From Mayamaea pseudoterrestris (taxonomy: Eukaryota): DNA of 64,000 bases. This document shows, piece after piece, positions 1 to 64,000 of this stretch. The DNA lies in assembly GCA_027923505.1 (NCBI GenBank), contig BROI01000002.1, forward strand, positions 1,984,001-2,048,000, written 5' to 3'. Under the pieces are notes generated by a model. That model was given only the letters and a program-made list of their open reading frames with translations, ran no database searches and had not been told where the DNA came from. Within the stretch, counting starts at the first letter, position 1; each line of letters opens with the position of its first letter. A program made the position numbers and the translations under genes.

Positions 1-545
1 TTACTGCGCTCGTCAATGGCAATGATCATGTTCCGCAAATTGATTGTCGTGTAGTGATAGGCGACTGAATCGAGGAAAGGAAATTGCATTTGCATGAGTG
101 TATCAGTGGGAATTCGGGATGGCATGAGTGATGATTAATCATCCAATACATAATATTTTCGTTTCAGTTACTTACGCCATTCGACAAGCCAGTGATTGTC
201 GTCCATAATGAGCATGCAGGCAGACGCCGATGAATTCGTCATGGGTTTAATGAGTTTTGGTTCTTCGTCGATATTGTCTCGCCGTTGTTGTATGTTTGCA
301 TGTCCATCGCTAACACTGAAACTATTTGCCAATGATCGAGACTCTCCTCTGAATAGCGCCTGCCGAGACGAAGAAACATCGGGAAAGAATCTGATGGTCG
401 ACTCGCTTGCAGCCCGATGATGCAGTTGAAGCGTGAGTCCAATCGAGAAGGCGACGGCAAATGCACCAATTGCTATTATGCAAATTATAAAACCATTTTT
501 CGAGCATCGATGAGTCGGTCTTCTTCTTAACAAGCTATATCGCAT
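1..545 (-). CDS. Type II membrane glycosyltransferase, GT92/DUF23-like (3' end outside window); intron 65-175
   Basis: Likely start MRYSLLRRR at 545, a TM segment (FIICIIAIGAFAVAFSIGL), then SACMLIMDDNHWLVEW. Splicing GTAAG(175)...CAG(65) continues in frame as LAYHYTTINLRNMIIAIDERS, a motif recalled from diatom GT92-like proteins. Confidence 0.7.
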
Positions 546-859
546 GATGCTGCAGTCAGATTGTTCTGTTACTTGGACAGGCGAGACCGGTAAAGGTAGT
601 TGTGGATCGACGATTTGCGTGTCGGTCGGTCGAGGTGCAAGCGTCAGTACCGTTACGACCTCATTGGCGAGAAATACTTCAGCACTAACAAAGCTAAACG
701 TTTTGTACTTTTCATATGCGCGAAACAAACGACAACAACGACTCTTTTTCACAACCTCCATGTCCTCCATAGCCTGCACTCACAACTTTCGTTACTATAT
801 ATTCATAACGAGAAGCGAGGCAATAAAACATGCGAATAGCAAGAGCCAAACGAGCCAGA

Positions 860-2128
860 ATGAATGGCTACTATTGGGCCTTGATTGGCATCTTTTTCTA
901 CCACTCGCTACACGTAATCTTGCTGCCAGAGTCGTCATTCGACGGCTGCAATCATGGCTTCGACCAACAGCCGTCATCATCCACTAGTATACTATCAAGT
1001 AATCCATTTTCATCTTTACTCGCAGGCAGTAATGCGGCGCAAATTGGTTCGCGCAAAACGCTCAGCGAGTTTCTGCCGCCAAACAATTCGCCAATGGCTC
1101 GTCGACCCGACTACAACTGCACACGATGGAATACGACCTACGTGTTTCCGCAAGCACCAAGTTTCATCAGTACGTATACGAGATGAATGAATGGATGTTA
1201 ATGAAGCTTGCATATGAATCTTACCTTCGTTCCACGCCTTACCATCCTCTTTCGCACCTTTTTCGCAGTCATTGGCACGCAAAAAGGTGGCACCTCTGCC
1301 TTATCGGCACTGCTCGACCAACATCCATGGATGGAATCGAGTCATTACTTTGAACCACACTTTTTTGACTTTAACGAAGTCATGCTGCACTACCGACAGC
1401 GTCTTCATGAAGAGGAAGCCGTTTGCAAAGTCCTTCGAACATATCTGCAGAAAAACTTTAACTTGAAGCGACTCAAAAAGTACCCCAATCTACTGGCCTT
1501 TGAAAAGACTCCGTCCTACGTACTGACACCTAATGCACCCGCTCGCATAAAGACGATTGTTCCCTGGGCCAAGATTATTGTCACGCTCCGCGATCCGGTC
1601 GATCGACTCTTGTCGCAACATAAAATGACAGTCATGCGCAAGTGGGAGAATCGAACCTTTGAGGAAACACTAGCCGAAGACATTAACGTCATGCGACATG
1701 AAGGCTACCATATTCCACTCGATGATCCGGTGAATGCCACCATGTTGGCGCCAATCAGACCGGGTGCACGAGTCTTGAGAAAGTACAAGACGGAGGGAAT
1801 GCTGTACCGAGGATGCTACGCACGGCAACTACTGCCGTGGCTGGAGCAGTACACGCTGGGGACGGAGCTATTGGTGATTCGATACGAGGAAATGAAGTCG
1901 GATCCAACCAAGGCTTTGAATCGCGTCTTGGATTTTGTCGGAGCACCGCGGTATGAGTTTCCGGCGGATGCCATTAACAAGAGTTACAGCCCAAAGAGCA
2001 AAACATGGATTGACTACTCGTTTGAAGTGTCGGACGAGACGAAAAACTACTTGAAACGATTCTACAAGCCGTATAACGATGAATTGGCGGCTCTGCTCGG
2101 GGATGAGTGGAAGAATGTGTGGGATTGA
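860..2128 (+). CDS. Membrane-anchored sulfotransferase (heparan-sulfate sulfotransferase-like); intron 1170-1268
   Basis: Splicing GTACGT...CAG gives FIIIGTQKGGT (5'-PSB PAPS loop). Also EPHFFD, EKTPSY, LRDPVDRLLS (3'-PB), RYEEM and FYKPYNDEL. N-terminal hydrophobic anchor in exon 1. Confidence 0.88.
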
Positions 2129-2492
2129 GACAATAACACATGTTGTCTACAGTAGTACAAGCTGTGTCATGCGGTCGCCAACATGACGTCGGCTGGACGA
2201 CCGACCCGACAGCCTCCAACGCTGGCAGCTGCTGCATTTGTGGCATGTGCCAGCCATTTTTCGTGTTAACTGTAAAGCATGATCTATTAATTTGTATATG
2301 TATTATAGAGCGAGTTGTCCTTCAAGCATGTTTAGCGACAAGAATGACCAAAGTTTGTACAGCAGCGTGTCGATGGTTCTCATCCAGGGGCATTGGCCCT
2401 ACAAATTGCTCTCGGTTCAGCTTAGAAAAGCGAGCAAGCAAAGCATCGCGCAAAGCTAGTTTTTCGTGCCCGCGGATTGGATTCTACAGGAA

Positions 2493-5009
2493 TCAGACTT
2501 GATCATCTGCTGCCCCAATAGCGCGTATCCGTCTGCTAGCAAGGATGCGCCTCAAAGCTGTAGCAAGCTCTTTTGTTTCACACGGCAGCGGCTTCATCAT
2601 GAAGCAATCAGCGCCAGCATCCATGAATTGCGGAGCAATGTCATTTGCCGAAAGTCCGCAAATGACAGACTCGTTACCCTTGGCCCGCAATAAACGAGCA
2701 GTTTCAGTTCCGAGAAGTTGTTTTTGCGTACTCGCCATGTATTGGTCAAGGAAAATTAGATTAAATGGCTGATGTTTGTCAGTTTTGTCTTCAATCAATT
2801 GAATGGCCGCCTCTCCACTCGCTGCCTCGCAAACGATCCAGTCTGGTCGGCAGCGCCTGACAGAGCGCACAAAAAGTTTTCGCAAAATAAAATCGTCGTC
2901 AACAAACAGGACCGATACCACTGCTGGAAGTGAATCATCGGCTTCAGGCAGCGAGCAGGAATCAGAGGTATCCATGTCGTCAGTATCGGCTGTTATCTTG
3001 GTGTTTTTCACATCGACAAAATTTGTTTCCGTCATAGCACGGTGCAGCTCCCATGGTGTGTTGGAAGGGCCAGCTAAAGCAACGACAAAACGAGCTCCTG
3101 AAGAGTCAGCTATGCCACTATCATAAGTCTCGTCGAGATAGATTTCACCTTTCAGCAACTCGACTAAGTGCTTGCAGAGTGAAAGACCAATCCCTGTCCC
3201 TTGGCTTGAAGAATCCAGACTCGTCTGGAATTTGCTAAACAGATTCCCCCGTTTCTCGACTGGGATACCAGGACCAGAGTCTTCGACGCACAGATAAACT
3301 GCCTTATCATCCACATGAGCCTTTAATCGCACAAAACCCTTGACCACAAACTTGGTCGCATTCACGGCCAGGTTTAAAATGATTTGCTTTAGGCGCAACG
3401 GATCGGACATGATGACAAGATCGTCTGGACATTCAATAATGACATCAAAGACACAACCTCGATTGTAAAGCATCGAGGCAACTGGATTGAAAACGTCGTT
3501 GCGAATGTCAACATGCTTGGATTGTATCTTGATCTGATTACTCAGTGCACAATGAAAATCCAACATGGACCGTAATAAATCATTGATGTACTGTAGACTG
3601 TTGCCGATGACAATAACGTCTTCGCGAGTTGATTGTCGTGTTTCATCGCTCACTAACGGTTCTGCCTCATTAACAGCTATTGAAACGAACGAATTGGCCG
3701 AAATGGCGGCTGAAAGTGGGTTGCGGACTTCATGCGCAATGAAGTCATTAAGATCCCTTTCCGCCTGTGCTGCTCTCTTAGCGCTGTCAAGCAAAATTGC
3801 AGCTTTCTCTGCTCTTGCCTTTGACCTTGAAAATATCCACATGGCAGCACAAGTACTTGCCAGAATAATCATAAAGGCTCCAAAGATGGCGAGAAAATAA
3901 TCCGGCTTATATGTGCCAACGTATGCGACAGCAACAATTGTCCATTGCCGGGCCGCCAGGTCAAGAGCTTTATCTTTTCTTTGAATAATTGGCATGGCTG
4001 GCAGTGACGAATAGTTGACCTCTTTTGGGAATGTGAGCTGCTGTTGTATTCCCAACGTTGCCCCGCCCAGGAATGCCGGCTCGCCTTCAGCTTCAACAAC
4101 TGACTTGGTTGAATCGTAAACGTAAATGACTGTTTCATCATCCATCGCAAACTCCTGATAGGCTTTCTGTAGCAACGACATGAACCGAATCACAAGAACA
4201 GCAACATTCTTTTCGTAGCCCCCGACGCCGTCGTGCAAGCCGGGTTGAGCCATTGTGAGGCAGTACTCATACGGCTCATTGGGGTCCGTTGGTGGCGGAA
4301 GAAGCTTCAATCGTTCTGTAACTGCTAATGCCCCCGTCTCCAAGGATTCGTTGACACACTTGCTGTATTGCGATGTGTTCATGTCAAAATCTACAGCTTC
4401 CAAATTCCAAGGGTAGTTTTTATCCAACGGTTCCACAAAATGAGCGACAAAGTGAGATTCGTTTCGATTCGAATCGACCGGAATGACTCCAAGTTGAAGC
4501 TCTCCCGTCGAGTGATTGAGATTGTATCCAGTAAAGCCTTTATAGGGAAAATTTGGGTAATGCTTTGCCAAGTACGTCCGAGTTTGGTTCTCATACTTCG
4601 CTCGTTGGGCAGAGCCTACGACATGCACCGCGCAGGACACAGCTTCAAAGTCAAGCCCTGTCCAAGTAATGTACTCGTAAACTTCTCGAAACTCTTCAAA
4701 AGACATCCTATCAAGATGACAGGCTTGATGCAGCCAAAGGCCGCTTACTTTGTATTCTCCTAGAGCTGCATCAAACTTTAAAAAGGCCTCGTCGGCGATC
4801 TCGTTGAAACGCGTTGTCTGCTGAACCTTTTCGTCTGGAATACGGAGCGAAAGAATAATCGCTCCCACGCCCAAGCCAACCAAGACAATCAGCCAAGATA
4901 TGACGGCTGGAGCCTCCATGTCGCAAAAAAATCTCGAGGCGCAAAAGCTTCGACAAGCTTTTCTTCGTTGATTGCTGCCATTGCCTGTTGATGCGGGTTG
5001 CGTCGGCAT
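2493..5009 (-). CDS. Hybrid sensor histidine kinase (TM, CHASE-like sensor, TM, HisKA, HATPase, receiver)
   Basis: H-box FIAHEVRNPL, N-box RLKQIILNLAVNATKF, G1 VEDSGPGI, G2 GTGIGLSLC, receiver VLFVDDD...IFLDQYM...MKP. Two TM helices flank an extracytoplasmic domain. Confidence 0.92.
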   Translation of the reverse strand: MPTQPASTGNGSNQRRKACRSFCASRFFCDMEAPAVISWLIVLVGLGVGAIILSLRIPDEKVQQTTRFNEIADEAFLKFDAALGEYKVSGLWLHQACHLDRMSFEEFREVYEYITWTGLDFEAVSCAVHVVGSAQRAKYENQTRTYLAKHYPNFPYKGFTGYNLNHSTGELQLGVIPVDSNRNESHFVAHFVEPLDKNYPWNLEAVDFDMNTSQYSKCVNESLETGALAVTERLKLLPPPTDPNEPYEYCLTMAQPGLHDGVGGYEKNVAVLVIRFMSLLQKAYQEFAMDDETVIYVYDSTKSVVEAEGEPAFLGGATLGIQQQLTFPKEVNYSSLPAMPIIQRKDKALDLAARQWTIVAVAYVGTYKPDYFLAIFGAFMIILASTCAAMWIFSRSKARAEKAAILLDSAKRAAQAERDLNDFIAHEVRNPLSAAISANSFVSIAVNEAEPLVSDETRQSTREDVIVIGNSLQYINDLLRSMLDFHCALSNQIKIQSKHVDIRNDVFNPVASMLYNRGCVFDVIIECPDDLVIMSDPLRLKQIILNLAVNATKFVVKGFVRLKAHVDDKAVYLCVEDSGPGIPVEKRGNLFSKFQTSLDSSSQGTGIGLSLCKHLVELLKGEIYLDETYDSGIADSSGARFVVALAGPSNTPWELHRAMTETNFVDVKNTKITADTDDMDTSDSCSLPEADDSLPAVVSVLFVDDDFILRKLFVRSVRRCRPDWIVCEAASGEAAIQLIEDKTDKHQPFNLIFLDQYMASTQKQLLGTETARLLRAKGNESVICGLSANDIAPQFMDAGADCFMMKPLPCETKELATALRRILASRRIRAIGAADDQV

Positions 5010-5844
5010 CGCAATGGGGTGTGGAAGGTCTTTAAAAGGAGTTAAGTTCTCTCAAAGCAGACAGTACACAGCTCTATCTCTTGAACAAGGGTCTCCTGAT
5101 GGAACGATTAGTTTGCCATGGTGAAACCAAGAGCAAGTGGTATCTGGATGGATTGATGGATATTTGACCACCCTGCTCGACTCCGAAATTCTGTGGCCGA
5201 TGTTTCCATTGAAAAGCGGGAAAACGTCAAGAAGGCCCAATGAATGACCAAAACCAGCCAATCGCTAATTCGCCGAGGCACTCCAAGATAAGTCATTCAA
5301 TGAAAACCTCAAGTGTCGTCGTGAAAAGCTGAGCGGCGCCCATCAAGGAGATAAGATAGTGCTTATTGGCGCTGCACGCTCGCAAATGAAATTTTGGCGC
5401 CAGCCTTGTCTGCATCGCGGTTCACCATGCGTCCAGCCGACGGTTGGCGAGGTTGGGGGTCTTGTAGAGCATCGGACTTCCGAGCCGACTTTGCTAATCG
5501 TCGCTTGTTCTTTCTTTAATTGAAAATCAAAATAGGAACGAGTCTGTCGCTTGCTTGCCATCACAAACGACGCCGATACAGACGATAGCAACAAAAATTT
5601 CGCCAAGCTCATTCTCGCGCACCTCGACGGAGACTTCCGCGCTCGCGCCTGGAACGACAGTGAGAGGGACGGAACCTTCCGGACCGGTCGCCCATCCTCG
5701 TCACGCTGCCTGATTTATTCGCTAGTAGTTTAGTGGGTTGGCGATCATCACGAAGTGAGCGTGTTGCGAGGCTAGTAGTGGAGCTGAGTTAGTGAGCGGA
5801 GAAGAGCCTGTCCTCATTCGTGATCCTATATACTAAAAATCACC

Positions 5845-8800
5845 ATGATGCAGCAGCAACGCAGTCAACACTCAGTTTCCAATGCGGAACTATACGCGCA
5901 GCAGCAGCAAGCCAGCAATAAGCAGGTCAGTTTTCGAAAGTCGCCGCCCGGACAGCCAGCAGCCCGACGTTCCCAGTCCAGCATGCGAGCGCTCGCAAAT
6001 ACGCCGCGTCACTATCCATTGTCAATGATGAATCATCCGCGAGCGCAATCTACAGGAAGAGCAGCATCGGAACCAGGCAATTCAGCATCATTTACACTGG
6101 ATTACGATGATCCGGAGGAAATTACCAAAGCAATCTTGAGGCTCCGCGAGCAACGAGAGCGCGATGCGGCAGAGCGGAGTGCCTCTCGATCCATGCATCG
6201 AAGCAGCAGCTCTAGCCGACAGCCATCTAGCAGAGAACAATCGTCGTCGTCGCAGCAGCAGCAGCGACCGCCCGTCTTGGAGCCAAAGCAGTCGGTTCCG
6301 TCCAATGCCATGCGACAGCAGCAGTTGCATCAACTCCAGCACGCCATGGCGCTGCAAAAGTCGCACTCGCAGGGAAGCAGCTCGACGAATAGTCACAATC
6401 ATCCGACGGGAATGGCAGCGGAGCGTCAAGGTTATGCAGCTGACCGACAGAATTATGCAACTGCCAATACTGCGCAAAAGTATCGCGCGCCGTCTCCATC
6501 GGTAGCGCAGCGGCAAGGGCCAAGTGGAGCAGTCACAAGTAATGCAGGGCAGCAACTTGCAATTAACAAGACGCTCTCGCAGCAGTCGTCTGGATCATCG
6601 GAGCAATACCAGAGCCGAGTAGCTAGTCAGCCGCCTGGCAATCATCTCAGCGGCGTTTACCGATCAAGATTCAACAATCAGCAAGCACAGCAAACGAATC
6701 ATCGAGCCAGCCCCAGTCCACAAATTCGACAGCAGCAACAGCCACCGGCGTCGCGCATGGTTGATCCAAACGGAGACGAAGTTGTAGGGGCAAATACAAA
6801 CAAGCGAATCGATGGACTGATGGAGGAATTGGAGGAGCTACGATTTTTTCATGAGCTCGACACTGACAATCAACCGCAGCAGCAGCAGCATCAGCAATTA
6901 ACCAAAGTTCTCGGCGCCATGCGACCAGCAACGCCTTCAAGCAATGGCAATGCAAGTGTTCCGCGCGTTCCTTTAATGATTGGCGTTCCTAGTGACGGCA
7001 TGAATGGAAACGGCAGCAGCAGCAATAACAAGCTACCTCCGCCACCGATCAACTTTATGGATCCGCGTGAAATAAGCAAATTGGATCGACATACACTGGA
7101 ACTGGAGTCTCAAAAGATGGTGCGCTCCGTTCAGCTGCTTACTAGTGAAAAGCTGGCACTGGAGGCTGAAATGGAAGTTTTGGCGACGGACCAAACGCAC
7201 AACAAGAAGCGCATCCAGCAACTGGAGCAGACTTTGACTCAAGTTAAGCAGCAGCTAGCGCTCGCCAAGAAGGAAGTGGAGGCGCTTCGCATCACCACGG
7301 TGCGGCAGTATGAAAGCAAGCTCAGCGAAAATGTTGAAAAGCTGCAGCAGACGCAAAAGCAAGTGGACGGCCTCAAGGATGAGCGCGATTCGCTTCGACT
7401 TGATTTGGAGAAGCGCAATACGCAGTTGAACGAACTAAAGCATCGGTCCAAATCGGAGTTGCAGGAGGAAAAAGAGGCGGCGCAGGCGCGAGAGGCCGTC
7501 TTGGAGTTGCAGCTTGCCGAAGTTATCAATACCGTCGAGGAGCTTAAGTTGAAAATTAAGCGAAAGGACGATGAGGTGGAGGAGCTGCGACTGCAGGTGC
7601 AAAATGCGCGGGAGGTACTTGTTATTGCCAAGAAGCAGCACGAGTCTGCTCACCAGGCCGAGCTGCAGGCGCTACAGGAACAAGTAGCCGCGGCAGAGTC
7701 AAAGTATCAGCGAGCGATTGACGAGCGAGAACAGGTGCAGCGGCATTTGGAATCGCAAGAAAAACAGCTCGAAAGCGTTCGCCAGCAAGCTGAAGAGCAA
7801 GCGACTCTAATTTCCAAAATGACGGAACGACTCGATGACATCCATGAAGAATATCGTCAAAAGTTTGGTGAGCTGAAGGAGACGTATGAAGCCAAAGAGA
7901 AGCGACGTCTGAACGAAATGGTTGTTAGTCAGTCCAAGCAAGTCGAAGAATACGAGCGAAGGCTGCTCTCAATGCAGCAGCAACTAACTATGGCAACGGA
8001 CCGGCACCACACTGAAATACGTCAAAAGGACGTCGATATTGAGACCAAGCTAGAGCGCGAGCGTAGAAAGGTTCGGGAGCAGATGGAAGACGAACATCGG
8101 CGGGCGACGGAGCGATTGGGATTTGACCTAGAGGCGACAAAGAGAGATTACGAGGACGCCGAAACGGAGCGTCAACGCCTACGTGAAGCACTTGCTGCCC
8201 CCAACAAGGAGCATATGGAGGCGCAAAGGTCATGGGAAGAAAAGGACGTCCGACAGCAGCAAGAGATTTGCCGTCTCCGTCAACAGATGGAGCGATTGAC
8301 CAGCGAATCGTCTGATAAGGAGTCGAGAATACTGGAATTGACAATCAAGATGGCCGATCGTACCAAGAAACACGAAGAGCGAATTAATGACATGGAGAAT
8401 CAGCACGCGACGAGCCTTTTAGCAAGGGATGAGGTAATTGCCGAACAGAAACGAAAGCTGCGCGGATCCGACTTGGCTATCAAAAGTGAGCTTTCTCGAC
8501 AGGAGACTGAGTTCAGAGATTCAAAAAGCCTCCTGGAGACGCGCATCGCGGAGCTGGAGACTGAATTGGAGCATGCTACAACTTCCCTTGAACTATCTAA
8601 ACGAAGTCTTCAAAGCGCTGAGCTGACAAGTTACGAACTTGCATCTCTTACTGCCAAATTGGAACGACTCACATCGGAGCTGGATAGCGAGCGTACAACG
8701 CACGAAAGCACAGATGCTGCGTTACGAACTGAAATCCTTGCTTTGGAGAGCAAACTGGGATCGAGCGAGTCCAAGCTCAAAGCGAAGCTTGCTGTCATTG

Positions 8801-11790
8801 ACGACTTGGAAGCGACCATGAGAAAGCACTCTGAGTCCCATGCCTGTCTCTTGCGCGACACCCAGAAGCAGTTTGAATCCTTGCAGCAGAACTTTGACGA
8901 AAACCAAGAGCAGTTAGTAGACGCGCGTTCTAAGGTTGAAGCCCAGGCATTGGAACTCGCAGATCTTAGCAGGCAAAGGCGCGAGTTAGATTTTAAGGCA
9001 GAGAGCGCAGACTTAGCCGCCAGTGAGCTTTCGACCAAGGTGCGAGTGCTAGAGCAGTCGCTAGAAGTGCAGATGCGCATCTATGATGAGTTCAGAATCA
9101 AAAGTGACAAAAATATGGAGAGCGTGCAAAGCTCTTTTGCCGTTGAAAAACTTGCATTGGAGTCGAGAATTGCGGAACTTGAATCATGTGAAAAAATTCT
9201 TCGCCAGGAGAATGACGAGTTGCAAGAATCTTGCGATGTCATTGAAGCCAACATCCACAAATTACGCACCGTTAATGAAGGATTGGAGGCCAAAGCTGAA
9301 CAATTGGCGAAAGCACTAGAGGATATTGCTGACCTGAGAAAGATGTTGACAACCAAGGATGATGAGATCATCCAGTCAGGCTTGGACTTGTCCAACGTCA
9401 GACATAAGCTTGACATTGCGCTGCAGACTATTGAAGAATACGAGAGCAAAATTGATCAAACAAATCATGTGACCGTCGACCTTCAAAAACAAGCGCAGCA
9501 GGCCAGTCAAGTATCGGACCGCTATGCTAGTACCGCGAAAGAGCTTCAATCGAGAATCGAGTCGGAACAGAATGAAAAGAGGCTTCTCCATGATGAATTA
9601 CAAGTCATGAAAAAGAAACTCAAAGAAAAGGAAAAGGAGCTCGAGGAAATGTCCGAGCTTGCGATGGAGACGACTCAAGCCATAGCGTCTCGTGATTCGC
9701 TCAGCGAGCAGGTCGACCAATTGAAGTCGCAGCTCGAGGCGAAGACACTGCGAATCATTGAGCTTGAGCAAGCGAACGAGCGGAGTATTTTCCAGTCGAA
9801 AAAAATAGAAGAGGTTCATGTGCTGAAGGCGACAGAGATTAAGACCCTCGAAGACCGTATTATCGAGCTGGAAGTACTGGCTAGCACTCGCAAGAAGCAG
9901 CTTGACAAGATTGAAACTGAACTAGACGAGAGGTCAATGCAATTGGCTCAGTTGCAGCAAAAGCATTCAGAGCGGGATATCGCACACAAGGAAGCGGTCT
10001 CTGAACTTTGTAACTCTAAAGCGGCGGCTGAAGCGCAAATACGAGCACGTGACGCGGAACTGGTTATGCATGTTGAGCAAATTGAAAGATTGGAGAGAAG
10101 TTTGCTTGAAATCCGAGAAAAAGAAGCGCAGGCAACGACGCTTAATGAAGAACTCAGAGCCAAGCTTCGTCATGCCGAGTCCGATATTAGGGAAAAGGTA
10201 CAGCGGCTCAATGATCTTGCAGTTAGCGATGGCTTATCGTCGCAGCTACAAACAGAGGTACAGCAACTCACTAGGACCAAATCAGCGCTGGAGGCGAAGA
10301 TCCGTCGGCTTAAAGAAGAGCAAGACGAGCGCGAGGAGCATGTCCGACAAGCTGCTGAGCGCTCGTCAAACCAGATCTTGGAGCTTCAAATGCAGGTTGA
10401 AGACCTCACTGCTGCGAAGACGTCGTTGCGTTCAAAACTAACGGAAGCCGAGAAAGAGCTTGAAAAGACGGTTGACTCTCTTCGCTCCGCTACTAGCTTG
10501 CACTCCGCGGACATGGCCAGTCTCAATCTACGCCTGGCTGAGCAGCTAGATGCAAAGAACCAGCTTGCGGCAAAAGTGGACGACTTAGAATCAAAACTGA
10601 CTTTGTCAAAAGAGATGTCTCAGCTGGCAATTGAAAAGGAGAAGATGATTGAGAACTTGCAAGTGCAGGTGGACGAGGCAGCGAAGGATAATCGATCCTT
10701 GAAGCTCCGGATCGGGGATGTAGAAACGGAACTTGATCGCAAGGAAAAGCAAATAAAGGAAGTTGTGAATCGGTATAGCCAAGAGGTGGCAGTCCTGAGC
10801 GACAAGCTCGAAGATCAAACGAAAGAATGCAGGAATTTGCAAAAAGAACTCGACCATTTCAAGAGCAAAACTGAGTCTGCGTCTGATGCGTCAAATGAGA
10901 GTAAAACGCTCAGGGACCGTATTGCATCTATGGAGAAGGCGATAGATGTTGAACGAGCACTCACGCGTGATGCAGAAAAGGCAAAAAAGCGAGTTGAGAA
11001 GGAACTCGCCACCACCGAGAGCAGCAAGCATGATCTTCAAGAACGATTTGAAAAGGTCAGCAGCGAGCGCAACGAAGTCATTGCTGCCCTGGAGGAAGTC
11101 ATTCATGAAGTGCAAAGCCGCGAGGATGAAATCGACACACTTGCTGATGCTTTGAGAAGGCGCGAGGAGGAACTAGAGCATGCCAGAATGTTCACAAGCA
11201 AGGCGCTTTCATCAGCACAAGAGATTAAGGCAAAGTATAAGGACAGGAGCGCTAGCTCGGATAATGGCCGTCATGCTGAGCTTGAGGATCAGGTGGCATC
11301 TCTGACCGCTGCTCTTGGCCAGATGAAAAAGAACAACTACAGTCTGCAGCGAAAACTTGCGCGGCTGGAAGAAGAACTGACGCAGAAGGAAGGCGAGTAT
11401 TCAGAGCTCAAAGTCCGCATGGGTAGCTCAACCAAATCGCAAACAGGGGATGAAGCTGATCGATATGTAGCAAAAAGCCACCCTGGAGAACCTCCAGCAT
11501 GTACCATTATCGAGAGTGCATCAACTGCAGCCTCCACCATGAGCGGTGGAACTCAAGCCCTTGACTCTCCCTCACGATCACTCGCATTCACGGAATCCAT
11601 GTCTGATGTTGGAGCGGATCCTTGGGGAATGCAACCTTTTAGTAATAGCAGCTCCGATTCAAGTGATAACAGCACATCCTTTGCTGGTGTCCGCGCGGAA
11701 CTTGGTGAGAAGAAGTCAACGGAACGGAATGCTTTGCGCAAGTATGTTCGCAACCGCTACATGAATGCCAAGTCTGTCTCAAATTCGTAG
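5845..11790 (+). CDS. Large coiled-coil protein (1981 aa) with Q/S-rich disordered N-terminus
   Basis: Uninterrupted 5.9-kb ORF with roughly 1450 aa of E/K/L/Q-rich heptad-like sequence and no recognisable catalytic motif. Confidence 0.85.
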   Translation: MMQQQRSQHSVSNAELYAQQQQASNKQVSFRKSPPGQPAARRSQSSMRALANTPRHYPLSMMNHPRAQSTGRAASEPGNSASFTLDYDDPEEITKAILRLREQRERDAAERSASRSMHRSSSSSRQPSSREQSSSSQQQQRPPVLEPKQSVPSNAMRQQQLHQLQHAMALQKSHSQGSSSTNSHNHPTGMAAERQGYAADRQNYATANTAQKYRAPSPSVAQRQGPSGAVTSNAGQQLAINKTLSQQSSGSSEQYQSRVASQPPGNHLSGVYRSRFNNQQAQQTNHRASPSPQIRQQQQPPASRMVDPNGDEVVGANTNKRIDGLMEELEELRFFHELDTDNQPQQQQHQQLTKVLGAMRPATPSSNGNASVPRVPLMIGVPSDGMNGNGSSSNNKLPPPPINFMDPREISKLDRHTLELESQKMVRSVQLLTSEKLALEAEMEVLATDQTHNKKRIQQLEQTLTQVKQQLALAKKEVEALRITTVRQYESKLSENVEKLQQTQKQVDGLKDERDSLRLDLEKRNTQLNELKHRSKSELQEEKEAAQAREAVLELQLAEVINTVEELKLKIKRKDDEVEELRLQVQNAREVLVIAKKQHESAHQAELQALQEQVAAAESKYQRAIDEREQVQRHLESQEKQLESVRQQAEEQATLISKMTERLDDIHEEYRQKFGELKETYEAKEKRRLNEMVVSQSKQVEEYERRLLSMQQQLTMATDRHHTEIRQKDVDIETKLERERRKVREQMEDEHRRATERLGFDLEATKRDYEDAETERQRLREALAAPNKEHMEAQRSWEEKDVRQQQEICRLRQQMERLTSESSDKESRILELTIKMADRTKKHEERINDMENQHATSLLARDEVIAEQKRKLRGSDLAIKSELSRQETEFRDSKSLLETRIAELETELEHATTSLELSKRSLQSAELTSYELASLTAKLERLTSELDSERTTHESTDAALRTEILALESKLGSSESKLKAKLAVIDDLEATMRKHSESHACLLRDTQKQFESLQQNFDENQEQLVDARSKVEAQALELADLSRQRRELDFKAESADLAASELSTKVRVLEQSLEVQMRIYDEFRIKSDKNMESVQSSFAVEKLALESRIAELESCEKILRQENDELQESCDVIEANIHKLRTVNEGLEAKAEQLAKALEDIADLRKMLTTKDDEIIQSGLDLSNVRHKLDIALQTIEEYESKIDQTNHVTVDLQKQAQQASQVSDRYASTAKELQSRIESEQNEKRLLHDELQVMKKKLKEKEKELEEMSELAMETTQAIASRDSLSEQVDQLKSQLEAKTLRIIELEQANERSIFQSKKIEEVHVLKATEIKTLEDRIIELEVLASTRKKQLDKIETELDERSMQLAQLQQKHSERDIAHKEAVSELCNSKAAAEAQIRARDAELVMHVEQIERLERSLLEIREKEAQATTLNEELRAKLRHAESDIREKVQRLNDLAVSDGLSSQLQTEVQQLTRTKSALEAKIRRLKEEQDEREEHVRQAAERSSNQILELQMQVEDLTAAKTSLRSKLTEAEKELEKTVDSLRSATSLHSADMASLNLRLAEQLDAKNQLAAKVDDLESKLTLSKEMSQLAIEKEKMIENLQVQVDEAAKDNRSLKLRIGDVETELDRKEKQIKEVVNRYSQEVAVLSDKLEDQTKECRNLQKELDHFKSKTESASDASNESKTLRDRIASMEKAIDVERALTRDAEKAKKRVEKELATTESSKHDLQERFEKVSSERNEVIAALEEVIHEVQSREDEIDTLADALRRREEELEHARMFTSKALSSAQEIKAKYKDRSASSDNGRHAELEDQVASLTAALGQMKKNNYSLQRKLARLEEELTQKEGEYSELKVRMGSSTKSQTGDEADRYVAKSHPGEPPACTIIESASTAASTMSGGTQALDSPSRSLAFTESMSDVGADPWGMQPFSNSSSDSSDNSTSFAGVRAELGEKKSTERNALRKYVRNRYMNAKSVSNS

Positions 11791-12123
11791 CTAATACAAT
11801 GCACAATAAGTAGACAGCGCAAGGCTGATATATAAACGATAGTTTAGGGGGTTACTTGTTTTATTCACGAAGTCTAAAACGATTAGTTGACGGACTAAGT
11901 TGTCAAGGTAAATCGGCGCTGCTGAGTCGCCATTTGAGCTGGCCTAATTGGAATGGACAGAAACGTCTCGGTAGGCAAAGCTAGACGATACCCTTATTCC
12001 GCCCCTGCTTGAGTCGTTTGGGCGATGTACGCTCGACAGCAGTCCCAGTTTACGTTGACAACTCACTCTCTCAGCTAATTGTTTTAGACTCAGTGAACCA
12101 ATTCATCATCAAGTATGCATTGC

Positions 12124-13254
12124 TCATCCCGTCTGCATTCGATCAAAGTCAGACGCAGCAGTCCTGGCAGATGACGCATAAATCTGCTGCTGTAGCGCCC
12201 AAATCGATTGCCTCGCATCGTTTGGCGCACAAGCTGGAACCATCCTCGCCCTATCCGCATCATACGGCGCATCCAATCCCAAGCATACAGGCGGCGGCGA
12301 CCCCGTCGGTCGATTCTGCTCATCCCGCCAAACAAGGCAGTCATAGCAACGGGCAGCCGCTCCATGCTCGGCCAATGTCTTTTTAGTATACCAAACGACA
12401 AAAGTCCCATCGTCCTCTTCACTCATGGTGATACTATAGTAGCGAGCATCGCCAAATCGACCCGACGGAAACACTTCACCCGTCAATGGGCATACAAAGA
12501 CCGACGTCCACTTTAATTCGTGCGGTGGTCCGTGGTTGTGCCAAGTCACGTAAAAGTCCTGCGAAATCACCTTGCGACGCGGCGCACGGCCGTAGAGAGC
12601 GTGCAACGCGCCCTTTGGCGCAAATCCTGGAGTCGATGGGTTTGACATGTTTGCAGGAGGAGGCGGCGGTGGAGGCGGTGGCATTTTGCCAAACTGTGGT
12701 GGCATGGGCGGCGGCGGTGGAGGAGGAGGTGGCGGCGGAGGAGCTTGCCGGGGTGGCGGCGGAGGCGGAGGCGGAGGCATGAACGAAAAGCCTTTCGCTG
12801 CACTTGCTGCTGGATTCGTAAAGCCCTTGAACGGCGGTGACATTGGAGGTTCACTAAAGTGTGGCGCCGTATTAAAAGCACTCGCAGCACCTGTAGACTT
12901 GCTAAACATAGACGAGGCATCGCTCGACGCAGCAGTCGTCATGCTAGCAGTCGTTCTCGTCTCGTTGGAAATGTAGGTTGCCGCTTCGTCGTCTTCGTCA
13001 TCCATGAACGCATCTTCTTCATACTGACGCTTCTTGAGCAGCGACTGGGACTGAGGAGAGAACTGCGGCTCTTGCTGTGGCGAAAGTGTCTTTGGATGCT
13101 GCTCTTGCGTCGGGGTCGGGGATTGAACATTGGCCGGCTCGACACCTTTCACGTCGCTGCTCTTCTTTCCACGTAGCCAGAATGGAAGAGTATCTTCATC
13201 CGTAAGATGTTGCTTACTCTTCCAGTCTCTGGAATAATCAAAGCCTTGGCTCAT
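12124..13254 (-). CDS. Polyproline-rich protein with C-terminal dsRNA-binding-motif-like domain
   Basis: Likely start MSQGFDYS at 13254. Poly-P tracts are followed by PKGALHALYG...WTSVFVCP...WYTKKTLAEHGAAARCYDCL. Confidence 0.7.
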   Translation of the reverse strand: MSQGFDYSRDWKSKQHLTDEDTLPFWLRGKKSSDVKGVEPANVQSPTPTQEQHPKTLSPQQEPQFSPQSQSLLKKRQYEEDAFMDDEDDEAATYISNETRTTASMTTAASSDASSMFSKSTGAASAFNTAPHFSEPPMSPPFKGFTNPAASAAKGFSFMPPPPPPPPPRQAPPPPPPPPPPPPMPPQFGKMPPPPPPPPPANMSNPSTPGFAPKGALHALYGRAPRRKVISQDFYVTWHNHGPPHELKWTSVFVCPLTGEVFPSGRFGDARYYSITMSEEDDGTFVVWYTKKTLAEHGAAARCYDCLVWRDEQNRPTGSPPPVCLGLDAPYDADRARMVPACAPNDARQSIWALQQQIYASSARTAASDFDRMQTG

Positions 13255-13646
13255 CGTGGCAAATGTTGTTCTTTGGTGGAGTCGTAGAAAGAGTTTGGCT
13301 ACTAGCTGAGAATTCCCACAAATAGCTTTGCAAGGCGACGTTGAATACGATATATACAATACGTAACGTATATATCGTATTCACCAACCTCACAAAGATG
13401 ACTTTGCAGGAATTCTCCGCCGAGAAGCGTGATTTGGAAAAAGTGATGGCCCATCATGGTCGCGCGCTTCGTTCCGGTTTTCGTGTAGTTGTGAGTACCG
13501 GTAGGACCTGTGATTGGAATCGCCAAAAATGCGACGAAAAACGGACATCCACGCTGAAGGAGTTGCGACGCCTTTGTTCGACGGGCAGTCGTCCTTCATA
13601 CTTGCGCCACTGCTCCTGCTGTACATTTGCATTCTATATACACAAC

Positions 13647-14390
13647 ATGGTCATTCGTAGCGATCTAAAAGTGGAGCTAGTTGATGCGGAATCCAAGAAA
13701 CCCTTCAAAGAACATGAGAAGGACGGCAACATTTACGTAGAAGTCGAGCCAGACATGGACTACTTCATTGCCATTCGTCGGGTAAGCACGCAAATACCCT
13801 CGACAATCGTTACATATATGATTGTTGATGGTACGTGTCTTGGATACGAACAGTGGCATTTACCAAACACGCCACATCAAGTTCATCGAGGATTTTGGAG
13901 CCGCGTTAATGGACAAGGACAGGACATTGCGCTACAATTTACCAAGCCCCGGCCAAGTAATCCAGGTACGGGATACGAAGGAATCACTGGAAAAGTGGAA
14001 GTTCGTTTGTTTGAAGGCATCCCAGAAGGCATACTGCTCGACTATGATTTCATTGATAGTGTCGACCCAGATCCGACCTTGGAGGGAGAGAGGGCAAATA
14101 TTAGCGAAAAGAAGTTTTTGTTATCAGAAAAAGGATATTTTACAAGCATGAGCGAGTTTACTGGTGCTAAGACAGTGTCAGATGCATATTCTCCGGGAAA
14201 GTTTATTGACTCGATAACGCTACATTATTGCACGGCGGTCGGCTTGATTGAGGTTGGTGTTCTCCCAAAGCCGCAGCCATGGGATTATCATCGTATGAAG
14301 TTTCCCGTTCGTGCCGGTCAGCAAACTGCTTTGCACAAGCCGATGAAGCATCCGCGCTTGGAGAAGTTGATTGAAGTGGTTGATCTGTGA
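13647..14390 (+). CDS. Unknown family paralogue 1 (MVIRS..., ~250 aa); C-terminus truncated by a 7-bp duplication
   Basis: Aligns by eye with three other copies (FKEHEKDG.IYVEVEPD..YFIAIRR; KKFLL; LHYCTAVGLI.VGVLPKP). Confidence 0.8.
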   Translation: MVIRSDLKVELVDAESKKPFKEHEKDGNIYVEVEPDMDYFIAIRRVSTQIPSTIVTYMIVDGTCLGYEQWHLPNTPHQVHRGFWSRVNGQGQDIALQFTKPRPSNPGTGYEGITGKVEVRLFEGIPEGILLDYDFIDSVDPDPTLEGERANISEKKFLLSEKGYFTSMSEFTGAKTVSDAYSPGKFIDSITLHYCTAVGLIEVGVLPKPQPWDYHRMKFPVRAGQQTALHKPMKHPRLEKLIEVVDL

Positions 14391-14946
14391 TCTGACGGAC
14401 GAGGCAGAACCTGAACGATTCACGTGGTAGGACGAGAGGTGTTATAGCGTCGTTTTTTACGTAGCAGTTTTAGCTCTGTGTCGACGAACAAGAACATATT
14501 TGATGGATACACTTTAACTATTGTTTACGCCTGGTAATTTTAACGCGGATGAGTGTGCGAGCGTTTGTATCGAAGGCAGCCGAAAAATTGCGTTGCGACA
14601 GTGTGGCAGAACCAAGCTTAACTTAAAAGGGAATAGCGGTGCGGTCTATTCTCATCGTCCGACGGAACTGTAACAGCATGTGGATTGCGGTCCAACGCAA
14701 AGACAAGCGTGGTGAATCCCATGAGGAACTCTAGTAGTCAATGAAAGTTGTCTCGGTCCCATGGGATTGGTGACGGGACTGGGATTTATCCTTTGTGTTC
14801 TCGTACACGCTGTCGACGGTAGCTTGGTCATTTGTTGAGATTTCTTCATTTGCGAGCAGCATCACATTGAGCAGGCGACCAGGTCGCGGAAATTCTGAAA
14901 GTGACTGCGATTAAGAACACCCATTGTGCGAGCAAACATCAGTATC

Positions 14947-15708
14947 ATGGTCGTCCGCAGCGGCTTCCAGGTGGACCTAGTCGACGCTGAAACAAAGAAA
15001 CCCTTCAAGGAGCATGAAAAAGACGGCAAAGTTTATGTTGAAGTCGAACCAGATACGGATTACTTTATCGCAATCCGCCGGATCACCCAGGAAGGATTTC
15101 CAAAAATTTTGAGTTTGTATAGCGTTGATGGCAAGAAGCTTGATTATCACCAACCACACGACGAAATCGATGCCGAAACATTTTACCAAGGAATTTGGAG
15201 TCGCATCGACGGGAAAGATCAGATCAAAGCCTTGCGCTTCGCCAAGCCAAGTCCGGCCGAAGCTGGAAAGGGTTACGAAGGCAACACCGGATTTGTTGAA
15301 ATCAAGCTGTATGAAGCCATTTTTGAGGGCGTCGAGCCAGTTATCGATCACATATCCAGCGTGGAACTGCATCCATCTGTGGATGCTGCTCGTGCTTCCA
15401 GCAAGAAGAAATTCCTTCTCACTAAAGCTGGAACCTCGACTATCTTTGATGACACGAAAAGTGATACCATGAGCTGGTACAGTAAGGGAAAAGAATTTGA
15501 CCGTATATCTTTCAACTACTGTTCGGCTCTTGGATTGATTTTAGCTGGTGTGCTTCCGAAACCCGACCTTTGGACCTGGCAGCGCATGAAGCATCCGGCT
15601 CCATCGGGACAGCTTACGGCTCCGTTCAAGAAGATGCGACACAAAGACAAAGTCATTGAAGTTGTTGATCTGACTGATGAAGATGCGCTTCCTATCTTTA
15701 CCTGGTGA
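14947..15708 (+). CDS. Unknown family paralogue 2 (intact)
   Basis: MVVRSGFQVDLVDAETKKPFKEHEKDGKVYVEVEPD...EVVDLTDEDALPIFTW; same motifs as its neighbours. Confidence 0.85.
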   Translation: MVVRSGFQVDLVDAETKKPFKEHEKDGKVYVEVEPDTDYFIAIRRITQEGFPKILSLYSVDGKKLDYHQPHDEIDAETFYQGIWSRIDGKDQIKALRFAKPSPAEAGKGYEGNTGFVEIKLYEAIFEGVEPVIDHISSVELHPSVDAARASSKKKFLLTKAGTSTIFDDTKSDTMSWYSKGKEFDRISFNYCSALGLILAGVLPKPDLWTWQRMKHPAPSGQLTAPFKKMRHKDKVIEVVDLTDEDALPIFTW

Positions 15709-15982
15709 TGACCCTTTCGGTATACGTCAAATTCTCGCACGGGCCTTGCAATTATAACTATGTAATGAAGAAAATGATGGTATGGTACTTGTATCACCGT
15801 TATGCACTGTATACGATAGGTACCAGCATTTTTTTGGCGATGTATGTTGTATTCCCTGGCTTACTGTCGCAACGAAAACTACTGCGACAAAGGTGTCTCG
15901 CCAAGCGCGCCATGCCAATAAAATCATTGGATCACCAGTAAATTGCAACACTTCACCTTTCAAGCTCCTCGCTGTTATCATC

Positions 15983-16739
15983 ATGGTCATCCGTAGCGGC
16001 TTTGAAGTGCAGCTTGTTCATGCCGATTCCAAGCTCCCATTCAAGGAGCATGAAAAGGATGGCAAGATATATGTCGAGGTGGAGCCAGACGCCGAGTATT
16101 TCATTGCCATTCGTCGCCTCAACAACACGGGGCCACCTGCGATTGTTTCTCAATACTCTATTGACGGCAAGAGACTAAATTACTCTCGGGCCCTTTCAGA
16201 AAAGGCTGAATTTACGTATGATGGTATTTATAGTCAAATGAACGGCAAAAGCTCTACCGTTACGGTTCGCCAAGCCTCGACTAGCTGCGAACGGAAATGG
16301 GTATGAGGGAGGCATGGGCAACGTGAAGATTAATCTTACTGAAGGAATTTATAAAGGAGATATACCATGCGTGGATACTACCTCTTCGTTTGAGTCAAGT
16401 TACTCAGCAACGGGAAACATAAGCACGTGCAAAAAGAAATTCCTTCTTAGTGAACCTGGCCACTCTACGCGAAAGACGCCGGTTGCCCATGTTTCTAGAC
16501 ACTTCATTCCAGGTCGCGATATTGAAACCATCACGCTGAACTACTGCTCGGCTGTCGGATTAACGGATGTTGGCGTCATCCCCAAGCTTTCATTGTGGGC
16601 CGGCCAGCGCATGGTTCGACCGGCTCCTGCCGGACAACTCTGCGCTCCATCTTCAATGGTGAGCGATCCGGCCGATGCGACCAAAGAAATTGAACTCTTC
16701 GATTTGACTGATGAGAGTGTTCTTACAATGAAAAAGTAG
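15983..16739 (+). pseudogene. Unknown family paralogue 3, frameshifted near 16259
   Basis: The first frame matches the paralogues up to GIYSQMNGKSST. Homology continues in another frame as LRFAKPRLAANGNGYEGGMGNVKINL; about 5 nt are missing relative to paralogue 2. Confidence 0.78.
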
Positions 16740-16900
16740 GAGTAACTTTATCATTCGCTTGTTGCGATGCAAGCGATTCAGAATTCAGTGCCTTTTATCA
16801 CTAAAAATGGCGAGGCAAATACATCTAGGCAAAATGTATGTAATTCGTAAATCCATTTTATCAAACGACTTTAATCGTAGTCACTACCTACTCGACGGGA

Positions 16901-19065
16901 TCAACGCAATCCAAGCTTCTCGCGAAACGCGACATTGTCAACGTTGGCTTCAATCCATCGTCGCAGGGGTAGCGCCGAAGGGACGAGCTTCATCGTCTTG
17001 GCGATCGAATGACGCTGCTTGACCGCATCAGTATGTGCCATGTAGGCAAACATTTGACCCAAGTCCTTCATATACGTGTCACGCGGTTCCAAGTAGCTGG
17101 TGACATCCTCGGTCTCGAGTCGCATGGGTGAGTCGTGAGTTTCATCGGTTTCGCCTTGCATAAAGACTTCATTGATCATGTCCTTTACTTCACTGATCGT
17201 GACAAAGTCAGTCACCAAACCTATCTCATGGCCTGCATAGACTTGATAGCTGTCAAAGACATTGGCCACGGCGGGGCCCAAGTCGTCAATGCTCATGCAC
17301 ATGACCTTGGTGTCATTTTTGAGCGGCAGCGTGAGAACATACTTGTCCCCTCCATCGTCGCTAGTGCGCTTCTCAATGCGATCAAAGAACAGCTCAGAGT
17401 AGCAAGGCATGAGAATGTAAGTGACACTGAGCTTTTTCGTCCGAGCATACGCAGCCGCACGTGCCTTGGCATCCAGCTGCGCGACCGAAGGCGACGCCAT
17501 TCCCAAACCAAAGACGCGATTCATTTCCTCCACCGATTCAAACGTCGAAAAGACCAAATGCTTGACCGTTTGGGAAGCCTCGCAGGCATCAATCACGTTT
17601 CGTGCGTGTCGCTCCTCCGTTTCCATGTCGCCGCCAGCCTCTTCGTAGAAATCAGTCACTAAAAAGGCGCCTTCCGTTCCATTGACGGCAGCTAGACAAG
17701 ACTCCATGTTGTCAAAGTCGGCAAACACTATCTCAATCCGACTCGGATCCAGCGCCACGAGTTGCTTCGCAGCTGCTCCATTCACATGGCGCGTCGTTGC
17801 TCGAATCTTATATCGCTTGCGCGAGTCATTGAGCAATCCCTTGACAACAGATCGTCCTTCTGGACTTGTTGCTCCAAAGACTGTAACGGAATGAATATCG
17901 GGCGAATCCAACGTCAAACCGACGCGTTGAAAGGCAGTCGCATCCGAGTGTGTCAAGAGCCAATCCTTGAACGTTTGTGGTTTTCGCGGAAAGGCAGCAG
18001 CATACGTACCTTCCAGGTCGTGGCGAAGCGCGCGTGGATCTCCAAGAAAGGTAAACATTTGCGCCATGGCTGGTGCCTGCGGAAAGGGCAAAGCCGAAAC
18101 TTCTTCTGGTGACAGTGGATTGTAGACCACATCCTTTCCGTACAAGTCACTGAACTCCAAGGCAACCGCGTCCATGCTAATGCGTTCGCTCGCGAGGCGA
18201 AGGTTGACGCCTTCGTATTCGTCTGGTTTGGCAAAAATGTTGGCTGACATGCAATAGAGGTGGACGCGGACGCGAGCAACATGAGAGATGAGCGACGCTT
18301 TAAACACTTGTAGGAATCACCCATTTCCATTCACTTACGAACAATATACGCCAGATCCGAAGCTCCCATCATGTCAATTGAATTCGTCCCGTCTCCAAAG
18401 CATGCATTCAGCTGCCACTGCGTCTTGGATTCATCCGGCAATGGCGCAAAGAATCCCAAGAATGCCGAGTAGAAGAATGGCATGGTCAGCAGAGTCAGTT
18501 TGAGGTTTGAAATGTTCTTTAAATATTCCATTCCGTATTCCCCGCCTCGTCCCTTGGACGTATAGTGAGGTACAATGGATCCATCATCCAGCGGATCAAT
18601 CCACAAGTCGCCCGTCGCTTCCAAAATCTCGCGGTTCAACTTTTGCACATTGTCGCGCGTACTCATGACAACATGACGCGCAATACCATCCTGCTCATAG
18701 GCTTGCTTGAGTAAGTGAAAGAATTCAACAATCACTTGGTATTCGGCAGCGGCAGCGTCGGAACATCCGCTCGTTTGCCCAACTTCGGAAGGAAGCTCCG
18801 TCGTTGTCACAAAGAATATGCAGGTCGCCTTGGTTGTTAACAAAGCCTGCAATACGTCGTCGGGATTTTGAACGTCTCCCGTGTATAGCGTGGCGCCGAG
18901 CGCGTCGGTGAGGTAGGCGTCGTGCGTTTCGCGCGTGAATCCAAAGGTTGTCACGTTGCTGTCCGTCATGCCTTCGACGACGGCGCGGCCTTGCTCGCCG
19001 GATGCGCCAAAGACGAGGCAGACTGGAGGCGACTTTGATAATGCTGTAGAAGTTGAAGTGTTCAT
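16901..19065 (-). CDS. Protein with two tandem NmrA-like (atypical SDR/Rossmann) domains; intron 18244-18338
   Basis: Domain 1 VFGASGEQGRAVV, domain 2 VFGATSPEGRSVV...VKHLVFST...SIDDLG. GTAAG...CAG splicing joins AYIV-P-NIFAKP in frame. Confidence 0.87.
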
Positions 19066-19489
19066 GGTTATATTCTTGTCTTTGCTGTATAATGAAGCTT
19101 GTCAAGTTGCTTGTCGTTCGCGTTGTGTTGTGTGAAGGCATGAATGATGAAGGCTCTCGTGCGAACCACTCCTCTGTGATCGATGATCTTTGAAAACCGT
19201 CGTCGGTGCGGTTGAAAGCGATCCATAGGGATTCGGAGAAGGATTCGGCTTCGCATCAAGATTCTTTGCGTTTTCAGCTACTGAATGACCACCAACTTGC
19301 AGTCAAACATGGTTGGCATCAACCATGGGCTCCACGCTATACGTATGGTGGACTTACAAAATGCATTATAGACCCTTTTATGTAGCTGTACTCGTACAAC
19401 TAACGTCCCTGTCTGCTTGTAGACGCTGGAAAGAGCTCCATGCTTTGACAAACATCCCTGTGTTGGTACAGAATGGGTTGTAAATCATT

Positions 19490-22400
19490 CATTAGACAGC
19501 CCAGCAATGCATACCATCTTAAAGCGCAGCCTAGAAAATGATGTTGGCCCCATTCTTGTGAGATTTTGGTGCATACATGGCTTGATGCATAGGCACTTGA
19601 ATGTCAAGGCATCTGCAGGTTGCGACTGGTGAGAAGTCTACTGAGACACATTGCAGTCTACTGAGACACCAGCCAGTCAACTCATCTTGTAGCGCACCTG
19701 AAATAAGGAATGTTAGCACCATTCTTGTATGATTTGAGCATACCGGTACACATGGCTCAAGGTATGGGCATTTGAAAGGCATGGCAGCTGCAGGCTGAGA
19801 CTGGTGACTTGCTAGCAACAATCACATTGCAGTCCTGGAGACACTAGGCAGTCAACCTTTCTTGTACAGCACCTGAATTAAGCATGTTAGCACCATTCTG
19901 GCTTGATTTGGGTGAACACATGGCTCTAAGTGTGGGCGTTTCGGCATCCGCGGGCTGAGACTGGTGACAAGTTGTCACCAAATACATTGCCATCCCCTGA
20001 GACACCAGCCAAGCCTACAATCTTGTAGCGCAGCCTGAATAATGATGTTGGCACCATTCTGGTGTATTTTGGGCACCTACAGGGCTTGCTGTAGGGGCGT
20101 TTGAATGTCACGGCATCTGCGGGCTGAGACTGGTGACAAGTTGTCACCAATCACATTGCAGTCTGCTGAGACACCAGCCAAGCCTACCATCTTGTAGCGC
20201 AGCCTGAATAATGATGTTGGCACCATTCTGGTGTATTTTAGGCACCTACATGGCTTGCTGTGGGGGTGTTTGAAAGTCACGGCATCTGCAGGCTGAGACT
20301 GGTGACAAGTTGTCACCAAATACATTGCCATCCCCTGAGACACCAGCCAAGCCTACCATCTTGTAGCGCTGCCTGAATAATGATGTTGGCACCATTCTGG
20401 TGTATTTTGGGGACCTACAGGGCTTGCTGTAGGGGCGTTTGAATGTCACGGCATCTGCGGGCTGAGACTGGTGACAAGTTGTCACCAATCACATTGCCAT
20501 CTCCTGAGACACCAGCCAAGCCTACCATCTTGTAGCGCAGCCGAAATAATGATGTTGGCACCATTCTGGTGTATTTTGGGCACCTACAGGGCTTGCTGTA
20601 GGGGCGTTTGAATGTCACGGCATCTGCGGGCTGAGACTGGTGACAAGTTGTCACCAAATACATTGCCACCCCCTGAGACACCAGCCAAGCCTACCATCTT
20701 GTAGCGCAGTCTAAATTAGGATGTTGGCACCATTCTGGTGTATTTTGGGCTCCTACAGGGCTTGCTGTAGGGGCGTTTGAATGTCACGGCATCTGCGGGC
20801 TGAGACTGGTGACAAGTTGTCACCAATCACATTGCAGTCTGCTGAGACACCAGCCAAGCCTACCATCTTGTAGCACAGCCTGAATAATGATGTTGGCACC
20901 ATTCTGGTGTATTTTAGGCACCTACATGGCTTGCTGTGGGGGTGTTTGAAAGTCACGGCATCTGCAGGCTGAGACTGGTGACAAGTTGTCACCAAATACA
21001 TTGCCATCCCCTGAGACACCAGCCAAGCCTACCATCTTGTAGCGCAGCCTGAATAACGATGTTGGCACCATTCTGGTGTATTTTGGGCACCTACAGGGCT
21101 TGCTGCAGGGGCATCTGAATGTCACAACATCTGTGGGCTGAGACTGGTGACAAGATGTCACCAAATACATTGCCATCCCTTGAGACACCAGCCAAGCCCA
21201 CCATCTTGTAGCGCAGCCTGAATAATGATGTTGGCACCATTCTGGTGTATTTTAGGCACCTACATGGATTGCGGCGGGGGCGTTTGAAAGTCACGGCATC
21301 TGCGGGCTGAGACTGGTGACAAGTTGTCACCATATACATTGTCATCCCCTGAAACACTAGCCTAGCCTACCATCTTGTAGCGCAGCCGGAAATAGGATGT
21401 TGGCACCATTCTGGTGTATTTTGGGCTCCTACAGGGCTTGCTGTAGGGGCTTTGAAATGTCACGGCATCTGCGGGCTGAGACTGGTGACAAGTTGTCACC
21501 AAATACATTGCCATCCCCTGAGACACCAGCCAAGCCTACCATCTTGTAGCGCTGCCTGAATAATGATGTTGGCACCATTCTGGCGTATTTTGAGGACCTA
21601 CAGGGCTTGCTGTAGGGGCGTTTGAATGTCACGGCATCTGCGGGCTGAGACTGGTGACAAGTTGTCACCAATCACATTAAAGTCTGCTGAGACACCAGCC
21701 AAGCCTACCATCTTGTAGCGCAGCCTGAGGCACCTACATGGATTGCGGTGGGGGCGTTTGAATGTCACAGCATCTGCGGGCTGAGACTGGTGACAAGTTG
21801 TCACCAAATACATTGTCATCCCCTGAAACACTAGCCTAGCCTACCATCTTGTAGCGCAGATGAATAATGATGTTGGCACCATTCTGGTGTATTTTGGGCT
21901 CCTACAGGGCTTGCTGTAGGGGCTTTGAAATGTCACGGCATCTGCGGGCTGAGACTGGTGACAAGTTGTCACCAAATACATTGCCATCCCCTAAGACACC
22001 AGCCAAGCCTACCATCTTGTAGCGCTGCCTGAATAATGATGTTGGCACCATTCTGGTGTATTTTGGGGACCTACAGGGCTTGCTGTAGGGGCGTTTGAAT
22101 GTCACGGCATCTGCGGGCTGAGACTGGTGACAAGTTGTCACCAATCTCATTGCAGTCTGCTGAGACACCAGCCAAGCCTACCATCTTGTAGCGCAGCCTG
22201 AATAACGATGTTGTCACCATTCTGGTGTATTTTAGGCACCTACATGGATTGCGGTGGGGGCGTTTGAATGTCACGGCATCTGCGGGCTGAGACTGGTGAC
22301 AAGTTGTCACCAAATACATTGTCATCCCCTGAAACACTAGCCTAGCCTACCATCTTGTAGCGCAGCCTGAATTAGGATGTTGGCACCATTCTGGTGTATT

Positions 22401-23550
22401 TTGGGCACCTACAGGGCTTGCTGTAGGGGCGTTTGAATGTCACGGCATCTGCGGGCTGAGACTGGTGACAAGTTGTCACCAAATACATTGCCATCCCCTG
22501 AGACACCAGCCAAGCCTACCATCTTGTAGCTCAGCCTGAATAATGATGTTGGCACCATTCTGGTGTATTTTGGGGACCTACAGGGCTTGCTGTAGGGGCA
22601 TTTGAATGTCACGGCATCTGCGGGCTGAGACTGGTGACAAGTTGTCACCCATCACATTGCAGTCTGCTGAGACACCAGCCAAGCCTACCATCTTGTAGCG
22701 CAGCCTGAATAATGATGTTGGCACCATTCTGGTGTATTTTAGGCACCTACATGGCTTGCTGTGGGGGTGTTTGAAAGTCACGGCATCTGCAGGCTGAGAC
22801 TGGTGACAAGTTGTCACCAAATACATTGCCACCCCCTGAGACACCAGCCAAGCCTACCATCTTGTAGCGCAGTCTAAATTAGGATGTTGGCACCATTCTG
22901 GTGTATTTTGGGCTCCTACAGGGCTTGCTGTAGGGGCGTTTGAATGTCACGGCATCTGCGGGCTGAGACTGGTGACAAGTTGTCACCAATCACATTGCCA
23001 TCTCCTGAGACACCAGCCAACGCCACCATCTTGTAGCGCAGCTGAAATAATGATGTTGGCACCATTCTGGTGTATTTTGGGCACTTACAGGGCTTGCTGT
23101 AGGGGCGTTTGAATGTCACGGCATCTGCGGGCTGAGACTGGTGACAAGTAGTCACCAAATACATTGCCATCCCCTGAGACACCAGCCAAGCCTACCATCT
23201 TGTAGCGCAGCCTGAATAAGGATGTTGGCACCATTCTGGTGTATTTTGGGCTCCTACAGGGCTTGCTGTAGGGGCATTTGAATGCACGGCATCTGCGGGC
23301 TGAGACTGGTGACAAGTTGTCACCAAATACATTGCCATCCCCTGAGACACCAGCCAAGCCTACCATCTTGTAGCGCAGCCTGAATAATGACGTTGGCACC
23401 ATTCTGGTGTATTTTGGGCACCTACAGGGCTTGCTGTAGGGGCGTTTGAATGTCACGGCATCTGCGGGTTGAGACTGGTGACAAGTTGTCACCAAATACA
23501 TTGCCATCCCCTGAGACACCAGCCAAGCTAATACCCTTGTAGCGCAGCCT
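19490..23550 (-). repeat. 169-bp satellite, array A (about 21 well-conserved units at 19930-23550 plus degenerate left flank), reverse orientation relative to array B
   Basis: Near-identical units recur every 169 bp (e.g. ORF ends 20077, 20246, 20415); the unit is the reverse complement of the 55-64 kb unit. Confidence 0.97.
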
Positions 23551-23589
23551 GCAAAATATTGTTAGGCATCTGCGGGTGGCATTTCAAAT

Positions 23590-23905
23590 TACAAAAGAAT
23601 GGTGCCAAAATCATATTTAGGCTGCGCTACAAGATGGTATGTATGTCTGGTGTCTATGTAGACTGCAATGTGACTGGACAGATGCCTTGACATTCAGTAT
23701 CCTATAGATCAAGCCATGTAAACACTTAAAACACATAATAAGGGTGACAACATCATAATCCGGGCTGCGCTACAAGATGGTGCGCCTGGTTGGTGTCTCA
23801 ATAGACTGCAGTGTGCCTGGTGACAACTTTTCGCCAGTCTCTACACATCATGGTCGCTATATGAACATTTTGAATGGTTAGACACCTGCTGGCTGAGACT
23901 GGTGT
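23590..23905 (+). repeat. Degenerate, inverted copies of the 169-bp unit at the right edge of array A
   Basis: gaatggtgccaaaatcatatttaggctgcgctacaagatggt (~23597) and ggctgcgctacaagatggtgcgcctggttggtgtctca (~23763) read in array-B orientation; ggctgagactggtg (~23891) reverts. Confidence 0.85.
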
Positions 23906-24062
23906 GAAGGTGATGTTCCATGCTATGTAAGCAATGTTAAATTTACGACCATTGAAAGAGACTTTTCCATTTACATTCCCGCATAAGAATGCCAAAGTCC
24001 TTCTGTTAAAAACATGTATAGTTTACGCGTATGTGGTTCATACGTAACGTTTACTCCTGATG

Positions 24063-24693
24063 CTAACTTCGCATCGAAATGGGAGTCGAAGACGAAACGC
24101 TGCCAGCTGGACTCGTCTTTTCGCGCGCCGACAAATGCAACGACTCTCCAAAGGTTCGAAAAGCAGCCAGCTGGTCCGCCAAACTATCCGCCAAATCGCC
24201 AGGCTTAGGTTGGGTTGTGCTTTCGAATAGTTGGAGGCGATTGGTAGATTTGAGTTGGTGCGCAAAGGATGCCACGCTAGCAGATTCGTCCAAATTGGCA
24301 TGGTGCGGGTGGCTGGCATGGCCACCAGAAGTTGATCCTCCCGACTTGTTGTGAGTGTAGTTGCTAGACGTTGCATCAACGGCAAAAGGCATGTCTTCCG
24401 ATAGATAATCTTCCGTTTGCGGCGCCAATGCCGTCGAAAAGAGCATGCTGTGTGCGCTAGCACCACCAAGGCGAAAATCGAGTGGTAATAAAGAGTTAGC
24501 ATTTGCTCCAAGTGAGAGTGATGCCATCATGGATCCCTGCACGTGACGATGCGTTTGAAATGGACTCGAATGTAGAAGATCTAAAGAGGTAATAGGCGGA
24601 ACGACTTTCTCGTAGTCATATTTATCGCCCGTCAGGGTCTTTGCATGCTTTTGCTCCGGAGTTCTTGACACTGTTTGACCATCAGCATGAGTA

Positions 24694-24726
<33 letters not shown>

Positions 24727-25374
24727 AGAAACGCCACTGGCCGCGGCTGAAAGGGTGGCGTGCTCATGAGATTGCGCGGAGGCATGAGAAACGGCGGGGA
24801 CGCCGTGCCTCCTAAAAAAGCTTCACCAGGTGGCGTCGACGCTAGTGGAGTCGCTCCTGATAGCCAAGGACTATGACGATGCTGGGGACTAGCCGAAATG
24901 GGACGCATCCCACTTGACGTTGCCTCAGCAGCAGAGACGTCGGAAGGTGATCGCTCAAACGTCGTCGGTTTCGTCTGCGAGGGATGAATCGCTTGCCATG
25001 GTATATGGTTATTGTAGGCATATCCGTATTCGCCTTGCTTGGACGTAGGGCCAGCTGCAGTAGTGGTAGTCGCATTTGTCGGTGTATTCGCAGCCTTGCT
25101 TGCTTGCTCGATCAAATGAGGAGGCATTTGATGCAAAGCTGCTCGTCGCATTTCGTTTTGCTCCCTTCCTTCATCGTTCATCATCATCATGAGCGAAAGT
25201 CCACTCAAAACTCGTTCGGGAGGATTCACTGGAACTGTCTGCGATGAGACGGGCGAAGAAGATGCATGCGCACCAAGCACCGTGTGGCGGCGCTGAAGCA
25301 ATGCGCGTTGCTGGTCTTGTTGATGCTGTTGCGGCTGTCCCTGTTCCTGCACAGGGTAACTTTGCCGGTGTACT

Positions 25375-25409
<35 letters not shown>

Positions 25410-26357
25410 GTTACTCGCAACTTGATGATGACGGGACGGATCAAAGGTCGTCCCAAATCGAGACGGCGGATAGTTGGCCATGCCTCCATACTCTGGCGCC
25501 GACTGCGGCACCATATGCTTCTTGCTCGCAGTTTCATCCTCCAGATTGGTCGTATTGCGGCGCTGCAACTCTCGATGCTTTCTCTCGTCCACTCGTTGAT
25601 GAATTGGAATGGACGCAGTCGCTTGACGAAACGAAACAACATTCGCAGTGGATCTGGTAGGTAGGAGGGCATCCACCGTTCGCTGTGGTGCGTGGTAAAC
25701 CCTCCAATTCAATTCTCCATAGGGCGTCACGACACTGCTCGACGGCTCCTGCATCCGAAAACCTTGCGTCTGCACCAAGTCGGAAACATCATCCAACGCA
25801 TCGCTCACCATGTAGAGTGAGAAACCCAGCGACGCCGCTTGACTGCGTTGCGAAAAGACTTGCGATGGCAGCAAGCACGTGCTGCAGCAAAGCGTCCGCA
25901 ACCAAATAACGATACGCTTGCATACCAGTCGCAGCTGCGCAATTGGATCCTGCGTCACTGTTCCTTCCCGCGTCAAGAAGCGGTCCATGCCGCAGACGGA
26001 ATACTCCAAACACCAGCGCTCCAGTAGTTCGCGGCGCTGAGAATCGTGGGGATAGTAAACATCCAATCGCAGCGGAACATGCAAGGCGCCGCCGCCAGCC
26101 TTGGTAGTTTGTAGTATGTTGCGGACTCCGGATAGTTCTGGTAGCTGCAGATTGAATCGACTCGTTGTATTGTTTGCAGTATTATTGTTCGTTTCAATCG
26201 AGGGACATCGAGAGGTCACAATGATTTCGCATGCCTTGGCAATGGCTTCAAAGACAACTTGATCGCATTTTGTTCGCGGTCCGTTATCGGATCGGTACTG
26301 CTGCTGTTGCTGCATATGATTGTTATGATTCGTTTGATGTTGAGGGTACGAGTACAT
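24063..26357 (-). CDS. ATG13: Autophagy-related protein 13 (N-terminal HORMA domain, disordered C-terminus with polyQ)
   Basis: HORMA-type motifs KCDQVVFEAIAKACEIIVTSR, RFNL, PLRLDVY, LLERWCLEY, KRIVIWLRTL..LLPS, VTPYGEL; C-terminal EDMPFA. Confidence 0.85.
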
Positions 26358-26465
26358 GGCTTTGCCGCTGTTGGAGTGACGGTTGATTCGTCGATCGTCA
26401 TGGTGACTCTCACGAATTCTGATCGCGGGGAATCAAAAGTCAAGCGATTTTGAAAAGACAAAACA

Positions 26466-26700
26466 GTTATCACTGGCACCCGTTTCATACTATAGCCTCA
26501 TGTCGTAGTTTTCACTGGCACCCGTTTTATACTATTGCCTTTTAACGGAGTTTTCACTGGCACTCGTTTCGTAATATTGCTTAATGACGTAGCTTTCACT
26601 GGCACTCGTTTCATACTTAAGCGTGATGACGTAGTTTTCACTGGCACCCGTTTCATACTATTGCCTGATGACGTGGCCTTACCTAGCACTCGTTTCCATA
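26466..26700. repeat. 42-bp minisatellite, about 5.5 copies, in a divergent intergenic region
   Basis: Unit approximately gttttcactggcacccgtttcatactattgcctgatgacgta, repeated head to tail. Confidence 0.92.
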
Positions 26701-26772
26701 ATCCGTTACGGCTCATCATAAACTCTCGCTGGTGCCATTCTTGTGATCATACAGTATCGGCTTGCAGCCACC

Positions 26773-28086
26773 ATGGCCGACATCATGTCTTTCCTCGACT
26801 TGATGCCTTACAAGCATTTAACGCCCATTGTTGATCTTACCTATCGCAGCTACCGTCTTTTACTTGAGCAAGTTTACGCCAACGCTAGAGCAGTTCCAGC
26901 GCCACGCCATGGGGGCGGATTATACGGCCATTTGTGCATTGCCATGTCACCCGAAGACTATGCGATGATGGAAGGTTCAGAGCCGTATGGTATGCCAATG
27001 CATCCGCCAGACTTGAATTTTCCTGTAGACGCGGACGATGAAGCCATTGCCGCTTTGATTGAAGAGGATGATCAAAAGATTGCCGACTGGAATCTTTATC
27101 ACTGCGTCTACAACCACCTGCTCAAACAAATTCACGAAGCCGTTCCATCATGTTACTTTTCCAGCTTAACGCCGCTCGAGTTTGAATCAAGTTCACCATA
27201 TCAACTCCTACAGGAGCTCAAGCAGGATGATGACTTCGAACTTCCAGGTGACGTTCCAGTTGACATCATTAAACGAGTCCGAACTACGTCGCTCTCTCTC
27301 TGTCGATACCTCCAAGAACAAGGCATTATACGTATTGTTCAAGACTACTATCAAGAATGTTTAGAAGAGGATGTTTTGCATCGGTTTGATGCCTTGCGTG
27401 AAGCCGTCATAAATGCCTCTCCTTGTCAAGGCGACTATCGCATGCGAGCCTTGATGGACGAGCTTGTTGGCTATCTGCATTATTACTCGGCGAATCAACG
27501 TTTCATGTCGAAAGCGATGACACTCTTTGCGTTCAAATTATGTGAAACCCTCCCGATCCCGATTCGGCAACGACTTTTCGCGTCGCTCTTTGGTATATTT
27601 CTGCAGGCGACGCGCGAGCATACGCATGCTCTGTGTATATACTTTGTCATGTTTCTGCAAGGCTGCCTCGTCATTTCAAATTCCGAGGATCAAACTGCTA
27701 TACGCTCCGATTGGGGTAGACTTTCTGTCGAGCAGCTTTTGAAATCTGATGCTGTGGAACTTATTCTGCAAATAATGGAAAATATGGATCTTTTTTACGA
27801 ACCTCTCAAGGAGCATAGTAGTGTGACAATGCAATTTGCGAGTGCGCTTTCAGCAAATTTGTTTTGTTCCATTTACCTGTATTTCCGCAATGACAATTCT
27901 TTGCACCCGCGGTGCGAAGTGTTATTTCCCGTGCTGGAGGACAAAATGCCGATTCTTCTTGGCCTGATAGGAATCGGTGCCGCTGACGTAGAAGTTGAGC
28001 TCGATAATGTTGTGGCGGACGACGAAGCAGTAAATGAAAACGAAGCTGGCGATGATGAGCCTGGTGGTGATGATATTGAGGCATGA
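26773..28086 (+). CDS. Protein with Ty1/copia (CoDi-like) Gag-type N-terminus fused to an unknown helical domain and acidic tail
   Basis: LTPIVDLTYRSYRLLLEQVYANARAVPAPRHGGGLYGHLCIAMSPEDY...P.HP...LLKQIHEAVPSCYFSSL resembles the ANA..V....GGG..GHL Gag N-terminus recalled from diatom copia elements. No pol motifs or LTRs seen. Confidence 0.65.
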   Translation: MADIMSFLDLMPYKHLTPIVDLTYRSYRLLLEQVYANARAVPAPRHGGGLYGHLCIAMSPEDYAMMEGSEPYGMPMHPPDLNFPVDADDEAIAALIEEDDQKIADWNLYHCVYNHLLKQIHEAVPSCYFSSLTPLEFESSSPYQLLQELKQDDDFELPGDVPVDIIKRVRTTSLSLCRYLQEQGIIRIVQDYYQECLEEDVLHRFDALREAVINASPCQGDYRMRALMDELVGYLHYYSANQRFMSKAMTLFAFKLCETLPIPIRQRLFASLFGIFLQATREHTHALCIYFVMFLQGCLVISNSEDQTAIRSDWGRLSVEQLLKSDAVELILQIMENMDLFYEPLKEHSSVTMQFASALSANLFCSIYLYFRNDNSLHPRCEVLFPVLEDKMPILLGLIGIGAADVEVELDNVVADDEAVNENEAGDDEPGGDDIEA

Positions 28087-28696
28087 GCTACTGATAGCAA
28101 GTAAATAACGATGCAAATAATGTCATGGTGTGTAAAACACTTGCTCCATTCTCCAGGATTAGCTAACTTAAGTGGAAAGGGTGAGTCATTCGACCCACCT
28201 ATAGAGTATAGCCCCTGCAACCACGAGGGAAAGTAGCATGTATAAGCCAAGCCACCTTTAAAACGAACTAAAGTAGCTTCTGGGAGGCAGCTGAGCAAAA
28301 AGACAACAAGAAACAAGGCATGCGCTCCGGATCACCTGGCAGGCTACCGGTCCTGCAACCCACCTGAAGAGTGTACCGGTAGCCCTTGCAACAGCTTGAG
28401 GGACAGTAGCATATACTAACGATCCAAGCAGCTACTAAAACCCGCCTGCGCACTGATTGGGGTTTCAGCTGCAAGTCAACAACGACTGAAAGGCAGGCAA
28501 ACAACCGGGTAAGCTACCCCGTCGATCTTTACAGTACCGCTAAGACAACTTTTGAAGACAACACCACTCCGACATCAACGGCAGGATCACTCACTTGCTT
28601 GCACCTCGTGGCCTCACAAAATGACCATTGGCCATCCTTGAAAGCAATCATTTGCTATACTCTCTCTCATCTTGCTCCTAGTCTCATATATTTACC

Positions 28697-31600
28697 ATGT
28701 CTAACAACAACAACACTGTCCCCGTTCTCCTTCCTCCAAAGGGAACTGCCCGCGTCAAGAGCGTCATGAGTGGCGATACCGTCGTTTTGGTTGGATCCGG
28801 TCCGGCGGCTCCAAATGTCGTCTTTACTTTGGAAGGTGTTTCGTCGCCGCGGTGAGTTAAGGAACTATCACATGAGTTATGATTGCAAGAAGGGGATTGG
28901 AATGCTATTTAAAACGGTTTAAGCATATAATTATGCAAGTTGAGGTCTGACGATCCTTCGAGTGTGACATCACAAAGATCCATTCAAAATGGCCAATGTA
29001 TGACCTCTATAAGAGTCATCTTTTCTGACTCTTCAATTCAATTTTCCATCATTTTCAGTCTCGCGAGCAAGTCGACTCCAGCCGATGAACCTGGCGCCTT
29101 TGCCGCCCGCGAGTGGTTGCGTCAGCTAGTCGTTGGCAAGACGGTCTCCTTTGAGACGCGCAAGCAGGGCGCCAGCGCTGGTGACCGCGTGTACGGATGG
29201 CTCTTTTTGACGCCTGCTGCGAATGGAACCAACGGATCTAGCAGTAGTAGTAACATGCACTTGGCCGTCGAATGCGTTCGTCAAGGACAAGCCACGCCAA
29301 AGGCTGTCAAGTACAGTGACGAAGGCAAGACTAGTACGATTGACACGAGCAGTAGCGAAGCTGATCCAACCAACGACCAGGAAGGCTACGAGTCGCAACT
29401 GATCAAGGCCTACAATGAAGCCAAGGAGGCTAGTCGTGGGATTCATTCCAGCGCTCCGCTTGTTCGCACTATCAAGACTTCGGGCGACGACTACGCCATG
29501 CTTGCCTTGGTCGAAGCGGTTGAAAAGAGAGCGACCAATAAGCGCATCAAGTGTGTCATTGAGTATGTTTTTGATGGAAGCCGATTTCGCTGTCAAGTGA
29601 CGGATGACTCGTTGCCCGACTATCAGTATGCTACATTTACATTGTTGCTTGCTGGTGTTCTTTGTCCAAAGGTTGGAAATCCGCGCGCAACACCGCCAGC
29701 TCCGTCGGAAGCCTTTGCCGAGCAGGCGCGAGCCTTTAGTGACATGCGACTGCTGCAGCGAGAATTGGATATCGGACTGGTTGGTACTGACAAGAGTGGG
29801 TCGTCTGCTGTGGGAATGATTTACCATCCTGCTGGAAATATTGCCGTCGAGTTGCTCAAGAATGGGTTTGCCAAAATGACAGACTGGAGCGTGCGGCTCA
29901 TGCCAGTGGAGGAGGTTCCTGCCTTGCGAGGTATGTATATTCTGATTGCGTTGTCTTTGAATAAATGTTTCTAAATCATGTCACTTACAAGTTTGACTTG
30001 CTCTTTTTAGTTGCCGAAAACACTGCCAAGCGAACTCTTGTCGGCATTTGGCACTCCTACGCGCCTCCCGTTTTGACAAGCGCATCGCAAGTCCGTGGAA
30101 CCGTCGTTGAGATTATTAGCGGAGACTCCTTGCTCATTCTACCTACTGGAAAGGCATATACGTCGGAGGATGTACTCGTAAAGGTTTCGCTTGCATCTAT
30201 TCGCGCTCCTCGTCCAGGGAACGAACGAGCTGGTCGAGCTGACGAGCCATATGCTTTGGAGTGCAAGGAGCAGCTTCGAGCAATGACTATCGGTAAGGAA
30301 GTTTCCATTGAAATCCACTATGAGCGAGATATTCCTATCCAACCTGGCGTGAATGAAAAGCGTGCCTTTGGTACATTGACTAGTGGCAAGCATGAAGATG
30401 TTGGCGAGTTCCTCGTTAGTGAAGGGTTGGCTGTCACGCAACGTCATCGCGACGAGGATCCAAAGTCTGCCCGTTACGATGAGCTGCTTGCGGCCGAAGC
30501 TGTCGCCAAGGCTGCCAAAAAGGGTGTGCACAAGGAAGGAGAGTACAAGAGCAAGCCAATCAACGATCTAACTGACCCAAAGAAAGCCAAGACCTACTCT
30601 GGATCCTTAATGCGCGCTGGTACAGTAAAGGGTACCGTCGACTTTGTTTTCAATGGAGCTTTATTTAAGGTGTTCATTCCTTCTGAGAATTGCCACATTC
30701 GCTACTCGCCAAACATGGTCCGATGTCCGCAACCGTCTCCTTCGCCAGGCAGCAAACAACCAGGCCGACCTGGGGAGCCGTACGGAGATGAAGCCAAGTG
30801 TCATTCGCGTCTTCATTTGTTGCAGCGACAAGTTGAGATTGTATGCAGCGGCGTTACCAACAGCGGCATTATCACCGGAGCCATGTATGTGGGTAGCGGC
30901 AAGAGCCGTCGTGATTACACCATTGAACTGCTTGGAGCAGGTTTGGCGACTTTGGATGAGCGCAAGCTAGAGTATGGTGAGGTGCCACAAAACCTAATTG
31001 ACGCTCAAACGGCCGCAGAACAAGGCAAAGTAGGAGTATGGTCGTTGGACCGGCCAAAGGCAGAAAAGAAGCAAGTCGTTACTACCAACGAAAAGTCGAG
31101 CGAGACTGTCGTTACGATCAGACTGAGTGAGATCCGCAGCGGCAGCCACTTTTACTATCACGTTGCGAACGATGATGCCTCGCAAGTCATGGATGAAAGC
31201 ATGAAGCTATTCACCCAGACCAATGGAACCAGCGGAGCACCATGCGACGCCAAAATTGGAAAGGTTGTAGCAGCGCTTTTCGACGATGGCACCGGAAAGA
31301 GTTGGTACCGCGCCAAGATTATTGAGAAGAAGGCGCCATCAAAGGTGTCTGTCCTCTTTATTGATCATGGCAATGTCGCCACGGTTCCGATTGCGACTCA
31401 CCTTCGCCCACTTGACATGAGTCTCAGCGTCGAGCGCATACCAGCTGTTGCGCGAGAGGCGGTGCTAGCTCTTACTACAACGCGTTCGCTTGAAACGGAC
31501 GAGGGTATTGAAGCTGCTCGTTTTTTCCAAAGTCTTGCTTGGAACAAGGATTTGACTGCGATTCTTTTTGCGCCAGACGAAACTGGCAAGTTGGCTGTTG

Positions 31601-31833
31601 TCATTTCTGTTCCTGGGCAAGATGAGACGATCAATGCTCAAATGATTGCGGAGGGTTTGGCTCGCGTAGGCAAGAAGGATGCCTTTGAGGCGATTGCTTC
31701 TCGAATGGCCGACAAAACATCTCTGACCAGCTTGATGGAAGATTTGACGAAGGCTCAAACTGCTGCACGTCGTGCACGCACAGGCATGTGGCGTTACGGC
31801 GATGTCGGTGATGATGACCCAGCTGACATTTAA
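28697..31833 (+). CDS. SND1: Tudor staphylococcal nuclease; exons 28697-28851, 29059-29930, 30011-31833
   Basis: Four SN repeats (VKSVMSGDTVVL, EYVFDGSRFR, VEIISGDSL, DFVFNGALFK), Tudor domain (VAALFDDGTGKSWYRAKI...VLFIDHGN) and terminal GMWRYGD; both introns are GT-AG and restore frame. Confidence 0.95.
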
Positions 31834-32094
31834 GCTTATAGAATTTAGAACTGCTAGTAATCGTTGGTGCAATGCTGTCATATTGTGATTATACAATCGT
31901 ACCAGTACCGGTGGTATATACAAGCAACTGAAGGCACGAAACGACAACTTACTTTGTAGATCCCGTGTCACATTCGGTGTCGGTACGACACGCAGATTTT
32001 TCGCTGCCGCTGCATGCGCGCGCACAAGATTTTGGCAGCTATCATTCATGACCCTTCCAACATTGAGCGTTGCTCGGCGTTCTCGTTATCAATC

Positions 32095-34835
32095 ATGGTT
32101 TTCTCTGGTTTCAAAAATGGCTTGAAAGGTTGGATGGGGAAATATATCTGGAACACGAAAGAGGCGGAAGATGCGGCGACGACGACGACGATCAGCAACG
32201 AGACTGACATGCCGTTTCCTGGTGCGGCGCCAAATCCGCTGTCTTCTTCACAATCACTTAAACAAAGCACGCCGCCGATCCAGCTTGAGAGAGGTAAAAT
32301 TGGGCGTAAGCGGTCTTCTCCTGCGTCTGATTCGTTGCCGTCTCGCCAATCAAAACGGAAACGCACATTGAAACGAGATGAAGAGATCTTTGAGTATCAA
32401 GATTGGCCGCCATCAAATATCAGTGCATCTGCTAGTAGCAGCGAAAATGCAATGGAAGGTGCGGCGACTGAGCTCCGTCAAGATGCCGTGGCAAGCTTGC
32501 GGCGCGTCAGCAAATCTAATGGAACGCTACAATGTGACAATGAATCTCCTGCGGCTCAACGATTCTTGTCCGCACATGCTCCTGATATCTCTACAAATTT
32601 TAATCCTTCGCAAACATGCGTCGGCGCTGCATCGCAACAAGAGACCATTGCTAGCGCGAATGAAAGCTATTGTGAGAACTTTTCAGAGTGGGACATGATT
32701 CTCGTTAATCGAGATGGAATATTTGATTCAGGCATCGCAGCCCTTTGTTTCAATAAGCAAGTTGATCACGCGACGGATCGTTTCAAGTGTTCAACACCGT
32801 TCTGGCAGCACGAGATTGTCAATCAAATTTTGACCGATCTTGGTCTCATGAACATGGCGTTTGTACGAGAGCAGAGTGATGGAACGTACAAGCGCCTCTC
32901 TAGGACGGAATCGTTCCAAATCATTCATAGTACACTGAGCGCTAGATTGACTGCAGAATTACCAAGCGCCGTAACTTGCGACGACAGTCAATGGAGTTTC
33001 GAGTCAGTGGAAGTTGACCCATCAATTGGTCCAGATCTTCGACAAATCCCGCCCTGCCGTCGAGGCGCTTCAATTGGCTCTGATGAAAGCGTTCAAGTTG
33101 CCGAGGAAAATAGCATGCCGCTTGACGAGGCACGTTTGCGTTTTGGATTGGCGGGTGTATCAGTAACGGATGCGGGTCAGTCGCTGCCTTCTCCGATTGC
33201 CAAGCAATCTGGTCCTGAAGGTGCTGCAAACCGGCAAGCAGCAGCAACGCATGTAATCGTCCAGCAAAAAAATCCAGAGCGCAACCACTTTCGAGATAAT
33301 TTGGCCGAAAGCAGTTTAAATGCCAAAGCTTGCGCCTCAGTATTGGAAGTTGAACCAACAACAGCTTCTTTTGTAAAGACGAAATGTAAGCCTAGCACCA
33401 GCAATGTCTTGATCGGACGTGGCGGGAAAATCATGAAAGACCGATTTGCTGGAGCAAGATTTTGTCGCATTGTGGCCCTGTGCTATGGCGAATACGCGAG
33501 AGCTACGTCAGAGCAGCATAAGGACTCTATTGTAGCGGTAGCCGCTACTGATCTCCGAGATCGCAAAATTACCTTTTTGCGATTGGAGCATGACGCATCT
33601 TGGAAACTTGTTACGCCATATGAGATGAACAATGTTTTACACAAGGAGTTTTCATTAACTGAACGAAATAATCAGGACGCCGAAAATTCCAGCGCCTCCA
33701 ATAATCGCGGCGTCCATCGCACACTACCCAAGTTCATCAAACACAATATCACTTCCCTTTTGCGAAGTGAAATGTCTAATCCAAAAAACTTGGACGCTTT
33801 TAACAAGGAAACGATGTACGTTGCTGCTGTCGGAGCGTCTTTTCCTGCCAGAGATATACCTTGTGGTCCTGGTACTTTTAAAAATATCGGGAACGAGCGG
33901 TACACAAGAATGATAAATTACTGGGGCCCCAGATATTCATCTATGAAACAGCCTTTCCAGGGAAGACTAGTCGACAGCATTCTCCAAGAAATTCACACTC
34001 AGCGGCGGCGATTTGTGGAACGAGCGCAAGGAGGCTGGGTTGAGGCTGACGAACAAACAGGTGCCAAGAAGGTTGAACTGGCACTCCGTACCTGGCACAA
34101 ACGGCATCCAGAGGTGCCTCTAGTAAATTATGAAACTTTTGATTCGAGTGACGAGTTTAGCTTTGGACCAGAAATCGATCGCACTACGTCGTCTGATGAC
34201 GTGAGTGTTGCTGAATATGCTAGTGACGCTTCACATTCATCAGATCCGGTCGACGGTTCTAACATGTGCGCGTCACAAGCAATTGACGCTGCTGCTCCAC
34301 CAATTCAGCATGCACTGCTGCTGAACTACGGCGGTTTAAAGCGGCCATTATCTTCCCCGCTAGGGATTTCGCAGTGTCATCATATGAAGACTCTGGCGTG
34401 TACCGGATTTTACCAGAAGACCCGTTTTTCAATTCTGACGATACGCTCAACTCTATGGAGATGCAGCTGCTTTGGTTGGGCGAAGAAAGCATGTTTTGCT
34501 TAGGTGCTTTGGAGTTTGATTTCTGTTTCATATATTGGTATGCGACGGAGGACCTACGCGTCGCCATTCGCATGCTTCAGTGGGACACGATGACTGAAGC
34601 CGAGAAGATCAATTCAATCATTAGAAGCGCCTGGCAGGTCCGTCGCCGTTTTAAATCGGGTCGAGAAAACGTTCGAAAAATGCTCGTCCAGGGACGCCGA
34701 CGTCCCGTCATGGATTCAATCATTTCGCAAATTCGCATCGAGCGACGCATGGGCGTAAAGTCTATTCGGTATCCACCGGCAGTGTCTTTGCATGATTTGG
34801 ACCAGGAACACCAATGGGACGGAAAGCTTGACTAG
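32095..34835 (+). CDS. DUF6824-like repeat protein with shared C-terminal domain; frame break near 34330-34375 (frameshift or 41-nt intron)
   Basis: Three degenerate repeats (e.g. NVLIGRGG...FCRIV...Y.RA...K.SIV...FL...W). The downstream frame 34374-34835 matches the C-terminus of the 38302 ORF. Confidence 0.68.
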
Positions 34836-35207
34836 GTCGTGCTGCAATGGCTCAGTGGAAAGTTTATCCTATGTCGCTTTGAAAGTCATGCTGCAACTGT
34901 GCATGTTGCGTGGTCGAGCACTGTACATACTGTACCAAACTACGCTAACATCGTACATATAATAAAGCGGACTGGTATACCCAATGTTATAAACAAATAA
35001 TTTTGCACCCAAACACTTCACTTGGACGCATCCAACGCTCCATAGCTGTGGAAATTTGTGCGCCCCACTAAACACTTATACATGCCTCTGAACTGTATTG
35101 ACCAAAACAGTGCCTGTTGTGGTGTGTATGAATACTTCGGCATATAAAACAGCAAAGCAGTATTAATGTGGTTTAGTTTCGTATTAGTACCAAGATGCCT
35201 AGGCTGC

Positions 35208-36833
35208 CTAGTTAGTAGAATTGTTCTCGCCATTCCCAGCGCCTCCAGCACCTGCTGCTCGCATTTCGTCAAGATGCATCTGCTTGGCTTGCTTGATCAT
35301 TTCTTCGGCATCCGTCGCTGATACTTCCTGGCCCTGCGCTTTGGCCATGGTTGTCATTGTGGCTGCCGCCACTCGCGCCTTTATATTGTCCGCGTCAAAC
35401 TCTCCAGCCATACCAGCTGCGGCTTCGGCTCGTTTACCAGCTTCGTAAAATTGTCGACCAAATATGAGAACAGCTTCCGCCCGAAACCTTCGATCCGGTT
35501 TGCTCAGCGTATTGTCTGCCAGTAGCTTGTGAAAAACTTCCTTCAAAGTGTTTTGAATATCGCGCTTGTTGATAGCCCATGTAAACTCGAGTATAGCTGG
35601 AAGTGTTTCGTCCATGGTTTCCGCAATTGCATGAGCTGCTTCGGACTCATCCACATCCATGCCGTAGGCCTCTTGCTCCATCATGCGCTGCTGCACACTT
35701 TCCGCCTGTCGCATGGCCTTGTGTCCAGCCGACGCCACCTTGACCGTCGCTCCCAACAGTTTCCAGTTGCTTCCAATGGTTGATCCAGTCTGCCTGGCCC
35801 GAGACGCAATACCAGCTAGTCGCTCGCGCAAGTCACTGTCCGTTTCAAATGCCAAGTACTGCTCGGCACATACCATGAGCGTCCAGCCAATCGTTTTGCA
35901 GTACAGCGATCCGTACGCTCCCTTGGCAATCTTTTCCGCCTCCTCCACAACTGTCAATTCCCACTTATGAACATGGTCTTGAATCCAAGTCACCTTTTCC
36001 TGAGCCTCCAAGTATGGCTGTATGCGCTCGCGCAAGTTTAACGCGCACTTGACTTGTCGCTTGCGTTGCTTCAAACTATTAATTTCCTCCACCACCTTGA
36101 AGCGCTCCTGCATGATGCGTTGGCGCTCGACCTCATCTGGTATGGAGTCCAAATCCTCCATCATGTGACGCGTCGCCGCGTCATTAATTAAACTATCGCT
36201 GGCTTGCGCTATCCACAACTCACCAACGTACGGCTCCAGCAAGGCTGATCCAAACATGACATTGAAAAATATCATTGGATCGATTTCATGTTCCATCATT
36301 TCCTGCTCATTGCCATCCTTCTTGCCATGCTTGTCGTAATATTCGCGCGTCTGCGGATTGCTCAGCACTTGGTAGGCATGTCCCAGCTTTTGAAACTGCT
36401 CGTGCGCGGTGGAATCATTTGGATTGCGGTCAGGGTGACACTTTTTCGCCATTTTGTAGTAAGCCTTTTTGATTTCGGAGGCGTCGGCATTGGTTGACAC
36501 GGCGAGTAGTTCGTAGTACTCGCGGTCGGCAACGACTCGTTCGTCTTTCATCACTCCGTCCGTCGTTGCAAATGATGTAGTCGCAGCTGCATCATTGTTC
36601 TTGCCTTCACTGGCAGCTTCCTCGGCAGCCAATTTTTTCAGTTCCTCATCAATGTGATGCAAGTCTTGTTCCAGCAAGTAAAAGACCCATTCCTTGGTGA
36701 CAGGGTCTTGCACCTTGCCTGCCGCTCGCGCCTCCTTGGCGAGTCGCGCATCCTCGACGCGGCGATCAACGTTTGTTTTCACCGACGATACGAGCGAGCC
36801 AAGAGTCTGCTTCCAGGGATGTCCGGATAACAT
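35208..36833 (-). CDS. DnaJ domain plus DnaJ-X domain co-chaperone (Djp1/Caj1/DnaJ10-like)
   Basis: J domain YYELLAVS...IKKAYYKMAKKCHPDRNP...FQKLGHAYQVLSNP.TREYYD; X domain IDPMIFFNVMFGS..LEPYVGEL, AINKRDIQNTL. Confidence 0.9.
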   Translation of the reverse strand: MLSGHPWKQTLGSLVSSVKTNVDRRVEDARLAKEARAAGKVQDPVTKEWVFYLLEQDLHHIDEELKKLAAEEAASEGKNNDAAATTSFATTDGVMKDERVVADREYYELLAVSTNADASEIKKAYYKMAKKCHPDRNPNDSTAHEQFQKLGHAYQVLSNPQTREYYDKHGKKDGNEQEMMEHEIDPMIFFNVMFGSALLEPYVGELWIAQASDSLINDAATRHMMEDLDSIPDEVERQRIMQERFKVVEEINSLKQRKRQVKCALNLRERIQPYLEAQEKVTWIQDHVHKWELTVVEEAEKIAKGAYGSLYCKTIGWTLMVCAEQYLAFETDSDLRERLAGIASRARQTGSTIGSNWKLLGATVKVASAGHKAMRQAESVQQRMMEQEAYGMDVDESEAAHAIAETMDETLPAILEFTWAINKRDIQNTLKEVFHKLLADNTLSKPDRRFRAEAVLIFGRQFYEAGKRAEAAAGMAGEFDADNIKARVAAATMTTMAKAQGQEVSATDAEEMIKQAKQMHLDEMRAAGAGGAGNGENNSTN

Positions 36834-38028
36834 TATGATAATGATGTTTTTTGTCGAAACTGCTTTTTCGGTTGCGTGTCCTCCGTCAAAATGACCAAGA
36901 TTGTTTCGTGTAATTGAAATGGAGGACAGATACAGTAAATTTTGATTGAATCGTTATTTGCTGTCCGGTTCAGTAAGTACTTGATGCTTCCTGGAGCGAC
37001 TACAAACCGTACCGTCAAGTACAGTAGAAGTCAAGGAGAATAATGAAAGCGGCGACTTTTGTGATGTGCAGATTCGTTGCAGGAGCGTGCGGTGCCATGG
37101 CGCGCCACGAACCGTGAATGACGTCATAAAATGTTTATTCATTCACGCTTAAAATAGAGTTACTCTCCCACTGGCAGAACTTGGAGACTACCGGTTGATG
37201 GGCTAAAGATGAATGCATTTCCTTTCTACATCATGAAACAATGTCTGTCAACTGCCAGCCATCAACTATTGGTACCTCTCTGGCATGTAAAGTGGGTCAT
37301 GGCAGCGTACTACTATGGACAAATCTGGGGCCACAAAATTCAGGCAGTCCTGGTGGCAGAACTTGGAAACTAAATGGGTTAAAGATGAATACATTGCACT
37401 TTCTACATCATAATCTAATGCCTGTCAACGGCCAGCTATATACAAGGTCGGCTGCCGCCGTTGGCACTGACCCAATCTGGAGTTGGATGGCAGGTTGGTC
37501 TATCAGTGGGCGGTTGCAATGGATAGGCAGTCTTGTTGTACTGTTCGCAAGACAGCGGTCGGGCAGCTATCCAACTATTGCCTGCATCAGCGTAGCTAAC
37601 AGCCTGTGCGGGACCTGTTCGCACGCGACTCTTCGTACAGTTCGCAAGAGACAGCGGTTGGGTAGCTATGTGACATAATATGTCGCATCGCAGTGAATTT
37701 CACCCCTGGACCCTCGAAATGCTCGGCTGGCTCAAATTGCAGTGGCCCGCTCATCGACTGCTCATCGACTGGCTCACAATCTGCCATGAAAATGCCTTTA
37801 CGCCTCATATTTCACCAATAAAAGAATGTTTTGATGGTAGCTATTAGTTTATCATATACAGTAGTACATAAAACAATGGTTGCAACAACTAGAGGGTGCG
37901 TTTTGCACCCCATCCTACGGCGTAAGTTTGTGTCGGTCATGGCGTTAAGTCCAAAACGTGTTCAGTACCGGGTCGAGGGTCTGCACTAGAGTAATGCAGT
38001 TACGCACACACGCACGCGTAAAACTTTT

Positions 38029-38091
38029 AACTCACTGAGCCCGTTCCGGGTCAGTGACTTTAAACTCACTGAGCCCGTTCCGGGTCAGTGA
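38029..38091. repeat. Tandemly duplicated hairpin (34-bp period, 2 copies)
   Basis: TCACTGAGCCCG-TTC-CGGGTCAGTGA at 38032 and 38066. Confidence 0.9.
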
Positions 38092-38301
38092 TTTATACCT
38101 CTCTAGCCGTTGGAGTAGGTCGTGCCAATCTACAGAGTTACGTAAGTCGCACCGGTTATCGCTTGACTCGTACCGGTTATCTTTCGGTCCCATCGCTTCG
38201 ATACACGCAGCCAACAGCCACACCACAAAACTTTGTCCGCTGGACCATGGGAAAATGTTGACTGAAAGCCTGTCAAATTCTTACAAAAGAGTTCATGCAT
38301 C

Positions 38302-41300
38302 ATGCGGAGAAATGAAATACCAGTTAGTCACAATCAGTGGGATAAAAACAAGCGAGGCTATAGCGGAAATGGCCGAGCCGTAGCAACGGCTGAAATGGGG
38401 CGAAGGACTTCATCGTTACACAACAACGTGAACCACCGGCCCGCCAAGCTGGCAAGATACGAGTCGCAAATTTCTCGAGACGCTCATGGAGCTCCTACTG
38501 CTGCAGCAGCTCTGAATTTACGACAGCAGCAGCTGCAGCAGCAGCAACATCCATCTCGACCAATGGCGCCCGCAGCGCAAGCAGCAGCAACAGCAATAAA
38601 TCCACTCAACGGAATCACCAAGCCGGCGCCCACGATGCTTCGCAAGCGAGGTAGGGCAGCTGCTCTACTGAACCCAAGTGCTGCTCCTTTGCAAAAGCCT
38701 CCTCCTGCTCCTCGTGTACTCATGCCGCCAGACGTCAAGCCAGCACTGCCCATGCAGCGACACGCAAATCATTCTCCTTTTGTACGAGCAGCGCATGTGC
38801 ACCCTAATGAACGGAGAGACTCTTGGAATGGCAATAATGGACATAGAAATAGCACCAACCATGGACTAAGGGAAGGTTCAGGGCATGCTGCTGGTGGGAA
38901 TCGTCTGGAGCGTCGTGGGAGTCAAGAGCCAACTGCTTCATCGTCGAACCCGGCGGGCTCGAGTCATCTGCAACGTCCTCCGCAGCAACAAAAACATTGG
39001 CTGCAGTCAAATCTTGAGCGAAATAATGATACTTCTCGTCAACAATCTCATTTAAACTACAATTCGTATCAAACTAAACCGAACGGAGGGTCGTTACGCG
39101 GCCAAGAGGAGCGGTTGCATCTACAACGGGATTTTAACATGCCTCGGATTCCTAGACGAAACGACAATGGCAATGCGGTTGACCTTCAACGGAACCAACA
39201 TCAAAGAAGCTTGCAAGTAAAGAGAGAAGGTCATGATAGTCCCTCTCAAACGAAACCAAAGATGCAAGACTATATAAAGACACTGACGAGAAACACATCT
39301 GTCACGTCGACTGACGCGGATAGTCAATGGGGCGCTCCGCCGCGAAATGCACATGACACTGAGCAATTACCAGCTGCTGGTATCAATGCGCAAGACGTTC
39401 GAAACCGGCAAGGACAATTGCTTCCGAAATATTCCAGGGACAGTCGATGCATTCCGATGCGACCACCCTTTCGTCAGACTAGAGACTCTTCGCTCAATGT
39501 GGGACGTTTGGTGTCGGACGATCAGGCTTCTTCCCATGATGATTCTAATAACAGCAGTCCGATGCATGGTATAGAGCCCTTGCAGAATGATGAAATAGAG
39601 CTTCCGAAAGACTTGCTGACGATCAAGCCTCCATACAGCAAAAGTGACGATTTGCCACCAATCGCAAAGCGGCAGAAAAGAAACGAATCGGAGAGTGTAT
39701 CAGCGCGGCCGCCGCTGGATCAGGACAATGATGAGGCTGCTGATAGTACTGCAACATTGAAGAATCATGACTTGGCATGTAGTAGTGGAAATGCGTTAGT
39801 CGAACCATCCACTACAAGAGAACTGAGTAATGTTGGACGAAGGCACGCATCTCCACCTCGTAGACCACTTGTAGCTGCCATGGGTTCCTTGTCACCCGGC
39901 AATGTGCTTGCTCTACCTTCATCGGAACGCATGGACAAGTCATCCATTACTAAGTCTCGCTTACCCATGAAGCAGCAGCAGCAGCAGCAGCTTGTCAAGA
40001 CTAAGAGGAAATTACACAATCATCAACTGCCACAATTGCAGGAAATGGTGACTGATAATTTACGGGCAGATTGTTCGAATAAAGTTGCTAGTAGTCGTAC
40101 CAGCGACTGCAGTTCACATGGTGAGGACAATGCGCTTGGACAGACAAGTAGCAGGGGCGAATCATTAGAGTTAGGAGGGATCGTTGAACAGCATGGTTCG
40201 CCACACTCGACCACAGATGCCGACACCAGCGGCGTCAGTGATGATTTACTTGACGATTCGTACGATGCGACGGAGCAAGATGCAGCATCGTCACCGTTGA
40301 ATAAGAATCACATAATAATGACTGTGGATTCCAATCACGCGGCGAGGGATGGGAACACTGCCACCGCTCAGCTTCCCGAGGCGCAAGCAAAGGAATGGTG
40401 TAATGGAAGCAATGAAGAGCGAGACGATATTTCAAAGTTGAGCACGTCAAGTAATGCGAGAGCGAAGGAGCCACCGATAGCTTTAGTTGTTGAACGTGGC
40501 ATGGCGTCTGTCCGATCGAGTATTATTGTTGACGACAGTAGCGATTCGGATAGTGACATTGAATCGGCTGCGAATCAACGTCACAATCGCGATAAAGTTG
40601 CTGAAGACTTGACTGCGCTACATGCCGTCATTGAGTGCCATGACAATAGCAGCAGCCCACCAACAAGTCTGGAACGATTGGACGCGGGTAAGTTAAGCAG
40701 TGAGTGTCGATTATCCAACAATAATTCTGGTCTTGGCTTTGAAGATTCGCGCACAAGCAATGAAGAGAGAAATGTCGCGAATAGTTTGCAGGTCGTCGAC
40801 GATTCTCGAAGGCTTTCAAATGATGTTAATGCGGTGGCAATTGACAAGCAGACAGATGCTGAAGCTGCTGCTAGCACTACAGGGAACAACGAGCCCAAGT
40901 TGCCATCGAAACAACCTGATCGTGCTCCGATGAACTGCAGCGAAACTCCAAATGTCTTCGACGCGTTTGCAGCAAAGCCAGTTTCTCCGAGAAAGATTGA
41001 TGTGCTCGTTGGAGCTGACGGAGCCTTTTCAAATGAGAACGACCGCCATCCGCTTTTCGCTCTTATCGATGCGCAGCAAAGGAGGTACAACGAAGCGACA
41101 TCACCCGATGACAAGGAGTTTATTCTTGCTCAGGTTATTATTGATCTGGACGAATGTGGAACGAGGATTTTGGAGAAAGGAAATTGCGGATGGGTGCCAT
41201 TAGAATCTCCGCGAAAATTGGAGTTCTTACATAGTGCCTTCCGGAAAGGTGGTCGACAGCACGAACGGATTGATCCGGATAAGTGCGACATTCTGATTGA

Positions 41301-42408
41301 CGAAAATGATAGGAACTTAAACGAAAGCCAACGGCATCTACTCGCTGCGTCCGTATCGGCTCGGCAACTTGAATATAATTGCACTTTATTGAGTGAGCGG
41401 AAAAAGGCGATTGTCCTGGATGTAATAGAGGAATTAAGAGAATGCGGCTCACGATTTTTGGTGAAGGTAGATACTTATTGGACATTAGCGGATGCTGAAC
41501 GCATTGAAGCGTTCGTCCACAGCTGCTTTCGCGGAGATGACTCAGACTTGCATCAACATCATGATATTCTTTTGCAGAATGTGCAAAAACGAGCCAAGAA
41601 TATAATGAATGGCGAATTAGTAGTTGAACGTAGCGGTAACGCGATAAATAATGGAGCGGACAGTGTATTCTCCGACGATTCGAGCGGAATGAGCTCGTCT
41701 CTCCTTGGTGCTGGTAAGCACGGCGCTGGCTCTTCGCCGGATATGAGCGCAAGAAACTTTGCATGTGACAGCAGACGGTTTAAAAGCCAAGGCATCAGCC
41801 CACGCGGAATGATTGTCGTCGCTAAACGGCCACCTACTGGTATACAACACGCTTTACTGTCGGTGAATACGCAAAAGACTCAGCAATTCAAGTGTTCGGA
41901 AAGGGATCAAGGTCTTCCTGCGGCTAAGTGCGACAGATTGGACCATAAGGGCGTTGCGAGGACAGAAGAGGCCACTCGACTTTTTGACTTTCCTCATGAT
42001 CCTATTTTCGAAACGGATTGTATACTCAATCCTCTTGAAATGCAGCTGCTGTGGCTGGGCGAGGAGAGCATGTTTAGCATGGGCGAGGCGGAGTTTCAAT
42101 TTGACTTTATTTATGCCTATGCCACGAAAGCACTTCGTGTCGAGATCAGGAAACTGAACCTAGACTCATCGGAATCGGCAAAGATTTGCCAAATTATCAG
42201 GAGCGACTGGCAGGTCCGTCGCAGGTTTAAAGACGGACGAGTGCAAATTCGAAAAATGCTCAATCAGGGGTATAGGCGCCAAGCTACAGGTTCCGCCATC
42301 GCCCAAATCCGTGTTTCGAGACGCCTGGGTAAAAAGCTTACAGAGTTTCCGCCGATGGTTCATCGCCTGGCCAGTTGTCCGGACGTCGTTGCGACTTCGG
42401 TCACGTAA
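38302..42408 (+). CDS. Large disordered protein with two DUF6824-like repeats and shared C-terminal domain
   Basis: 1368-aa ORF; repeats IDVLVG...RYNEA...KEFIL..VI..L.ECGTRIL...W and CDILID...YN...KKAIV.DVI.EL.ECGSRFL...W; C-terminus paralogous to 34374-34835. Confidence 0.8.
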   Translation: MRRNEIPVSHNQWDKNKRGYSGNGRAVATAEMGRRTSSLHNNVNHRPAKLARYESQISRDAHGAPTAAAALNLRQQQLQQQQHPSRPMAPAAQAAATAINPLNGITKPAPTMLRKRGRAAALLNPSAAPLQKPPPAPRVLMPPDVKPALPMQRHANHSPFVRAAHVHPNERRDSWNGNNGHRNSTNHGLREGSGHAAGGNRLERRGSQEPTASSSNPAGSSHLQRPPQQQKHWLQSNLERNNDTSRQQSHLNYNSYQTKPNGGSLRGQEERLHLQRDFNMPRIPRRNDNGNAVDLQRNQHQRSLQVKREGHDSPSQTKPKMQDYIKTLTRNTSVTSTDADSQWGAPPRNAHDTEQLPAAGINAQDVRNRQGQLLPKYSRDSRCIPMRPPFRQTRDSSLNVGRLVSDDQASSHDDSNNSSPMHGIEPLQNDEIELPKDLLTIKPPYSKSDDLPPIAKRQKRNESESVSARPPLDQDNDEAADSTATLKNHDLACSSGNALVEPSTTRELSNVGRRHASPPRRPLVAAMGSLSPGNVLALPSSERMDKSSITKSRLPMKQQQQQQLVKTKRKLHNHQLPQLQEMVTDNLRADCSNKVASSRTSDCSSHGEDNALGQTSSRGESLELGGIVEQHGSPHSTTDADTSGVSDDLLDDSYDATEQDAASSPLNKNHIIMTVDSNHAARDGNTATAQLPEAQAKEWCNGSNEERDDISKLSTSSNARAKEPPIALVVERGMASVRSSIIVDDSSDSDSDIESAANQRHNRDKVAEDLTALHAVIECHDNSSSPPTSLERLDAGKLSSECRLSNNNSGLGFEDSRTSNEERNVANSLQVVDDSRRLSNDVNAVAIDKQTDAEAAASTTGNNEPKLPSKQPDRAPMNCSETPNVFDAFAAKPVSPRKIDVLVGADGAFSNENDRHPLFALIDAQQRRYNEATSPDDKEFILAQVIIDLDECGTRILEKGNCGWVPLESPRKLEFLHSAFRKGGRQHERIDPDKCDILIDENDRNLNESQRHLLAASVSARQLEYNCTLLSERKKAIVLDVIEELRECGSRFLVKVDTYWTLADAERIEAFVHSCFRGDDSDLHQHHDILLQNVQKRAKNIMNGELVVERSGNAINNGADSVFSDDSSGMSSSLLGAGKHGAGSSPDMSARNFACDSRRFKSQGISPRGMIVVAKRPPTGIQHALLSVNTQKTQQFKCSERDQGLPAAKCDRLDHKGVARTEEATRLFDFPHDPIFETDCILNPLEMQLLWLGEESMFSMGEAEFQFDFIYAYATKALRVEIRKLNLDSSESAKICQIIRSDWQVRRRFKDGRVQIRKMLNQGYRRQATGSAIAQIRVSRRLGKKLTEFPPMVHRLASCPDVVATSVT

Positions 42409-42536
42409 GATTTGCGTCGACTTCAGCAACTAATCCAGAGGTGCGGCTTGGACAGCGACACTACTAAACAACGATAGACTTCAAAACATGCAGGTAATCT
42501 ATTTGCGAGAATTGCTAGCTATGTCAGGACAAGAAG

Positions 42537-45500
42537 CTAACGCTGTTGAAGACGTTTCGCATTCTTAACACCTTTGTCCTTGCGAGTCACTAAACCCGCT
42601 GTCTTCGCCCCTCCAAAATTCCGCTTCTTTTCTGGCGCTTCCAATTCTTCAATATCTATAACTGGAGCAGCTTCGATACGGGTCGTTCCTTTCACATATC
42701 TCGACTCAATCTTCTCCTTCAGCTTGTTGCTGCGATCCATGTAGAATTTATAATCACCCTGGTATTTGACGAGATCTCTGTCCTCGATCGCAATAATTGT
42801 ATTCGCACACCTTGAAATGAAGTAACGATCGTGAGATACGATCATGACCGAGCCAGCAAAGTTCTGCAGCGCCTCTTCCAGCATTTGCTTGGCCGGAATC
42901 TAGAAAAAGAAAGCCAAATTTCACAGTGGGTGAGAACAAGCTTGAATGCCGAGATATACTCCACAGCTTAGGTTCACTATAAAAACACGTTTCTTCACAA
43001 ATTAAAGGCTCACATCTAAATGGTTCGTTGGCTGTAAAGTTCAACATGGGTAGTGTAAATTTTAGCACGGGTAAGACTGTGCTTCGCTAAACGTCAGACC
43101 ATATCGCTGCATATACATACCTCGTCCAATATTAAAAAGTTTGCTGGTCGAAGCATCATGCAGCAAAGCGACAAACGCGCCTTTTCTCCTCCGCTCAAGC
43201 TTCGGACCTTCTTTTCTGCAGCGTCACCTTTAAACAAAAATTGACCAAGCAATGCCCGCAGCTCGTTGTACGATTGTCCATTGCTGGCGCCCTGTATCGT
43301 TTCAAGCACGGTCTTGTCGAGATCAAGTGCATCCGCCTGATTCTGCTCAAAGTAGTTCATTACCACATTTTGGCCGACGATCTTTGCCATACCAGTGTCG
43401 GGTGACTCTGTCCCGACGAGCAATCGTAGAAGGGTACTTTTTCCGGAGCCTAATTGTTGCCAAATGTGCATGTTAGCTGACCGTCATTATATTCCAATCA
43501 GAGGCTGCAGCATAAACAAACTTACCGTTCGGCCCTACAACGGCAATACGATCGCCTTTTTCAATCAGAAGATCGACACTCTCGAACAGCCGATTCTGGG
43601 TTTGTTCGTTGCGGTACGCGTGCGACAAGCCAGCGATCTCAGCCACTTCCGGACTCAAGCGAGGAGCGTCTGGAAACCGAAATCGAAAAGGTTTGCCGGT
43701 GAAAGGTGGCTTTTGAACATATTCTTCACTAGCTTTGAACTTTTCCAGCTTGGCAATCCTTTGTTTAACGGCTTGTGGCTGCTTCACTTTGAAACGGCTT
43801 ATCCACTCTTTCTCTTCTTTGATCTTCTTCTCTTGTGCGGCGTACGCGGCGTTCCAAGCATCCATGCGAGCCTGCTTCAGCACGAGAAAGCGCGAATAAT
43901 TGCCATCGTACTCGGTGCAGATGCCGCCTTCAGCATCAACAATTTTAGTGCAAACCTGATCCAAAAACTCTCGATCGTGACTGACAATAACCATTGGTAT
44001 GTTCTGCTCTCTCAAAAACGCCTCGAGCCATTCGACAGAATTCAAATCCAAATGATTAGTTGGCTATAGATTATAGGAGGCGCGAGTCAGTAAACAGTTT
44101 TGGCATGCCAGTGATTTCCCCACCCTCCTATCGTACCTCGTCCAACAATAACACGTTTGGATCCTTCAGCAAGACTTTGCCCAGACCAATTCTCATCTTC
44201 CATCCACCCGAAAAGCTAGCAATCAAATCATCGCCCTCATCATCATTGAAACCCATGACATCCATTACTTTCTTTATGCGACTTTCGAGTGCGTAGACTT
44301 CCTTATTTTCGGCAAGATTCTGCAGCTCCTGCATGCGATCCAAAATCTGCTGCATGCGATCGACATCCTCGGGCGGCGAATTGCCTAATTCCGTCTCACA
44401 GTCTTTGAGCTCTTGCAAAATCTTATTCTCCTCCTCGAAAACTGACAAAAGCTCCTCGCGCAAGGTTCGCCCAGGCACTAGCTCGTCTACGAACTCCTGT
44501 CGAAGCATGGCGACACGCAAGTCACCACTGGACTTGACGACATCTCCCGTCGTCGGCTCCAACTCACCAGCGAGAATGCGAAGCTGTGTTGTCTTTCCAG
44601 CGCCTGTTAAGAAGATGTTTGTGAATACTCACTCGTCCTTGTGACTACCCCTTATAATATATATAACAACCTGTCTACACAAACTTACCATTTGCTCCCA
44701 CCAATCCAATGCGATCACCCGTCTGCACACCCCATGTGACATCCTTGAGCACCGCTTGGTTGCGAAACATGATACCCACATTTTCCAGTCGCAGCGACGT
44801 GTACCCGGGTTGCGAACTTTCCATGACGCGAATCCGCGGCGGCGGACGCTCCCGACGAATCTTGTCCTCCAGTGTCAATTGACCAGGTCTACTAACGGCG
44901 TACTCTCCCTCGCCGTCCATGTCGTCGTCGGAATACTCCAAATCGTCGAGTTGGTTGTCATTGTCGTCATCAGACTTGCCATTGACGCTCTCGGCAGATC
45001 CATTCAAATCAATCTGAGCATCACCGTCGCCATCATCACCATCACCATCTGCCACTTGCGGATTGTTGTTCTGCGCCTTTTTGGCCGCCTTGCGCTCCAT
45101 GCGCAGCGCCTCTTTTTCTTGCTTCTTTTTGAGCTCCTTGAGTTCCTTTTTCGATAGCACTGGCTCATCGGGATCAGTGTTGGAAGCAACATTGGCGTGG
45201 TATTCGTCGGCTTGCTGCTCCAGCAGTAGCATCTTTTCCATTTTGGAGAGCGGTCTGGGTGTCTCCGTTTCAGCATGAATGTTTATCTCTGCTTCTGCTA
45301 CTTCTGGCTTGCTCTTGACAACTGGTGCATCATCGACTGCATTTGCTTGTTGCTGCTGCTGTTGCTTGGCTTGTTGCTTCTTCTTCTTTTCAAGTTCCTT
45401 AAGCTCCTTCAACGACAATGGAGCATCCATCAAGGCTGTAGACTGTTCCAGCTTCTCCAAAGCATCAAGAGCGGCAGATGCTGCCTTGACTTTTTTCTTG

Positions 45501-45661
45501 GCGGCGTATAGTCTTGTTGTCGATGAAACGTGATGGGTCGTTGTCGAGTAAAATGTTGGTTTTACGATGGAGAAGGCTTTCGTCGATTCGGATAAAGCCA
45601 GCCAAAGTAGTGCGACTAGACAGGGTCGCTGTAATCTCCGTTTATTAATCAGCGTCCTCAT
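42537..45661 (-). CDS. ABC-F family translation-associated ATPase, probably plastid-targeted; introns 44604-44688, 44064-44136, 43450-43525, 43032-43120, 42900-43013
   Basis: Two NBDs after splicing: GANGAGKT/FSGGWKMR/LLDEPTNHLD/VSHDR and GPNGSGKS/LSGGEKAR/ILDEPTNHLD/VSHDR; no TM domain; signal peptide followed by TKAFSIVKP. Confidence 0.92.
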
Positions 45662-46039
45662 GCTTGCGCGGTCCAGTCGAGGTGATGGATTTAAATGCAA
45701 CGGCGCAAACTCGAACGGGTGAATGGTCATGGTGGACGAAAAAGCGAAAGAACTTGGCGCGCCGACGTGTTCCTTCACGACCCGGACGTAGATGAGTCAC
45801 TATGGGGTATAGTGTACTCATTTCACATCAATCAAGCGTTCGAAAACCTCTGATTACTATAGAACTTCAAGTAGTATGACGTCTTATCGAACGCCTTTGA
45901 GCACTGACGTCGGCTTGGAAATGGACTCGTGATTGCGCACCGTCCATCTCGTTTTCGACGGCCATGACGAAGAAAACGACGAGCCATCACTTCATACGAC
46001 AGATTCACAGTAGTTGCAGTCCATTTCACAATTGCCACC

Positions 46040-46821
46040 ATGTTTTGCAATCTGGCAATTCTCCTTCTAGCATTGACATGTAGCACCTCTAGTGCTTTTG
46101 TGCCTCGACCAGCACTCTCCTTTGCTCGATCAACTTCTTCATCACTGCAAGTCGCCATTGACACTAGCGACATTAAGAATGGCATGACGGTTCAAATTGA
46201 CGGTGAACCATACAAGGTCTTGTCGTTTAGCATTATGAAGCAAGCACGAGGGGCTGCCAAGACGACCATCAAGTTCAAGAATCTAATGAGAGGCAACACG
46301 ATCGAAAATACCTACCGAAGTGGAGAAAAGTTTGAAACGGCCATGATTGAAAAGAAGGATGTCATATTTTCGTATGAAGATGGAGTAAGTGTAATAATGA
46401 TTATGACTATGATTCTGAGAGAAGGGTTTTGCGTGATATAGTTAGGTTTCTCGCTTGCTAACATTATGCGTCATCATTTTCACTACAGCAAAACTTTTTC
46501 TTCATGGACTCGGCAAGCTTCGAGGAGGTCGCCGTCGATGTCAAGATTGTCGGCGACAAGGCCCAGTGGCTGACGGAAGGAGGTGCACTGACGCTGGTGG
46601 AGTTTAACGACAAGATTATTGAGGTGGTCACGCCGTCGCCATGTGTTTACACTATCACAGAGACGGAACCAAACGTCAAGGGTAACACGGCGCAGGGCTA
46701 CACCAAGCCGGCGACGCTGGACTGCGGTGCCACCATTAGCGTGCCGGGATATTTGGATGTTGGACAAAGGGTTCGCGTTGACACCGAAAAGGGTGTCTTT
46801 CAGGAGCGAGTGAATGAGTGA
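46040..46821 (+). CDS. efp: Elongation factor P, plastid-targeted; intron 46385-46488
   Basis: Signal peptide plus SSAFVP; DIKNGMTVQIDGEPYKV, YRSGEKFE, FFMD..SFEEV, TEPNVKGNTAQGYTKPATLDCGATISVP, VRVDT. Confidence 0.93.
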
Positions 46822-46932
46822 AGTAAGCATGGAAACAATCTGAATCTGCTCAATGCTACTTTCATGATTTGTGTCAATGATTAACGCTAATTATCCACGT
46901 ATAGCTATAATGTGTAGCAGCCTATTCTTTCT

Positions 46933-48495
46933 CTACGCCACAACCTTGGCATCTCCCATCCACGCAGTCTTTCTAAAGTTGATGCCAGCGTAGACCGTGT
47001 TGTCGGCTCCGAGTTCCTCCTCGATGCGCAAAAGCTGATTGTACTTGGCCAAGCGTTCCGATCGGCAGGGAGCGCCCGTCTTGATTTGACCCGTGCACAA
47101 ACCAACCGCCAAGTCGGCAATGTACGTGTCTTCGGTTTCACCCGAGCGATGCGACGTCATGACGCCCCACCCAGCCTCCTTGGCCATTTTGACAGCGGCA
47201 ATCGACTCCGAAATAGATCCAATCTGGTTCACTTTGAGCAACAAGCAGGTGCAAGCCTTTTCGTCAATGGCGCGAGAAATTTTTTCAATATTGGTCACGG
47301 TCAAGTCATCGCCAACCACTTGGAACTTTTCGCCGTAGTTCCCAGTGAACTTGGACCAGTTGGCCCAGTCATCCTCGTCAAACCTGCAAATCAAAGGAAT
47401 TGACGATTGAGTCAACAAAATTGTAATCATTCAAACATAGGCCAGGTACATGGTTTGTACTTACGGATCCTCAATCGTCACAATTGGAAAGTCGGCTGCC
47501 AAGGACTTGTACAGGTCACCAAGTTCTTGACCCGAAATGACATTGCCATCATGTTTGAAGTCAAGATCGTACCCATCCTCTCCCTTGACCTTGAACTCGC
47601 TGGCCGCAACATCGAGACCAATCGTGCACTTGCCGTCGTAGCCAGCTTTCTTGATGGCCTCCATGATGAGGTCGCAGCCTTCGCGAATGTCACATGGCGG
47701 TGCAAAACCACCTTCGTCACCAATCAAGGTTGCGTCGCCACCGAATTTGGCTGTGACAGAAACGAATTGACGAATGAGTCAACAAGAATGCAAGCATTCT
47801 AATATAGGCCATTAGCATGGTTTGTACTCACATTTGATAATCTTTCCGAGTGTGTGGTACACTTCACACCCAACTGAAAAAAGGACATATAGCAGTTGAG
47901 TTAAATTCAGTGTAAAGCAAAACCGCGCTTGGAACTGCTACTCACTCTGCATGGCTTCCGCAAACGTCTTGGCGCCAGTCGGAATGACGAAATACTCTTG
48001 AAAGGCCAACTTGTTGCCTGCGTGCGATCCTCCATTAATCACGTTAAAGCACGGAACTGGCATGGTGTAATGATCAAGCTTGTTTCCAGCCAAATCGGCG
48101 TAGTGCTTGTACAATGGCACATTCTTGGACGCCGCGCCAGCCTTGCTGACGGCCAAGGAGATTCCCAAAATGGCGTTTGCTCCAAGGTTCGCCTTGTTTT
48201 TGGTGCCATCCAGTTTAAGCATGACATCATCAATCTCCTGCTGCTTGACAGGATCCATACCCTTGACGGCAGGTCCCAATACATCATTGACATTCTTGAC
48301 CGCCGTCAGTACGCCCTTGCCAAGGTAGCGGTCACCTCCGTCGCGCAGCTCGACGGCTTCGTAGGCACCCGTCGATGCGCCCGATGGCACCGACGCCCGA
48401 AACAAGCCGTCCTCCGTCGTCACTTCGACCTCGACGGTGGGGTTGCCGCGAGAATCCAAAATTTCGCGGGCGTGGACCGATTGAACGGAAGCCAT
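46933..48495 (-). CDS. ENO: Enolase; introns 47874-47945, 47751-47831, 47384-47464
   Basis: [79 protein letters not shown]; splice sites restore frame. Confidence 0.97.
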
Positions 48496-48991
48496 GAGTG
48501 AAGATGTTGTAAATGATGATGAGGAAGTGGAAGCTTTTCGGGGAGCAAAAGCGAGAGATGAGTCTGTCAAAGAGAGCGATTGATGGTGAGTTTATCAAAG
48601 AAGGGTTCGATTTTGCTCAAGACGACAAAATCGACGTCGAATCTCGAAATGTACGACGAAATTCAAGGATTTGGATCTTTCACCAACCGATCTTTCGATG
48701 TCGAATCTGAAGAAAATGGTCATCTACCTATTGATTTACGCACCAATGGAACTCAGTAATACGGCGAATAGCGTCGTCTTGAGAAGCATCATGGTACTTG
48801 TTACGAAGGATCTTCAAGACTTGTCTGACGAATGAACGAGTCGATTTCGATTGATGCGCAGATGCGCGCAGGATCGCTGACGACTCGCATTGTGGCGCGC
48901 TGGCTTTGGCGTCGTAGCGGTTTTAAAGCTTGTTGCGGTGCGACATCGACATGCTGGACTCGATCCGTCACAAAAGCACATAAACTTCACC

Positions 48992-50608
48992 ATGGCCGCC
49001 GAATCATCTGTCATTTCTAGCTCAAAAGCGCTACAAGTGCTAGCAACCACTTCAGTTGTCATCACCATTCTCTTCTTTTGCTATTCGTCGAGAATATATT
49101 ACGAAATCTCGCCAAATGATGGCCCTTCCTCCGCCTTTCCACCCCACCTCTATCATCAATCTTCGCCATTCGCATTAGAACGTGCATGTATACCCAAGCG
49201 GCTGCATTTAGCACAACGATCCAATTTAATGAAGAATGAAGATGACGATTCTTATAGCGTTAACATGACAATTTCCTTTCAATTGGACTTTGATGCCTGT
49301 CGAAACGTTGCTCCCATCGTCGTCTACGGTCGAGGAGTGTGGATTGACGGTACCATTCTTGTTCGCGCGGACGAGCGAAAGCAGTTCAACTACACGTCCG
49401 ACAAGAGCCAAGGCCTTTACAAAAGCGACTGGATTTATCATGTGGAGCTTCCTCATCTGCAGGCTGGTCGAGTCGCGTATTGGTATCAGATTCTTGTCAA
49501 GGAGCGAATAAACATAGAGACAGACGGGGCTACTTTGGAGCAGAGACGCCTTCGGAATCCATCACTGCCACAACAAAGAATTGCGAAATCGAATTGGTAT
49601 ACTTTTTTCACACCTCCATTGCCTCACATGCCAACGAAACTGGCGCTGGTCGGCGACCTTGGACAAACCATTAACTCGACCAAAACCATGCACCACATTT
49701 GGCGCGGCACGAGTGGTCCGGGCGTGCCAATCTCGCACGTGTTGATTGCCGGCGACATGTCGTATGCCGATACGGATCCGATACGCTGGAATTCGTGGTT
49801 TGATCTCATGGATCCGCTCCTTCGAAGCACGCCACTGCACGTTGCGGCAGGGAATCATGAAGTTGAATGCGACACGTCCAATCTGCAACCCTTTGTTCCC
49901 TACGAAAACTACTTTTACAATCCGAATCGCATTCAGGATGCTTACATTGAAGCAGTTACCAAGGAATACAAGGAAACTCTTTGGCGTCGATCCTGCGCCA
50001 CACCCTCCGAGTTTACCGGAACGTATGACTACGGCAATTCATTCTACTCCTACCAACACGGTTTGGCGCACATTATCGTGCTCAACTCGTACAGCAACAC
50101 ATCCAAGGGTTCCGTGCAGTACGATTGGTTGGAGCATGAGCTCCGTTTCAGCATTAACCGCAGTCTGACGCCGTGGGTGATTGTTCCCTTTCACTCGCCG
50201 CTTTACACAACGTTCGTGGGTCACGTCAACGAGAAGCAGTCGTTAAACATGAAACAGGCAATGGAACCGCTGTTATGTAAATACGGAGTCAACTTGGTGA
50301 TTTCCGGGCACGATCATGGTTACATGCGGACGCATTCCTTGACGCAAGACGGTCAAGTCGATCCGTCTGGAGAGTCTCCCGTCTATTTGACACTGGGAGC
50401 CGGCGGCAACCGGGAGCATCATGCACCTGGCTACCGAAACCAAGAGCAGGAGGAGTGGGTGGCAGTGCGGTCGCTGGTAGACTATGGGTACGGGAGTTTG
50501 CTGCTCCGCAACGCGACGCATGCATCATTCACGTGGGTACGAAACGGAGTGGACGCTGGCGGCGTACACGATCTAGTATGGCTTGAAAATAAGCATTACG
50601 TGCCATGA
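48992..50608 (+). CDS. Purple acid phosphatase family metallophosphoesterase with N-terminal anchor
   Basis: Metal-ligand motifs GDLG, GDMSY, GNHE, GHDH.Y.R, plus H.PLY and GAGGN.E; TM segment near the N-terminus. Confidence 0.92.
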   Translation: MAAESSVISSSKALQVLATTSVVITILFFCYSSRIYYEISPNDGPSSAFPPHLYHQSSPFALERACIPKRLHLAQRSNLMKNEDDDSYSVNMTISFQLDFDACRNVAPIVVYGRGVWIDGTILVRADERKQFNYTSDKSQGLYKSDWIYHVELPHLQAGRVAYWYQILVKERINIETDGATLEQRRLRNPSLPQQRIAKSNWYTFFTPPLPHMPTKLALVGDLGQTINSTKTMHHIWRGTSGPGVPISHVLIAGDMSYADTDPIRWNSWFDLMDPLLRSTPLHVAAGNHEVECDTSNLQPFVPYENYFYNPNRIQDAYIEAVTKEYKETLWRRSCATPSEFTGTYDYGNSFYSYQHGLAHIIVLNSYSNTSKGSVQYDWLEHELRFSINRSLTPWVIVPFHSPLYTTFVGHVNEKQSLNMKQAMEPLLCKYGVNLVISGHDHGYMRTHSLTQDGQVDPSGESPVYLTLGAGGNREHHAPGYRNQEQEEWVAVRSLVDYGYGSLLLRNATHASFTWVRNGVDAGGVHDLVWLENKHYVP

Positions 50609-50854
50609 AGCTGTTGAAGTGATATGTTGCATGTTTTAGGAACACGGACGCCGCTTGGGCAGTGGTATGTTTCGGTGCAACAGCAAGAAATGTCACTGCT
50701 GATGGCGGTCGGTGAGGTGTATTTACCAATCATTCAACCTACTTAATATATACTGAGTTGAAATAATCATTTGCAATCTTGAAACTACAATTTAGTCAAT
50801 CTTTATTACGTATCAATGTGCATTTCACTCGCGGGAGTTGTGGCGCATCCACTA

Positions 50855-51634
50855 TCAAGTAAACGCTTCGGACACGTCTTCATCCGTCAAGTCAATATAC
50901 TCAATCTCCTTATCCTTCTCGGGATGCTTCATCTTTTTGAACTGGGCTGTACAATCGCCGGGTGGAGCTGGGTGCTTCATGCGATGAAGCATCCACACTG
51001 GCGGCTTAGGAAGAACACCAACATGCACCAATCCAAGAGCCGTGCAGTAGTTCAGCGTAACTTTGTTGATAAATGCGCCGCGACCAAATGAGATGGTAAA
51101 ACCACTGTTGTTGTTGCTTTGACGACTGGTAATGACAGTTGAGCCTTGTTTGGAGCGTACAAACTTTTTCTTGAGTGCGTCTGTCACGGCGTCACTCGCA
51201 TGGTCAAGCGACGTTTGAAAAGATGTAGAATAGTCCGAACAGTTGGAGCCGGAGTTGTTTGTTAAAATCGCTTGATATAGCAACACCTCCACTTTACCCA
51301 ACTCAGTGTTGCGGCTACCTTTTGTAAAACGTGGGCGTGTGAATTGCAGCGCCGTCGTTTTGACCTCGCCATTGATTCGACTGGGTATGCCCGCATAAAT
51401 AATGGCTCCGTCGTAAAATAGATGACTTTGTACACGGCGAAGGCGTGTACCATCTACTACGCACTTGCTGATGATACAGAAGTCTCCTTCCCATCCAATG
51501 CGCCGAATGGCAATAAAGTAATCGGCGTCTGGCTCTGCTTCGACGTAGATCTTGCCGTTTTTTTCAAATTCCTTCACTGGCAACTTGGAGTCGGCGTAGA
51601 CAAGCTGCACTTCAACTCCGTGACGAACAACCAT
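50855..51634 (-). CDS. Unknown family paralogue 4 (displaced, opposite strand)
   Basis: MVVRHGVEVQLVYADSKLPVKEFEKNGKIYVEAEPDADYFIAIRR...LNYCTALGLVHVGVLPKP...IEYIDLTDEDVSEAFT. Confidence 0.85.
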   Translation of the reverse strand: MVVRHGVEVQLVYADSKLPVKEFEKNGKIYVEAEPDADYFIAIRRIGWEGDFCIISKCVVDGTRLRRVQSHLFYDGAIIYAGIPSRINGEVKTTALQFTRPRFTKGSRNTELGKVEVLLYQAILTNNSGSNCSDYSTSFQTSLDHASDAVTDALKKKFVRSKQGSTVITSRQSNNNSGFTISFGRGAFINKVTLNYCTALGLVHVGVLPKPPVWMLHRMKHPAPPGDCTAQFKKMKHPEKDKEIEYIDLTDEDVSEAFT

Positions 51635-51799
51635 AGTGACGAGATAGAGTTGCGATTGTCGATGCAAACAAGACGAGGACTGCTTCGGTTCTTCGAAAAT
51701 GGTGCGGTCATTCATGGCGCGGGGAATTTCCGGTCACGAAGCAGAAAAAAAGAATTTGTTCTTTTCAATCATGTCTGCCCACCCATACGGTGAATGCTA

Positions 51800-52850
51800 G
51801 TACACGTGGGCTGGGAATGATTGTTATGCACCAATCTTACCGCATATGTGTCCCCAAGGATAGCCAGAGCAGAATTCATGGAACAAGAATATTGGGAGTA
51901 GTCGTTGAAGGCCTTACACTGTAGCACTGTGGAGCTAGTTACTGTGTGGACCTCTGCCCTCCTAAACAACTGATGTTACATGTGAGCCAGGAATGATTGT
52001 TATGCACCAATCTCACCGCATACAAGTTCCCAAGGAAGCCAGAACAGAATTCATGGAACAAGACTTTTGGGGGTAGTCCTTAAAGGCCACGCATGTTGCA
52101 CCATGGAGCTGGTTACTGTGTGGATCTTTGCCCTCCCAAACAACTGGTGCTACACGTGAGCTGGGAATGATTGTTATGCACCAATCTCACCCAATACGTG
52201 TCCCCAAAGATAGCCAGAACAAAATTCATGGAACAAGACTATTGGAGGTAGTCGTTGAAGGCCACACACTGTAGCACTATATAGCTGGTTACTGTGCGGA
52301 TTGTTGCCTCCCAAACAACTGATGCTACACGTGAGCTGGGAATGATTGTTATGCCCCAATCTCACCGCATATGGGTCCCCAAGGATAGCCAGAGCAGAAT
52401 TCATGGAACAAGACTATTGGGGGTAGTCCTTGAAGGCCACACACTGTAGCACCGTGTAGCTGGTTACTGTGCGGATCTTTGCCCTCCCAAACAACTGATG
52501 CTACACATGAGCTGGGAATGATTGTTATGCACCAATCTTACCGCATATGTGTCTCCAAGGATAGCAAGAGCAGAATTCATGGAACAAGAATATTGGGGGT
52601 AGTCGTTGAAGGCCTTACACTGTAGCACTGCAAAGCTAGTTACTGTGTGGACCTCTGCCCTCCTAAACAACTGATGTTACATGTGAGCCAGGAATGATTG
52701 TTATGCACCAATCTCACTGCATAGTTCCCAAGGAAGCCAGAACAGAATTCATGGAACAAGACTTTTGGGGGTAGTCCTTAAAGGCCATGCATGTTGCACC
52801 ATGGAGCTGGTTACTGTGTGGATCTTTGCCCTCCCAAACAACTGATGCTC
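51800..52850. repeat. ~176-bp satellite, 6 units
   Basis: gaatgattgttatg recurs at 51815, 51991, 52165, 52340, 52516, 52692. Confidence 0.95.
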
Positions 52851-55030
52851 CAGCTTTCCCAATACTTGAGCTTGCCAGGATTGTTTGGTTTTCTAGGCCT
52901 CATTGATAGTTTGGCCCATGGTGGCTATGTTGGTAATTGATGGGGATGCCCAGCGGACCTGGTGGCGTGGTGTGGTGTGGCGACGTACGGGATACTTAGC
53001 TATGTGGAAGCTAGCATGTCTACTCCCAAAACTTGAAGGATTTGCATGTCCGCCAAGGTTGTAGAGGATGATTGACCTTACCAAAAGCTTTTTGAAAGGT
53101 GGGATAGCTTCACATGATGGGGATGGCCAAAGTTTTGCGGGTGCTGCCACTGCTGCTGTGTGACATACAGTCGCACAAAATACAGCGTATCTACTTCTGT
53201 TTTGCCATGAACACATGAGTTTCCCAGCACTGTATGAGTCATAGTAGCTCACGTATACCTTGTTGAAAGGTGGCATTGGCTAAAAGGACAATCAGAGCCA
53301 TAGTTTGATTGGTTAGCATTCATAGACTGCGCTGTTGGTCTATTTGGCCCATCACAGCTACTCCCACAGCTTTCCCAATACTTGAGCTTGCCATGTTTGT
53401 ATGGTTTTGTAGGCCTCATCGATAGTTTGGCCCATGGTGGCTATGTTGGTAAGTGGTGGGATGCCCGGCGGACCTGGTGGCGTGGTGTGGTGTGGCGACG
53501 TACGGGATACTTAGCTATGTGGAAGCTAGCATGTCTACTCCCAAAACTTGAAGGATTTGCATGTCCGCCAAGGTTGTAGAGGATGATTGGCCTTACCAAA
53601 AGCTTTTTGAAAGGTGGGAATGCTTCACATGATGGTGATGGCCAAAGTTCTGTGGATGCTGTCGCTGCTGCTGCGTGACATACAGTCACATGGAATACAG
53701 CGTATCTACTCCTGTTTTGCCAGGAACACATGAGTTGTCCAACATTGAATATGTCATAGTACCTCACGTTTATCTTGTCAAGAGGTGGAAATGGTTAAAA
53801 GGACAATCAGAGCCATAGTTTGATTGGTTTGGATTCATAGACTGCGCTGTTGTTCTCTTTGGCCCATCTACTCCCACAGCTTTCCCAAAACTTGAGCTTG
53901 CCAGGATTGTTTGGTTTTCTAGGCCTCATTGATGTTTTGGCCCATGGTGGCAATGTTTATTATTGATGGGATGCCCAGTGGTCCTGGTGGCGTGGTTTGG
54001 TGTGGCGACGTACGGGATACTTAGCTATGTGGAAGCTAGCATGTCTACTCCCAAAACTTGAAGGATTTGCATGACGGCCAAGGTTGTAGAGGATGATCGA
54101 CCATACAAAAAGCTTTTTGAAAGGTGGGAATGCTTCACATGATGGGGGTGGCCAAAGTTTTGCGGCTGCTCTTGCTGCTGCTGTGTGACATACAGTCGCA
54201 CAAAGTACAGCGTATCTACTCTTGTTTTGCCATGAACACATGAGTTGTCCAACATTGAATATGTCATAGTACCTCACGTTTATCTTGTCAAGAGGTGGAA
54301 ATGGTTAAAAGGACAATCAGAGCCATAGTTTGATTGGTTTGGATTCATAGACTGCGCTGTTGTTCTCTTTGGCCCATCTACTCCCACAGCTTTCCCAATA
54401 CTTGAGCTTGCCAGTTTTGTTTGGTTTTGTTGGCCTCATTGATAGTTTGGCCCATGGTGGCTATAATGATATTTGATGGGGATGCCCAGCTGACCTGGTG
54501 GCGTGGTGTGGTGTGGCGACGTACGGGATACTTAGCTATGTGGAAGCTTAGCATGTCTACTACCAAAACTTGAAGGATTTGCATGACCGCCAAGTTGTAG
54601 AGGATGATTGATCTTACCAAAAGCTTTTTGAAAGGTGGGAATGCTTCAAATGATGGAGATGGCCAAAGTTTTGCGGGTGCTGCCACTGCTGCTGTGACAT
54701 ACAATCACATGGAATGCAGCATATGTACTCCTGTTTTGCCAGGAACACATGAGTTGTCCAACATTGAATGTGTCATAGTAGCTCACGTTTACCTTGTCAA
54801 AAGGTGGAAATGGTTAAAAGGACAATCAGAGCCATAGTTTGATTGGTTTGGATTCATAGACTGCGCTCTTGTTCTCTTTGGCCCATCTACTCCCACAGCT
54901 TTCCCAATACTTGAGCTTGCCAGGTTTGTTTGGTTTTGTAGGCCTCATTAATAACATGGTCAATGGTAGCAATGATGGTAATTGATGGGGATGCCCAGCA
55001 CACCTGGTGGCATGGTGTGGTGTGGCTATA
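52851..55030. repeat. ~510-bp tandem repeat, 4 full units plus a partial fifth
   Basis: cagctttcccaa(t/a)acttgagcttgcc recurs at about 52851, 53367, 53877, 54387, 54896. Confidence 0.95.
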
Positions 55031-58000
55031 ATATGGTAGGCATGGCGGGTGTCTCAGGGAATGGCAATGGTTTTGGTGACAACTTCTCACCAGTCTCATC
55101 CCGCAGATGCCATGACATTCAAACACCCCTACAGCAAGCCCTGTAGGTGCCCAAAGTACACCAGAATGGTGCCAACATCATTATTCAGTCTGCGCTACAA
55201 GATGGTAGGCTTGGCGGGTGTCTCAGGGGATGGCAATGTATTTGGTGACAACTTGTCACCAGTCTCAGCCCGCAGATGTAACGCCCCTACAGCAAAATCT
55301 GAAGGTGCCCAAAATACACCAGAATGGAGCCAACGTCATTATTCAGGCTGCACTACAAGATGGTAGGCTTGGCTGGTGTCTCAGGGGATGGCAATGTATT
55401 TGGTGACAACTTATCACCAGTCTCAGCCCGCAGATGCCGTGACATTCAAATGCCCCTACAGCAAGCCCTGTAGGTGCCCAAAATACACCAGAATGGTGCC
55501 AACATCATTATTCAGGCTGCGCTACAAGATGGTAGGCTTGGCTGGTGTCTCAGGGGATGGCAAGGTATTTGGTGACAACTTGTCACCAGTCTCAGCCTGC
55601 AGATGCCATGACATTCAAACGCCCCTACAGCAAGATCTGTAGGTGCCCAAAATACACCAGAATGGTGCCAACATCATTATTTAGGCTGCGCTACAAGATG
55701 ATAGGCTTGACTGGTGTCTCAGGGGATGGCAATGTATTTGGTGACAACTTGTCACCAGTCTCAGCCCGCAGATGCCGTGACATTCAAACGCCCCTACAGC
55801 AAGATCTGTAGGTGCCCAAAATACACCAGAATGGTGCCAACATCATTGTTCAGGATTCGCTACAAGATGGTAGGCTTGACTGGTGTCTCAGGGGATGGCA
55901 ATGTATTTGGTGACAACTTGTCACCAGTCTCAGCCCGCAGATGCCGTGACATTCAAACGCCCCTACAGCAAGCCCTGTAGGTGCCCAAAATACACCAGAA
56001 TGGTGCCAACATCATTATTCAGGCTGCGCTACAAGATGGTAGGCTTGGCTGGTGTCTCAGGGGATGGCAATGTATTTGGTGACAACTTGTCACCAGTCTC
56101 AGCCTGCAGATGCCGTGACATTCAAACGCCCCTACAGCAAGATCTGTAGGTGCCCAAAATACACCAGAATGGTGCCAACATCATTGTTCAGGATTCGCTA
56201 CAAGATGGTAGGCTTGGCTGGTGTCTCAGGGGATGGCAATGTATTTGGTGACAACTTGTCACCAGTCATTATTCAGGCTGCGCTACAAGATGGTAGGCTT
56301 GGCTGGTGTCTCAGGGGATGGCAATGTATTTCGTGACAACTTGTCACCAGTCTCAGCCCGCAGATGTTGTGACATTCAAACGCACCTACAGCAAAATCTG
56401 AAGGTGCCCAAAATACACCAGAATGGAGCCAACATCATTATTCAGTCTGCGCTACAAGATGGTAGGCTTGGCTGGTGTCTCAGGGGATGGCAATGTATTT
56501 GGTGACAACTTATCACCAGTCTCAGCCCGCAGATGCCGTGACATTCAAACGCCCCTACAGCAAGCCCTGTAGGTGCCCAAAATACACCAGAATGGTGCCA
56601 ACATCATTATTCAGGCTGCGCTACAAGATGGTAGGCTTGGCTGGTGTCTCAGGGGATGGCAATGTATTTCGTGACAACTTGTCACCAGTCTCAGCCCGCA
56701 GATGTTGTGACATTCAAACGCCCCTACAGCAAAATCTGAAGGTGCTCAAAATACACCAGAATGGAGCCAACATCATTATTCAGTCTGCGCTATAAGATGG
56801 TAGGCTTGGCTGGTGTCTCAGGGGATGGCAATGTATTTGGTGACAACTTATCACCAGTCTCAGCCCGCAGATGCCGTGACATTCAAACGCCCCTAAAGCA
56901 AGCCCTGTAGGTGCCCACAATAAACCAGAATGGGGCCAACATCATTGTTCAGGCTGCGCTACAAGATGGTAGGCTTGGCTGGTGTCTCAGGGGATGGCAA
57001 TGTATTTGGTGACAACTTGTCACCAGTCTCAGCCCGCAGATGCCGTGACATTCAAACGCCCCTACAGCAAGCCCTGTAGGTGCCCAAAATACACCTGAAT
57101 GCTGATAAAATCATTATTCAGGCTGCGCTACAAGATGGTAGGCTTGGCTGGTGTCTCAGGGGATGGCAATGTATTTGGTGACAACTTGTCACCAGTCTCA
57201 GCCCGCAGATGCCGTGACATTCAAACGCCCCTACAGCAAGCCCTGTAGGTGCCCAAAATACACCTGAATGCTGACAACGTCATTATTCTGTCTGCGCTAC
57301 AAGATGGTAGGCTTGGCTGGTGTCTCAGGGGATGGCAATGTATTTGGTGACAACTTGTCACCAGTCTCAGCCCGCAGATGCCATGACATTCAAACGCCCC
57401 TACAGCAAGCCCTGTAGGTGCCCAAAATACACGAGAATGGTGCCAACATCATTATTCAGGCTGCACTACAAGATGGTGGGCTTGGCTGGTGTCTCAGGGG
57501 ATGGCAATGTATTTGGTGACAACTTGTCACCAGTCTCAGCCCGCAGATGCCGTGACATTCAAACGCCCCTGCAGCAAGCCCTGTAGGTGCCCAAAATACA
57601 CCAGAATGGTACCAACATCATTGTTCAGGCTGCGCTACAAGATGGTAGGCTTGGCTGGTGTCTCAGGGGATGGCAATGTATTTGGTGACAACTTGTCACC
57701 AGTCTCAGCCCGCAGATGCCGTGACATTCAAACACACCTACAGCAAGCCCTGTAGGTGCCCAAAATACACCAGAATGGTGCCAACATCATTATTCAGGCT
57801 GCGCTACAAGATGGTAGGCTTGGCTGGTGTCTCAGGGGATGGCAAGGTATTTGGTGACAACTTGTCACCAGTCTCAGCCTGCAGATGTTGTGACATTCAA
57901 ACGCCCCTACAGCAAAATCTGAAGGTGCCCAAAATACACCAGAAATGGAGCCAACATCATTATTCAGGCTGCGCTACAAGATGGTAGGCTTGGCTGGTGT

Positions 58001-61000
58001 CTCAGGGGATGGCAATGTATTTGGTGACAACTTGTCACCAGTCTCAGCCCGCGGATGCCATGACATTCAAACGCCCCTACAGCAAGATCTGTAGGTGCCC
58101 AAAATACACCAGAATGGTGCCAACATCATTATGCAGACTGCGCTACAAGATGGTAGGCTTGGCTGGTGTCTCAGGGGATGGCAATGTATTTGATGACAAC
58201 TTGTCACCAGTCTCAGCCCGCAGATGCCGTGACATTCAAACGCCCCTACAGCAAGATCTGTAGGTGCCCAAAATACACCAGAATGGTGCCAACATCATTA
58301 TTCAGGCTGCGCTACAAGATGGTAGGCTTGGCGGGTGTCTCAGGGGATGGCAATGTATTTGGTGACAACTTGTCACCAGTCTCAGCCCGCAGATGCCATG
58401 ACATTCAAACACCCCTGCAGCAAGCCCTGTACATGCCCAAAATACACCAGAATGGTGCCAACATCATTGTTTAGGCTGCGCTACAAGATGGTAGGCTTGA
58501 CTGGTGTCTCAGGGGATGGCAATGTATTTGGTGACAACTTGTCACCAGTCTCAGCTTGCAGATGCCGTGACATTCAAACGCCCCTACAGCAAGCCCAGTA
58601 GGTGCCCAAAATACACATGAATCCTAACAACACCATTATTCAGGCTGCGCTACAAGATGGTAGGCTTGGCTGGTGTCTCAGGGGATGGGAATGTATTTGG
58701 TGACAACTTGTCACCAGTCTCAGCCTGCAGATGCCGTGACATTCAAATGCCCCTACAGCAAGCCCTGTAGGTGCCCAAAATACACCAGAATGGTGCCAAC
58801 ATATTACACAGGCTGCGCTACAAGATGGTAGGCTTGACTGTTGTCTCAGGGGATGGCAATGTATTTGGTGACAGCATGTCACCAGTCTCAGCCCGCAGAT
58901 GCCATGACATTCAAACGCCCCTACAGCAAGCCCTGTAGGTGCCCAAAATATACCAGAATGGTGCCTACATCATTATTCAGGCTGCGCTACAAGATAGTTG
59001 GCTTGGCTGGTGTCTCAAAGGATGGCAATGTATTTGGTGACAACTTGTCACCAGTCTCAGCCCGCAGATGCTGTGACATTCAAATGCCCCCTACAGCAAG
59101 CCCTGTAGGTGCCCAAAATACACCAGAATGGTGCCAACATCATTATTCAGGCTGCGCTACAAGATGGTAGGCTTGGCTGGTGTCTCAGGGGATGGCAATG
59201 TATTTGGTGACAACTTGTCACCAGTCTCAGCCCGCAGATGCCGTGACATTCAAATGCCCCTGCAGCAAGCCCTGTAGGTGCCCAAAATACTCCAGAATGG
59301 TACCAACATCATTATTCAGGCTGCGCTACAAGATGGTAGGCTTGGCTGGTGTCTCAGGGGATGGCAATGTATTTGGTGACAACTTGTCACCAGTCTCAGC
59401 CCGCAGATGCCGTGACATTCAAACGCCCCTACAGCAAGCCCTGTAGGTGCCCAAAATACACCAGAATGGTGCCAACATAAATATTCAGGCTGCGCTACAA
59501 GATGGTATGCTTGACTGGTGTCTCAGGGGATGGCAATGTATTTGGTGACAACTTGTCACCAGTCTCAGCCCGCAGATGCCGTGACATTCAAACGCCCCTA
59601 CAGCAAGCCCTGTAGGTGCCCAAAATATACCAGAATGGTGCCAACATCATTATTCAGGCTGCGCTGCAAGATGGTAGGCTTGGCTGGTGTCTCAGGGGAT
59701 GGCAATGTATTTGGTGACAACTTGTCACCAGTCTCAGCCCGCAGATGCCGTGACATTCAAACGCCCCTACAGCAAGCCCTGTAGGTGCCCAAAATATACC
59801 AGAATGGTGCCAACATCATTATTCAGGCTGAGCTACAAGATGGTAGGCTTGGCTGGTGTCTCGGGGGATGGCAATGTATTTGGTGACAACTTGTCACCAG
59901 TCTCAGCCCGCAGATGCCATGACATTCAAACGCCCCTACAGCAAGCCCTGTAGGTGCCCAAAATACACCAGAATGGTACCAACATCATTATTCAGGCTGC
60001 GCTACAAGATGGTAGGCTTGGCTGGTGTCTCAGGGGATGGCAATGTATTTGGTGACAACTTGTCACCAGTCTCAGCCCGCAGATGCCGTGACATTCAAAC
60101 GCCCCTACAGCAAGATCTGTAGGTGCCCAAAATACAACAGAATGGTGCCAACATCATTTTTTAGACTGCGCTACAAGATGGTAGGCTTGGCTGGTGTCTC
60201 AGGGGATGGCAATGTATTTGGTGACAACTTGTCACCAGTCTCAGCCCGCAGATGCCGTGACATTCAAACGCCCCTACAGCAAGCCCTGTAGGTGCCCAAA
60301 ATACACCAGAATGGTGCCAACATCATTATTCAGGCTGCGCTACAAGATGGTAGGCTTGGCTGGTGTCTCAGTGGATGGCAATGTATTTGGTGACAACTTG
60401 TCACCAGTCTCAGCCCACAGATGCCGTGACATTTAAACGCCCCTACAGCAAGATCTGTAGGTGCCCAAAATACACCAGAATATTGCCAACATCATTATTC
60501 AGGCTGCGCTACAAGATGGTAGTCTTGGCTGGTGTCTCAGGGGATGGCAATGTATTTGGTGACAACTTGTCACCAGACTCAGCCCGCAGATGCCGTGACA
60601 TTCAAACGCCCCTACAGCAAGCCCTGTAGGTGCCCAAAATACACCTGAATGCTGACAACGTCATTATTCTGTCTGCGCTACAAGATGGTAGGCTTGGCTG
60701 GTGTCTCAGGGGATGGCAATGTATTTGGTGACAACTTGTCACCAGTCTCAGCCCGCAGATGCCGTGACATTCAAACGCCCCTACAGCAAGATCTGTAGGT
60801 GCCCAAAATACAACAGAATGGTGCCAACATCATTTTTTAGACTGCGCTACAAGATGGTAGGCTTGGCTGGTGTCTCAGGGGATGGCAATGTATTTGGTGA
60901 CAACTTGTCACCAGTCTCAGCCCGCAGATGCCGTGACATTCAAACGCCCCTACAGCAAGCCCTGTAGGTGCCCAAAATACACCAGAATGGTGCCAACATC

Positions 61001-64000
61001 ATTATTCAGGCTGCGCTACAAGATGGTAGGCTTGGCTGGTGTCTCAGGGGATGGCAATGTATTTGGTGACAACTTGTCACCAGTCTCAGCCCACAGATGC
61101 CGTGACATTTAAACGCCCCTACAGCAAGATCTGTAGGTGCCCAAAATACACCAGAATGGTGCCAACATCATTATTCAGGCTGCGCTACAAGATGGTAGTC
61201 TTGGCTGGTGTCTCAGGGGATGGCAATGTATTTGGTGACAACTTGTCACCAGTCTCAGCCCGCAGATGCCGTGACATTCAAACGCCCCTACAGCAAGCCC
61301 TGTAGGTGCCCAAAATACACCAGAATGGTGCCAACATCATTATTCAGGCTGCGCTACAAGATGGTAGGCTTGGCTGGTGTCTCAGTGGATGGCAATGTAT
61401 TTGGTGACAACTTGTCACCAGTCTCAGCCCACAGATGCCGTGACATTTAAACGCCCCTACAGCAAGATCTGTAGGTGCCCAAAATACACCAGAATGGTGC
61501 CAACATCATTATTCAGGCTGCGATACAAGATGGTAGTCTTGGCTGGTGTCTCAGGGGATGGCAATGTATTTGGTGACAACTTGTCACCAGACTCAGCCCG
61601 CAGATGCCGTGACATTCAAACGCCCCTACAGCAAGCCCTGTAGGTGCCCAAAATACACCTGAATGCTGACAACGTCATTATTCTGTCTGCGCTACAAGAT
61701 GGTAGGCTTGGCTGGTGTCTCAGGGGATGGCAATGTATTTGGTGACAACTTGTCACCAGTCTCAGCCCGCAGATGCCGTGACATTCAAACGCCCCTACAG
61801 CAAGATCTGTAGGTGCCCAAAATACAACAGAATGGTGCCAACATCATTTTTTAGACTGCGCTACAAGATGGTAGGCTTGGCTGGTGTCTCAGGGGATGGC
61901 AATGTATTTGGTGACAACTTGTCACCAGTCTCAGCCCGCAGATGCCGTGACATTCAAATGCCCCTACAGCAAGCCCTGTAGGTGCCCAAAATACACCAGA
62001 ATGGTGCCAACATCATTATTCAGGCTGCGCTACAAGATGGTAGGCTTGGCTGGTGTCTCAGTGGATGGCAATGTATTTGGTGACAACTTGTCACCAGTCT
62101 CAGCCCACAGATGCCGTGACATTTAAACGCCCCTACAGCAAGATCTGTAGGTGCCCAAAATACACCAGAATGGTGCCAACATCATTATTCAGGCTGCGCT
62201 ACAAGATGGTAGTCTTGGCTGGTGTCTCAGGGGATGGCAATGTATTTGGTGACAACTTGTCACCAGACTCAGCCCGCAGATGCCGTGACATTCAAACGCC
62301 CCTACAGCAAGCCCTGTAGGTGCCCAAAATACACCTGAATGCTGACAACGTCATTATTCTGTCTGCGCTACAAGATGGTAGGCTTGGCTGGTGTCTCAGG
62401 GGATGGCAATGTATTTGGTGACATCTTGTCACCAGTCTCAGCCCGCAGATGCCATGACATTCAAATGCCCCTACAGCAAGCCCTGTAGGTGCCCAAAATA
62501 CACCAGAATGGTGCCAACATCATTATTCTGGCTGCGCTACAAGATGGTAGGCTTGGCTGGTGTCTCAGGGGATGGCAATGTATTTGGTGACAACTTGTCA
62601 CCAGTCTCAGCCCGCAGATGCCGTGACATTCAAATGCCCCTACAGCAAGATCTGTAGGTGCCCAAAATACACCAGAATGGTGCCAACATCATTATTCTGG
62701 CTGCGCTACAAGATGGTAGGCTTGGCTGGTGTCTCAGGGGATGGCAATGTATTTGGTGACAACTTGTCACCAGTCTCAGCCCGCAGATGCCGTGACATTC
62801 AAACGCCCCTACAGCAAAATCTGTAGGTGCCCAAAATACTCCAGAATGGTGCCAACATCATTATTCAGGCTGCGCTACAAGATGGTAGGCTTGGCTGGTG
62901 TCTCAGGGGATGGCAATGTATTTGGTGACAACTTGTCACCAGTCTCAGCCCGCAGATGCCATGACATTCAAACGCCCCTACAGCAAGCCCTGTAGGTGCC
63001 CAAAATACACCAGAATGGTACCAACATCATTATTCAAACTGCGCTACAAGATGGTAGGCTTGGCTGGTGTCTCAGGGGATGGCAATGTATTTGGTGACAA
63101 CTTGTCACCAGTCTCAGCCCGCAGATGCCGTGACATTCAAACGCCCCTACAGCAAGCCCTGTAAGTGCCCAAAATACACCAGAATGGTGCCAACATCATT
63201 ATTCAAGCTGCGCTACAAGATGGTAGGCTTGGCTGGTGTCTCAGGGGATGGCAATGTATTTGGTGACAACTTGTCACCAGTCTCAGCCCGCAGATGCCGC
63301 GACATTCAAACGCCCCTACAGCAAGCCCTGTAAGTGCCCAAAATACACCAGAATGGTGCCAACATCATTATTCAGGCTGCGCTACAAGATGGTAGTCTTG
63401 ACTGGTGTTTCAGGGGATTGCAATGTATTTGGTGACAACTTGTCACCAGGCTCAGCCCGCTGATGCTGTGACATTCAAACGCCCCTACAGCAAGCCCTGT
63501 AGGTGCCCTAAATACACCAGAATGGTGCCAACATCATTGTTCAGTTTACGCTACAAGTTGGTAGGCTTGGCTGGTGTCTCAGGGGATGGCAATGTATTTG
63601 GTGACAACTTGTCACCAGTCTCAGCCTGCAGATGCCGTGACATTCAAACGCCCCTACAGCAAGCCCTGTAGGTGCCCAAAATACACCAGAATGGTGCCAA
63701 CAACATTATTCAGGCTGCGCTACAAGATGGTAGGCTTGGCTGGTGTCTCAGGGGATGGCAATGTATTTGGTGACAACTTGTCACCAGTCTCAGCCCGCAG
63801 ATGCCATGACATTCAAATGCCCCTACAGCAAGCCCTGTAGGTGCCCAAAATACACCAGAATGGAGCCAACGTCATTATTCAGTCTGCGCTACAAGATGGT
63901 AGGCTTGGCTGGTGTCTCAGGGGATGGCAATGTATTTGGTGACAACTTGTCACCAGTCTCAGCCCGCAGATGCCGTGACATTCAAACGCCCCTACAGCAA
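55030..64000 (+). repeat. 169-bp satellite, array B (about 53 units, runs off the window end)
   Basis: Period of 169 bp (ORF starts 55376, 55545, 55714...63405, 63574) with high unit identity. Confidence 0.98.

Follow-up and report, generated by a model that had tools for sequence, protein, structure and literature searches.

A satellite island between ordinary genes

The window, a 64-kb stretch of contig C2 of the Mayamaea pseudoterrestris assembly, carries ordinary genes and two islands of satellite DNA. A purple acid phosphatase-like open reading frame (48881-50608, forward strand) and a frame of unassigned function (50855-51733, reverse strand) lie beside a gene-free island of about 19 kb (C2:2.036-2.055 Mb), the genes at 48881..51733 reaching to within 70 bp of it. 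Tandem repeat detection resolved the island into 6.0 copies of a 176-bp satellite (51801..52849), 4.3 copies of a 510-bp satellite (52851..55026) and an array of 169-bp units that begins at 55025 and runs past the window end, all on the forward strand. Directly after the 169-bp array, the 176-bp satellite restarts in register for 2.6 copies (window-equivalent positions 70783-71239), and the block of 510- and 169-bp units thus lies within a 176-bp array. The 510-bp unit shows a weak three-part internal similarity and might be an old trimer of about 170 bp; no alignment with the 169-bp unit was obtained.

A second, separate array of the 169-bp family, 24 units in inverted orientation with a mean identity of 93.5% to the reference unit, occupies 19501..23557 on the reverse strand and is diverged at its left edge. 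Facing it is an inverted, diverged remnant of the same family (about 70-80%) on the forward strand (23585..23845). The gene annotation places an ATG13-like gene (24063..26432, reverse strand) next to this array and an NmrA-like gene (18331-19101) on its other flank. Both window islands and a third at C1:947-959 kb are flanked by genes on two sides. Open frames within the arrays, such as 23085-23561, were rejected as by-products of the 169-bp period. The initial annotation had overlooked the 176- and 510-bp arrays and the second 169-bp array; its suggestion of a probable diatom host is confirmed by a window protein: all of its named relatives are diatoms, and the entry identical to it carries the label Mayamaea pseudoterrestris.

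Structure of the 169-bp array

Tandem Repeats Finder (TRF) recovered the period of 169 bp from 55025 to the window end, confirming the array that had been claimed and moving its start from 55030 to 55025; the segment 56266-64000 alone contained 45.8 copies with 94% matches. In extended contig sequence the array, assigned to subfamily A, continued on the forward strand to window-equivalent position 70786, for a total of 94 units in 15,762 bp. It thus ends 6.8 kb beyond the window and is finite and short. As had been described, the units are homogeneous (mean pairwise identity of 94.8% among 86 full-length units) and roughly balanced in base composition (GC 0.50). The lowest GC content of any 100-bp window in the array was 44%, and none was at or under 32%.

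The array contains local higher-order repeats of 4 and 6 units. Letter comparison also identified an exact tandem duplication, in which the segment 58194-64488 (forward strand, within the window 58194..64000) is followed by a second copy at 64489-70783 that is identical over all 6,295 bp, with 0 mismatches and no microhomology at the junction. This duplication is possibly either a very recent event or an assembly artefact, so that the array truly measures 15.8 kb in the first case or about 9.5 kb in the second. The earlier figure of at least 9 kb is valid at either estimate, since that stretch falls within the first duplicate copy.

There was no sign of a structured RNA or an rDNA/tRNA repeat, with 0 matches in an Rfam search of the 64-kb window and a folding of the 169-bp unit that was no better than that of shuffled sequences (z -0.71). 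A 10-bp periodicity of A/T dinucleotides is common in monocentric centromeric satellites. It was absent here from every satellite family (p 0.16-0.89; p = 0.89 for the 169-bp unit), so that the argument for nucleosome phasing leans on unit length only. Within the monomer, variation is lowest in a 19-bp dyad with 9-bp arms and a 1-base centre that occurs once per unit (for example at 59374..59392), with 6.2 events per site versus 12.6 elsewhere in the unit. This roughly twofold conservation was reached in 0 of 10,000 permutations, and the 9-base core of the dyad was also found in two other satellite families. The conservation hints at selection, which a purely passive model does not require. 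A second hairpin, with 7-bp arms and a 6-base loop (for example at 59428..59447), is not conserved.

Abundance and distribution of the family

To count copies, we searched the assembly for a 17-base core and scaled the 7,912 exact copies by the share of sampled units that carry it (837 of 963 unit-equivalents). The resulting estimate is about 9,100 units, or 5.0% of the 30.6-Mb assembly (floor 4.4%), on at least 30 of the 41 contigs. The repeat was also present in contigs from an independent sequencing study (run X2), and the family is therefore no assembly artefact. When contig depths were added up across one unit, they came to 9-16 million in run X1 and 1.3-2.3 million in X2, compared with unique-flank depths of 129-217 and about 33, respectively; short overlapping contigs were counted up to 31 times in these sums, so the depth-based range is roughly 2,000 to 100,000 copies, which spans the assembly count. 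Two runs of the X1 study with other organism labels (X4, X6) contained the repeat at 1/1000 of the depth and left the unique flank uncovered; conservation in those organisms was rejected and the signal read as cross-talk. Soil and rhizosphere runs with small shares were set aside. A 24-base motif had no match in one scan of metagenome contigs.

The genome-wide map of the 169-bp family is what the present analysis adds. On the nine largest contigs (C1-C9, 14.5 Mb) it contains at least 38 satellite sites when hits are merged at 50 kb and at least 43 at 25 kb, with 32 and 37 of these, respectively, more than 50 kb from a contig end. The mean spacing is 225-260 kb with apparent gaps of 1.1-1.6 Mb, on a map that is a lower bound, in which contigs are not chromosomes and sites resting on one variant hit may be tiny. 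At least 6 separate sites were located on C2 (256, 1838, 2004, 2039, 2428-2436 and 2674-2687 kb), and at least 6-7 on C1. Blind probes added one further site, the C2 island at 256-258 kb. Between 0.26 and 1.84 Mb on C2, the four variant searches detected no array, and neither did 15 blind probes of 8 kb, which gave one lone 168-bp unit. No array was found on C5 before 1.10 Mb.

The initial annotation had put forward the window array as a candidate centromere, a role for which one large array per chromosome was expected, and the number of sites on C1 and C2 contradicts this. With dozens of comparable islands genome-wide, the array probably does not serve its own chromosome as the only centromere, and we give very little credence to its being a single regional centromere. 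The homogeneous, gene-free 19-kb island with its higher-order structure would fit such a role. Nevertheless, C2 has at least five further sites, some of comparable size, and larger arrays are located at C1:606-640 kb, C11:846-877 kb and on C30. The consensus is identical to those of arrays on C1, C30 and C41, and the array contains neither a Copia insertion nor a low-GC window.

A subtelomeric location, which had been named as an alternative, is equally hard to credit for this array, even though the only assembled telomere abuts a satellite of the 172+180-bp family and many contigs terminate in arrays. The array is interstitial: the contig ends are 2.04 Mb and 0.72 Mb (720 kb) away, genes flank it on either side, and the 73 kb that follow contain no telomere tract. 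Most mapped sites are likewise interstitial. Contigs may be mis-joined at arrays; unless that is the case here, the subtelomeric reading is refuted for the window array.

A library of unrelated families

The 169-bp family belongs to a set of ten, with periods of 168, 169, 172, 172+180/181, 173, 174, 176, 347, 352 and 506-510 bp, all of which are 1-3 times about 170 bp. The families are mutually unrelated in sequence, with pairwise z values mostly <3 and a maximum of 4.2 among the 45 pairs. Islands are patchworks of several families, the 169-bp family being dominant. The phases differed among 21 junctions between arrays, repeated junctions were local duplicates only and array ends were irregular. 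None of the 9 junctions in the window recurred in 865 kb of genome sequence. Unit position 127-128 was dropped as a candidate preferred breakpoint, half of the cases being alignment ends within old, diverged copies.

The units could be internal parts of a mobile element (a Helitron/Helentron, a MITE or an LTR element) that moves them. This would suit the clean interruption of the 176-bp array at a unit boundary by the block of 510- and 169-bp units, as well as the renewed co-occurrence of the 169-, 176- and 510-bp families at C2:1838 kb and of the 169- and 176-bp families at C5:1102 kb and C26:100 kb. However, no common terminal sequence was seen at the island borders in a sample of loci, junctions were different at each locus compared, arrays extend over tens to hundreds of kb, and the only recurrent non-satellite neighbours are Copia elements that are themselves inside satellites. 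We consider transport by such an element highly improbable, and the junction comparison shows that the window array is not inside a transposon, contrary to the transposon-internal alternative of the initial annotation. Helitron-type ends for the 510- and 169-bp block were rejected by eye because, whichever direction is taken, just one of the two ends fits.

CpG depletion and Copia insertions

The ratio of observed to expected CpG was 0.33 in the array versus 1.09-1.10 in three flanks, and ranged from 0.09 to 0.41 across the consensus units of all ten families. At the 4 CpGs of the 169-bp unit, the per-copy frequencies were 0.099 for C>T and 0.079 for G>A, compared with 0.0125 and 0.0158 for the same transitions elsewhere in the unit. 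From these mutational traces, confined to 4 CpG sites, we infer that the arrays are CG-methylated. The genome contains a CenH3-type gene, at about C2:130.1-130.6 kb, and a DNMT5-like gene, the best solved relative of which is 7r76 (E 3e-39), which we take to be the fungal Dnmt5. According to the available text of a study on Phaeodactylum, isolated islands of repeats there owe their CG methylation to DNMT5 (PMC9998398).

Young Copia LTRs adjoin satellites at 13 of 30 loci, representing 12 separate insertions. The elements sit within satellites, one of them with a 5-base target duplication, and none was found in the window array. The enrichment is weak (p 0.03, assuming that one quarter of the tolerated sites is satellite). 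Copia elements beside arrays have CpG ratios of 1.1-1.3, a lack of depletion that is consistent with their youth and does not support methylation.

Centromere models

Three centromere models are in play, and one of them, if true, would come as a genuine surprise. The largest blocks of the family may have a centromere role or, by analogy with Tyba, the islands may be holocentric units. The window array resembles alpha satellite and CEN178 in unit length, head-to-tail order, local higher-order repeats and dyad, and the family shares with them the presence of retrotransposon insertions. Alpha satellite and CEN178 form one megabase array per chromosome, whereas in Mayamaea a 16-kb array with 50% GC is one of many per contig, and no likeness in sequence would be expected. 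The head-to-tail, homogeneous monomer of about nucleosome length (169 bp, 94.8%) is present, and the window array, of 9.5-15.8 kb and among several on C2, is not one dominant long array of its chromosome.

A monocentric role, with CENH3 on one long array per chromosome and the window array as a non-centromeric outlier, seems doubtful to us but deserves some weight. The long blocks would then be mostly lost in assembly gaps. One such block was located, contig C30 (303 kb): satellite accounts for about 89% of the 116.5 kb sampled from it and is present at both ends. The assembly breaks at arrays, with tandem arrays at 29 of 80 sampled contig ends, 12 of them of the 169-bp family. The CenH3-type gene, the conserved dyad and the Copia LTRs at 13 of 30 loci point in the same direction, a Copia family marking the centromeres of the oomycete P. 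sojae in the available text (PMC7082073). However, C30 is the single megablock found and mixes two families, mostly a subfamily other than A. Probes placed inside other contigs with satellite ends hit mostly genes (satellite in 0 of 4 in C39, 1 of 5 in C33 and 0 of 4 in C31). With only one telomere assembled, many satellite-ended contigs may be subtelomeric, and the Copia enrichment is weak. Described diatom centromeres, those of Phaeodactylum tricornutum and Fistulifera solaris, are 1.4-5.6 kb in size, low in GC and without highly repeated elements as far as the accessible parts of the reports go (bioRxiv 10.1101/096016; 10.1101/2021.11.10.468027).

It is improbable, more so than the monocentric role, that the chromosomes are holocentric or polycentric and that every island, the window's included, is a CENH3 unit like the Tyba arrays of Rhynchospora (PMC10954556; bioRxiv 10.64898/2026.01.17.700053). 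Recognition would then presumably occur through the conserved dyad, the 9-base core of which is common to two further families. In the accessible text of these sources, Tyba has a unit of 172 bp, compared with 169 bp here and a variant of about 180 bp in the library, and forms arrays of about 18-20 kb, compared with islands of a few to about 35 kb. Tyba arrays are spaced at about 375-400 kb (PMC10954556), with a genus-wide range of 247 kb to 1.4 Mb, versus a mean of 225-260 kb here, and share the gene-rich surroundings and retrotransposon insertions. On the other hand, Tyba is one family bound by CENH3 chromosome-wide, whereas the ten Mayamaea families, known from sequence, give apparently uneven cover, no array having been detected on C2 at 0.26-1.84 Mb or on C5 before 1.10 Mb. 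Tribolium has an equal layout without a centromere role in the text available, Phaeodactylum a single CENP-A peak on 23 of the 25 scaffolds with hits, and no holocentric diatom was listed in the literature searched. If true, this would be the first holocentric stramenopile in that literature and would mean that centromere type changed within the pennate diatoms.

A probable reading: dispersed heterochromatin islands

We think it somewhat more probable than not that the window array is one ordinary outpost of the commonest member of the satellite library, among dispersed, CG-methylated heterochromatin islands between genes, comparable to the Cast satellites of Tribolium castaneum, and that at least one very large block exists beside the many small islands. 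The tandem structure, assembly copy number, dispersal, nesting of families, CpG decay, DNMT5-like gene and Copia insertions are observed. DNMT5 would maintain methylation of the arrays and deamination would wear away their CpGs, while units of 1-3 times about 170 bp would be retained owing to their fit with the nucleosome repeat. Unequal exchange or local duplication would enlarge arrays, and pieces, as circular DNA or through break repair, would seed new places. We propose that these would land preferentially in existing islands, giving patchworks with unrelated junctions. The conserved dyad may be a protein-binding or cruciform site.

As described in the available text, Cast1-Cast9 have units of about 170 and 340 bp, occupy gene-rich arms and account for about 4% of the genome, are distinct from the centromeric satellite and are found in eccDNA (PMC4675708; PMC11610590). 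The likeness extends to several such families that together amount to a few percent of the genome, in arrays of kb to about 100 kb that lie between genes of many chromosomes, with irregular ends and interchromosomal exchange. The corresponding traits found in Mayamaea are the unrelated families of about 170 and 340 bp, the presence of the 169-bp family on at least 30 of 41 contigs, near-identical consensus sequences and irregular ends. Unlike in Tribolium, one family alone accounts for 5% of a 30-Mb genome, the families are nested into patchwork islands, CG methylation is suggested by the CpG decay, and there is no known separate centromeric satellite to compare.

The DNMT5 CG-methylated islands of diatoms (PMC9998398) are similarly isolated repeats in ordinary DNA, with Copia elements, CG context and a DNMT5-like gene, but those islands are transposons, and the word satellite is absent from the main text. 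With P. tricornutum and F. solaris, Mayamaea shares a pennate host, a CenH3 gene and an intergenic position, as far as those sources go. Centromeres of the Phaeodactylum type are unique, non-repetitive and 2.4-5.6 kb long, with low-GC windows, unlike an array with 50% GC from a family of about 9,100 copies. The earlier suggestion of a heterochromatic satellite in a diatom that differs from Phaeodactylum centromeres is supported.

Published accounts of diatom genomes feature short, non-repetitive centromeres and islands of methylated transposons, and a satellite-rich organization of this kind, with 5% in one family and ten families in multiples of about 170 bp in a 30-Mb genome, was not found for diatoms in the literature searched. 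The genome offers a compact test case for whether satellite units owe their size to nucleosome length, and its satellite islands account for assembly breaks. Among other stramenopiles, PpSat1 and PpSat2 of Phytophthora parasitica (PMC7290008) are likewise satellites in another host, and Ectocarpus has a satellite of about 98 bp that is almost only subtelomeric (bioRxiv 10.1101/2024.05.11.593484), both being likened here by their description in the available text.

Structure of the 169-bp array and its island

The tandem array of 169-bp units with roughly balanced GC content described in the initial annotation is real: TRF returned a period of 169 that starts at 55025 and runs up to the window end, and the GC content is 0.50. 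With 80 kb of downstream DNA added from the source assembly (30.6 Mb in 41 contigs; the window lies on C2, 2.776 Mb), the array ends at 70786, in numbering continued past the window end at 64000, and comprises 94 units in 15,762 bp. The unit length is exactly 169 bp in 86 of the 94 cut units and the mean pairwise identity is 94.8%. Pairwise comparison of the units shows dips at lags 4, 6 and 38, the lag-38 signal being due to an exact tandem duplication of 6,295 bp (58194-64488 repeated as 64489-70783), which is out of register and lacks microhomology. Exact repeats elsewhere in the arrays sampled reach at most 1.1-1.4 kb. The duplication either arose very recently or is an artefact of assembly. 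The array had no Rfam match and folding of the unit was unremarkable (z -0.71). A diatom host, suspected from the start, was confirmed by the named relatives of one window protein, which among the 120 listed of 250 are diatoms (Epithemia, Fistulifera, Seminavis, Nitzschia and others); the entry identical to this protein carries the label Mayamaea pseudoterrestris.

To the right of genes, the island opens with a 176-bp satellite (51801-52849, 6.0 copies), followed by a 510-bp satellite (52851-55026, 4.3 copies) that separates it from the 169-bp array (55025-70786), after which a further 2.6 copies of the 176-bp satellite (70783-71239) lead back to genes. Since the 176-bp array halts at a unit end and restarts at a unit start, the 510+169 block looks as if it had been inserted there. 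A second 169-bp array (19501-23557), inverted relative to the main one, faces a diverged 169-bp remnant, and the two are flanked by an NmrA-like and an ATG13-like gene.

The surrounding DNA also encodes 4-5 paralogs of a protein of unknown function of about 270-350 amino acids (13326-16739, 50855-51733 and about 132.7 kb), one of which stops 70 bp short of the satellite island; the one copy scanned had no Pfam match. Short arrays of 42-bp units lie just outside genes at 26465-26696, 94130-94267 and C39:73570-73944, the first two related and the third of the same period. By eye, an ORF at 2493-5051 resembles a membrane sensor histidine kinase with a receiver domain.

Genome-wide distribution

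A 29-base motif of the unit has 4,333 exact matches in the assembly and a 17-base dyad core 7,912, with 0 for the controls. The core was found in 837 of 963 sampled unit-equivalents, and scaling the core matches by this fraction gives about 9,100 units, or 1.54 Mb and 5.0% of the assembly (floor 4.4%). The family falls into two subfamilies, distinguished by 16 of the 169 positions, and the window carries type A. The family was mapped from rare variants (65/65, 32/32, 100/175 and 100/320 matches placed), as was a second family (23/23 placed). Among the matches listed, in which small contigs are under-sampled, the 169-bp family occurs on at least 30 of the 41 contigs. Contigs C1-C9 (14.46 Mb) contain at least 43 satellite sites with merging at 25 kb or at least 38 at 50 kb, of which 37 or 32 are interstitial, at a mean spacing of 225 or 258 kb; support for a few of these sites comes exclusively from the second family, and for some from a single match. 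The first 1.8 Mb of C2 is poor in satellite, and 18 blind 8-kb probes there yielded one more island and one lone unit, so that the site map is a lower bound. The one large array per chromosome proposed as support for a centromere was thus not what mapping returned for this array.

The island is located 720 kb from the contig end. A telomere tract of at least 10 units was found in the whole assembly only at the start of C11. This tract (C11:1-1500, 27 units) is joined directly to the 172+180-bp satellite, another family.

A library of satellite families

TRF and clustering of samples identified ten families of >150 bp, with periods of 168, 169, 172, 172+180 (and 181), 173, 174, 176, 347/348, 352 and 506-510 bp, besides 8-bp and 11-bp repeats. 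The 11-bp satellite lies at a contig start (C18:66-1500) and the 8-bp satellite, which is CpG-rich, is wedged between two opposed 169-bp arrays (C1:2718751-2719685). All ten periods fit 1-3 times 165-182 bp, for which a log-uniform null over 100-600 bp gives 0.16 each, a rough value since the bounds were chosen with the data already in view and the families could be remotely related. Pairwise alignments of families mostly gave z <3, with a maximum of 4.2 among 45 pairs. The 347-bp unit shows two-part internal similarity and the 510-bp unit three-part internal similarity (best z over many offsets 17 and 7, respectively).

Junctions between families differ in phase, show overlaps or filler sequence of a few bases and are repeated only as local duplicates; none of the nine window junctions recurred elsewhere in 865 kb. 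The same families co-occur repeatedly, each time with new junctions. This pattern is in keeping with piecewise capture into existing islands rather than with a fixed mobile unit.

This is a dispersed nucleosome-length satellite library of a known type, and it is undescribed in the literature searched. That literature, which included few subscription papers, yielded no diatom satellite family or holocentric diatom, and the main text of one paper on M. pseudoterrestris (PMC9724779) lacks the terms satellite, centromer-, tandem and heterochromatin, although its supplements could hold repeat tables. Among stramenopiles, satellites are described from Phytophthora (PMC7290008) and, at subtelomeres, from Ectocarpus (10.1101/2024.05.11.593484).

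CpG depletion and a conserved dyad

The observed/expected CpG ratio is 0.33 in the 169-bp array versus 1.09-1.10 in its flanks, and 0.09-0.41 across the ten family consensus units. Across 349 type-A units, drawn from 30 regions, the four CpG sites had transition rates of 0.099 and 0.079 per copy, compared with 0.0125 and 0.0158 at other C and G; rates at CpA, CpC and CpT were not elevated. One of three methyltransferase loci in the genome matches PDB 7r76, a fungal Dnmt5, alone (E 3e-39). This putative DNMT5-like gene lies at C2:17120-20446, and the match is based on its first part. In Phaeodactylum, CG methylation at isolated repeat islands is described as made by DNMT5 (PMC9998398). Judged from its base composition and substitutions, the library is probably methylated.

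Even with CpG and subfamily sites excluded, variation within the unit is lowest in a 19-bp dyad (6.2 events per site versus 12.6; 0 of 10,000 permutations). None of 100 shuffles produced arms of 9, as this dyad has. Its 9-base core, as noticed post hoc, also lies at the centre of the long dyads in the 347-bp family and is present in the 181-bp subfamily; it is absent from the other seven families. No 10-bp A/T periodicity was found.

Copia elements in the islands

The non-satellite DNA of the islands is largely Ty1/Copia. Of 130 LTR candidates, 41 matches were scored. Among the top 30 loci, 13 abut satellite, representing 12 insertions, about 10 lie in other Copia DNA and 7 have unassigned flanks, four of them CpG-poor. 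The binomial p value of the association is 6e-7 if satellite makes up 8% of targets and 0.03 if 25%, and both targeting to satellite and mere tolerance there fit these data. Copies of a young family with near-identical LTRs of about 330 bp (loci L143-L172) are often nested in satellites or in one another, and the 168-bp satellite harbours a solo LTR of this family. A Copia family is reported to mark the centromeres of P. sojae (PMC7082073).

Relation to centromeres

In one H3 variant the N-terminal tail is divergent, loop 1 has one extra residue, and Q is replaced by A, F by W and T by A at hallmark positions of CenH3. Its assignment as a CenH3 candidate relies on these hallmarks, since its top hits among solved structures are ordinary H3. 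The putative CenH3-type gene, of two exons and about 128 amino acids, lies at about 130.1-130.6 kb of C2 (about 1250-1782 of stretch L027).

Phaeodactylum centromeres are described as low-GC, mostly unique regions of 2.4-5.6 kb, a single peak being present on 23 of 25 scaffolds (bioRxiv 10.1101/096016), and those proposed for Fistulifera as having 36-42% GC and no highly repeated elements (10.1101/2021.11.10.468027). Neither description fits the 169-bp array. It is very unlikely to be the only centromere of its chromosome. The layout of the islands matches that of the Cast satellites of Tribolium castaneum, which have units of about 170 or 340 bp in gene-rich arms, apart from the centromeric repeats (PMC4675708; PMC11610590). 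It likewise matches Tyba, the holocentromere satellite of Rhynchospora, with 172-bp units in blocks of about 20 kb some 400 kb apart (PMC10954556; 10.64898/2026.01.17.700053). The two layouts would look alike in sequence; we favour a Cast-type layout because of the uneven cover, the many families and the monocentric relatives. A holocentric reading of the islands is improbable, and the 169-bp family may have a centromere role.

Contig ends, reads and large blocks

Tandem arrays were present at 29 of 80 sampled contig ends; the start of C40, a further end, has no array. Sequencing runs from two studies (X1 and X2) both contain the 169-bp repeat and its unique flank, X2 with few differences. Summed contig depth in these runs is not a copy number and its range brackets the assembly count, so that under-assembly of the satellite is suggested by the contig ends alone. 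Inner probes of contigs C39, C33 and C31 contained mostly genes, with satellite in 1 of 13. Contig C30, in contrast, is 89% satellite (116.5 of 303 kb sampled). It is built of two satellite families with inserted Copia elements, changes strand about midway, and is the strongest candidate for a block of centromeric, knob-like or accessory-chromosome type.
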